NCBI GenBank assembly: GCA_051362555.1
Contig: CM120642.1
Location: 4,526,001-4,590,000 of the forward strand
Origin: Lingula anatina
Taxonomy: Eukaryota > Animalia > Brachiopoda
DNA length: 64,000 bases
Direction of reading: 5' to 3'
Of this stretch, positions 1 to 64,000 are shown one piece after another. Position 1 is the first letter of the stretch, and each line of letters begins with the position of its first letter. The position numbers were made by a program, and so were the translations under genes. Under the pieces are notes generated by a model, which had not been told where the DNA came from, ran no database searches, and was given only the letters and a program-made list of their open reading frames with translations.

Positions 1-14
1 GTAAAGTCAGTACA

Positions 15-53
<39 letters not shown>

Positions 54-921
54 TTACCTCAAAGATTGGGGGACGCTCCTGTATCTATTTATCGTGTAAT
101 TTAATGAATAAATCTACTTATATTTGTTCATGGTCTCGTTCCAATGCATTAATTTTGTAATGGCTTAAAAACTCGTTTATGGGATTGAATATAAAAACTA
201 CTTTAGATTCTGTATTTTCCATTTAAAAATGCAACCCGAAATATTGTACGTACTGTATCAGTATGTCTTTACAGTTGTTACCATAACTGAGAGCTCGCTT
301 TCAAATACATATTTTTCTTTTCTCCAGCCAATTACAAAGTGTCATGTTACGATCATGACGTAACGAACAACATAGTTTGTTTTCTGAATTTACATTGTTT
401 TCATCGGGGCGGGCGGTATGCTTATACTAGCTAGTCTTCAACGAAACTTAAACCCGCGCCAAAACACACCCACAAAAGCACTGCATATGAAAGTAAACAT
501 TCAGAATACAATACACTTAACGCACTGCCTTTTGGATTTGCATAATATAGCTTTTATTTGCTTACAAAATCCACAATTTGAGGAATAATGACAGCATTTC
601 AACACCTGCAATCAGCTGACAGAAAAGCACAGCGACCTACTGTATGAAAATGTCATATGTAACCGTGACTTGAAGTGGTACAGACGGTACCAGACAGAAA
701 TCGTATCGGGTATAGTGGAAAATATACGCCCGTTATGACTGTGCCACTGAAAAAGCCATTATGTTGCTAGAAGTTGGATAAGTCGTGGAAGAGATTAAAT
801 TCCCTTTCAGGGCACATTTTTAGACTTCACGGAAAGTACATGCAGGCAAATAAGGAGCTGCAGCGCCGGTTAAGTTCAATTTGACTGAAGCAAATAGCCC
901 TTCAGTGCGCGCACACTTACA

Positions 922-2959
922 ATGAAGGAATGCTGTCTCACGTCCCTCGGTTTTCTCATATACGCTTCCTGCTATGCCGTGCCATACTTCGTGTCGTCCA
1001 AAAAGGTTGCTGACCTGTTGGTGGACGGGTCTGGACAATACGTGTACGGACTGGACGTAACCTTGGCCGTATACTGGTACATCCTTGGGGGAGTATTTGC
1101 TGGGCTGTTGATAGCGGCGGGACTTGTTTTCTGTATAGTGAAACAGTTTGGGGAAAGTATACAGACGAAAATGTGAGTACAACACCCTTTCATACAATAA
1201 GCATATAACAAAATAAGTTTCTTGTTGGAAAATATAGCAATACTTCCTTTATCCGAACAGTATATCTCTAGATCTACCCAAAACCGTTGAGAAAATTTCG
1301 TCCCATAAGCCCAATACGAGAGCGACTCAAAAATTAGAAACTCGGGACTCGGGATGTAGTTCTATAACTGTTTCTGGACATGGTGTACCTGAATGATTAA
1401 AAGGAAAAGTGCTGAATTTTTTAAATAAAACATTCTTAGTACAGTGCGCATAAATATCCAACAGCCATTGTGTGTCCTTTAGATTCTCTTTAAGGTGCAT
1501 AAATTGTAAATAAGGAAGGAATAAGGAATAAAGTCGTGTATATATTATATAAACATGTATGTGGACAGGATAACAACCAATCGAAATCTGATTCTATAAA
1601 TGTTTTGTGCAATTAAGCCATGTATCTGTTTATTCAAGATGCGTCGGGGTCGGATATTTAAGTAATCTCTTTTTCCAGACGCCTTCCCATTCTGCTCTAC
1701 TGGATTTTCTCCGTGCTCCCGTCTGTTATATTACTGGTCTTGTCATACAAGGTGAGAGATCACTCAAATGTAATATTTTTTCTTATCCTAGATACGTCAT
1801 CCTATTTTTTATTTTTATTTTATTTATTTATTTTTATTTTTTGGAAGTGTTTTTCACAAAGTCTGACGTAATCGATGCCGTGAACACCTTCCAAAGGTTT
1901 TCGTCAAACAACCTGAAGTTTTCAGCAGCTGCTCAAGATAAGTGGAGTTCGCACTACATACATTTTCTTCATTTTTTTTATTAAATTAAGGTCTACGGTA
2001 AGACTGTCCCTTGTGACGTCAACACAACTGTGACGTGCCAAGTCTCTGGAGCCAATGAGCACGCATTTGCAGATTCGAAGTTCGAGGCATTCGACGCTTA
2101 CTCGGTCATGGTTCTCCATTCGATTCTCGTGGTACTGATCGGCTGCGAATGGTTTGCCAAATTTAAAGTAGGTTGAGAATCAAGTATGTTTTTGAAAATG
2201 CAATTTAACTGGAATCCTACAAACCTGAAAACCGCAGTACTATTCTAGTTTTAAAGTTTATGCAATACTTTGGACGGCAGATCCTACTTTTCCTTTTATC
2301 TTGCTTTGATTACTTGGCAGTAATCATGTTATTTGAATGAAGCATGTCGAAGTTCTTTTTATCTTTTTTTTTTTTTTTTTTTTTTTTTTGTTATTTTTTA
2401 AAGAGTCAGAACAGGAATCACTGTCATTAATTGCATAATGAAGTTTTCTGTTAATATCCTGTGTAAAGTAGGCCTATCTCGCTGTCAGTTTGACTCCTTT
2501 CTTAAAACTATATTCTTCATTATAACGTAATTTCAGGAAAACGACTATGAAATGAAATACATCTTCTTTGCCGAATGTGGAGCGGAATTTCTCCCCATTT
2601 ACGACATGGCGGAAATGTGGAATCTTCTAATGCAGAAGGAAGTGCTCTTAAATGATATCCTTTTGACGGTAGTCGTAATATCCGGTGTCACAAGCATGCT
2701 GAGATTTGTCCCCACGCCGCAGAAAGTTGACGAATCCGGTGAACTTCGACCCAAGAGAGTTCACGTTTTAGTCTACCTACTTGGACACGAACTACCGTTC
2801 TTTATCATACGAGTCGTGGTCGTGGTGCTAAATACTAGCAGGACGATATTACCTTGGAATTATTTAATTTTAATCATGAAAAACGGGCTGTTTAGTATTT
2901 CGTACATGTTGCTGTTATGTTTGTTAAACCAAGCTGCACCTGTAAGCACTCAAGCTTGA
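922..2959 (+). CDS. TMEM236-like (FAM23) multi-pass membrane protein, 4 coding exons (922-1172, 1679-1751, ~1991-2167, ~2537-2959)
   Basis: Exons join in frame across GT-AG introns and encode several hydrophobic helices. C-terminal motifs DMAEM, SMLRFVPTPQ, HELPFFIIRV and KNGLFSISY resemble vertebrate TMEM236 as I recall it (DTIEM, SLLRITFTPQ, QDLPFVFVRL, KNILVTLSY). An upstream acceptor near 823 suggests a 5' UTR intron. Confidence 0.7.
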
Positions 2960-4909
2960 GCAACGTCATTCACTCATTTTTTAAAGATATGTATTTTTGC
3001 ATGTCTAGCTGTCTATGTTAAACACTAAGAGCTAATGCTGTTCAAAATGGCATGTCATCTATTTATTTGCTCAACATTTGGTGAATTCAAGTATATCTCA
3101 TTTACTGTTTAACAGATGTATCATCTTTATAGGAAGAAAGTATTTTCGTGTGTTTGTGTGTGTCCCCTTGGCCTTATGAAATGACTCGTTCCAGTATGTT
3201 TGTGATGAAGTTGTTGTCTGTATATTTGGCTGATACGTGAGGTAGTAAATACTACTCAGTTATAATCTTTCTTATTATTTATTGAACTACTTTCCAGTTG
3301 TTACCCACGCTGCTTTCTTCAATTTTATTTCTACCTCATGCAATCTCTAGCGGCCTTCTCGTTCAGTTGTATAAATATAATACGAGCATGTCAATCAACT
3401 CAAGATACTCTACAAAACACTCCCCGCTACTTATTCATTGCATGCTGTCAATGTTGTATCATACATTGTAGAAAACAGAGGTGCGTTATCAAGCTATTTA
3501 TCGCCTTCACAAGAAGGAAAAACATAAACATTTTAAAATTACACAATGAACTTTCCAAATGTATATATATGGGCGATATATAGTCTTGATCAATTAAGTC
3601 AAACCTACAGTGTAGCACTCCATACGTTCCTTTGATTAAACCCTTAGATGTTTCATTCGTCCAAGTGTACTAGTACCTTATACTGTAATATTTCCCCGCT
3701 ACAAATTGTACTACATGTACCGGTATTACAAATCTTCCTGGGGTACGTAAGCACCATTTTTCTCCTACTAACAAAATTTTGATCCTTCTTTCCTGACACT
3801 CGCCATAACTCTGTTACAATCTGGGAAAATTAAAAATGTCCTAAACTTGTAAAGCGTTTTTTTTACATTTCGCCAAAATTTTGACGACTGACTTCACGAG
3901 ATTTAAAGCTGTGTCAAGATGGTTGTTAGTTGGCGAGGTTCGTAAGAAGATAGTAAACTAGATTATTTCTGCCGACGTTTAACATACGATTTTTCTGTGA
4001 CAATGATCAAAATATATAACTTTTCCTCCGATAAGGTCACCAAGAAGTGGTTTATGCATTTAAAGTGTGTTTAAGTTCCAACACTTTGTATCTTAAGTCA
4101 AAAACAACAGTGAATATGTGAAAGAAAAAAAACATCATTGTTGTCCCAGATTTGGCCCTTAATCTTGTAAAGGTAGTCAGCGCTAACGTACCAAACCTAC
4201 ATTATTTTACAAACAAACTGAGGGCTCATCTATAAATTACTTGGTCAATTAATATGCCCATTCTGCTGTTAATCATGCAAACAACCAATTTGGATCTGGT
4301 CTAGACCAGGCCCCAATTGGTTTTTGGCTCAGTCCAGTGAGTAACTGGACTAGATTGGGATCTGGCCTATGACAGTGTATCTACACACACTAACACCTTA
4401 TGTACACTAACACGATTACGACAAACACACAGTGTTTTAGGTGAATGGATATGTATGATGAAGGCATTTTACTTTATCCCCGCCTTCAACATTTATAAAG
4501 AAAAACATTTAAAAACCGATCCGTTGATGCTCTGGTGGCACCATCTTTGTCTGTTCTATAGCCCGCAGCCGTGTCACCATGCATACAAACAGTCACCAGT
4601 CCTTAGGTAATTAAGCCATATACATGCAGATTGAAGAAACTCTCAGTTTCAGAGCCCAAAGCCAATCTATGCTGAATCTTTTATCGCCATGTATAAACAA
4701 AAAAGTTACCCATTCCCAGTCAGTTAGTGCTCAAGTTGGCGCCATCTGCTTGGAAGATATCATACCCTTACTTTCTTCATCAGGCGGTGTCGAGCGGAAT
4801 ATCCGCTAATATAACCCAAAATTTCCCACAACGACCTTAGGCTCGGGGCTCCTCAAATTTAAAATACAATTTTTAAATCGTAAATTAAAATTTCACCAAA
4901 ACTCCTGCA

Positions 4910-7900
4910 CTAATCTTTTTCTCCTCGTAAACACGGACATTTAGACTTCTTCTTTTTAAGGTCCCCTTTCGACAAAGTAATGCCTTGCTCCCGTAGACGA
5001 CGGAGGGGTTTTGGATTCCTATTGTATATTTCTGAAAAGACAAAGACGAAAATATACTACCAAATATATGAAACTTGCTAAATTGCTCTGCAAACTTCTA
5101 CGGGTACATGTATATTACTTTATACGCTTTTTAACTGAACACTGACATGTAGAGAAACAAAGTAAAAATATCCTATATGCTATATTCTTATAACAAGTGT
5201 TGAGGCATTATATAATTTTTTGTTATTATTCTTTGGGAAAATTGATGTTGAATAAAAAAACTCACCATTGATGAGGATTCGGAACACCGTATTCACATTC
5301 TGCTTGGTGGCCGCCGAGGTCTCGTGGAGGTACACGTGGTCAATACCATGCTCCTCTGCGGTAGCGAAAATATTTGGAAGCTGTTATTTGGTATGGTGTT
5401 AGGGGTCGTTCAAAATGAGTTAGGTCGACCTAGCTTGTACGACATAACGTTATGGGGACTCTCGCTGAATGCAATCAGATAAACAGACTGACACACCTCC
5501 TCTTGTTCCCAAAGAATTAGTATAATCACCAGCTTCCTTGTGTTCTACTCAACGCCACAAAGAGGCGTGTTAGTCTTTTAAACTGATTGCATTCAGCGAA
5601 GGTCCCCGCGGAGTTAGGTCGCACTAGCTAGGTGGACATAGCTCAATCTGAACGGCTGCTTAGTGCGAAACGCGTATTTGGTAACTCAAACACGGTTTTT
5701 AGAAGGTAATTTGTCAACAATTTTGGCCTTATTTAAAGAAAAACTATTGACATTTCCACATAAATTAACATGTTGCTATATAAAGGTCTATCGCTTATTG
5801 TATGCTTGAAGCAAAACGCTCTACTATTTAATTCCTGCTTACCAGCAAAAACGTGGGCGTCGTGTGGCGTCACCTCCCTCGCGTATCCCTCACGTACCAG
5901 CAAGTCACGTTTATTCCCCACCATCATCATAATAGTCCTGTCGTGCTGTTTGTTATATTGGCGGTATTCTCGGATCCAAAACGCCAGTTTGTCGAGGCTT
6001 TCCCGCCTTGTGACGTCGTACACAAATATAACACCGTCACAGTCACGATATATCCTGAAATAATTAAAGTACTACAATAAATGGTTTTGAATAAATAAAC
6101 GAACAGAGTTACGTATGCAAAAATTTTTCTGTCTACTTAATTAAGCACCATTCTGTTGTTGAACAAAAAAGAATCTCCACTGTTATAACATTTTCAGTTC
6201 ATTAAGATGACTCACGCCCTGGAGATGGGTGCATAAGTCTCCTGTCCGGCGGTGTCCCAAATCTGCACCCGTACGAAACTGTTGTCATCAATCTCGACGT
6301 CCTTAAAGGAGAATTCGGTGCCGATGGTCAGGGGCTGGGTCGTGCCTGGGAAACGCCCCTCAGTGTAAACTATTTGCAGGTTAGTTTTCCCTACTCCTGA
6401 CTCTCCGAGTAGGATCACTGGAAGGAAAGAGAAAAGACATTTAATTATTTTGAATATTTAAAACTAGTGGATGTACCGGTGTCACGGTTGCAGACCGAGG
6501 TCATGAGCAGGCGTCGGGAGAAATTTCTAATGCACTTAAAAGTCACCAGTGGCTTGTTGACGATATTTTTATCTTTAAAATAAAATATGGTGGTTATTAA
6601 TCAGTTTAACATAAAACTGAGAACAAGACTGAATTTTTCGTTAAAGAACATTTCGGTGTGCCCCACCCGTCTTCGTTTTTCTTACATGAAACCATACTTC
6701 TTCCTCGTCTTTATCCTCAGCAAATCATTTTACATCAGCATTAAATCAGAACGAGTAGCTTGCCTTCTTTAAAATCGAAATTATCATTTATTCCCGCGAA
6801 GCAGAATATAATTTTAGACCTTGGATGGGGGCGTCTCGATAGTCCGAAGGTTCATTGGTCCGAAGGTTCATTGGTCCGAAAAGTGGTAACATTTTTATCG
6901 ATTTTTTAATCAAGGGTTCATTGGTCCGAAGGTTCTATAGTGAACATTCGGACCAATGAACCTTCGGACTATTGAACCTTCGGACTATCGCTACGGCCCC
7001 CCTTGGATAACAGTCTGAGTTTGAGTCAGTCCACACCGGGTGTAGATTCACGTTTGTGAGGTATTCATGTGTTTATGTTAATCAAAAATGTATCCGTGAC
7101 GTTTCACCTCGTCATTCTGGTTATTGGACCGATAACAGAAAAAGAGGTCAGGTAAAAATCTATCATTGCATCGTCTGTTGACCTACCTGTCACCGTTTAT
7201 CACCGTTATTACACCAGCTTTCAATATTGATGACATTTGTTTATCAGTTCCAAGTACCGGTATATCTCCGTACTAACCAACTAATCGCTATGAAAATGAC
7301 ACTACATGTTAAGATATATGTATGGACAAAAATACCTCTGAATTTGAGACTGTAACTTGTGTAAAACAGAAAAAAGAACTACATTATGTGTTTAATAGCT
7401 CTTTCTTTGAAGAAAGTAGACGTTTATCTATAATAAATATGTATCATGCCAAATGCAATTAAGTTATATGAATTATTTTCAACAAGGAAGAAAGAATTAA
7501 TAATTTGTACAAATTAACATATTGAATAAGGGGATCAAGCATTCGGATTGACATGTATGTATATTTATGATCTCAAAACTGCATCACAGAATATGAAAAA
7601 TGTAAAAAAAAAGGAGTATGGACTAAAGATGGGCATCGTGGGTTGTCGACAAAATTGTATGTTTTTTAGTTTTGGTCTTTGGAAATAGAGCGTCAATTAT
7701 AATAAGGAGTAATTTCACGTGAAAGCCGACAAAATCAGAAAAAAGTCGCGCTTAAACAGAATTTTGTGACATCTCTTTGCTGTGCTTTAACCCAGCTTTA
7801 TCTATTGGTGTTTAGATAAGTAGGATAACTGTCATGACACTAGAAAAAAAACCAAAACCTTAAAATGAAGATACCTGTAGGTCACTGCACTTAAACTCAA

Positions 7901-8778
7901 TACAGGTTTCAATCAATTGGACTTTTGGGAAGTATTTTTAATTTTCTTTAATAGAAAATAATAACTATGACAAAAGGAAGATGATTTTATTCACCCCCAA
8001 TCCCACCCTGAACGTGATGCTCAATCCCAAGCTATACATCTTATGGAGGGCAGGCTCTATTTTACACGTTTCTTAACACGGTACCAGTAATAGTAGAATG
8101 TTGACCTGATAACGTTACATAGAAAAAATCAAACAATACAACAAAGCGTACGTGCTATGGCTTGCACGAAGAGGTAGGTGACGACAGTACGCATTTAAGC
8201 AGTACAAAGGTTTTTTTAAACTTTCTATTTTTTTCTACACTCTACTCAATCCCCCTTTCTGCTCAATAACCCTCACACTATCCACACCCCGCCTTTACTT
8301 TACTCTGCACATTGTAAAAACATATTGCACAAAACAACTTGCCCGTTATCTACCTTGTACATATTAATACAATGTGGTACATCTAGGCCACTCATATGAG
8401 ACACTCACCTTTATAATCGTTTCCTTTTGGTCTTCCCACATATTTCGTGGTGACAACTGTTTCTTCTGTCTCATCTAGTTTCTGAACTATGAAATTTTGG
8501 TCACACTCCCCATCGACAATACCCCTCCTAAACACCTCGTAGGCAGAATCATCCTTCCTATCAAGAACGTCGAGAAGTGCTTTCACCTTTTGCTTGCCTG
8601 TTAGGCTTCTGTCGCAAACCTCATCGTATTCCTGGCGGCCTATTTTACTCTCTTGTAACAGCAGCTCCACCACATGCTCGATGTTTAAATGTTGGATCAA
8701 AAAAGTCCGGTTTCTCCTTAAGTTATGAATAGCAGTATTCGTCGTCGTTTTCGTTGATGTATTACGAGCAGAAGCCAT
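4910..8778 (-). CDS. CARD-Rab-like GTPase fusion, paralogue A (5 exons: 8778-8409, 6417-6216, 6054-5843, 5355-5266, 5031-4910; 996 nt, 331 aa)
   Basis: Exon 1 encodes a CARD pattern (LRRNRTFLIQHLNIEHVVELLLQE...KVKALLDVLDRKDDSAYEVF...QNFIVQKL). Donor G|GTGAGT at 8408 and acceptor CCAG|TG at 6418 give NDYK-V-ILLGESGVGKT. All G boxes are present: GESGVGKT, TIGTEF, WDTAGQE, GNKRD, ETSAA. C-terminus KKKKSKCPCLRGEKD*. Intron phases 1,2,1,1; total length divisible by 3. Confidence 0.88.
5402..5659. mobile_element. Non-autonomous TIR element (PIF/Harbinger-like MITE) in intron 3 of CARD-Rab A
   Basis: Imperfect terminal inverted repeats (cgttcaaaatgagttaggtcgacctagct / agctaggtggacatagctcaatctgaacg), flanked by TTA at 5399-5401 and 5660-5662. 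A 3-bp TWA TSD is typical of Harbinger. Confidence 0.55.
6827..7000. mobile_element. 174-bp foldback MITE built from 16-bp repeats, in intron 1 of CARD-Rab A
   Basis: Direct repeat CCTTGGAT at 6819-6826 and 7001-7008 (8-bp TSD). GGGG...CCCC termini. The unit tccgaaggttcattgg is tandem on the left and appears inverted (ccaatgaaccttcgga) on the right. Confidence 0.8.
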
Positions 8779-9001
8779 GTTTAATACTAAATGTTCCACA
8801 CTTTAATTTTGCACGAATACATGGTGGATATTCTTGCAAGGAAGATAATTAAGGCAGTGGAAAAACCCTGTGTATTGACATTAGTGGTTAAACTCTGCGT
8901 ATTTCATGGTAACAGTGCTATAAATAGAATGCGGAATTCCTGCTTGGATCTACAGGTAATTCCCATTCAGTAAGTGGGCTGATAAAATAGCACACTGAAC
9001 G
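8779..9001. promoter_or_regulatory. Putative bidirectional promoter of the CARD-Rab pair
   Basis: 223 bp between the divergent ATGs. Contains GGAAAAACCC (8859-8868), GCGGAATTCC (8931-8940) and GGTAATTCCC (8955-8964), each one mismatch from GGGRNNYYCC on one strand. Also TATAAATA (8919-8926) and GATAA near 8844 and 8981. Confidence 0.55.
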
Positions 9002-12000
9002 ATGGCGGCCAGGGGAAAGAGAAACACTGACTCGGCTGCAAAAATGAAAACGGACGTTTTACTTAAAAACAGGACATTTTTGATCAAGAACTTGCACATC
9101 GATGAAGTGCTAGAATTACTCTATCAGGAGAGGAAAATCGCCAAAACTGAATATGAAAGTATCAACGAAAAGCGAACTCGATCAAAAAGGGTGAAAAAGT
9201 TATTAGATGTCTTGGACACGAAGGATGACACGGCCTACGACGTGTTCAGAAAGGGACTTGAAGAAGGCGACTGTGACCAGGACTTCATTATAAGAAAACT
9301 AGATGAAACTGAGCAAACGACAATCTCCACAAAATTAGTGCCCAAACCGAGCAAAAACCGGTATAAACGTAGGTATTTAACTGGGGGTGTTTTTTTTTCA
9401 CGAGCGGAGTGAGTACATGTGTTGTTAGAGTAAATGTACTTCGGAATTTGTGTGGGATATAAATACTGCAACCTGGTATTGTGATCGTGTATCACGGTAT
9501 GTGAGTCAATTGTTTGCGACCCAGACATGTCAGTCTATATGAACATGTTTTTCATGACCCTCTCTGGTAGTTCACACTGAGTTCATAATTACCTTTTTTG
9601 TTGGAGGGATCAAGGCATTTAAAAGAGACTTTGGTCATTTCTCCCGGCCTACAGGTGGATGTAGATAAAAGCAGGGGACAGATTTTTCGACGATTTATGT
9701 AAGGGAAATTGAAACGAATAATTTAAGGACTTTTTAAATGTTAACCAAGTTTTACTTTATTCAGACACCAAAACCACATACATACGCGCGCGCGCGCACG
9801 CACAGAAGCCCTCCCTTGCTTTACGTAACTCGGACCTGCATAGCTTTATGTGTTTTTTTGCTGGGAAGAAGATAGTAGTCGTGGGGGAGAAGAGAATGAT
9901 ATATCGATTAAAACACATAAGTAAGTCGTTATCACAGATATCATCCCACTCATATAACTCACAGTAGCCAGTGCGTGGCGAACAGGATGTATATACCAGT
10001 AATCTCATCGAGTTGACCCAAATTACAATACGTTAGCTATTGAAATCACTTTCACACACTCACCATTGTAACAACCCTAGCTTTATGTGATATATTTCTT
10101 ATCTCATTGGGAAAATGTAGGACAAAATACGCAACTATTACAGATGAATTTGATGTATAGATTAATTGATTAGATAGTGAACAATGATATGAGGCAAGAT
10201 GCTTAAATTACTCTTTTATGCTGTGAACCTGAATTTTGATACCCTATAGGTTAAAACGCAAGCGCGTGAAAAAAAAATAAAAGATGATTTTGTGGGCCTT
10301 ATTAGTCGTTAGGACTTTGGATGAATAAATTGTGTAATCGTCCAAGTTCAGACAGTGAACTTTGGAAGAAGATGAAGAAATTTTGAGGGAAAGTCCTCCA
10401 TTTTATCCCACTGCCGACTCATTTCTGTGGCATGGATAGGATGAGTGATAAGAAAGTCTGTGTTGATCACGAGATACTTCTTAATAAATGTAATATTTCC
10501 TATAGCTACACGTAGAAATCTGTTTGTTTTCTAAATTTTACGGTGACATTAATCATAAAACAAGTGACACATATGATATGATATGACTTGTAAATATGTA
10601 CGTGTAAGCAGTGGCTATTAAAAATTCTATAAGTACAGAAGGGAAAGAAAGTCGTTGAACAATGCACGACTGGTTAAAGTTGTATGCGGCAAATTTAAAC
10701 AGTATTTTAATGAATTAAGATTACTTGTAAGTGCATTGATTTCTCTGAATCGCTGACTTTTGCAGTTTCACGTGTAAATTCTGTCCAACACATTTGCAGG
10801 GTGATAATCCCTCATAGCAATAACAGCACTGGTATTCCATTATTCTTTACTCCCCTAGCCAGAAAAAAAAACCCAGGCCTTACCTCATTTACGTACATTG
10901 CAACAGTATGCTGATTATATGCGAACCAGATCCAGACCCCCCCCCCCCCCCCATTACCAGCTCAACCTCTAGATCAGAACCTCTTAAAGAATTTGTAGGA
11001 TATCCTTATAAATTGATAGGTGAGGGATATTAAAATGATCTCATATTATATTTGCACCGTATGTGGAACCCCATCACTGTGCAAACGATACAGAAATGTT
11101 TTGCTCTACGCACAAAGGCGGCAGGTGCGTCCTCCTATACAGAGGATACTACACAAAATACTAAAGAATGGCTTTGATTTTTTAACATGGTTAGCTTATT
11201 CATTGGTTGTACAATCAGAATTTTTTGTTAAAAAATATTCTCTTAAAAGTTGAAAAAAACATTGGTACATGACATGAACTCTGTGTTACTTTACGCATTG
11301 CGTTAGGGGTGACACTTTTTTTGCAAGGGGAGTATATATATGCTTTTACGGCAAGACCGTGCCCGGTGTGAAAGGAATGCTTCCGCTAGGAACTGTAGTC
11401 CGGGGTCACATATATAATTAGTACAAGTTAGGGCTAGTCGGAGTATTGGGGGTTAGTATATATACCGGTAGCGTTTAGAGGAACACTGAACGCACTGACT
11501 ATTGCTGTAGGTGAGATATGCCTTGTACATATGTAGCATGTGTGTTTGTTTGAACAATATCGTAATGCTGTTTTCTCTCTCTCTTCCATCCAGTGGTATT
11601 ATTAGGTACTGCAGGGGTAGGCAAGACCAACTTGATGACGGTGTACACTGGAGGGAAGTTCCTAGTGGGGTCCACAGCGACAGTTGGCACGGACTTTGTA
11701 TCTAAGAACGTCACTGTGGACACCGGGAACGAGTGTGAAGAGAGCCAAGTGAGTGTTCAGATATGGGACACGGCGGGCCAGGAGACTTACTGTGCCATGT
11801 CCAGAATGTAAGTCATTATCTATCAGGTGTACCGCCAAGGGAGAGGGGTGGGGGGAGGGTCGCAAATGCCCCCCTCCTCCCATATCCTTTAGTACACACG
11901 TGCACTCCTTGTGCATTTAAAGATAATGATTATAATATGAATATGAATAAAATAGGAAGCTAGAAAAACACTCAAGTAGCGCAAAACTCTGTCAAGTTCA

Positions 12001-13741
12001 ATTTTTATTTTTTTAAACCATTTATCAATAAGTTAATTAAGTTATCACCACCAAAATCTAGTCCATTTCTGGCCTATCCTGAAAATTTTATCAAAATCCG
12101 CCCACAACCTTTTGTATGTTCCTAACAGACACACAAATATTTGACAAATAATTAACCATAAATTAATTGTTGAGTCACCATCATTATCTAATCAATTATA
12201 AGGTAAAACAACTGTTGGTTTTGGTAAAAAAAATAATTTTCCTGTGGTAAATAACGATTTTCCCGTACTTACCAATAATTAATGAATCCATTCCGACATT
12301 CAAAATTATTCCGTGTTTTTTTTTTCAATAAATTGTGGCAAGCATAGATTCCAGAATAATTGTTTTGGTGGTAAAATGAAGTTTATAATTGTTTCTGTGA
12401 ATTGTTTACAATGTGAAATATGAATGGCATACAAACAGTTGTTTTCTCTTTAAGTTACCACATTTCTGACCTATCCTGAAAAATTCATCAAAATCAAAAA
12501 TCAACTTTTTAGTGAGGCTGGTGGCAAACAAACAGACAAATGGAGGTGAAAACATAACCTCCCTGCCGAGGGTAGTTTGGCTGCAAGAGTACGACAAACT
12601 GCCGGTTTGAGCTTTCACGTATACGTAATTCTGCTCTGCAAGTGAAAAAGTTGCTTTAAGTAAAATTAGTTCAACGAATGTTTCCACCAACTTACAATTA
12701 ACTATTTTTCTTTTAATTAACATTAACATTAGAAAAGTAAATAGATGAAGACTAATGAAAGGAACGCATTTCTATAGAATTTTCCATTCCTTCTGCATAC
12801 TGATACTGGAAAAACGTGCTCTCAATAATCTCCAGCACACACAAAACAAACCAAACGGAAAGATGAGAGGACTTGCTGTTCGCAGTTTATGATCACACCA
12901 TGGTAAAGCAAAAGGAATACGAATTGTTACCGGCAAAGATTGCATTCATTGTATAAGGTGTGACGGGGTCTTTTCGCTCTTACAAATCAAAACGTGTACT
13001 CATTTCAGGGTGTATCGGGAAGCACAGGGCGTAATCTTCGTGTACGACATATGCAACAGAGAAAGTTTCGAGAAACTGGATTTCTTCCTCTCGGAGTTTA
13101 GGCAGTACAACAGTCGCTCTGATAGGGCTGTGATGATGTTGGTTGGGAACAAAAGGGACCTGATTGGGAAACAAGCCTACAAACGTGAGGTGACTCCGGA
13201 GGAGGCCCATGGATATGCTGGTATGTATGATTTCGTCTGAAGAACCATAATGGAATAGGACGGAGGAGAAGGAGTTATTGCAACTACTTTGATTGTCTGA
13301 ATATCAATCTTTGAGCAAAATGACCTTTAAAATGCTACTGTAGTTACGGTACTGTAGTGATTGATTACCCGGTCTATTGTTAGGTCATACAGTAGTCATT
13401 AATGGTACAAACGCACTTTTGCCGAACTAGATAAAAAATATCTTTAATTCAAAGGTTACCCGAAATTAGAAATAGTTCAACGATTACAATAGCAGTAGCA
13501 TAAAATTAATCTAAAAATTCGAAAGTACATAGAGAAACATTTTGTCGTGTGCCTCATGTCGGGAGTCTTTATTTTATTTCAGAGGAACACGGCTTGCACT
13601 TCATCCATGAAACATCAGCAGCGACTCAGGAAAATGTGGAAAAGGTGTTCAAGATTCTTGTAAATGGTAAAGTTTTTGTCATTTAGTCAGCTTATTTTCC
13701 CCTCCTTCCTTTTTACTCCTTTGATCCCCTCCCAGCCACCC

Positions 13742-13816
<75 letters not shown>

Positions 13817-14069
13817 CTCACTTTTTAGTCAGCCCTATTTTTGCTAGCTTACCGGGTCCTCAAGATCTCCGGTAAAGATGGATCTATGTGTCTTCCAACG
13901 ACATGCGCTTGGAAATTACAGTGATTTTTCTTTTTTATTTTAAGAAATCTACAACAGAAACCCTAGCAGCGGACTGACTCAGAAGGATGACTCCGTAGTG
14001 TCTTTGACAGACGTCAAACTGAAACATAGAAAGATGAAATGCCCGTGTCTTCGGGGAGAAGCCGACTGA
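9002..14069 (+). CDS. CARD-Rab-like GTPase fusion, paralogue B (5 exons: 9002-9368, 11594-11807, 13009-13220, 13583-13666, 13945-14069; 1002 nt, 333 aa)
   Basis: Exon 1 encodes a CARD (LLKNRTFLIKNLHIDEVLELLYQE...RVKKLLDVLDTKDDTAYDVF...QDFIIRKL). Donor C|GTAGGT at 9369 and acceptor CCAG|TG at 11593 give NRYK-L-VLLGTAGVGKT. Motifs TVGTDF, WDTAGQE, GNKRD, ETSAA. C-terminus KHRKMKCPCLRGEAD*. Intron positions and phases match paralogue A. Confidence 0.88.
12450..12575 (+). repeat. Dispersed interspersed-repeat fragment (related copies at ~12040-12135 and ~38760-38917)
   Basis: The three copies share cctatcctgaaaa(a/t)tt(c/t)atcaaaatc. Two end in ...acagacaaa...aaaacataacctc...g(g/a)ggta. Family not assigned. 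Confidence 0.55.
13741..13815. repeat. Compound (CT)n(CA)n microsatellite in intron 4 of CARD-Rab B
   Basis: Read directly from the sequence. Confidence 0.95.
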
Positions 14070-14545
14070 AAGTAGTAATGTTGGTGATTATAATCAGAAA
14101 TCAAACTACTGTGTATGGCGATTTTCTCCTAATGTCATATATTGAACTGAGTCAACATCTTCAGTGTGTAGGGTATCCCTGCAGCTGGGATGGAATTCAT
14201 CCGGGATAACCAAATACGAGGCTCTGGACACTGTGTGACGTCACTGGCATACGAGGCTAGCAAACATGCATGAAGCCGCGTGAGATCGGAATAGCCTTAT
14301 AACTGAAAGGCTATTCCGGCGATGTCGTCTGAGAAAGCAATACAGAGTAACGCGTAAAACATGATGAATACAACCATTGTGCAGGTCTAGAGAACTTAAG
14401 AGAAAATAACCCTCACAATAAACTTGGATGAATTACGTCAGCTCTTATCCGTAGTCGCATTGCACTCACTAGCGCTGTGTCTAACCACTCCCTCATCCAA
14501 ATCTCGCAACATCTCGCTTCGTTTTATGCCTAATCGCGAGACTTA

Positions 14546-14760
14546 CACCCCAGTTCCATAGATTAGATCGACCTACTTTAGATCGACCTAACTCCTTGGG
14601 GGTTCACGCTAAATAGCTGTCAGCCGGGCGGACACGAAAGTTAATTATCCCCTTACAGCTTGTAGTAGGCGGGACGGACATTTAAGTTGGATTATCTGAA
14701 AGTAATCTAGTGAGACTCCCCGCGGGGATAGATCGATCTAAAATCTATGGGAATAGAGCC
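14546..14760. mobile_element. Harbinger-like MITE, related to the 5402-5659 element
   Basis: Inverted repeats ttccatagattagatcgaccta / tagatcgatctaaaatctatgggaa, with TTA at 14543-14545 and 14761-14763. Shares the internal ggagttaggtcg motif (reverse strand) with the 5.4-kb element. Confidence 0.55.
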
Positions 14761-15481
14761 TTAGAACTATTTTGGATGATTGCCCTTGGGAACTGCAAAT
14801 CACGCGAATGATACAAAAGATAAACAGTCATTCGTATATAGTTGCGAGAAGTTAAATGTACATACACATCTTCTTCAGGAGACGTCTGAAATGCTTGGCA
14901 CTACTTTCCGTAAACTTTTTGTAATGAATACTGTGGCCCAGTGCATAAGCAGTGCCTTTGCCTCTAACTATTTGACTTGACAGATTAAACTGTTTTGATT
15001 AAAAGCGAAGAATTAAGTATTCGAGAAATTAAATCCTCGGCATGTATGTAGGGTCTACAAAAGTCATTTAAAGGATTGGTTCTAGACATAAAATACAATG
15101 TATCAAGTTAAGGAAACCACATAAGTCAATGAAGTATGCGTATAGATGAAATTGATATGACATATAATTATAATCGTAACGTGTGCTCGCGAAGTAGCTT
15201 CTATCCATTGATTTGCATTTTAGGAATTTAACGAATTTAAACACATCGTGTACCAGTCAAAATAAAAAAAAGCATGCGTACGAATTGGAACTGGAAAGGT
15301 GACCGATTAATGTAATTGTATCTTAAAGGCAGTAAGGTGGTAAACACAGAGGTATTGACTTTGATTAAGTGACATCACCAGATGAGGAAAAAAACACGTC
15401 ACAGATCCCATGTTTATCATTCCAGACGGTGTGTCACGAAAATTAACTTTCTTGTGATCTCAATTAAATTTAATATGACAC

Positions 15482-15688
15482 AGGTTGTATTCACAATCAA
15501 AGCTGATCCGCGGACAAACAGATCCGCGGATCAAACATGGTCGACCCTCATGAAAACTTACCGCGTAATCCCCACGGAGAATGTATTGAGTGTCTGTTAG
15601 GGGATTATGCAGCAAACTTTTAAGTGGGTCGGCCATATTTGATCCGTGTATCTGTTAGTCAGCGGATCAACTTGTTCTAAATGCGCCC
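15482..15688. mobile_element. Degenerate ~200-bp foldback/MITE
   Basis: gctgatccgcggacaaacagatccgcggatcaaacatgg pairs imperfectly with ccatatttgatccgtgtatctgttagtcagcggatcaac. Ends are approximate. Confidence 0.5.
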
Positions 15689-17694
15689 ATAGAAAACGTT
15701 TAAGTCTGTGCACAACAAGACTATTACCTACTCATACGTGCCATATGTGACATATATTTTTAGATCTTTGCTGTGAAATTAAGGGCAAATGTAAATACAA
15801 TAGGCCCTATAATTAAAATTAAGGGCAAATGTAAATACAATATAATTATAATAGACGTGCATCGATATTATAAAGTGATACTTAGCATTGGTGACAAATG
15901 TTCTTCAAGTCTAGTAAGATGTTTGGTTAATTATTGCACTGCGTTATAAATATGCAACAAGCTGTATATTATGTATTTTAAATAGTACTGTTTCACCCGT
16001 TTCTATTATTTTAATTTAAGCTGATATAATTTTAATAAAAGCTGTCTTGACTCCTTTCCTTGGTGTGTATGTGTGTTTGTGTGTGATTTTTCACTTAAAC
16101 CAATTCGATCAACGCAGAAGCAATATTTGAAACATTTTCTGTTGCCATCAAATAACCATGATTTTCCTTTGAGCAAAAGATGTGGCCGATGATGTAACTT
16201 CCATCTAAAACGATCGTCGTGCACGGGTACAGAATGTATCAGACCTCTTAGTGCTAGTTGCACTATCACTGGCTATAATAAACGGTTGACCGAAGAAATA
16301 AAACTGACCAAGTTCAAAGGACGTACAGGCGAGGACAAACAAAGCTGTGCTGCAACGATTTTGTGTTTTCAATCGATTACAGTATCGATCTACTTGTAGA
16401 TACCCCACTTTGGTGACTCTGGACTTAACTTTTATTCTTAGCAGTTTAAGTCACGAATCTTCAAAAATATTAAGACTTCAATGTGGAGGTTATTTTGTGT
16501 CTATTCGTGATCATTGTCAGGGATTATTTTGATGTATAGCATCATAAATATATCATGGAAAATTTGGAGATATGTTACTTTCTACTGCTCATTTTGTCAC
16601 CGTAGTATCTGAATGTTTGCTATTTCATCTACATTTAACAAACTCTCTGGACCCATGGGGAAATTAATATCATATACATTTCTGTTTTGTGGGGACTGCA
16701 CGTACACTGTATAATTTGAGAAATGGCACTTTGATAGAACATAGAACTTGGATTAAATTCTGATGTAACAGATATTTTTATACCCCCTATCACCAACCGA
16801 CTACGGGTCCGTACCATTACCCACTGTTCTCTCTTAGTCTCATAATAATAAATACTGTTTTTTTATATAGAAAAGGGTTATTTAAGAATCAATGCATAGT
16901 TTTTTTATCTTTTTGCTTAAATAATTAAAAAAACACAGAATCACAAGAGGGTGATTTTACTTTTAAGTAAAATTTTACGAAATCTTGGGATAACGAGGAG
17001 AAACAGATACGAACGTGCATGAGGAATAGTTATCGATGTTTTTAATTTATTTTATTTATAATTATTTTTTATTATTTATTAATATTGTTATTCTTATTGT
17101 TATTATTATAATTTTGAAAATTCAACTTTGTTGTAATGGACGATGTGCTTAATTGATTTATCATAACAATAACTAATGATTTAGAAGACAACGTGTTACT
17201 AGTAAGCCCCCAAGAATACTTCAAACTCAATTTTCACTCAAACTTAAGTCAATATGCAGGCAACGGTCTGGTTTCGTATAACATCGACGTGCCAGTTTCA
17301 ATATTTTAAAAATTAGAATTGAAAAGAGGTATCAGATTAAAGGCTGGGTCGATATACATTGCAAACACCTTTTTGTAAGAGACAAACTGACAAACCGGGA
17401 ACTGTGTTTATTTGTAAAGTTCTTATCAAGGCAGGAGGAAGTTCATCTTGGCTTCACCAACTGTTTTATATACAATAAGCTGCTTTATGTAGACAAAGGT
17501 GTGATCAGAGTTTTATACTAATAGACGTGGTTCAATGAGCACTGTTTGCATTGGGAAACAGCACCAATGATCAATGCTATTATCCTGGCTAAAGAAATAA
17601 AAAAGTCGATAGACTGCCGTGACAGCAAGACTGGTTATGACACAAGAGGCATACGGTGATAGTAGCAGAGAACTGTAGATACAAAAGCACCAAG

Positions 17695-20046
17695 ATGCTG
17701 CTGTATCTGTCACTTTTAATTGGCCCCCTTTGTGTTTTGTCTATTAACCAATCTGGACCTTCGTACAAATGGGGGTACTTTGAGAGTCACATCAGCGCGC
17801 GACTTGCAAATGGCGTGTTCGGAGGAGGAGCGGCAAAAACCTTTACCGTGCAGAAAAGGTCGGAATGTACAACGCTATGCATGCGTCTTGGGCCCGAGTC
17901 GTGTGTCTCTGTCAGTTTTAACTCAGCTGAGTTGATCTGTGAAGTTTACGATAAAACTACTGACGACGACTCCAACACTTCTCCAGTAGCGAGTGAAGGA
18001 TGGGAGTATTTAAATCCAAAGTTCGGTAAGTCTAATGATGTGAAACCACCATTATTTTGTTCACACCTATCATTCAGTAATTTTCGTCTATTTTCTATTA
18101 TTTTCGACTATCTTCTGACTTCTGAGGATTACCTTCTCTCTCTCTCTCTCTCTCTCTCTGTTTTGAAGTGTGCGCGGTGCGTGCCTACGTCGCCCTTTCA
18201 TTAGGAAAGATGTAATCCGTAGTTACCTACATGTACAATACGACAACCACAAATAACACCTTTTTTCTGGTTAAAAATCAACATTTTAGACGTCAGCTTA
18301 TGGCTGTGGAGTTCAAGAATTGTTCTATCAGCACCTCATCATTTTGGTAACGATCTAAGGAAGCACTCTTTAGCTTTTTAATTTTTTAAATTGTATTTTC
18401 GGTTGCTTTGATAAAAAAAATTCTCATTAAATTGATAAACAAAGTGCATTGCCACATGTCTAGCCTTTTCTTTCGATATTCATCAAGCAGACAAATCACG
18501 ATATACATGTATAAACTTAAATGTATATATCGTCTTTAAAACCGTATCACATATCGAGCATTTAGAATACCGAAAAGATTATTTTGACCATGTATTGCAT
18601 TTTAGTTTTCCCAAACGAAGATTTTTTCTCGCTGAAATGTTTTATTGTTGCCCTTAACGATGTTTTTCAATCATTCTTGACATATTTGCTTTTCTTTGTT
18701 GTTGTTCCGGGCTTCATGTCTATTGTGGGTACCGTGGCATTGACCGCGCAAATTTATGGGTAATTGATTGTCGAAAGAATCAATTAAGAATAAAGGGCAT
18801 CTTATTGAGGATAAGGTCAATTTAAAACACATTGTACTCGTTTAAAGTGGTGCGCTTACTTTATCGATAAATCGATTAAGTGAATCATGGGACCTGCTCT
18901 TTGTTATTACAACCTCAGGTAATTTTATTTTAGGGTTTTAGCTTGAAAAGAGTCTTGTCTCAAATCCAATTGCAAATCAATCTGGAAATGAGCACTGGCA
19001 TGGACAGGGAGTGCATCTCAGAATATATTCATAACATGTTCCGGATCCTTGCCATCTTCCTATCACCCGGGCCTTTGTATAATTTATTTTTATGTGATTT
19101 GCGCCGCAATGGAAATCATTCGAGACAGCCCAAAATGTCGCGACTTATCGTAAAAAATCAGGTGAGACCGATGGAAAAATAATCGGCAACACAACCTTCC
19201 TGTAGCTAATGGTATTATTATTATTATAGATTGTTTTAAAATTGTAAAGGAGGTTATCGATTAGGTTCATAACTTCCTTTAAGTGGGGTTCATATATTTG
19301 CATATTTGCATTTGCAAGGGGTGCTACGAGACGACTCTTTGACCTAAGTAATTGTAAACAAGTCAAACCTCGATACGGGACATCAAATTCTTGAATATTT
19401 TATGAAGACTATAGAAGCAATAGTAGTATAGGGTCGTATTCAATAACATTATTAGGCTCAATGGTTTGTGAAATAATGGTGTTCCAGGTTTTATTCAAAC
19501 ACATCACTTTTTAGTTAGATAAAGTTACAGTACCGTCTATTTATGACAAAATAAGACTATCAAATTATTTTCTTGTCTTTAAGAATTGTGAGGGGTCAAC
19601 TTTTCATTTTCAGGCCATTTATTGGCATGTGTATTAAACAGTTGGTAGTTGTTCTTCGGTCCACTTCTCATTAACAAAAAGGGTTTGTTGGACTATTGAG
19701 TAAATCTACTTTCATCCGTCACCTGGATCAGTCGAATAGTAGGCTACATGTATGATAAGATTATAAAGACACAGGCGGGTTCTGATTCAAAAATAGTTAA
19801 GGTCGAAAATTGCTGTACATTTTTTGACCAAATTAAATAACATATTGCACCTGCTTGTAACAGGAAAGGTAGTGTTGATGTTCCAGAACAACAACTGTTT
19901 TTATTAGATTTGACTGCTGTGGATTAACCTTGCCCAGGCGCCGTCTATGCTCTTTATGTTTTAGAACCATCCCATACTATAGTGTTTTTAACCGGCCTTA
20001 AGGTGCATGTAACACTCTGGAAATGGCCAATTTGGTTAAGGTGTTT

Positions 20047-20085
<39 letters not shown>

Positions 20086-23000
20086 TTTTATGTATTTTAG
20101 CAACACGTATCTAACGTGAACAAAGGGAATTCAGGAGTTTTCACGTTTAGATACTAAGCACAAGACTCGTTCTTAATATTAATAAAACATTCATACAAGA
20201 CATTTCTGTATATTTTGTTTATCACTAAAATTAATTCCAACATTTTGTACGAAAAAAGGGTGTATGAATTCTTGTACAAGAGTTTGCTCTTTGGTCTGAT
20301 GTGGTTCTTCCAGAAATGTAACGTACTGAGGGGTTAAACTTGAGAGCTATTTCTCGAGATTTTCACCCAATCACGAATGCATTCAAGCATGCCCGTACAA
20401 GCACGCAGCCACATATACATGTGTACACCTTAAAATTCATAAAAAAACGTTCTAGGTATTATATTAGTTCGAACTTAGGTTAGTGCCTTTGTTTAAAACC
20501 AACGTTAACTTGACATATTAATTTGCATTTGTTTTTTTTTCCCATAAGGTCCCCCACAGAAACCTATAATTTGGGAAGCTAAATCTCCGCACAGAAACAC
20601 CATAGAGGTCACCTGGGCGCCAGACGTGGACGGCGGCTTTGAACAGACCATCACCTTGGACATCAAACTCCAGAACGCGGATGACAGCACTTATGTGACA
20701 AAGCTGACGGTGACAAACCCGGAGTACCTGGTCAACGTTACCACCATCTTGACGGACTTGGTTGAGAACCTCTTCTACACCCTGCGGTTCACGTCCACCA
20801 ACACAAGAACAGTTGGTATAAACAATGCCTCTGTCACGGTTGACGTACAGACCTTTTCTGACGGTGAGTTCTCAGGTCTAGAGTCAGCCGTCTGGAAGCC
20901 TGGGGTATTCTCAAGCTTTAATCAAAATACTATCCAGGCCTGGGTATCTGGGGAAAGAGTGTTTGTACAGGGTCACTTGTTGTTCTTTTAGCATGATCAA
21001 AACGCTTAGGTTTATCACCAAGGCGGTTTTTCTAACTTTACATACAATCGCTACTAATTATAAGGACTTCCGAGTCCACAGAGTTTTACACTGATGACTG
21101 AGATATACTGGGTAATGCTTATAGAAAAAAATCTATTAGAAATATCCACTCCGGTCGACTTATCGTCCTGATCGCACTTCTTTCAAAATATTTTTTTTTT
21201 CTTTTTTTCAAGGTTTCACATGCGAAAGATGGAAATCGGAGGGTAGCCTAACCAGCGGTACATATACCATAGATCCTGACGGCAACGGTCCTGTGACGTC
21301 ATTTGACGTGGACTGCGACATGACCTTTGACCCGCCCTTGACGATCGTCCACCATTCCATAGAAGGGAGAAGCTCTCAGCTTGGCCCGTCACATTCTGGC
21401 TACTACTATCGTTCCCTGAGTTATTCCCCCGCTACAACAGACCACGTGGTGGCGCTCGTAGACAAAGCAAGTCACTGTCACCAGTTTCGTAAATTCGAGT
21501 GCCATGGTGTTGGAAGTAAGTAACTTCATTTAAATACAAAGGGTTAGAATATGTTTTACAGAACTGACAAAATATTTTTTGAAATAATAAATAAAAGAGA
21601 ATTCAACGATTACGGATTGATTACGGATCAAGGATTCACTGAAATAATTATTAATGGCGTTTTTGTGCCCGCCTGGTAGGTAGAATCATTCTACATTGAA
21701 GTGCAGATCAATTATCATTTAACAATATAATAATGGCATTCATCGTCTTCTGGTAAGTGTAGTGATAACTGACGGAATAATAGTTTCTTTTTTTTGGGGG
21801 GGGGGGGGGGGGTGGAGGCGGGGGAGGGTCAGGTAGACCTTCGAGGAAGTTGGGAATCTTTCAAATCTCGAGTTGACTATACTTAATAACGGCACTATCG
21901 CAAGTCCATGTCGTCAATCATCACCATGTCCATCTATCATGAAGTGAATACCCGCGGTTTCAGATACCGGAAGCGGCACCGACCAAAGTGACAGGGACGG
22001 AGCCTACCAGTTCTGGGGCGCCTATTTTGCCGGCGGCTCCCCAGTATCTAAATGCCTTTGTGGAAAATATTCAGCATGTAGAAATGGGAGATGTAAGTAT
22101 ACATTCATCTTAAGCAAACTTCATTTGTAGCTTATTATTATACAAAAGGTTAAAGGGATAATAACTCTTCGTTTTGGCCAAAAAATTAATTTTCCTGGAG
22201 TAAACAATTTTCCCATACTTACCAATGATTAATGAATCCATTTTTATATTCGAAGATAGTCCCTGGTTTTTTTCTAAAAAATTTGGTTTTTTGTTAAAAT
22301 CTCTTAAGAGATTATAACAGAGTAAAGCCATCAATGGAGGTCAGGTGATCTGAAGACAAGCTCAGATATCAGAATAATAGCTATCTGCTGTTTTCGTCGT
22401 AAAACAGAATATATTATATTTCTAGGAGTTATTCACAATGTTTTTATTGTGAAATATAGATTTCATACGAAGAGTTATTATCCCTTTAAGTGGCAACGAC
22501 TGACGTGAAATACTTCACGAAACAGATTTCGATCATTTTTTCCATACTTTTTACTTCATTAAATGTCCTATGTCAAGTTATGCTTTTTTAATCATCCAAA
22601 ACAAATCAAAACACCAAGTTCATACAATTTATTCATTTATTTATGATAAAAACAAATAACGCTATCATAAATTATGTTGTAGATAATTATGGTGTACTTG
22701 TTGGAGATTTGAGATTTTTCTAATTAAAAAATTAATAAAAGTTGCCCGACAGTTTATTTCCACATTACACACACCGTTATGGATCCACGAGGTTCTCACG
22801 TTGCTTCGCTCGACTCTATATAAGTTCCTTGAAACAGATTTTACATGCATCTCTTGCGTAAAGATGAAAGGTAAAATATAAAATTGTTCTGAAGACTTTT
22901 GTGTTTAATCTATGAGGCATGGCTTTTGGCCTTTCCGGTGCTCACTGCAAAGAGTTAGTCATAGATACTAGTAAAAGCTTGGAAGAATTAGTATTAATTT

Positions 23001-25491
23001 TTAAGTTGCACTGACGCTTCACAGTGAAAGCCAAGTGGTTGCTATACAGTGGGTTTCAGGAACTGCCATCCGGTACCTTACTCATGCATTTTATAACACG
23101 TGGTCAATTTCAGCCGACTGTGCCTGCATGGCCAACGATGTCGTTTGGCGAGAATCTGCGGGATACCTTCAGGAGAAAGTGGTCCTTCCCATCGTGAATA
23201 CAAGAATAAGTGACATTGACGGTACCAATGAAATGGGATTCGAGACACTGGGGCCGGTGGTTTGCTCTTCCTGGCCAGAAGGTAGGATTCATGGCACACA
23301 AATGAGTCCCTGAAATGTCAAATCGCGAAAGGTTCCACTTTAACCTGGAAATAGTATATAATTCCTAGAAGCTGACCGCATGATTGCATAAAGTCATCTC
23401 ATGAGTGTTCTGAAATCCTTGTACTTTGCAATCTTGTCGAACAACTTCTTGAGTTGGACTGCATGTAGTTTTTGGTTCATATAAACCTGGTGTGTGAAGT
23501 TATTGGCTCATTATATATTAAATTTTTTTTTGGAAAATAATGGTTCTTTTCAATGTTAACTCAATCAACCTGCAAATTGAAACAGATTAATATGTTTTGC
23601 ACTTAAAAACTATCCATCCGTCTCTAAGGTCACAAAAGAGCACGTGCCATTCTACGCAGGCCCCCAGTATGTGAACGCAGATGACAGCATGCAGATACTT
23701 AAGTTGATTAAGATATATTAAAACCTTAAATATGTAACAAATATCCAGGTCGTGAACATCCGCTAGGGATGGAAAACTCCCTCATTGCTGATTCTGCACT
23801 CTCTGCATCAAACACCGACTCCAGTAGCCAGTGCACGGTGACCAACGGCCGAGTGGGGTCCGCCTTCGACGCGGCCTGGTGTCCACCTGCGGCTAACCTG
23901 GATACTGACCAATGGTTCCAAGTGGACCTGGGCAAGGTCATGGTAGTGACCAAGGTGGCCACACAGGTGAGAGTTGATTTGGGAGTACTGTACCCTAGCC
24001 GAGCGTTATTTTACATAGGAGAGTGATTATTGCAGTTTGACCATGACGTAAAAATAATGATGGCAACGTGTATTTCCCACATCATTAAATTGAAAAGAAT
24101 CTCGTATCACAGTGTATGCATGTTACATTTACATGTGTACGTTGAGCAAGTGAATGTTAAATACAACACAACCGCCTCACTCATCATGTGGACTATAAGT
24201 AACAAACATAATATTTTTGCGCATTCAATACTTGTTCTTACAGTTACCAAATTGATTACTCGTAACACTGGCAACACATATGTGAAACACCAGTCTTTGG
24301 TCTGTAAAATTTAGATTCTAGTAAACCCCAAAGTTTCTAAAGTGTTGATATATTATTCATCGGGATATTTAAATTTCATCGACAATTTATTTGTACGTTC
24401 CATTAGGGTCAAGCCGGTCCGTCTAACCGCTGGGTAACAAAATACAGTCTCCTCTTCTCAAACCTTAGTTACACTAATTTTGAATGCTATACATCTGGAA
24501 ATGGCACTTGTAAGGTAAGAGACCCATTTGCTATCAATAATTTATCTGATTTGTGCCACCTTAATTGCACCTTTTGAGAGTACTTTTGGCTCTGCCATTC
24601 GTTAAACAAAACAGACAAGAGTCAAATGATCCGACCATGCAATTCAAGTAATTTGTTTTCATCAATTGAATAATCCTCGATGCCGTAGCGTTTGTATGTT
24701 AACAAAGTTGTAACTTTTAAACAGGTTTTCAATGGCAACTGGGACGGTGACGCAGTGCGCACTAATTACCTAAGACCTGCGGGTATAGGCAGATATATAC
24801 GCTTCAATCCCAAGGCTTGGAACACACACATTAGCCTTAGAGCAGAAGTATATGGGTTTGAGGCAGGTAGGTCGGGTATTTAAAGAGATGTCGTGTCAAA
24901 CTGTCTGTCCCCTCCCCCACATTTGCATGAGTATACCAGTAGGCCCCCTATGTTCAAGGCAGACTCGAATCTTATCTTACTTAAAAGTACAAATGAAGCG
25001 AGAGCAAATTCCCTGTAACGTACCTACATAAATTATTATACCAGTTTGCGACAGATCAAATGACCAACTTGATAAATGACCAACGTCTCTTTTCTTAAAG
25101 GCATTTGTTTTTACCCTTAGGCTATACTAACACCAGTGACATTCCCACTGGTCAGTCGGTCACTCTCACCTGTCCAACGGGCACTTGGCTTGACATCCAA
25201 GACGCATTTTATGGAGACGAGAGCCAAAACTGCCGTGCCACACAAAAGAACGCCATCAAGGCAGTTAAGACACCATGTCAACAGCGTTCGACCTGCACCG
25301 TCACATCCGGGACCTCCCTCTTTGGAGATCCGTGTTCCTCAGTGAGCAGCAAATATATGTGGATAACGTATAAATGTGTCTGTAAGTATATTGAATGGCA
25401 CGTCATGTACTAGTATGAATGACAGTATGGCTGAATGACAGATGTTAGGGCTCGTCTCTCTTATTCCAAATCTACTCGCCATCTCATATAT

Positions 25492-25522
<31 letters not shown>

Positions 25523-28500
25523 TCAGGCAATAAACATGAAAAAAGGGCATAATATTCAGTTACTCAGTTGTATTGAATTGTTTTTCAAAATCAACTCCTA
25601 CATTTGTCTAAAATTCACATATTTTGTTAAATGATAGTTTACATCACTTTTCTAAACATACGCCTCATCTTTAAATATTATGTTGTAAATATTCTGTTCG
25701 CATCCCCCTTTCTTTAAGATGCAAATCAACTACCGTTCCACTTGTAATGAACACCAAAAATGTATCCTTTTTAGCCATCCTCAGTTCTTGCTACGAATAC
25801 TATATGCACGGATTTACGTACAGCGGTCCCTTTGAAATTGATCCAGACGGTCCAAACAATGGCGTCGGGCCGTTCATCGTGGAGTGTGACATGACGTCGA
25901 CACCACCTGGGAAGACGTTAATTCACCATAATAGAGAGAGCGAGTCCGGGACTATTTCGGTAATTTTTGTCTTGTTGTTACACTTCTTTGGAATTGGTTC
26001 GGATGTTCTTATCTGTGAGCCTTGGTCCGTTGTTGGGAGGACCACATAATCCATAAAAATAAGCACGTCAGAAACGCCAGAAACGAAAGCGTTTTTACGA
26101 AAATTTAAGTGACACGGTGTACATGTATGCTTACAAATGAATATATGTACGCATACTATAAGCCGTTTTCGTTTAGTAATTCATCATTTTTACTCTTTTG
26201 AATATTTAAATATGTAAATTATTTTCTTCAGATGGTGATTAGCCTTTGTTTGACTTTATATATTTCGGAACCATATTTAAAAAAATCTCAGACGGTTCTT
26301 TTTTCTCTAGGGTCATGAAAATTGCGCCGGTTCAGGCTACACGGCCACTGTCACCTACTATGGGGTCACCCTTACCACCCACATACCACCCTTCATGAAT
26401 ACCGTTGGTGCCTGCTCTCAGTTTGGTAAATACCGCTGCAATGCAGCCTCTGGTGTAGGGACCACGTGCACTTGGGCCAAAGACAGAGGTGAACGAGTTT
26501 TCTGTTTCTAATAAATCACTCGCAGTTGTATCTAGCGTACTTTGCACAATGCAGCATGTAGTTGGATCAAAGCCTTTATGAATATTAAGCTGATGTCATC
26601 AAATGTTGTAAAAGTATTGAATTTGGCAAAAAAAAGTATTGAATTTGGCTGAGGTCAGTTTGTTGTTTTGCAGACCTCAGAAAAGTGGTATTGACCATGG
26701 GGCAGATGAGATTGATTTCACTTTCGGATGTATGCAAAACAACGCATTGACTGCTTTATCATAAATTGAAATACCTGGATGTCGAAGTCGTCCAAGATAA
26801 ATAAAAAGTTGCAATATAGCTGTAGTCGACCACATGTTTCCCATGAGATAATGACAATATATCTAGGGCCTGTTTCACGAAAGAATGTTTGGTCTTAACT
26901 TAAGACCGACAATTTGGCCTGTTTCAGTTCATAATAAAGTCAAATAATAGTAGCTCGCTTAGATAATTAAAGTATTGGTCTGAAATATCAACCATGTGCA
27001 CGTATTATAACACAAGCGTAATATTTCATTTAATTGGATCTGCTATCTTGGGTAAAGGTACCAGTAGGCTAACGCTTTGGTTTAACGGTTGAGAGAAAAT
27101 TTCTGGGCTAAAGTTTCTTTTTTATTTCAGCAGGTCGTAGTCTTTTGTGCCGCGTATTATAGGCAACTTGTCTGTTAACCACTATATGAAACGCATGTCT
27201 TTTAGGTGGTACTCAAATCCCGTATTGGGCCGGTGGAAATGCAAATCACAAGTGCGCATGTGGGGTCGCTGGGACTTGTGACAGTAAGTGCATTATTAAA
27301 TTTCACTGCCAAATTTTAAAGGATTTTAACAACTTATTTACGTTATTTATAGACCTGTCACTGTCTTGTCGTGTTAAGTCATTGCTTTATTTATTATTAC
27401 TTGTGCGTTATATAACTACACGTACCCTGTTATCGTACTGATAGTAATATGCAGGTTGCTTAGGATGACATAGGCCTATTTCTTGAATGTCATGGTACCA
27501 AGAACATAGAAATTTGAAAGACTTGCACCTCCGGTCTCACCTCCAGTACTTGTCACTTCTTAATGACGATTTACTTGATGAGACACGCCACAAAATAATG
27601 CCAGTTTTTGTATAAGCATTGTTGTTATTGTACGATTCAGTGCCACATGAAGCAACTTTTGCGAGCAAAGTAGGCCTATTACATTTAACCACGGTCTTAT
27701 ATTTAATTACCACTGCAAATATCTAAAATTTCTTCTTTTTAGATGGAAGAACCGATTGCAGTTGTAATCAAAATGACAACGCCGAAAGAGTCGATCAAGG
27801 TTATTTTACCGATAAATCGTTGCTACCAGTGTCGTTCATTCACGTCGGAGACACCGGAGACGCCAGTGAATGGGGAAGATACACGTTTGGGCCTCTGGAA
27901 TGTGAACCAGGTGAGAAAGGACGCTACCTACCAAATAAGGTGACATTGATTTGGTTTGACACCCAAACCCAATATAGAGGTGCATTTCACAAGTTCAAGT
28001 CTCAAAAAATGAAATTGAATGAATTCGATGTATTATCCAATTTTTTAAAACTATCATGTGTATAGAACAAAAATCTACAAATGTCCCAATTTTACGCTCA
28101 CGCGTTTCTGTTTTGTAAGCAAATAAATTGATAACCGTTTGAAGTGAAAAAAGCGTAAGAAAGAACATACGTTACCACTGAATCGCCTGATACAAACACG
28201 ATCATTAGTTGAGCGCTGTGGAAATTTGTGCAAGCTAAACACTATCAGAACCCTATGAGTCATTAATAATGGAAAAATGATAGGAAAATACTTTTAAATT
28301 GACCAGCTCTAGGAAAATTACTTTCAAACTAAAGATAATTTTTCTTTACAATGTCCACGTTGATGACTCTTTCAAAAGCAATAATTGTCAATTGTATAGA
28401 GAATTGAAAACTTTGTTACCTAAAAGTTATCTACCACTGGTCATATTCGTCGTGAATTTAAAACTCATTGGCAGTTTCAAATTTTGGGTGTATTAGTTAC

Positions 28501-31500
28501 AATACCAACTACGCCTCGCATCCTTCGCATACCGTAATGTAACGTATGTTCCAAAGCCATAGAAAAGATACGGGACACGAGTTTAATAAGTATTGATAAG
28601 ATATTTTTTCGCTTTTTTTTTCGTAGAATTTATTGAGGTGTTTAAAAGTAACTCAGGCATCAAAAGTGATAACATATTTACAAAAACACGATCCGCGTAT
28701 CAAACGTCTTAATCATTTGCATGTAAAGAAAGGAAGATCCCAGAAACGTCTAACCTACCACCTCTTTAAACGAAGCCTTTTTCAACACACCTATAGGTTT
28801 CCCAATACAGCAGAGAATTCGTTCAAAATGAGCTTTACTATCCCTTCTGAAAGGTCTAAATTGTCTTGCGAATTTCGGCACTTTTGGGAATTAAAAAAAT
28901 GTATATATATATAATGTTTGTTCCATCTATAAAAAGTAAGTGGCTCACAAAATTACGTTTTTAAGTCTTTCCATTGAGTGAGTATAAGAAACAGATATCA
29001 CTTTAGAGTTCAAGGGTCTCTACGGTCCTTATCAGTCGCTATTTAAGACAAATTATAGGCTGCATGATTTCTTGTAAGTTTCCTTGAGATTTCTTAGATG
29101 TTCATACTGTGTTTTTACTCTGCCAACGTGCTGGATGATTTTTTTTTTTTTTTTGGTTACTGGCGCTCTTGGCCTCTACTATAGTCGTCTCGTTCAAAAA
29201 AATCGTATACAGTTTGCCTTTTTTTCCTGCTACTCCCATCCGTCGACTTTTCGACCAGTTCATCCCCCTTTCGCGAGTTCTCGACCAATGATTCCGGCAA
29301 ATGCCAGTAGTAGCTGAAAGAAATCTGAGACAACGGTACGTCTTCGCAATCTTCTCAGCCACTATATTATGAAATATTTTCATCTTACTTCTTGGTGTAA
29401 CTCGTTAAACTTGACCCACTGTAGCTAAAAATCATTTTATATAAGTCATATTTTTAGGATGATGAGTCTTATTGGATATTATATGTATATATAATATTAT
29501 TTTTATCCCTAAGGATAAAGGCAACAATTTGCTACATTGTTATTATTGCTAAAATAATTAGGGTAGTGGGGTTATGAAATAAAAGCGGCCTTGTTTGACC
29601 AAATCTTGAACAATCGATATTCTTTGTTGCCTTCTTTTTGTTATAAATAAGACTATGAAAGTTTGTGGTACACTGGGATGGAGGAGACACTGCACAGTGT
29701 TAGATAGGGTCCATAATCTGCTGTATGATGCGTTCTGTCTTAATTTTGGGGCATGTGGGAAATTCAGGTGGTTCCGTATTTCGTGTTCTACAATGGCTAA
29801 ATCGTTGCCGGATAGCATTCTCCCTCTTTCTTATGGCATTAACCTGTGACTGTAGTTCTTTAATTGTTCATTGTGACTGCCTTCAGTTTCTTCTCAATCG
29901 TTTCCACGTTGTGGCCACCTCACACACACAACAAGTCTCTCAGCTGGTGATTGCTGTGGACTTGCCTCGGCAACTTCTATAGCAGCTAGGAGCTCTTCTT
30001 TCCTTTGGTGAAGTTTACGTTTTCGCGATTTAGTCTTCGCACGCCTCTTTTGTCTTTCAAGACATTTACAGGGAGGCGGAAGGTAGGCCTACATAGTATT
30101 TTGAGCCCGTTTTCTATCGCTTCCAAATAAGCGTCACCCTATTTTTTTTTTTTACGAGATCGATATATTTTTTTAATCTCAGCTCTTGTTTTCGCATTTT
30201 TCTGAAATAATGATGTTCCGTTCGGTATCAATGTATTTGGCACTGCGCTCACTGCGCTCGTTGGCGATTATTTTTTTCTTGCCTAGTCTTGTTTGACATT
30301 TATTTCCGTCTTTGACATTCATTCCTGTATTTGAATTAATTTTTTTATTACGACAAAATCATTTACTTCGCCTACATCGTTACTGAGGATTTTATGGATT
30401 TATTTACAATTGTAACTAGCCTCATCTAATCTTTAGCTCGAGCAGACGTCAGAAAGAACCACCTGACATCTCAAACAGAAGCTAGTTTTTCTTTCGGAGC
30501 CAGTTTCGGGCACAAGTAGATTTACACTGGTAACGTATGTTCCGGTAACGTATGTTCCAGGCCACCTAATTTTTATTTTCATAACGTGTTCTTATATATT
30601 TTGAAGTGATTCGATCATGTTAAATTAAATATGACGTAAGGATGTTTTTTATAAATATTTAAACCGTAACTAATGGGGCCTGCGTCATGGCTAATACTAG
30701 GTAACGTATGTTCCCTAGGAAAATTGACAAAATGTTTCATTTTGTACAAGTACTTGGTGCAAGAAAAAACAATGTTTTCTTTTGCTGACAGAAAAATATA
30801 TAGTGATTCCATGATAGTTTGACATTTCAGATATAATATTTGGAGCACGAGGGGAAAAATAATTCATTAAATGCTTATTTTACTGTCGGTAGGGTGTATT
30901 TTCCCCGTTTTTTTAATATTCAGTGACAGGCAAACTTAAGTCGCTAAAAAACAATTAACTGCTCTATACAGAAGCTTTTCGTAATTTTTTACAACGTTAT
31001 ACTTGTAGGAGATAAATTAAAGAACAAAACCCGTGATGATCGAATTTTCAAAGTGATTAAAACGTTTCCACAGCTAGACGTTATGCATTTGTGACAGTAA
31101 CGTATGTTCCTTTTTGGGGTTAGATGATGAATTATTTTTTATTATTCGTGGTTCCAGGAAAGTGAAACTTTAATACAGACTTCTTTATGTGGGACCCTAA
31201 AATAATCAAACATAGTTTGTAATCTGTGCACTACATATTTTTAGGAACATGTCTGTGACATCATTTGCACCTCTATATTGGGTTTGGGTGTTGAATGTCA
31301 TACGGCAAACTCTTTGTGAACGCAGTATAATGGACAAAACGATACCATTCAAAATATTTGAAGGAGTTCAAAGGGTACCCTTAGCTTTGGAGACGTCCCG
31401 TCTCTTATTTTATCTTTTTAAACAACAGTTAATGATATGTTAACACCGAGATGAAGTACTGTACACGTATGTGCCGTTGTATGCTGCTGCTCGTCACATA

Positions 31501-32823
31501 TATGCGTTTACATCAAACCACCAGTCGCATAGGTTGATTATCTTCATGTCACACACCCCTACCCCCCACCCTTGACAAAATCCAAGCTCTGCCACTGTTC
31601 GCATATAAGTAGGCTACATCTTTTTCCATTCCAGCATTGCCGTCTTGTACCGAATGGAAGCGATTTACCTCCACGAGCGGAGCTTACTGGGTTGATCCAG
31701 ACGGAGGCGGCGGCGTGGACGCATTCCAAGTTCAATGTGACATGTCCACCAACCCGCCAACAGCCACGTTCAGCCATGACCATGAGGCCCGCACTCACGT
31801 GAGCGGATATGACCCCGCGTTGAGCTACTCCGCCACGCTGACTTATGATGATGGTAGGTTGTTTTTTCGAAGTTTAATGTGACCATAAGTCATTTAATGG
31901 CCTACATTGAGCATTAGACCTTCAATACCTTTATTAGACCTTTAGACCTTTATACAGTAAAAAAGTGAATGTTACCATTAAATTGAGTATTGTACATTTC
32001 AGCCAGTGTTGAACAAGTGGCCACTTACGTCGACTACGTTGGTGAGAGCTGTACGCAGCACGTGAAGTATGAATGTTACCACTCTGTTATATCGGTTAAT
32101 AATGGTACATTAAATTACGCTGCCTGGTACGACCGCAATGGACAAGTGGCACAGTTCTGGCCTGGCGGGGACCCCGACGGCGTGCCTTTCAACTGCGCAT
32201 GCTCGCAAAATGGAACCTGTGCCAGCTCAGCACATAGTGAGTTGTTACCTGTGTGACAGGAATGGTAGTTCCACTAGGAAATGCCGTCTTTTCCCCATTA
32301 CTTTGTACAGGTGACATTAGTGCCATGTACTAACCCCAATACTCCGACTAACCCTAACATGTACTAATCACAGGGGATCCTGGACTATTATTCCTAGAAC
32401 TACCTTTCCTGTCACGCCTGTGTTTGTCTACAGATATTTAATTCAGCCTTTAGTTTCTCGGGATTCCTTATCTTCTCTTTAATTTTGATTTTTGAATCAT
32501 GCTAGCGCCAATCCTGCTTTGCTATATCTTGATACCCTCCTCACACGCTCGCGCACGGCTTGCATGCCCAAGACGCAACAGAAAACAATTAAATGATTTA
32601 TTGTATAACATCTTCTGATGCATTACTCACTGTTGAGAATGAACTATAAATAAGCTTTATTTGTAAAGCATGACCTTTATACCATATAGGCCTAACCCTC
32701 ACAGGTTTCTGAATTTCCTTGCAAAAATATTTGGTCAAAGTGGACATTATTCCAGTTTTTAGTTAAAGAATATACATGTACATGCATGTGGTACATGTGG
32801 ATCCCTGAAAACGTTCATAACCA

Positions 32824-32871
<48 letters not shown>

Positions 32872-33043
32872 TATTTCTTGCATCCCAGACTGTAACTGTG
32901 ACCTGAACGATTCTACATGGAGGGCTGACGAAGGCGACGTGACGGACCCCAGTTACTTGCCGGTATCCAAGGTTGAATTTGGCGACACCGGAGGAGGCGA
33001 GGAGGGATATCACACCGTGGGCCCACTGGTATGTCGCGGATAA
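17695..33043 (+). CDS. Secreted mosaic protein: signal peptide - PAN/Apple - FN3 - Caspr-type fibrinogen-like - F5/8 type C - SUEL/galactose lectin - 2x Caspr-type fibrinogen-like (16 exons, ~1063 aa)
   Basis: Exons 17695-18025, 20549-20863, 21213-21515, 21964-22092, 23114-23281, 23749-23966, 24407-24514, 24725-24866, 25121-25381, 25775-25959, 26311-26488, 27206-27283, 27743-27910, 31635-31853, 32003-32236, 32889-33043 join in frame (3192 nt). Motifs: ECTTLC..CVSVSFN...CEVY (PAN); VTWAP..LVENLFYTLR (FN3); three copies of SC..W/Y...(I/V)DPDG..F.V.CDM...YW/FWxGG..CxC...GPLxC (CNTNAP-like); PLGME...AW..QWFQVDLG...ATQG..WVTKY..SLRAEVYG (F5/8C); LTCP..AFYG..FGDPC..KYMWITYKC (SUEL). No TM helix before the stop. 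Confidence 0.82.
27960..31290 (-). mobile_element. 3.3-kb defective DNA transposon, CMC/Chapaev-like, in intron 13 of the mosaic gene
   Basis: Perfect 25-bp TIRs CACCCAAACCCAATATAGAGGTGCA (27960-27984 and 31266-31290). 4-bp TSD TTGA (27956-27959 and 31291-31294). CAC...GTG termini. Broken minus-strand coding remnants (VAEKIAKTYRCL; RQTVYDFFERDDYSR near 29175-29220). Six copies of the motif GTAACGTATGTTC. Confidence 0.8.
32250..32420. mobile_element. Short MITE-like repeat; inverted related copy at ~11360-11465
   Basis: Inverted repeat gtgacaggaatggtagttc..ctaggaa / ttcctagaactacctttcctgtcac. The internal segment ctaaccccaatactccgactaaccctaac matches the reverse complement of 11428-11458. Confidence 0.55.
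32827..32869. repeat. (TA)n microsatellite just upstream of the last exon acceptor
   Basis: Read directly from the sequence. Confidence 0.95.
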
Positions 33044-34053
33044 TTCCACCAGGGATGCAGAAGTGATTTTTTTTTCCTTTTAATTAATTTAAAAACCCGG
33101 TTTTTCTTCTCAATCCGCAGTCGATAACAGAAGTACTGCGTTACTGGCAGAATGTCAACCCCCCCCCCCCCCCCCCCCTCAAAAAAAAGGAACAAATTTC
33201 CTAGCAACCTACCCAGCTCCCCTGTGGTTTTTGGTTTATACAAAGTATACCGGGTACGTTATATTCAGTTTTGTCATTGTAACGATAAACAATGGTACAG
33301 ATACGTCAATCACTCTGAATAAGAAAAAAAAATTGATGATGTGACAAACAAAATAAAAGTTAAGACAAATGCTGACAAAATTAAGGCGTTAACTACAGAC
33401 GTCAAAAGAAAGTCAAGGTGGCTGTTTTATTACGTGAGAACTTGCACATCTACATGTAGTTTGTTTTTAAACGAGACCTTCGATTTGATGGCGAACATTG
33501 TGGTCAAATATGTGGAAAATATTAAGAAATGCCCGGATGCAGGGGCCAGGTTCAAGATGTACCATTGTTTTAAACTGTGATAACTCCTTTTCATAATTAT
33601 CTGTGCTTTTTTTCTGTAAAAAATGAGTGATGAAAAAGTAACGCCTGCATTGGGTTTTATTCTTATCTTACTGAGAAATCAATTCGGTCGTCTGATTTTC
33701 TGTTCGGTCATTAAAGGATTACCAGACGAATTTGTTGTTGTTGTTTTTCTTAATTTCTAGTTTTGCGATTACTTATAAGATAAAAAATATTTTCCGGGTG
33801 CTTTGAAATCGGTCTTTTTCTCGGAGGCATTGACTTAAAATACGAGTGATCCTTGCAAAACCTGCGACACTATCTCAAAAGAAATTGGCATCTCAAAAGA
33901 AATTGTTCTTCATACTTCTTTTACCGCCATTTGATGTTTTAAAATCTCTGAAGATTCGAAACTGAACTCTTAATTTGTCGCCAAAGCGCGAGGTTACAAC
34001 CCCCCCCCCCCCCCCTTCTTGATATCATGTATATTATAGACCCGTGAGCGTTA

Positions 34054-35238
34054 GGGGAGACCGGGGCTAGTTGGACCCCGGGGTAAGTTGGCCCCCCGTC
34101 AATTTATGAAAAAGTAACTACGAGGTAAAAAAATTGGCCACATACTCTTGTAAAGTGACCGTAGCCTACAATGCTAAGGAAGTGTCGGACGTTAAAAAGT
34201 TTTACTTAAGCGGTGAGTCCAAATAAACGATTTTTGCACCTAAAAGTAATTTTGTTTAAGAGAATTAAAAATCAAGTTTCATAGGCTTTTGATCGAATAT
34301 AATACATGTATAGGGCATCAAACTGAAGCTCATTGTTTCAAGTTTCACAGAGATATATCATCGTTGCTCATTCTAGCATCATAAATGGTTGCCATCCTTT
34401 AATATAAAAAAGGGGGAACCGGGGCTAGTTGGCCCCCTAGACTTGGGCCAAGTTGGACCCTCATATTACCCACAATCCTTTGCGCGCAACGCTGTTTGAA
34501 ATAAACAAGTTGGTGAAATTGACAAAGCTTGCCGGTGTTTACCGTCTGATTGATTTTATTTAATTTGCTAGTGTCTTTTCGAAAATTTATATTAGAAATG
34601 TTCTGTTGATTGTATGTATTAAAAAGTAAATCCACTGGACTTTCCTCAGAAAAACATCTATTTTGCCTTAATTCATTTTAAGGGGATTCCTTTGTATTTA
34701 TAGTGTTATATGTGGCCCCAAGGGGATTTTCCACCCCTCCCTAGATAGAGACCATTGTTGAAACAAACTCAATGGTTTAAAACTGAATTTGTTACTTTCT
34801 TTCAAAACGAAAATTTATTATTCGTTTTCATTCATTAAAAACCTGCTTTATACCATTATTAATTTATTCTTAATTAAAACAAAACAAATTTTATTGATAG
34901 ATATTTTGGTTCTTGCAACACATACCCCCCCCCCCTACAACGTGATGTACGGAAACCTCAATAAATCTGCCTCATTTGAACTATTTATTCATCAAAGACT
35001 CTCAAAAATCAATTTAATAAATTACAAATTTATAAAAATGTATTTCAAGGCGTTTACATGGGATATATACTTCATTTTCGTATAGGGGGGCCAACTTGCC
35101 CCGACCATGGGGCCAACTTGCATACGTAGCTTAGTTCATAGGGCTTACTTTGAAACCGGTTTTGTTACTCTAAGCCATTCCTAGTTGGCTCTACAAGGCC
35201 AAAAGTGTCTGACTGGGCCAACTAGCCCCGGTCTCCCC
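34054..35238. mobile_element. 1.2-kb non-autonomous DNA transposon with TA TSD (Tc1/mariner-pogo-like)
   Basis: Perfect 21-bp TIRs GGGGAGACCGGGGCTAGTTGG (34054-34074) and CCAACTAGCCCCGGTCTCCCC (35218-35238), flanked by TA on both sides. TIR-like motifs recur at ~34080, ~34412-34460 and ~35086-35120. No transposase ORF. Confidence 0.85.
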
Positions 35239-36402
35239 TATGTATGATTCGTACTTGAATGTTGTCTACGTTGTTGGACTTTTAACGTTTTGCTAACATA
35301 TGACGTTTGAAATCTGGCAAAATAATTAATCTCTTGCAGCGGCTAAACAAAACTGCTAGTGGATGACTTTTAAATTAAAACATTGGGTCTCAATTTTGTA
35401 TGTTAAAGGCGCCGTTGCAATAGGCTTTTTGAAAAAAAGTGAAAGAAATATTTCGTTTTTCACACATTGTATTTATTTCTTATTTCATTTTTTCCATGAC
35501 CTGTAAAATTAGACTGATAACTAAAATAAATGGAATGATGCTCCCAACTCCTACAAAATAAACAACGTAAACTTACACAAGTATAAACCTATTTTATTCC
35601 TTGCGTTCAATGTATGAATATATACAAAGAAAGGAAAATATCTCCTCAAGATTGTTTGTGATTTGTACAAAGAATTTTGCACTTTAAATGAATTACACAA
35701 ACTGCATGCGTTAAGTGAAAGCGTGAAAATACTGAAAACACTTTTTTCAAAAGTTCCCCCTTTCTTTGAAATTACTGGCTACAGGTCTGGGTTCTTACAG
35801 GATGACATTGTATGACACTGGGATTCAATCCAAACATTGATATTTTAACTTGAAAGGGTTGCTCTTGGGACTGGTTCTCTTTGATAAGATACATGTACCA
35901 ATCCAGCTTGGAAACTTCTTGTTTTGATGAAATATTTTTAGTTTTCATGGGCGTGTATGCCTTGTTTTGGAATTGTTTCATTTGTTTTTAATGTCAAAAT
36001 CAAAGTTAGCTAACTTCAAAATGGCCGTCGGTAACTTATTCATGTTTTTACTTTACCAGAAAAATATTGGTTTTAGAAACAAAAAGCAATCTCTTTTATA
36101 AAAGCTACTGACAATTTTTTAGAACATGTGTAACATGCCTCACAACATTAAACTTTTCAGAACAGCTGTTATACCCACATTGTAGTTTTTGACATTTTAA
36201 AGTAAAATGTCAATATTTGTCAACTGTATTGGCCATCAAGATTTTCTGATCTTGATTCAACTGTTCTAAAAACTTAAAAATTGATTAGTGAAAATCGTCC
36301 TGTTTGTCATATTGAAGGATTAAATAAAGGGTCCTCGTTACGAACAAACAAAAATAAAGATATTTTCATGGGCAGAACGCTGCTGTAACATCTTTAACCT
36401 CT

Positions 36403-37602
36403 TTAACGCTTTTCTTTACTACACCCCAAAATTTGCCACATCGCTAACCTTACGTTCCGATTTAGAACGCCATAGATAAAAGGGTTTAGTCCGGACCCAA
36501 TTCGAAAGATCAGTGTAGCAATGTATTGCGCTACTATATACTCGACATCATATTCATCGTTCTGCCAAGTCCAGATCACTATCGGGTATGGCAGATAGCA
36601 TAACATGTAGGATCCGCAAGCAATGATAATGCTTTTGGTCAACGCGATCTCTCTTTTCAATAATTGGGCTTCAGTGTTTTGGATTATGTTGCTACTTATT
36701 CCGTATGATTTTCTACCTTTATTTTTCCAACAACAAAAAGATATTCTTGGTTTATTTGATTGCTGATGGGATGTTTTGATTTCTGCACAGCCTGTATGCC
36801 AGGGTGGGCGATCATTCAGTGGCCTTGGATTGGTGACGTCAGCTGATTCGTTTGAACTTTTTCGAACTTCACTGCCAGTTGCTAGAAGTAGTCGTTTCCT
36901 ACTTAACCGAACATAACGGAAGATAGCAATGTAACAGTAAGTTGCAATCACAAGACCAATAATTATTTTAAGAGACCTCAGGCTGATTAGCAATGTTGGG
37001 AATGCAGTTTCAACCCTGCATCTGTCGCCTGGGATCCATGTGATAAAGAACAGATTCACGCAACAAATTGGTGCCATACATATGTAAATAAACACACATC
37101 CGATGACCACTCTTCTTTTTGACATTAACACTTCATATTTGTGGGGCAGGCAAATCTTCACGTACCGCTCAACAGCAATAAACACTAAGTGAACCACGTT
37201 CACCGAAGAAATTAACGATCCTAATATCAGCCGAACAATGCAAAAATACACACTCTCTTGTAACGAGTGTAATGGCGGTAGAAGGTAAACCAAGTACTCG
37301 CCTGTAATCTGATATGGGATGCAAACGATATTGACAATGATGTCGGATATAGAAAGGCTAATAATGATAATGTTTGCCTGCGTTCGCAGTCTTGAGCACT
37401 TCAATATTGTAGCCAGAATCAAGGCGTTTAAGACGACGCATATTATCGCTTGAAGTCCGTTAGCCGCGATTAAATAACTGCAGTCAAAATCTATACAAGG
37501 CAAAAGGTGGATGCTCCCGTTTTTAGCATATGTCAAGTTCGTTGTTGTTAGGTTTGTGTTGTTTGTCTTCCAGAAAACATCGCCTTCTACACTGCTATTC
37601 AT
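36403..37602 (-). CDS. Class A (rhodopsin-like) GPCR, 399 aa, intronless CDS
   Basis: Seven hydrophobic segments and N-terminal N-glycosylation sequons. Motifs LNALI (N1.50), SLSISD (D2.50), IAVERY, CYLPY, NPFIYG. Confidence 0.93.
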   Translation of the reverse strand: MNSSVEGDVFWKTNNTNLTTTNLTYAKNGSIHLLPCIDFDCSYLIAANGLQAIICVVLNALILATILKCSRLRTQANIIIISLSISDIIVNIVCIPYQITGEYLVYLLPPLHSLQESVYFCIVRLILGSLISSVNVVHLVFIAVERYVKICLPHKYEVLMSKRRVVIGCVFIYICMAPICCVNLFFITWIPGDRCRVETAFPTLLISLRSLKIIIGLVIATYCYIAIFRYVRLSRKRLLLATGSEVRKSSNESADVTNPRPLNDRPPWHTGCAEIKTSHQQSNKPRISFCCWKNKGRKSYGISSNIIQNTEAQLLKREIALTKSIIIACGSYMLCYLPYPIVIWTWQNDEYDVEYIVAQYIATLIFRIGSGLNPFIYGVLNRNVRLAMWQILGCSKEKR

Positions 37603-39609
37603 TGGTAACTATGTGTTCTACACAGAATTATTTCTTCTCCTGCTTTCTTCTGTTTCTCTGAAAGCAAAGGCTTAAAAGCAAAATGAATAGAAAAGTGCAA
37701 GGAAAGTTCTGTCATCGGTATTCAAATAAATATACTACCTTGGCTCCTAGGTATTATTTTTTCTTTCAAAAATGTGAAACGTATACCATGCGAGTGGCTC
37801 TCTTACATTGGACAAGCGATGTTCTTTGTACATTTCCTTGAAGAAAAAATATGGGACGCTCTCACAAGCGGAACATATCATTCTTTTATATTTAGTCAGA
37901 TATGGTTGGCAATATAAACATCGCCAGGAAATAAAAAAACTAAATATGTTAAGAGAAAAAATCTGTTTGTTCTTAGTTCAACAATTTATATAACTCACCC
38001 ACAGCAAACGGGATTAAAACTGCCCATAACTTTGCAACACGTTTCTCTCTATGCAAACTGCTAACATATGCTGCTGAACTTTGTGCGCAACTAGAACTTT
38101 TTCGGCAACTGATTCCTTTCAGCTGTTTTTTCTGCGAGATCTCACGTGTAAATCGGTTCTACTGTGAGTAACTGGCTTTTATTTAGTTTCTAAACATATA
38201 ATTAATAAGCGTTGGATATTCATGTGAGGGGCTTCATCCGGGACTCTGGATCAGAAGAATTCTTCTGGGTTCAAAAATAGGGGATACAAATAGCCATGCA
38301 ATCTGTACATGAACTGTGGATACAAAAAGTGATCTATTGCTATTGTGTATGTAACCTAACCTGGTTGGAGAAATCATAAATAAAATAAATTAATTATCAC
38401 GAACATATCAGAGGTAAATGGTATTTTGTTTTCTGGGTTAACTGTGACTACTTCCAGCTTTAAGGTATACATAATCAAGAGTGAAAAAAGCACTCAGAGA
38501 GCGCACCTCCGACAAGTGTTAGAGGTATCAGTTTTCTTTCTAAGTTGCCAGGCCATTAATCGGTGACTGTTGTTCACTCTTTGGCAAACCAGCGACAGTA
38601 GGCCTACTAGTGGTCGAATGACAGCTTAATAGAGTCTGTGAGCTGTATCGTCAGAGTGGGTCAAAGTGACCTATTCTGAAAATTGCAGACTTCTGCCAAG
38701 AAATATAATGAACGAATAATTTACCATTAATTAATTAATTAATTAATTAATTAAATAAACAATCATCTCCAAAAACTAGTCATTTCTCCCTTTCTCGATT
38801 ATGGCCTATCCTGAAAATTTTATCAAAATCTGTCCAAGACTTTTTGCATAATGCTGCGCACAGACAAACAAACCAAAAAACTAACGGGACAAAAACATAA
38901 CCTCTTGTTGGAGGTAAATATGAACTGTACCATTATGGGGCCATTCAGAATAGATTATCCGAGTACCAACTGATCCGCCGCCTAAATATGGCCGACCACA
39001 CTTCAAAAGCGATGCCGCTGATTCCCGATGGTCTCCCTGCCTCAATGGAACGCAATTAACGCCAGGCTTCATTTGCGTGTATATTTTAGGTGGTGTGGAA
39101 ATATGAAAGAAGTGATTATGTCCTCTGGACTTGCATTAAAAGTGACCCAATCAAGCGAAATAAACTGTGTGGGTGGTGCTATTTTTGCGATTTTACTCGA
39201 AACTAGATTCCAACATAACTCATGGGGGTGGTAGGACGCGTGCGCAGTGGTACATGCATGTCTAAATAGAGGGTAGAGCACGCGACCTGGTCACCAAGAA
39301 CTAAATTATTAAATTTAAAATGGAATAAGACATCGAATCCAAGAGCAAAGCTGGACCGAGCAGTGATTCGTGAGTGCTAGCGGTAGAAAACTGCTTTTTA
39401 CCCTAAAAAATTCATTTTACTGGAAAATCCAATGAAGTGTACCTTTAAGAATTTGTATTTGGTTATACTCTACTTCTATGGTTATATATAAAACGGACAC
39501 AACATATCATTAAATTGGACAACTAAAGATTATTCTGGGGTCATAGTTCATTAAAAGTTTGGTTTAAAAGTTAAGACTAACTTGCGAAACAGTCCGGCCT
39601 GGGGGTGTC

Positions 39610-39640
<31 letters not shown>

Positions 39641-40565
39641 AAATTTTCTGAATAAAATTGGTGTAAAAATTTAAGATGGGCGCAATATTTTTGCTTGCCA
39701 TAGGTGCATATTTTGTTTGCCTTCTTCCAATTTTTGCTAAGTACAAAGTATAAATAGCACGAATAGACCGTACATATAGTACATACACTATAGAATAGAA
39801 TTATTGTCTCATTTAACTTTTAAAATGTTGTAATTTATGGGCTAATTAACCTGCATATTTATTGATTTTTATTACTGTACAATCATCTTCATCCTATATA
39901 ATTGATTGTTTTTTATATGCACAGGGTTTGTATCCTTGCTCTTTTTAACACTGAAAAAAAAAACAGGAAAGATACTTGTGTGTTGAATTTACGGTTCTTG
40001 GTTCAATGCACAGCTGTCGCTGGTGGTACACGTACATGTACTAGGAAGTGTCCATTGCCACTCTAAACATCAAGCTATTTATTTCTGCTAGCATCCGAGG
40101 CCTCGGTTAAAGTTGTTGATTGTTCTTCAAACAAAAGAGTTATCTTTTTCGTGTATAAGCACTCAAAACAGTTTGACACCAGCTGGCTCATCCCGTGAAA
40201 TTATATCAAGAGAGGAGAGACACTTCAAAGAACATCTGAGCCTGGAGTGTTTTTTCCTCATATTCGAAAGTACCGGCAGCAGTAAAACTTTAAAATTAAA
40301 AGGACAGACTCTTTTATCGAGTACATAGTTTAATGCCTCGTAATATCAAGTAATTTAATACAATAACAGCATTTTAATGGCTATAAGAATTCTTGCATCT
40401 AAATATACATCAACATGTCATCCAGCATATGTCACAATCCTTTCCTCGTACACTCCTCTTACAAACAAATTGCTTATATACAAACTACATACCAACTGCT
40501 TATACACAAACAACATGCAGACGAACTTAAAATACTTATGTTTAATCACATAGATAACCTTACTT

Positions 40566-41858
40566 TCAAATAATTGCTCCCATCTCCAGCCTGATTTTCC
40601 GATTCAGAAGACCATAGATAAAAGGGTTTAAGCCAGAGCCTATTTGAAATATCAGTTTTGTAACTTGTTGTAGCACTACAAACCAAACCTCATTCTCATA
40701 CCCACCCAAACACCAAATAACAAGTGGATATGGTATATAACATAGCACGTAGGAACCGCACGTTAAAAGTATAGTTTTGGCCAACTTAAACTCTCTTTTC
40801 AACAACGAATCTTCCATCATATAACGACCTGTTTTCGAGATATTATTTATTTCATTTTTACAACAACAAAAACATCGAAACCCTCGTTGTTCTCCCGATT
40901 GCTGACGAGCTGTTAATGTTTCGTCGCTAGGGGACGTCTGGAGGCGTCTCACAGGTACGTGGAAGATTGGACGACTTTGGCCAACCGAGATTGCCTCCTC
41001 ACGGGGTTCACCTTCACGGTTCCTAGCATCGGGACAGCTTGGTTGATGAGAAGGAGATGACCTGTCAAGACTGGCGGTGGTTAAAACGTTCACTACGCAA
41101 CGTCGTTCGCCAAGCTCACTGTTACCAGTATACGCCATGCGGAGCTGTATTCTGCTAGCTCTGACATAACGAAATATGGCAATGTAGCAGTAAGCTGCTA
41201 TGATGAACCCAACAAAGGTGTGACCAGCTCGCAAGTTAATTAACACAGGTGGGAAAGCAGTTTCATTACTACACCTGTCTCCAGGAATCCAAATATTAAA
41301 GATCAAATGAATACAACTCCACACGCTATTGTATATGTAAATACATGCGCATCCAAAAAACACTTTTCTTTTTGACATCAGGGCGTCATACTTTTTTGGT
41401 AAGCAAATCTTAATGTATCTTTCCACCGCTATAAAGACCAGGTGGAAGACGCCTACAAAAGTGATTGCCGAGTTCAATGTCAACCGGCCAAGGCAAAAAT
41501 GAACGTTGTGCTGCATTGGGTGTAAAGCAGATACAAGGTAAACCAAATACTCGCTAACAATTTGCCATGGGATACAAAAAGCACTATTTATGACACCCGA
41601 AACAGTGAGACTTAACATAATAAGGTTTGTCTGTGTTTGAAGCCACGGGCATTTTATTATTGTTGCCAGGATCAAGGTGTTTAACGCAAAGCATGTAACG
41701 GTCTGGGCACCGCTCAGTGACATAAAAGGAATACAGTCAAAATCTATACAAGGCAGAATCAGAGTGCGTCCCTCTTCAAATTGGGTATTGTTTTTCTTTG
41801 CTGAATTGGTAAAAATTGGTGCCAAACTAAAAACATTCTCTTCCGTACTGCCGTTCAT
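40566..41858 (-). CDS. Class A GPCR, 430 aa, tandem paralogue of 36403-37602
   Basis: Shares LPCIDFDC, EYLVYL, HLVFIAVERY.KICLP.KY, WIPGDRC..ETAFP, YCYIAIFRYVR, LLKRE and IGSGLNPFIYG with the neighbouring receptor. ICL3 is longer. Confidence 0.93.
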   Translation of the reverse strand: MNGSTEENVFSLAPIFTNSAKKNNTQFEEGRTLILPCIDFDCIPFMSLSGAQTVTCFALNTLILATIIKCPWLQTQTNLIMLSLTVSGVINSAFCIPWQIVSEYLVYLVSALHPMQHNVHFCLGRLTLNSAITFVGVFHLVFIAVERYIKICLPKKYDALMSKRKVFFGCACIYIYNSVWSCIHLIFNIWIPGDRCSNETAFPPVLINLRAGHTFVGFIIAAYCYIAIFRYVRASRIQLRMAYTGNSELGERRCVVNVLTTASLDRSSPSHQPSCPDARNREGEPREEAISVGQSRPIFHVPVRRLQTSPSDETLTARQQSGEQRGFRCFCCCKNEINNISKTGRYMMEDSLLKREFKLAKTILLTCGSYVLCYIPYPLVIWCLGGYENEVWFVVLQQVTKLIFQIGSGLNPFIYGLLNRKIRLEMGAII

Positions 41859-42512
41859 GGTTCCAACTATCTGTTTTTCTATTCGATCTTTGATTTCATC
41901 TCTGACACCTGAAAATAGAGAGTTATAGATGATATTTTAAAAAATGCAATACATGGATACGATTTTTAAAAATAACAGTCCGTTAATGTGATAGCCATGA
42001 AATAAAGTGTTTACCCTTTGAATTTTGGACAAAGTATCAAGTTGCTGCACTTGGGTATCTTTCCGTGTCGATAAATTTTGAAATAATTGACGAGATAAGC
42101 ATTTGGGGTGCGTTGTGCTGAAGTGCCTTCAAATCTATTTTGTCCATTATACATCTTTGTATTGATGATGGAAAAAAGTAAAACAACTCTAAATCTGACG
42201 CGCACGACACAACTTCTGCAACACTTCATAGGAGATGCTATACTCAAGTATATAGCGTGCCAGTATGTTAACACGTAAAGTGGAACTGATATGTTATTTT
42301 TGACAGATACAAGCCAAACCCTTCACTTCAAAAGATCTGCAGACATTTACAAATAAGGCGTCTGGGTTTGGTGTTGCGGTGACAGTGGTATTGTTTTCGA
42401 ATTTGAGGACACCGTTACTCTAATCCCTGCCCAAAATCAATTTTGTGGAAAACAAAGTATTTGAATAATGTATAATCAGATTTAACATATTCTGTTGCCA
42501 ACGGCAGCACTT

Positions 42513-42557
<45 letters not shown>

Positions 42558-45443
42558 CAATTTACACAGAAATGTTTCTCGTAGCCCGATGCATGTGCAT
42601 CCATGATTTTCAAAGAACGGAATCAATAGCTGCAAAAATTAATTTTCTATCATGGTGGTGAGAATAAAGTTAATGATGGCCGCGTGAAAGAGACAAGAAA
42701 AGTGTTTTACACGGTAATAGTTTTAAAATGTTAAAATACACAGCATTTTGATTTTCGATTTGAGGGTCAAAAGTGCAATATTCAGCAAGAGCGGAATATT
42801 TGTCAGTTCTTCAAAATTGTTCAATGTTATATGAGAGTATTACTAGTATTTGATGTACTGTTACCACTTTGTTATTAATTATCATATCATTTGTCTTGAT
42901 GATATAGTACGGTTTTCCTAAAATCTTCCCGAAGGCAGTTAAAGATTAAAGACCTTTTGAGGAATATATATGTAAAGTTATAAAAGCCATAGATAAGCTT
43001 TATGGGAACACATCATACAATGTTCATATGCAAAAGAATATGAAACAGAAAAGAAAAATGTTTCCATTGCGAAACGATAGTTTATCCTGATTTTCCTTTT
43101 CATCTTCGTTCTCTTGTTGTCACAACAACGTGGAAACCTAATACTTCAAAAGAAATTAAAAAAATTAAATTGAAACTGAAACTTGAAATTAAATTTAGAT
43201 AACCACACGACAAACAGGGAACAAACAAAAAGAAAAGAAAAAAAAACATGCTCAAGTGTTTTCTTACACGTATACAAGAGGTAAACAAAGCACAACAAAA
43301 TAACTTGGTCAATTAACAATATTTAACGAAATGGCATGAATCACACTAAACATGGACATTACCTGCACAGTGTAGTCGGAACAGCAAGAGCGATGTCTTT
43401 CCCACACGGAACTTCGGTACTCCTTCCTTTCTGCGGTAGAGGTGACATTTATATATCAGATCGTGAGCTAAAAATTATAGTTTACCTGTTTCGAAATGCC
43501 ACGGTACTCATTACGTAATTCACAAAGCCAAGTGTCGATAAATCTATTGAAGAATGATAAAGAGAGCATTGTGATTTTCTACCGCTGACGAATATATTGA
43601 TTTTTTAAAATTATTTTTGTAGCACTGTTGTATTTATATATATTATGGAGCAAGGTGTAAAGCAAATGTTGTAAAGCAAATGACTTACACTTTCACTAAT
43701 TACAGATAATAATTAAAACGGAATCAAACGAGTAAAAGGATGGGGAGCTATTGAGTATAAGTTAAATTTCTTTAAGAGTCAACAAGTGTAGAAATTGTTT
43801 TTGTGGTAGGAAAAGATAGAACATGTCAAAGTCACATATGGTTCGATTTGATTGGTTGATTCCACAATAAATTTGGAAGTTTCGGACACGTGTAAAACAC
43901 ATGCAAACTAAAGATAGATAAGGTCCAAGAATGAGTAATTCAAATCATATTTTTAATTTTTTTAATTGAAAACAAGTCTCTTAGAAATTACCCAATTAAG
44001 AAATGTTGAATGGTGGTTTGCAACATGAGAATGGAAAATTCCTTGTAATCACGCAAAGACAATGGAAAGAAAACAAGTAAATGCATGATCAGTACGGAGA
44101 AATAGAGTATAAATACTTGTGACATTGTACGAAAAAGAGAGTCGGTGAATAAACGTTTGAAAGCTCCAGCCAGATCGTCATTATTGTCACTGTAACATAA
44201 TCATTCACTAACCAAATAAATCGACTCTAAGAAAAGTTGTACCTTGAACCTGACATGCAGGTGATCAGTGCGCCACCTGTTAGTAATTATGACAACTATG
44301 GGTATACATGTGCCTCAATGCCTTTTTCTTAATACTCTAAAATTACACTAAAATCTGAATTCAATCAGACGTTTTGGAATGATATCAGTTAATGGTGCAC
44401 AGATACTGATACGAGAAATCCCAGCCCTCCGAAGATGACGCCTGGATATAGGGAGTGCCTGTAACCCCCCTTTCCCCCCCTCATCACCCTTACCACCACC
44501 CCCACTTCCCATTTACCTGCACTTGTTTCAAAGACAAAAGAAAAGAAGATTTTGAAAATAGCCCTTCCCTGAAAATACTTGCTAAAATTTTTTAAAGACG
44601 CCTTTTTCTATATTAGTCTACATTTTAATTAATTTTCTTTAAATGGTTAACCCGTGTCACGTACGCGTCTCCAGTTAATATTTTATTTTTTTTTAGGATC
44701 TAGTGTTTGTCGGTGTTGGTATAGGAAAATCAAATAAATGGGGGGTACAATCCATACTGTATTTTATTCAAATCTTCATTTGCAGGTTGGCATTATAATC
44801 AGCACTTAAAATGTCGGAAACTGAAATGATTAGTATCCATTGCAAAATAGTCATTCATCGTCAGAGCCATATTTGTACTAGTGACATTTCATACAAGTTT
44901 ACATGTTAAGTACACTGTATTATTATTATTATTATCATTATTATCAAATAAATGTATTGAGTATGTTTAACCTAGAGACGCCCTTATCCTTAATAAAAAC
45001 TATAGTACCGGTATATACCTTACAGATGTTAAAAATTATCGCTTATATTTTGTGCTTAGTGCAAAGCAACTACTGCATCTAACACCCTTTCATTCACCGA
45101 TCGGCCAGTTGTGGGGCAGAATTCATAACCATGGGAGTCCTCAGTAACATTTCTTTGTGTCTGTAACTCAAATGTCTTTAGTCAATTTACAGTTGATTTA
45201 TTCTGACATTTATGCTAAATAACTCTTATAATATTTCGAGCGCATAAACCGTTTCGAAACCAAAAAAATTTTCCCTGGAGACACTCCTTATACATGGATA
45301 CAGAAACGCAAGGTTGCAGTTCATAGTAAGATTCAATCGGATATTTCCTGCAACAGTTTTGAAAAACTGGTCGTGCAGTCAGCTTCTTGCTGTCAAATTG
45401 TGCAACCACAACAACATATTCATGCATAATATTCAATATTCGC

Positions 45444-48400
45444 CTACACAACCCGGCAGCTCGGTTTGAAACACCTTTTGGCTTTTTCACAACAATTAAT
45501 TCGACATTTTAAGGACGATTCTTTAAAAGTAGGAAGGAACGGTATGAATCTAGACCAGCTATATTTCTGCAGCCAGGGGGTCAGATAAGGAATGTTGTAG
45601 GGTCTGTAGCTCTCCAGTTCACAAATGTGGGCGCCCTGTGACCCTGCTGTGGAATTCGTGGTCAATTCTGCTCGCATGCTAAGTATGCCGCGCTCTTCTA
45701 GAGTCCCTGAAATATTTAAATTAAATTATTTTATCTTTGTAATGCATATAATATTGCACCTTGTCTATACTTGTACTAAACTCTATAGCCTACAGTATAC
45801 GACGCCTGTGAAAAGCTGTTTCGAATGTTTCTTATTCATGATAGGCAGTCATTTTTTCAATATATATATAAATATATATAATGAAAGAAGAAAAAACATA
45901 CTAGGTCAATCACTTTGTACATCAGAACTACTCCTTTACCAAATAACACGGGCACAGATACCTTCTGGTAGTCTATATGTATATATCTTTTAAGATATGT
46001 CATTAAAATGAAAACAGACAGAGTACTTTTACTTGAGCAAGATTTCTCTTCTTATCCTCGGTCTATCAAATTGACTTGACTCAATTCTTTAAATTAAATC
46101 AAAGATCCTCGATGTGAATAACGAACGCAAACCTTACAGGCTACAGCATTTGGGTACAACACGGGCTGGTTTGACTTACCTGGCACTGTGTTATCTAGAA
46201 TGAACGCCAGCACTCCACAGAGAAACATTGGCGTTGTACAGAGGACAATCAACATCTGGTCGACTTCTGGGCTTCCTGCCATAAGTAAAAAGGGCATTTG
46301 TTACTATAAATTGGATACTGTTTTACACCTTTTCACCAGAGGTCGCTGTTGGCATAACTGTTGACATATATCGAGTAGCGCTAGAGTATCAATATGATGA
46401 AAAATAACGCCAGAAAACACATATTGGGGAAAAAACCTCGAGAGTAAAACATCAGAAAAGTGCATTTGCTGTACGAAAATATAAGGCTCCCATTATGCAA
46501 AAATATATATATCGCCTTTTTGACTGCATATCTGCATAACCTAAACTAAAAGCCCCTAATCTCTTTTCTCAATGCTCTTAGCAGGCAAACGATTTAAAAC
46601 TTAAAACTGTTTTAAAAGGCAATCTGGGATACAACACAATGAATCCAATGAATCACAATGAATACTCAAGCAAACAAAAATCAAGAAAAGTCCTATACTC
46701 ACCGGTGTCAATTGCATCAGTGTGTTTTTTCACCCATTCCGATACCACGAATCCCATAAGGATCGAGTTCCCGAGGATGGACACGTTTCTTGTGGAGAGA
46801 TGGACGTGCTTCACATTGGAAATGCCTACTGAAATCACCACCCCTAACCCTAAAACAAACTGGCAAAGTTATACAAACACGCAACATAACAACATAACCC
46901 TCCGTATTAAATGTTGCCGTATTTTATAATGTTGTATCCCAACCAAATGGTGTATATTTCGGTCTGATAATTCTTCTATATTCTATCGTTGTCATGACAA
47001 AATATTTGATACCTTGTTCTTCTCAAAATTGTAAATTGGTAACAACAAATTTGCTCCGGCCTAAATACTTTTTCAAATGTCCATCATAAAAAAAACAGCG
47101 ATACAGATAAGAGAGAAAAAAATAATAAAATAACAGTTAAATACTCATATGATCACTTACCAATAGTCATGACCCCAGCTTGTATCGGAGTAGGAATGGC
47201 CGCCAAGAGGGCACCAAATTTGCCACATAGCCCCATAATGATCATTATTACACCTGCCGCCTGGAACACTCTTATACTGGCCACCTGGGGACAAATACAT
47301 ATAAATAAATAAATAAATAAATAAATAACAAGACATATCTTTAAAACACCTGAATAATAATTAACAAAACAATATCACAGTCACAGTAGAAAGATAGCAA
47401 TAATTCTGAAAAGTTTATCCAGAGTTTTCGGAGTTGATCTTGTTTATTCATAAGACATAGTACATAGTATTCTTATTGACTGAAGCCACACTGAAAACGA
47501 TATCAAAGGATTGTTGCTGTGATTAAAACAGTGTGTTGCTTGATTTGATTCCATATCTGTTGATATACGTATTGTGTTCTTTTAGGTATCTCCTCGTTAC
47601 ATTACATATATATAACACAACTCTGTATTTACGTGGTCATTTTTTTTTCTAAGTTACTCCCACTACCTTTGTTATTCCAATGAAGCCAATGCATCCACTA
47701 TAAACCGTCGTACCATGACCAATGCCGATGGAACCCCCAAGAACGCTGCCCAGTCCTTCCACCAATATTCCCCGGTTGACGGCGTGGCTTGGAGGGGGCG
47801 GGATCTCACACATTCTAGCCGCAACATAGTAGTCTCCCAAGGTATCAACCACTGACGAAAGGGTGGCAAGGAGCATCCCTAATATTCCTCCTAATGCCAC
47901 TGTAGGCAGCCCATACCGACCTAAGGAATACAAGGTGGTAAATTTTTAGATTTCACTTATTTAAATTTCAAGTATCTCACCTTGAGTCAAAAGTGGTAGC
48001 CCAAACCGAACTGTGGCTATAAAGGCAAATGTTCAAATTTCAAATATTTTGCCAAAAGCCTAAGTGGGTAACCAATAACGACTTATTAAAATACAATGTG
48101 GCAAATATTCAGATGTTATATTTTCCATCCAATACCACATTAGCCAACCCATACCGTCTTAGCTAAGACATATCAAAGTGACAATTAAATTTAAATGGTC
48201 CTAATGGTCACTCAAAGTATCCTCCCGCCATAGTTTAAAGCAAAAAATTTTAGTGATGATTTTATGCAGCCCAAAAACTTTTCATATTAAGATTTGATCA
48301 TTTACCCGACAACAATTAGACTAACGAATTTACAGCACATAACTTAGCTAATATATCAATCTACGTCACAGGTGTGTTGTTGTTGTTGTTGTTGTTGTAA

Positions 48401-51400
48401 TTGATGTTGTTGATTGTTTCAACGCACCTGGGTAAGGAACAAAAAACCACTTGGCATTCCGTACCGAGCCAATGCCAAAGTCAGCCCGTGCCTTAAAACT
48501 TGGGGTGTCGGCTCCCTCGGGTAGGACATGGGCAGCTGTCATGATGCCGCTCACCGACCAGGCTATGATAACTCCAAATAGGACCTGAGGAAAATTAGTA
48601 CCCCCAAAATTATATATATTTCTATACAAAGGTGGAAAGAGTGAAGATGTGCCCTTCCCTTAGTTTCGGAGATACTCTTTTTGTCCTCCCCCTTAATTTT
48701 TTAACACAGTATAGCGAACGAAACAATACAGAATCAGGCAATTTTATCCATGTGCCATACATTAAATGCTAGGAATTTTCTGTATAGGTTTGATTTTTCT
48801 AACATCTTTCAGCAATTTTCATCCTTTTGCCACCTTTTATTCTGGATCTTCCAGTGCTATTTATATTTCTGACACAAATTGAAGACGTCTCCGTGTAACA
48901 AAAATATATCCGACTTAATTAAAGGCAGTCAGAGTTTCTTTTAGAATTTATGAAATTTATGTGTACCAAAATTACATACTGGCTTCAAGAACATGTGCTA
49001 AATGTTTTTTGTTAGTTAACATTACAAGGTATGTTTGAAATTATGTGCGTGCGGGCGTGTGTGCGTCTATGCAAGAAAATCGGATTCAATTTTAAGTATA
49101 AAATGTCTTCATTCAAACTTGGCCCGAGGCTATATGGTAAGTTAATGTTATCCCCATTAAATTACCGGAAACAAGACGAAGAGTTTGCAGCTGACTTTAT
49201 GAAATCCGCGTTTCTTGTTCCACCAAACAAAAGGTACTTCCACTTTCTCGAGGAATACTCCGCATATGATTACAATGGCGCAAGTCCTGAAAGTTGCGAT
49301 ATTTTATGGTCAATACAGAAATAAATCAATGTTTATTAAACATATCAGCGAGCAGATTGCCAACTCAAGCTTTCTTTTCTTTTTTTTTCTTTTTTGTTTG
49401 ATTGCCCGCTGTCATCCTCTTTTTATGTTAATAATAAGTAGAATTTTTGCTGTATATATTTTATCTGTAAGGAAACGTGTACGACTAAATAAGATTGCTC
49501 AGACACCACCTATACTTACAAGGCCCATAGTCCCCAGTGTGGCTGTGCCAGTTTTGCTATAATTTCATACACCGACAGCCCAATCATGATGATGCTTGGC
49601 GCAATAGTCAAAGGTCCTATGAAGTGCAACATGAAACCAATGGCACCTGAAATGCATAGAAAACAAAAAGGAGGAAAAACACACTAGACCCGACGTATAT
49701 ACAGACACTTAAGTAGTGGCAAACTTAGTACGGAAACTGATTCATTTTCTGTTACGGTAACTTTAATCAATGAAAGGAGGTAATATAAAATTTTCAGTCG
49801 ATCGGTGTTCCTAAACAGGAAAAAAAACCTTGAGAAAAAGAACTGCATACATAACAGTCATCGAATATACGTTGTGTACAACCTAATTTAAAAAAATTTG
49901 ATTATTGACATTGTTCTTACCTGTGCACCCAAGCAGTACCTGAGCTAAGGACGCAGTGATGAGGCTTCCCTGCACAACATTGAGGCGCTCGTGCCACGTT
50001 ATGACACCGACGGCCGTCGTGTTTAAGTCTAAACTTGAATTCACTGCATCTGCAATATTGCAATATTGAGAGTATTCGGAATTATTGCATTGAGGAAAGA
50101 TTTTATAACACTTGGAGCTTGTAAATCAAAATCATCTCTCTATATAGCCACCAAAGGGCAGCAGAAAGGGCATGCCGACGAAAAGGAGACCCAGCACGAA
50201 ACCTTTTCCCTGTATCTATATACATGTCATAGTCATCATCTCCATGATACATTTCAAAACTAAATTTTTCAAAAAGAAAAAGAAAAGAAAAACATTAATC
50301 ATAAAACGTTTTTCAATATTTCAATCCGTATTGTTGCTCTATAATAGTATTTGAGGAGTATTATTTACCTGTTTGGCCTGCATATTGGTTTAGATCGGAA
50401 GCACATTTGAACTGCTCTATGGAGAGCAAAGCTATCATGGGTGCCAGAAACGCCTTGCTTCCTCCCTGGATACTCGGTAGCCTTAAACGGTCAACAAATG
50501 TTTTTACTTATTGACATTTTTGTAGTTTGAGGGTTGAAATGGCAGCCATCTCCGGTGGCAATAAGAATTAATCAAATCCATTTTTATGTTATCTTTCTTA
50601 ATGAAGTTTAATCTTTCCTTATGTAAATTTCACTCAATAAGTATTCAACCATTCTTTATAAAAAAATAATTTTTCGGACATTTCTACTATGTATACTATA
50701 TACTTAAATCACCAATTTACAAAATAACCAAAACCTTTCACAATTCTACGGTCTATAAAGCAGTTTCTGAGTTCTGATTTTCTAGACTATCTATTTCTTG
50801 CGCCACTCTAATAATAAGGCAAAAGCTTGTGAATAACACTCGTAACGCTAAGAAATAGAAATACAGAGGTATTTACATCGAAATTTCCTTAGCGGTTTTG
50901 GAAAGGGTTTACCCAAGGGGAAATTGCTGAAATTTTCAAAACATCTTTTGTTTTTTATAATAGGTCCAATAAAGCTCTAATAACGCGCATTATTAATTAT
51001 AAAGATATCCCTTTACCTGCTTCCCACTGTACACTGGATCAGCGTGACGATCCCCGACACAAACATAGCGTTGCACTGCAGCTCCGCCTGGAGGTTAATG
51101 TTGTTCTCCTCACACAGAAGACTGGTCAACGTCAGTGGCAGAGACATGGTGCCAGCGACACATAATATGGCTTGCTTGAAAAAGAATTGCAAAAGGCTAT
51201 CTGTTACAGGGTCATAAACACTGGCATGTTTACATAAAGTGCTTTTTCCATTTAACGAATATCTTGGGATGGTTTGCCTTCAAATAGTTTCGGGTATGCT
51301 TTTTTGTAAGGATCTCGGGCTAAAATTTTGATGACATGTGCATTATCAGATGCATTTATTTATCTACATGGTATCAGTTCTTAGGTATTCAAAAGGCTAC

Positions 51401-51885
51401 TACTACTACCGCCACTACTACTACTACTAATATAATAAGAGTTCTTGACGGCAGCGCTTCAAATTCGTCGCAGAGCTGTATGAGAATGATTTACAACCAT
51501 AACGTAATAATAAAATTTAATTTTTTTTCTAAGAGTAAAAACGGGAGTAAAAAACATGATGAGTGTAAGACCACTCGCGGTGTATCGTCACAGCTATTCT
51601 ACCTTATCGTCTCCGTCAACATGGAAATATGTTGGTTATCAGACGCTTCTCACAAGATAAAAAGACACCTGAACAAACCTGCAAGCCGAAAAAAATCACG
51701 GAAACAGCCGGAGGGCTTTCGTAGATTTTATAAATCAGCTCCTCATCATTAGAACCTTCACGCTGATCAGCGCTTGGTTCTTGTTCAGCGATTATTTCAT
51801 CAGCGTCTGCCATCTGACAATCGACACTTATGTACTCCTCGGCGTTCTTGCCTCCTCTGAGTGGCTCCTCACATCGGGACATCAT
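45444..51885 (-). CDS. Nucleobase-ascorbate transporter family member (SLC23/NCS2), about 12 exons
   Basis: Exons translate to [15 protein letters not shown]|[82 protein letters not shown]...[43 protein letters not shown]. These are typical SLC23A1/2-family motifs. Start (51885 or 51882) is uncertain. Confidence 0.88.
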
Positions 51886-53654
51886 ATGATCACCTGTAAA
51901 CTTCACTTTGTTGATTTAAACTTCTCAGTCAGCCACCCTGACACGTGAAACCATCAACAGTTCGAATTAACAGATATATAACAGGTCGTTAGCAGGGACG
52001 GTGCGATAACTCCAAGATTAGTGAATGCTACTAATACTTCTATATCTTGTTTATCTGTGGCGACAAGGTTAAGTTGCATCACGTTTTATAACCACCGTCT
52101 CTGAAATCTCTTTGCGAGTTTTTTCATCCTTTCTTTGGCGATTTTTGCCCAATGTAGGCAGTAAGTGGAGAAATATCCTTTATATTTCACTAGGACTGTT
52201 TTAAACTCAGGTAGCTCTTGTCGCATCGGTTGATCGAAGCACTCCACAAATTTTGATCATCTGCGAGTGGTGTGATCAAGGGTCCTCTTTTCGCTGACTT
52301 TACGGACCCCACGCTCTAAATACTGACTTTTCACAATGCTCGACTGTTGTGGGTTAGACATTTTGAATGGAGGTTATAAAACTGCAAAATGAAATGAGAT
52401 ATATCGGAATTCGACTGACGTTGTCAGTTGACATATCTTATTTCATTCAGCCATTCATTGAGCTCTAAATGAGTTAAAGCGGGAAGTGCGGCAAGACTGC
52501 ATTGCGCTGGGTTATGAAAAGTAATCCATTACTAGTAGGCCTACAGTGTATACAGGTGTACATACCTGCGGTATGTACACCTGTATACATACCTGCGGTA
52601 TGATAACGATGAAGGCCGGCTCTAGTGGAATCTTTCATAGATATACTTTTTCTTAAAAAGATGACATTATAAGCGGCGATTGAGTGGGTCAGGTAATGGC
52701 GAGGAACGATAAAAAATGACAAGGATCCTGTACTGTATATAGCTTTAAAATAATAATAATGTCAGAATTTTTCAAAGATTACGACAAGATAAAAGTTGAG
52801 AAGTTCGTGAATCTCATGCAATGTGCAGCCATCTTTAAAAAATGTACTTTGCAGGGCAGTGTACGGAATGTAAACTTTTGAATTGACCCTTACATAACTC
52901 GTTCTTGGAAAAAAAATTAACGCTCCTCGTTTCCTCGTAGTTATGTTATATAAATCTATATACTCAGTATCTTTTAGTATCTTTTCTCGCAATTTGCTTC
53001 ATGGTGAAACTAAACTTTTCATCGCAACTTTAAACGCATGTTTCAGCGGGTAAACTAGCCGGACCAACGACGATTGAAAGGTCTTATCACACCGTTATTA
53101 CAGTGTAATCATGGCATTAAAATCACTGCAAGCATCTCTGTATACTTAGCTGTAGTAGGTATACCTAGTAGGTGCAGTTGATTGTATTTAATTTAACCGA
53201 CACGTGTACTGCATGGCAGAGTATACTCAGTACATGTATATGGCACATTATTGACTTTGACACTTTAAGAAAAATATTTTCGATGCTATGTTTTTTATTT
53301 CTCTTTCATTTCAATATATTATTAGACCATTTGTTTGTATGGTTTTATGACAATTTATCACTGCCAGCATTGTTAATTCTATATAATTTATTCATTCGGT
53401 AAGGAATGTTATACAATGCAAAAAATGACCTATAAACTTTCTCTCAAGTGTAATCCTGTTGGATATTACATAGAGAGATTTGCTAGAATTTTCACGGACA
53501 TATATGTGATTTCTTTTCTGTTTTTTTTCCTGTTTGATTTAACATTGCCTTTTTATGTGTCCTACTGTTCTAAGGATTATTAGTCTTTATCAACTTCTTT
53601 GTGTGAACTTCTCAGCGACCTTCACCTCTTCAACTTCATTTCGAGGTTAACCAA

Positions 53655-53705
53655 GCCTACGCATGCGCATTTATTTACACCGCTCCTCGTGAAAACATGG
53701 CGACA
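53655..53705 (+). promoter_or_regulatory. SET proximal promoter motifs: NRF1-like ACGCATGCGCA and YY1-like AACATGGCG overlapping the ATG
   Basis: acgcatgcgca at ~53659-53669 and aaaacatggcg at 53692-53702. Both are common housekeeping-promoter motifs; function is inferred. Confidence 0.4.
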
Positions 53706-56700
53706 CCGGCTAAAGTCAGCAAACCTGAGGGCAAAAATAACCACGAAAATGCCGATGAGGCAGCAGGTGAGTATTTTTGGGGAAATCCCCCGCCTTTTAA
53801 GACCTTGCATGTAGATTAATGAAGAAAACGGACTATGAAAGGGACGTTAAAATTGCATTCGATGTCATTGTGTACTCTGACACTTTGTTCCGAATGCCAT
53901 GTGTTTCTCGCATGCTTTGTTCGTAGACGAAGTATCGAAAGTACCATTTTTCGTGCTTAGACACAGAGAACGCTGTATTAAGACGCTAAGAGTGATCAGA
54001 AATCAGAAATTCTACTTAAAACTTCCAGAAATAGTGATTTATTAGTATTAAATAATAGAATCTCACTCCTGTCCGATTTAGCATATAAATTAGAATGACA
54101 GTGATTCATTGATTGAGGGTAGTTTGCTAGTCAGAGGAACTTTTTTCCCTCCTAAACGTGAGTTTCCATGTCGTTATCACATTCCTTTCCTTCCATACCC
54201 ATTGATAGATTATAGTTCACTGAAAGCATCAATGTTTTGAAATCATGTTGACAACAGAAAAGCACTTAAGCATGTTCCTACTTATTTTAAAGAAATCTCA
54301 CTTGTGTCCATAAGTTTTTATATTCATTTTTTCCTGCTTTGTCTATTTGTTGAGAACATTGGATACACACTGCAGTGCAAAGTGTATAATTTGACAATTG
54401 TTTTGCTTTCAGTGTGTTTTTCCTTATCATAGCTGGTTAATTTGTGGAAATTTGATATCAAATCTAATGCATCCTATTGGTTTTTACCTTGTCATAAATG
54501 TACATTACGTGTCATAAATGTTCACTGCAGTAAGGCTGTTTCTTTTCATTGTACATACTTATCTGTAACAGTCACTTGTATATATATTATAATAAGGCTG
54601 TATACTCTGCATCTAGGTTAAAACAAGAAAAAATTCTCACCTTTGAAAATTGTCCACAGAGTTTATGTTCAGGCTGTTTCCTATGTGCCACAGTCCAGAT
54701 ATGAATGGGCATTTTCACCATGGGCAATGGGCTTTTGCTTTTATCAGATGTCCTCTTATTTCAGTCGGCTCCAAACTGTCACCACACACTTCTTCATAAT
54801 TAATGTCAGAAATGATCTGCCATATTCATAATCTGGTATGAGCTCAACTGGCCTTGGGGCCTGTTTCTCAAAAGTCTCAAGTTCTTGAGTTAACCTTAGA
54901 CTGCTAGAACCAGATAGCTGACTATGTAAACTCAACTTTGCATGACTGGTCTAAGAGCTTTTCAAAGTGTTTGTCCAACAATTAATGTCCCTGGCATACA
55001 ACTGTCATTACTCAGAGTAAAAACCTTTGTCAGAACATTTGAAGTTTGTATAGTTATAATGAGGAAAAAATTAATTAATCCAGCTGATGGATTCTTTGTG
55101 AAATAGACTTGGTTGGCTTTGCATGGTAGCCTACACTTTTAGCTCCAAAATAGACTTAAGGTCTCTTGAAGCATGCCAATGAAATCCATAATTATTTATA
55201 TTTGCATTTACTGATGTTCTTCATGTGAATGTGATTTAATTGGATACTTGAATATTTTTCAGACAAAGAGCAACAAGAAGCAATAGAACAGATAGATGAG
55301 GTACAGAATGAAATTGACCGACTAAATGAGCAGGCCAGCGTAGAGATTCTCAAGGTGGAACAAAAGTACAATAAACTAAGGCAGCCGCACTATTCCAAGA
55401 GGTCCGACCTTATTGCTAAAATACCTAACTTCTGGGTAACAGCAGTATCCTTTCATTGCATTAAGTCAAAATAAAACAATCATGAGAAGTGAGTGTAAAT
55501 AAAAAGGTCATGCAAGTAGATTAAGTAGATTAAAATTGGAAATAAAATATCTTATGGGACCATTTTAATGATTATTTTTAAATATAGTTGTCACCAAACT
55601 AGTACTGCCTTGGTTGAAAACGTTTATCTTAAATTTAATTTTTTTTCTACTCCTGAAAATTTATTCAAGTATGTCTTTGTCTTGTACTAGGATTTACAAC
55701 TGTACTCATTCTTAAAATAATACTATTAAAGAAACCCTTGGCTGCTAATATGTTATCTAAAATCTCACTCTTGTTCCAAGTTACTATAATCTGTTTTTCC
55801 TTTAAGCATTTCTTTTTAGTTTATAATAAATAATCAGTGTGAAGTGAAAAAAATACTTGAAAAGTTTGTAGACCACTGGTGGTTTTTTGTCCTTAACTGG
55901 TCAGTTTGTCAATCACCCTCAAGTGTCAGCACTACTCAGCGAAGAAGACGAGGAGGCGCTACAGAGTTTAACAAAGGTGGAAGTACAGGAGTTTGAAGAT
56001 ATCAAGTCCGGTTACAGGATCAATTTTGTAAGACATTTTTTTTATTACAAAATCGTATGGTAATCTTTTCTGAGAAAATTCCCTTTGAATTTTTAGTGCA
56101 TGTCCAGTAACATGATTCTCCTTGAATAAGTATAAAGTTGACAAAGTAAATTGTAATAGGTATACTTTTGTCAGACTTCTTCGAATGTCTTAAATTTTAA
56201 AGTAGTTGGCAAATTAAATTTTTCTGGGGTGAGCCTGGCATTTCTGCATTTGATGGGAGTACCTCTTAGTCTTTTCCTGAGGCAATTTAAAACAGAACAA
56301 GTGACTATATTGAGCCAGTTTTTCTGTAATTTTTATTCTTTTTACATAATCTTGGACCCTGTTCCATGTATTGTTTCAGTCTTAGTTAAGGCACCAAACT
56401 TTGATAGTTGACAAGATAAAGCCATCTCAGCAGTCTAAGATGTAACTGATGTCTCTTTATATGTTATTGTTGCCACTGTTTGTTTATGTCAGTATTAAGA
56501 TGGAATTAGTTTTAAGGCAATGAAGTTTCTTCAGATTTTTATAAATAAATAAATAGATTAATTTTGTAAATAGAGATTCAGAGGCAAAGGATTTCATGAG
56601 ATGTGTTGTGCTCCTAAAGTGATGATAATAGTTTCTCCAAACAGCTGAGCTCAGAGTTACTTGCACTCCAATATTTCTTTGTCTGGGTGTTGGACTGCAA

Positions 56701-58252
56701 ATATCTTTATGTTTGTAACTTTACTAATGTAGATCATTTTTATGACTTGAATTATTCCTGAAATGGTGCCTTAAACTCTTATGCAAGCTGTCAATGACTT
56801 TAAAGTGAAGAGTGTGACTGTGAAGAAATTCCCTCTTTTAATTTCAGCACTTTGATGTTAGCAATCCATACTTTGAGAATGATGTTTTGTACAAAGAGTT
56901 TCATCTGAACGACACAGGAGAACCATCCTCAAAGGCATCTCCAATAAAATGGAAAGCTGGAAAGGTAATCACACATTTTTCATTACAAAAGACAAGGTCA
57001 TGGATTTGGAAGTGGGCCATGTTCCCACTTACAGTAGTTTGTTTTTTTACTGCTTGTAAATAGATAACTGTAGACTGATCTCTGGTCGTGTTGATGATGT
57101 TGGTGAAAAAAAGTTCCACTATTACTAACATACAATGAATGTGTCTAAAATTTCCGTGTTGCAGTTGTTAATATGACTGTGCACTTTCTTATTTTCCACT
57201 CTGAGCTATTCAGTAACATTGTTAAATCCTATATAGTAACTCAAAAATGATATTTTATTTACAAGAAAAGTTCTCTTTTCAGGATTTGACAAAGAAGAAC
57301 AGTCAAATCAAAGGACGTAAACGGAGCCACGAGGAGCAGGAATCTTTCTTCAGCTGGTTTGGTGACCATCTTGATGCGGGCACTGATGAGTTGGGGGAAG
57401 TGATAAAAGACGACATCTGGCCAAATCCACTGCAATACTACTTGGTGAGAATAAGGCCCGGGGGGTGGGGTGTAAAAAGTAAAAGGTCAACTCTTCCCAG
57501 ATGAAGTACCTATTATTTTCTAGCTTGGCAGTGTCATTTGATTTTGTGGTTGTTTTTAGAATTATACAGTTTCTATATCACAACCTTTTTAACTCAAACT
57601 CTTTTTTAATGCGATTATTTTGAAGCTGATCTTCTGTGTTGCAGGCGTCTGAGATAGAGGAAGAGGGTGTTGATGAGGGTGAGGAGGAGGACCTAGATGA
57701 TGAGGGGGAAGAGGATGAGGGAGAGGGAGATGAAGAGGAAGAGGTGGAAGGAGATGAGGTAATGAAAGATGGGAATCTGACATAAACGGTTAACATTTGT
57801 GTTAATTTCTTGACCAAAAAAGATAAATTAAACCTGGCTGCCAGGTCTTATAAGGCACTTTTTGAAACCCACTTTCTATTGAACTATTTACCAGGCTAGC
57901 TTGTGACAGAAAATTCTGATTGTTTTATTTGGCCTGTCTTATGGCACTTGGAGGCAGGCCATATAGGCTGTTGTGTCTTTGAGTTAATCATGCAAATTTT
58001 CAACTTCTTAAACAAAAGTCTCATCCAATTTTCTAATTCAAAAATGTGGTCAAATGCATTAATTCCAAGGCTACCCAATTCTTGTTGCCTTTTTGTTACA
58101 ACTACTGCAATTACATGGCTGTTTGGGCTTAAAAGTGTTTTTCACAACCATTGTATTTAGATTGCGCTCACACAGCTCTCTCACCTAACACATTTAAAAT
58201 TTTTTGACTTCAGGAGGAAGGAGAGGATGAAGGAGATGATGATGCTGCATGA
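53697..58252 (+). CDS. SET: Protein SET / TAF-I histone chaperone (NAP family), 7 exons (53697-53766, 55263-55444, 55905-56027, 56848-56964, 57283-57444, 57645-57758, 58214-58252)
   Basis: Translates to MATPAKVSK...[69 protein letters not shown]...[13 protein letters not shown]...NPYFEN..KEFHL...[26 protein letters not shown] followed by an acidic tail. Possible long 3' UTR to AATAAA at ~60368. Confidence 0.96.
55445..55904 (+). other. U12-type (minor spliceosome) GT-AG intron in SET
   Basis: 5' splice site GTATCCTTT at 55445. Branch point TCCTTAAC at 55890-55897, a few nt before the CAG acceptor (55902-55904). No polypyrimidine tract between branch point and acceptor. Confidence 0.9.
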
Positions 58253-61200
58253 AAGAAGAAACAGTCTGACCATAGCAATTTGTAGTTAATAGCACAAGAG
58301 AAACTGAAGTCGGTATATTTTACATTCCTTCTCTTGAAAAGAATTGGAAATCTCCCGTACTGACCTTCATCAACCGAATTTTGACTATATGGACACCACC
58401 AATACTGATTCAAATTTTAAAAAAATTGTTGTAAAGTTTATTTTTGTAGTAAAGTCCTTTGCTTTCTGTACTGCCAATAGTGTTGAGTGTATAGAGGAAC
58501 AACAAGTTGTCATGTTGAAAGATCATGTTTGGATTGCCAATAATGTCTTTTTCAATAAATGTATTTATACAGTTTTAACTTCTAGGAAATGTAGGCATAG
58601 AAGTAGCCCAAAATGGTCGTTTTAATGTCAGTTTTGGTGGTGTCTAATTTGTCAGGATGTTTTTTTACTTTATATTTCTTTGACTCGATAGAAATATTTT
58701 GTGTAGATTTTCTCACAGAAGAATAAAAACCAAGAAGGACCTCCAAATGTTATGCAGAAATTTGTAAATAAATAGAGAGCCCATTAAATTCTCTTCATAC
58801 TGTAGTGGAATAATAGTGGCACGGAAATGATATCGGCTAAAATTGTGCATATTTCCACTGATCTAGAGTTTTGAAGATTTGATGACTGTCATCGTGTCAA
58901 ATAGTACCATGCGGAATGCAAGGAAAAGATGTGTCTGGAAAGGTGATTCGATCATTAAAGATTTAAGTATGGTGGATGTGCAGACTGTCACGTGTATCTA
59001 ATTTTAATCTTGGGCACAGAGAAAATAAATCATAAAAAAACAATTATAAGAACTATTTATTATTTCCGAGATTTAACTTGCCTTTTTTTGTCTCTCAAGG
59101 ATTGGGAAACTTCTTTTATATCTTTGCACTGAATTGTGTTTTCTAGAAGATTTTGGGAAATATTTCACATCTGACTTGCTTGCGTATATAAATATATGTA
59201 TTACTGTTAATAGATTACCATCATAGCCAGTGCACTTTGTGTGTGAAAATATGTGGAAGATGGGTGCTACCAGTAATGCAATAGTGGCTTTGTTCATTTT
59301 CTTTTTACAGTGGATAATTGTAAAAGCTAAGAAATGACACACGGTTGTTGTCTCTGCAATAGTAACAAGAGTAATGTGTGGTACAGAATAACCTGTATTT
59401 TGTCGGACAGAATAGTAGAATGGCATATAGAGTGCAATAGTGGATAATCAAATTGGTAGCCGTCAGTGATCAAATATGTTTCGGGGATTTAACATGTACT
59501 AATAACACAGTTTCTGTATATCTTGAGGATATGTTCAGTTTGGGCTACTATAGTTTTCAATTAGTTTTGATTCCATATCATCCACTTTGGCCATATGTTC
59601 ATATTTTGGCCATCTGCCTTGATATTGCTGATGTGTCCATAATCTGTGCAAGGAGTGGGTATAAGTGCTTGAATTGATGTTTGTAATCTTAATATTTTCT
59701 GTCAAAATTGAATGTTTTGAGTGATATCATATATTTTTAGCTCGTAGTTAACTTTCTTTCTTTTCTTGGCTTTTTGGTCTGTTGCTTTCAAGAGAATTAT
59801 TGTTGGGAGGGGGGAATTATTTTTGAAAAAATAAATTATTTCATCTTGTTCGGATTTTATAATTTGTCCGGTGACCTTCTAGTCAGGGGGGTTGACATGG
59901 AAATACTGGCAGAATATAAGTTGCTATTGTTGATGCGTCCTGCCCTTATGTTGTAATTTATAAGGGAGCTAGTACATACACATAACGCATATGTATATTT
60001 GGATGGGGAACGGGCAAAAATTCTTGTGGTCTAAACAATTGGAAGGTATGCTTTGGTTTCCTGTATATGTAAGGATAAATTTGCCTGTGTTTATAGAAGT
60101 CTATTAACAGTACTATATACAGTGATAATCGTGTGGGATGCTTTGTAGATAGATGTCAGCGGTGCAGTTCTGGTGTCAAGATAGTCCTTATCCTCTGCTT
60201 TGTTAGTGTCAGGTCTGTCTTTCAGTTTACGGTTGTATCAGCAGAATTATGATAAGAGAAAAGCAATATTGGAGCAAAGATGGTATGAATGGTATAAATA
60301 GATTGCAAGATTGGTCACTCTTACATAGGCCTGGTATCATTTGTTCTTTGTACATCAATGAGATTCATAATAAATGAACATTTGATAGAAAAAAATCCTT
60401 GTTGTGTTATCTCGGATAACAGCTGATCTGCCAAATTTTTTTAATGACGTTTCCTAAAGGTTTGAAGTTTCCAACAAATATTTTAAAAATGAAATTTTTT
60501 TGTTGAGGATGTATTGATGTATTATTTGACAACTATTATGATTCTCTTTTGCTTTATGGTATTGAAAAGTACAAATTGGATGAACTGGTCTTCATTGTTG
60601 TAAGCAAATAAGTTTCTTATGCCAAATAAAAGTGAATGTGTCAATGAACCCAAAAATTATAAAAAACAAATGTTCAGTCATGTTACTCAGAAAGTGTGAC
60701 AGACCTGAAATAAAATACTACTTCCTTTGATTTTCTTTTAAAGGCCTAAGCACCTGTTTTGTAAGCTGTTGACATCATTCTTTTACCATTTTTCTTTTTA
60801 TAACCATGGTACACCATATCTGAAAGAGCTGAGAATATTGCAGTATGTGAATCCATTTTTCAAGTGTAAAGTTTTTAATTATAAGCGTCAAAATTGATAT
60901 TTACAAGTTGCCGTCTCCATTACAATTATGACTTGCAAATTTAAAACTAAGAACTCAGAATCGGGTTTAGAGATTATAATGCATGCTATAATCCTTGAAA
61001 CATATTTTGATTTTGGTATACTTAAATGAATTTAGGGAAAAGTGTTGAAATTTTGTTTTATGAAGTTTCAAGGTCATCCTGATGAACATGTATGTAAATA
61101 TTAAAAAATAATATATAGTATGCAGATGTAAATTGTTAAATCTTAAAGATACTGAAAACTGATGATGAAATGTTCATTTTATGAACAGCACACCCGGCAG

Positions 61201-61489
61201 TTTTGTTGGTGTTCACCATGTTTTTAACTATGTGTCAATGATGCCCAATTACCTGCTCTCAACTGCTCTGTTTGACCTGGGTCTTTTTAGCAAGCTGTTG
61301 TACCGTGACCTCTGAACTGCTGGCCTGACCTGAATCTGTAGAATTGTCATGCTACCTTTACCTTTTTGTGTCTCGTTTTTGTAACAACATGTGTGACTAG
61401 TGTTTTCTAGCATTGTGCTGTGCTGCGACCTGTGTTAAAGAATTCAGCTGGCCAGTGGGTCTAAGCATGCTACAAGCTCAGTGGAAGGC

Positions 61490-62528
61490 TACCATGGCCC
61501 ATAGGAGCCTACGCGTGCGTCTTTTAGACGCCCCTTTACATGCGAAAACGACAAAGCCTATGCTGAGTTCGTCTTTTACTACAGAGCTTTGAGAACCGAA
61601 AATGACATGGCTGTGTCTCTTTCGCCACTTACTGAACTCCACAGATGCGAGATTGACACGACCCATGTCGCGTTCGTCTCTCAAATGACACTGTTATAAA
61701 ACATGAAATAGGCATAACGTGTGATTTTCGCAGCTGAATAAGTAGACCCTTATAAACGAAGTTGACGTAACTTGAGAGTCATGTCGCTTTCAACTCTTAC
61801 AAACCTCCAACAAAATCTATCTCCACACAGACGCGCGCGACATGTACTATTGGACATGGGTCAGTTGAAACCCTATTAACCTAAAGGGCTCATGTTACTT
61901 TCAGCCAACTCTTATATGTCAAATCCAATTAATTTGAAACAGTGTTGTGCTGTCCCAACACATTTTTTTCATTTAAATCCCATCATAATTTAGTGCTGTC
62001 TAGATAACAGTGTGGCTAATTGCTTGTAATAATTATATGGCCTCATATTTTTATTTTCAAGGATTCAAATATAAAGGGTTTTAAGACGGTCCTTCTGTTT
62101 CAAATTAATTGGCTGAAAGTAACATGAGCCATTTAGGTTAATGTCGCTTTCAACTGACCCATGTCCAATAGTACATGTCGCGCGCGTCTGTGTGGAGATA
62201 GATTTTGTTGGAGGTTTGTAAAAGTTGAAAGCGACATGACTCTAAGGTCACGTCAACTTCGTTTATAAGGGTCTACTTATTCAGCTGCGAAAATCACACG
62301 TAATGCCAATTACATGTTTTATAACAGTGTCTTTTGAGAGACAAATGCGACATGGGTCGTGTCAATCTTGCATCTCTGGAGTTCAGTAAGTGGCGAAAGA
62401 GACACAGCCATGCCATTTTCAGCTCTCAAAGCTCTGTAGTAAAAGACGAACTCGGCATAGGCCTTGTCGTTTTCGCATGTAAAGGGGCGTCTAAAAGACG
62501 CACGCGTAGGCTCCTATGGGCCATGGTA
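61490..62528. mobile_element. 1.04-kb foldback element with ~420-bp inverted arms and 6-bp TSD (IS3EU-like termini)
   Basis: 61490-~61908 is the near-exact reverse complement of ~62109-62528. Termini TACCATGG...CCATGGTA. Direct repeat GAAGGC at 61484-61489 and 62529-62534. Confidence 0.85.
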
Positions 62529-64000
62529 GAAGGCAACTGCACAGTAGCTCAAAGGAATTGGGAACTAGTTGCTTGTGCACTGACAGCTCCCACCCTGAGG
62601 AATTTATGAGGCATTTTATCTTTATCAGGAACCTTGAGTGGAAAGGGAAATTTAAGTTTTTGCTCTTTTTTTCCTTTCATTTTTATTTCACTTTTGCTGT
62701 AATCTGCTGCTTCTCCAAATAAACAAATGTTTGTTTTTTTCAAAAGGAAGGAAAATGTTTTGTTGAAGACCATGAATCAAGATGCCTGTCATAAGAGATT
62801 TTTTCATTTTTTAAATGGGGTAAAATTTTGACAGGCATCTTTTTTTTACTTTGTGTTTCATTAGAGGATTTTTGCTTTTTTTAAAAACTGTGTCAAGAAA
62901 GAATGTGCTCAGTAAAAATACCATAGCCACTGTAACACACAATCATTTTTTTTGCTTGCAAGTACAAAATTTATTTTTTGGTTATGTCTGAACCTTGTCC
63001 AGGCTTCGGCCATCTGGTGATCTTACCAGGTTTATTTTGAAGATTTCTATTCTGTTCTGTTTAACCTAAACTAATTCTTCCACGTCTAATAAACAGTGTG
63101 TCCAGGTGCATTGCAGATGGGCCTTGGGGGCCAAAATGGCCTGAATTACAGATTTTTAGATGGTGAAACTATATTGGACTTGGGATTTTCATTGTGATAT
63201 TGCCATTTTGCTCTTTCTATATCCTGAAGTAACCCCATAACCAAGTGTATTTTTAAGATTTTTAAGCAGAACAAAGTTGCTTTGTGGAAATGAAAGGGAT
63301 GTTGTACAGCGTTAAAATCAAGACATTTAGGGCAGTAGTAGAGGTTGAAAAATTACGAGGTAAACTACCACCTGCTGCTGGGGGGGGGGGGGGTCTGGAC
63401 TATTTCCTCCCAATAAATAAGTCCTTAGTTTAAATAAATTTAAGGTGAGGCACCCCCACCCTTTTGCCTCTACCAATTTTTTTGAGTCTTGAGATTTAAT
63501 AAAATATCAGTATAAAGAGGAATGTATTATTTATGTAATCCGATTTTTAGCTTATGACCGAAATTTATTTATAAATGTTGACAGACCCTTTTAAGTTTAT
63601 TCACAATAATGCGAAGGACTTGGATATGAAATAGGACATTACTTTCTCATCTTTTTGAGTCATTGATTCTTTTGAATTCCCCAATATCCAGTAGTCAGTA
63701 GAGGAGAAAGAGGTCCTTAAGATCATACCTGGACAATTCAGAGTAATAGTGCACCTATTAACTTAGCCTGTACATCTGTTGAAAGGCATATGTTAGTCAC
63801 TCTCACTTGTGCATAATATTTCTTTACCAGCACTATGGGTTGACCTCAACCAACCATAAAAAGATTTTTTTACAAAACATTTTTCTTTTTAATTCTTTGA
63901 TTTGAAGAAAAGTATAGTGCAGTTTGTCAACAATTTAGCTATGTAAGTTATGTATTCGTAGAATGCTTTTTGTTTCGTAGAAAAATCCAAAATATCTTTT

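Follow-up and report, generated by a model that had tools for sequence, protein, structure and literature searches.

CARD-Rab GTPase fusion proteins encoded by a head-to-head gene pair of the brachiopod Lingula anatina

The gene pair and its products

The window, by which we mean the whole 64-kb stretch of DNA analyzed here, carries a head-to-head pair of genes, gene A on the minus strand and gene B on the plus strand, each with five exons and each encoding a CARD, a linker, and a Rab domain in one product (331 aa for A and 333 aa for B); tblastn found no third copy in this window. All eight introns are GT-AG and their phases are 1, 2, 1, and 1 in either gene. Exon 1 of gene A (8409..8778, minus strand), in which there is a single Met, carries the start codon, the CARD (about aa 18-103), the linker, and DYK, the first residues of the first Rab strand, and it ends at a phase-1 donor. 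Exon 1 of gene B (9002..9368, plus strand) likewise carries the CARD, the linker, and RYK before a phase-1 donor. The intron at the CARD/Rab joint is 1991 nt long in gene A (6418..8408) and 2225 nt long in gene B (9369..11593), and the sequence-only reading had claimed that splicing across it after DYK or RYK restores the start of the Rab domain. This was confirmed, as the spliced frames of both genes are open throughout and the joints read YKVILLGESGVGKT and YKLVLLGTAGVGKT. The remaining exons of gene A, all on the minus strand, are exon 2 (6216..6417) with G1 GESGVGKT, switch I, and G3 DTAGQE, exon 3 (5843..6054) with G4 NKRD, exon 4 (5266..5355) with G5 ETSAA, and exon 5 (4910..5031), which encodes a tail with an ITL hydrophobic patch, the basic run KKKKSK, and CPC followed by six residues and the stop. 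Their counterparts in gene B, on the plus strand, are exon 2 (11594..11807; G1 GTAGVGKT, switch I, and G3 DTAGQE), exon 3 (13009..13220; G4 NKRD), exon 4 (13583..13666; G5 ETSAA), and exon 5 (13945..14069; a VSL patch, a basic run, and CPC followed by six residues and the stop). Thus, G1, G3, G4, and G5 are intact in both genes.

The divergent start codons are separated by a spacer of 223 bp (8779..9001), which is likely to be a shared promoter. It has three kB-like 10-mers, at 8859, 8931, and 8955, and its kB-like score was equalled by 6 of 1268 other windows of sequence; since the patterns were chosen after the sites had been seen, and two of the four patterns have no site in the spacer, these candidate regulatory sites are suggestive only. 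The genes adjoining the pair include no clear immune genes.

A third CARD-Rab paralogue of L. anatina, P0123 (paralogue C), lies outside the window. When exon 1 was scored against PF00619, for which the Pfam cut-off is 23.9 bits, it scored as a CARD in gene A (38.0 bits) and in gene B (49.2 bits), and P0123 was also above the cut-off with 36.3 bits; exons 2 and 3 scored as PF00071 Ras. In the AF2 model there are six helices at 9-103 with a block pLDDT of 47-93, a linker of low confidence at 101-118, and a confident G domain with most blocks above 90. Folding of the CARD by itself yielded no usable model (pTM 0.22), and in the structure search of the AF2 model the matches were taken up by the G domain, which matched Rab1 and Rab11 chains with a TM of 0.91 by target in Foldseek and Rab9A with a Z of 25.8 and an rmsd of 1.7 over 170 residues in VIA. 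Matches to the RabF1-F5 motifs were 13/27 in A and in B, 15/27 in P0123, and 22/27 in the Rab11 protein P0046, and RabF3, which is switch II, was nearly lost (0-1/6); the value for A and B (48%) equals the lowest match of an accepted Rab in PMC3504004, that of RAB-28. An aliphatic-X-aliphatic patch upstream of CxC is present in all three paralogues, and a hydrophobic patch before the cysteines is the element that is read by REP (PMC3504004). The CxC stands at the very end of P0123 (CKC), whereas in A and B six more residues come after it, an arrangement that is absent from the contexts listed in the same paper, where the tolerance cited is up to five added residues. In paralogue C, Lys occupies the position of the catalytic Gln (DCPGKG).

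Transcription, coding differences, and distribution of the fusion

When four of the nine listed RNA runs (X1, X4, X7, and X9) were compared with the window, reads were found to span all eight introns of genes A and B. The joint 6417/8409 of gene A was crossed by 8 reads, 7 in run X7 and 1 in X9. The joint of gene B was crossed by 10 reads, 4 in X7 and 6 in X9, and these read 9367/11594 with one intervening T, which is the 9368 donor carrying a silent C>T in the sampled animals. Thus, the junctions proposed from the sequence are both found in RNA, and no alternative first exon for the Rab exons was among the joints listed from these reads. Expression was seen in two of the four runs, the depth across the CARD exons being zero in X1 and X4.

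If the fusion were an artefact or non-functional, with separate CARD-only and Rab genes or with relics, one would point to the read-through of exon 1, which meets a stop within a few codons (8392 in A and 9412 in B), and to the depth on the body of the gene A CARD exon, which is only about 1-2 as compared to 4-10 across the gene A Rab exons; the 334-base bins in which depth was taken leave room for a short read-through isoform. Against this stand the 18 reads that cross one or the other of the two joints and the zero depth in the intron bins 7840-8173 and 9510-9843. Neither exon-1 donor has a poly(A) signal within 400 nt, and no Met precedes the P-loop in exon 2. Furthermore, 23 of the 30 coding differences between reads and window, drawn from the 40 differences listed of 202, are silent as against about 22% silent sites, and in the CARD exon of gene B all four differences, that at 9368 included, are silent. 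The junction reads, the mostly silent differences, and the third paralogue largely refute this reading, which we regard as very improbable, and they bear out the earlier claim that the CARD-Rab fusion is real and no product of prediction.

The fused proteins are already in databases as automated NCBI/UniRef models of L. anatina, P0001, P0002, and P0123, which carry only plain Rab names (ypt3, RABA4d-like partial, and RabC) and for which the precomputed Pfam domains are CARD and Ras. P0002 differs from gene A in 1 of 331 residues, and P0001 differs from gene B in 3 of 259 residues and ends 74 aa before gene B does. No CARD-Rab from another species was among the 150 matches listed of 40,572 (1.84 billion representatives), and outside the three Lingula proteins the combination of PF00619 and PF00071 was absent from the matches listed, 120 of 317 and 120 of 284. 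A Pfam scan of 26 proteins picked for long matches or N-terminal extensions found a CARD only in the three Lingula ones. The alignments of P0205, P0156, and P0127 extend into the query's CARD region, and Pfam finds no CARD in them. The ESM Atlas, in which clusters of at least 50 members were searched, returned just plain GTPase clusters, at < 0.9. Word searches are insensitive for CARD-Rabs because a word search with the CARD exon missed P0002. The earlier reading had named a published description of the architecture as a result that would count against it; no such description was found in the papers searched, a set outside which the main Lingula immunity paper falls. CARD-Rabs are thus known so far from one species, L. 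anatina, and their role is predicted from sequence.

Probable origin from a Rab11 gene

Introns 1, 3, and 4 of genes A and B map to V11, A141, and D168 of Rab11 P0046, all in phase 1, so that the CARD/Rab joint itself falls at V11. All three positions were found in 7 of 80 loci, all seven with Rab11 motifs, in a set that held no clear intron-bearing control from another subfamily; the fourth position presumably matches human RAB11A. Paper searches found no direct literature source for Rab11 intron positions. Because three of the four introns lie at exact Rab11 gene positions, the parent of the CARD-Rabs is likely to be Rab11. This also bears on a claim made from the sequence, that the Rab exon is without its own ATG and that its first residues lie in the CARD exon. 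The former holds. The latter is true as well, but since the joint coincides with an old intron position of Rab11 genes, it is the ancestral state and not a sign specific to the fusion.

The trees constrain the parent less closely. In the free tree the G domains of the three CARD-Rabs group as one starred clade (96/96) on a long stem outside the starred Rab11 clade (96/92). A constrained union with Rab11 was not rejected (p-AU 0.37, and 0.27 in the first panel), nor was one with Rab2 (p-AU 0.06), and in the first panel Rab11, Rab26/37, and Rab6 were all unrejected as parent. The best PDB sequence matches were Rab2B/2A for gene A and Rab30 for gene B, and Rab11 chains were among the top PDB matches; the database names ypt3 and RABA4d-like also point to the Rab11 subfamily, to which Rab11A/B, Rab25, Ypt31/32, and plant RabA belong. 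Compared to Rab11, with which they share about 36-37% identity, the CARD-Rabs add an N-terminal CARD of about 90 aa and a linker, genes A and B have six residues after CxC, and the signature RYRAITSAYY is replaced by TYAPISRAIY or TYCAMSRMVY. Because this switch II signature is missing we file the CARD-Rabs as Rab11-derived and not as Rab11.

That the fusion holds independently in two paralogues, as had been claimed, does not stand. The single clade and the CARDs, which are 53-63% identical among paralogues (the G domains are 44-62% identical), rule out separate origins for A and B; there was a single fusion which was duplicated afterwards, and given this shared origin, A and B do not count as two separate witnesses. 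Among natural PDB entries the gene B CARD exon matches RAIDD (CRADD; E 7e-4) best; in RAIDD the second domain is a death domain and not a GTPase as in CARD-Rabs. The match is weak and does not point to a donor gene of the CARD.

Possible function and comparison with known systems

The sequence-only reading had suggested that caspase or NF-kB signalling is run from a switched platform, which is plausible and is also the reading that we favour. A probable form of it, to which we give an even chance, is that a CARD-Rab is a membrane-docked, GTP-gated CARD adaptor. The cysteine and basic tail would be lipid-modified and would hold the protein at an endosome- or phagosome-type membrane, so that the GDP state would be dispersed in the cytosol and GTP loading would concentrate it at the membrane. 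There the CARD, tethered by a flexible linker some 18 residues long, could become locally dense enough to bind further CARD proteins or to nucleate them, candidates being the caspase-Y enzymes of Lingula, CRADD, and its own paralogues, and caspase or immune signalling would result locally. The eroded switch II suggests that the usual Rab11 effectors are no longer used. Lingula is reported to lack APAF-1 and caspase-2 but to possess CRADD and, with a CARD each, six caspase-Y paralogues (PMC11463336). It is conceivable, though we consider it unlikely, that these Rab11-derived proteins are an activating platform in which GTP on the endosome or phagosome packs the CARDs and so starts a caspase-Y filament, the state of the vesicle thereby switching cell death or inflammation, with A and B as a co-regulated hetero-oligomer and paralogue C hydrolysing slowly.

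There are three other readings. The CARD-Rabs may be trafficking Rabs with a private extension, the CARD serving just for self-association or autoinhibition, as the coiled coil does in large Rabs, and caspases and immunity would play no part. The N-terminal extensions of large Rabs do serve self-association and localisation (PMC8303950), A and B have intact G motifs, and expression in two of four runs could reflect tissue-specific traffic. However, the extension is recognisable as a CARD in all three paralogues, the eroded switch II speaks against retained effectors of parental traffic, and the kB-like sites in the spacer argue weakly in the same direction; we think this reading unlikely too. 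Mammalian CARD-only proteins damp signalling by sequestering CARD partners, and a CARD-Rab could similarly be a membrane-tethered inhibitor that keeps CARD caspases or adaptors captive at vesicles, the Rab cycle setting time and place. That no catalytic or sensor domain is present besides the G domain fits such an inhibitor, and an NF-kB-inducible pair would suit negative feedback, if only weakly. A nucleotide switch would nevertheless be more elaborate than a simple decoy requires; we judge the inhibitor rather improbable. More doubtful still is that the Rab domain is a tripwire, a bait for effectors with which microbes modify or cleave host Rabs, and its modification would free or cluster the CARD. 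The fast divergence seen as a long stem, the eroded switch II, and the Lys of paralogue C would suit a bait in conflict, and bacterial proteins bound to Rabs (VirA-Rab1, LidA-Rab8a, and LepB-Rab1b) are among the structure matches. A bait should mimic its target, but the RabF identity is just 13-15/27 and the differences within the species are mostly silent, not diversifying.

If the GTP-gated adaptor is the true reading, a CARD joined directly to a Rab would, in 330 residues, provide a minimal means of tying death-fold assembly to membrane identity and GTP, and a candidate route for the activation of CARD caspases in brachiopods without APAF-1. Because the proteins are small and the GTP- and GDP-locking positions are standard, cultured cells would allow a direct test of this idea. 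Extra domains are rare on Rab GTPases and the pairing with a CARD was not found in the papers searched.

Among death-fold proteins with a nucleotide switch, APAF-1 has CARD-NB-ARC, NLRs have CARD-NACHT, and DAP kinase has Roc-COR with a death domain, and to our knowledge the known death-fold switches are either STAND ATPases or Roc-COR GTPases. CARD-Rabs resemble APAF-1, NLRs, and DAP kinase in that a death-fold adaptor and a nucleotide switch are in a single chain (PMC8195603), whereas they use a small Rab G domain as the switch and end in a membrane-type tail. Pfam finds no NB-ARC, NACHT, COR, kinase, or repeat sensor in P0001, P0002, and P0123, and when ROCO proteins (DAPK and LRRK) were considered, the score was 144.9 bits for Ras as compared to 84.6 bits for Roc, with no COR and about 37 residues after the G domain. 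A survey counts three Rabs with extra domains, the two that it names there having EF-hands, and derives Rab44 and Rab45 from the Rab8 group (PMC3425129). In CARD-Rabs there is no EF-hand, as Pfam shows just CARD and G-domain families. Rab44, Rab45/RASEF, and Rab46/CRACR2A likewise place a signalling module N-terminal to a C-terminal Rab domain (PMC8303950), but where these carry EF-hands and coiled coils, the CARD-Rabs carry a CARD in a protein of about 330 aa.

Structure and transcription of the two CARD-Rab genes

Genes A and B lie head to head, with 223 bp separating their start codons. Gene A, on the minus strand, has exons at 8778-8409, 6417-6216, 6054-5843, 5355-5266 and 5031-4910 and a product of 331 aa, and gene B, on the plus strand, has exons at 9002-9368, 11594-11807, 13009-13220, 13583-13666 and 13945-14069 and a product of 333 aa. 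All eight introns have GT-AG borders, the phases are 1, 2, 1, 1 in both genes, and the two products share 55% identity (179 identical residues over 326 aligned). Exon 1, which the sequence-only reading had taken for a CARD, scored as such with the Pfam profile at 38.0 bits in gene A and 49.2 bits in gene B, above the cut-off of 23.9 bits, and exons 2 and 3 of both genes scored as Ras family. That the Rab exon has no ATG of its own was borne out, as no Met was found upstream of the P-loop in the exon 2 reading frames; since exon 1 of gene A has one Met only, any protein that keeps its G domain intact has to begin in the CARD exon.

RNA evidence was taken from four of nine listed runs, covering 6-30% of each. 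In runs X7 and X9 reads span all eight introns, and the CARD/Rab joints that the earlier reading had predicted were indeed read, with 7 + 1 junction reads in gene A (6417/8409) and 4 + 6 in gene B, where a silent C>T at 9368 in the animals sequenced makes the joint appear as 9367/11594 plus an intervening T. Depth was zero in the intron bins 7840-8173 and 9510-9843 in all four runs, and among the joints listed within 4500-14500, all but 2 of the total, none connects another first exon to exon 2, so the alternative that the Rab exons use a different first exon found no support there. There is no poly(A) signal within 400 nt of either CARD-exon donor; a short read-through isoform may be compatible with the depth at the bin size used. 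The body of the gene A CARD exon had a depth of about 1-2 compared to 4-10 over the Rab exons, which may be due to 5' drop-off or to reads too divergent for counting. In runs X1 and X4 the CARD exons were without coverage (X1 has 2 reads on the last joint of gene B), and thus expression is low and likely tissue- or state-dependent.

When coding differences between the reads and the window were counted from the best-supported 40 of 202 differences, 23 of the 30 listed were silent, whereas silent sites make up about 22% (binomial p about 2e-9), and this excess indicates that both genes are under purifying selection. With a CARD profile that scores, reads over both joints and mostly silent differences, the claim that the fusion is not an artefact holds, and we consider an artefact very improbable. 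Between the X7 and X9 reads and the window coding exons there are several differences per hundred sites, and at the sites listed all reads agree on the variant. The RNA thus derives from animals of a diverged population, or of a closely related sister species that carries the same label.

Family and parent Rab

The closest records to genes A and B are automated Lingula anatina models, namely P0002 ('GTP-binding protein ypt3'), which differs from gene A at 1 of 331 residues, and P0001 ('RABA4d-like, partial'), which differs from gene B at 3 of 259. Among the matches listed from 1.84 billion representatives, a further one spanning both domains was P0123, a 310 aa Lingula anatina protein named 'RabC' that is 48% identical and has CARD and Ras by Pfam. 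Its gene is absent from the window, and the data suggest that it is linked to the P0002 gene. Besides these three, none of the 23 other proteins scanned with Pfam had a CARD; brachiopod genomes are likely few in the collections searched. The three-member CARD-Rab family is real, expressed and conserved, to date in one species. The tree places the three G domains in one starred clade (96/96) with a long stem, which means that the fusion occurred once and two duplications came after it; the earlier statement that the fusion holds independently in two paralogues is thus false in the evolutionary sense. Among other proteins, P0205 has a helical N-terminal region ahead of a Rab5-like domain, P0188 is a DUF2237 + Rab fusion, and P0127 has two Rab domains and ankyrin repeats.

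As to the parent Rab, gene structure is more telling than sequence, which leaves it undecided. The top PDB matches were Rab2B, Rab2A and Rab11 for gene A and Rab30, Rab2B, Rab11 and Rab18 for gene B; the three CARD-Rabs fall outside the starred Rab11 clade, and their union with Rab11 (p-AU 0.37) or with Rab2 (p-AU 0.06) was not rejected. All 80 Rab loci fetched from metagenomes were spliced-aligned, and 16 had introns. Seven of them, two of which (L018/L019) look like duplicates, have phase 1 introns at V11, A141 and D168 of the Rab11 reference P0046, and all seven carry Rab11 motifs; one more locus has two of these introns and four have one. Introns 1, 3 and 4 of both window genes match V11, A141 and D168 exactly in position and phase (rough chance 3e-4 to 8e-7). 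Intron 2 falls at A76, phase 2, a position absent from the fetched loci, which we take to be that of intron 2 of human RAB11A. The Rab1-, Rab2- and Rab8-type loci were intronless and so give no direct control for the subfamily specificity of the trio; conserved intron positions are subfamily-specific in seven other Rab subfamilies, according to the part of PMC3504004 consulted. It is thus likely that the family is Rab11-derived, that the CARD/Rab joint is the old Rab11 intron 1, and that the CARD joined, or took the place of, the short first exon of a Rab11 gene. Loci L008, L017-L021 and L025 are Rab11 genes with an additional phase-0 intron at codon 7, leading to a 13-nt micro-exon ahead of the common V11 intron.

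Other features of the window

Intron 1 of gene A holds an inverted-repeat element (6827-7000; 54-nt arms, 91% complementary, with internal short tandem units), likely MITE-type, which drew by far the most RNA reads, originating at other loci. A second one (5407-5654; 93-nt arms, 78%) lies in intron 3 of gene A and is also matched by reads from elsewhere. In intron 2 of gene B a 50-nt repeat occurs in two copies (12064-12510), and reads with other letters suggest that it is dispersed. The 223-bp spacer has three 10-mers within one mismatch of the kB consensus, a trio matched in 1 of 2000 shuffles and in 6 of 1268 other intervals, which fall in two places. The patterns were picked after the sites had been seen and two of the four gave no site in the spacer, so the sites are a lead only. 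Another three such 10-mers, two near consensus, lie at 34636-34731, downstream of two tandem intronless rhodopsin-family GPCR genes (36403-37608 and 40566-41936, minus strand).

A plus-strand exon at 17641-18204, whose start resembles a signal peptide, has a Pfam PAN/Apple domain. Further exons at about 20.5-33 kb encode F5/8 type C and SUEL lectin domains along with repeats of a cysteine-rich kind, and all of these likely belong to one large extracellular lectin/adhesion protein. Nucleobase/ascorbate permease exons (PF00860) lie at 47649-48659 on the minus strand. A plus-strand exon at 57226-57504, reading WFGDH and 11 further letters not shown, presumably resembles SET/nucleosome assembly protein and had no Pfam match at 0.001.

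Protein anatomy, proposed function and known systems

Proteins A and B retain G1, the DTAGQ of G3, NKRD and ETSA. In P0123 the G3 is DCPGKG, where Lys replaces the catalytic Gln, and from this sequence its GTP hydrolysis may be slow. A and B match the RabF consensus at 13 of 27 positions, and RabF3 (switch II) is nearly lost. Modelled with AF2, P0002 (mean pLDDT 76.9, pTM 0.59) has six helices at 9-103; confidence is low in the linker at 101-118 and high in the G domain. Structure searches superimposed this G domain on Rabs and gave no confirmation of the CARD fold. All three tails carry an aliphatic-X-aliphatic patch and a CxC. In P0123 the CxC (CKC) is terminal; in A and B six more residues come after it, and these two tails also have a basic run. 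As seen in part of PMC3504004, REP reads such a patch and up to five added residues are cited as tolerated; with six, A and B could plausibly be prenylated, though this is not assured.

The best reading, to which we give about even chances, is that CARD-Rab is a candidate membrane-docked, GTP-gated CARD adaptor. The tail would anchor it in the membrane, GTP loading would gather the protein on a membrane of endosome or phagosome type, and from there its tethered CARD could recruit or nucleate CARD partners. Nucleation barriers operate in CARD assemblies (PMC9342958, seen in part), and the portion of PMC11463336 consulted gives Lingula a CRADD and six caspase-Y paralogues, with APAF-1 and caspase-2 lost; CRADD and the caspase-Y paralogues are candidate partners. 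That these proteins are trafficking Rabs whose CARD serves for self-association only is unlikely, a membrane-bound inhibitor is somewhat less probable still, and we would put slightly below that a bait for microbial effectors that target Rabs.

The fused sequences are already public under plain Rab names, and the architecture appears undescribed. Full-text literature searches, whose reach stopped short of Gerdol et al. 2018, a paper devoted to Lingula immunity that could mention these genes, gave no description of a CARD-Rab protein, in line with the earlier reading. In the parts available, term look-up gave no match for Rab or GTPase in a death-fold atlas (PMC11874512), a lophotrochozoan apoptosis paper (PMC11463336) or an amphioxus architecture paper (PMC2575513), and no CARD in a large-Rab review (PMC8303950), a Rab survey (PMC3425129) or the main text and one supplement of the Lingula genome paper (PMC4595640). 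The passages of PMC8195603 consulted have no mention of Rabs; they describe death folds combined with STAND, AP-GTPase and AIG switches. PMC3425129, as far as seen, puts the number of Rabs that have an extra domain at three. A grafting of N-terminal domains comparable to the likely addition of the CARD to a Rab11 gene is reported for lophotrochozoan RIG-I-like receptors, Lingula included, in the part of PMC8998645 consulted.
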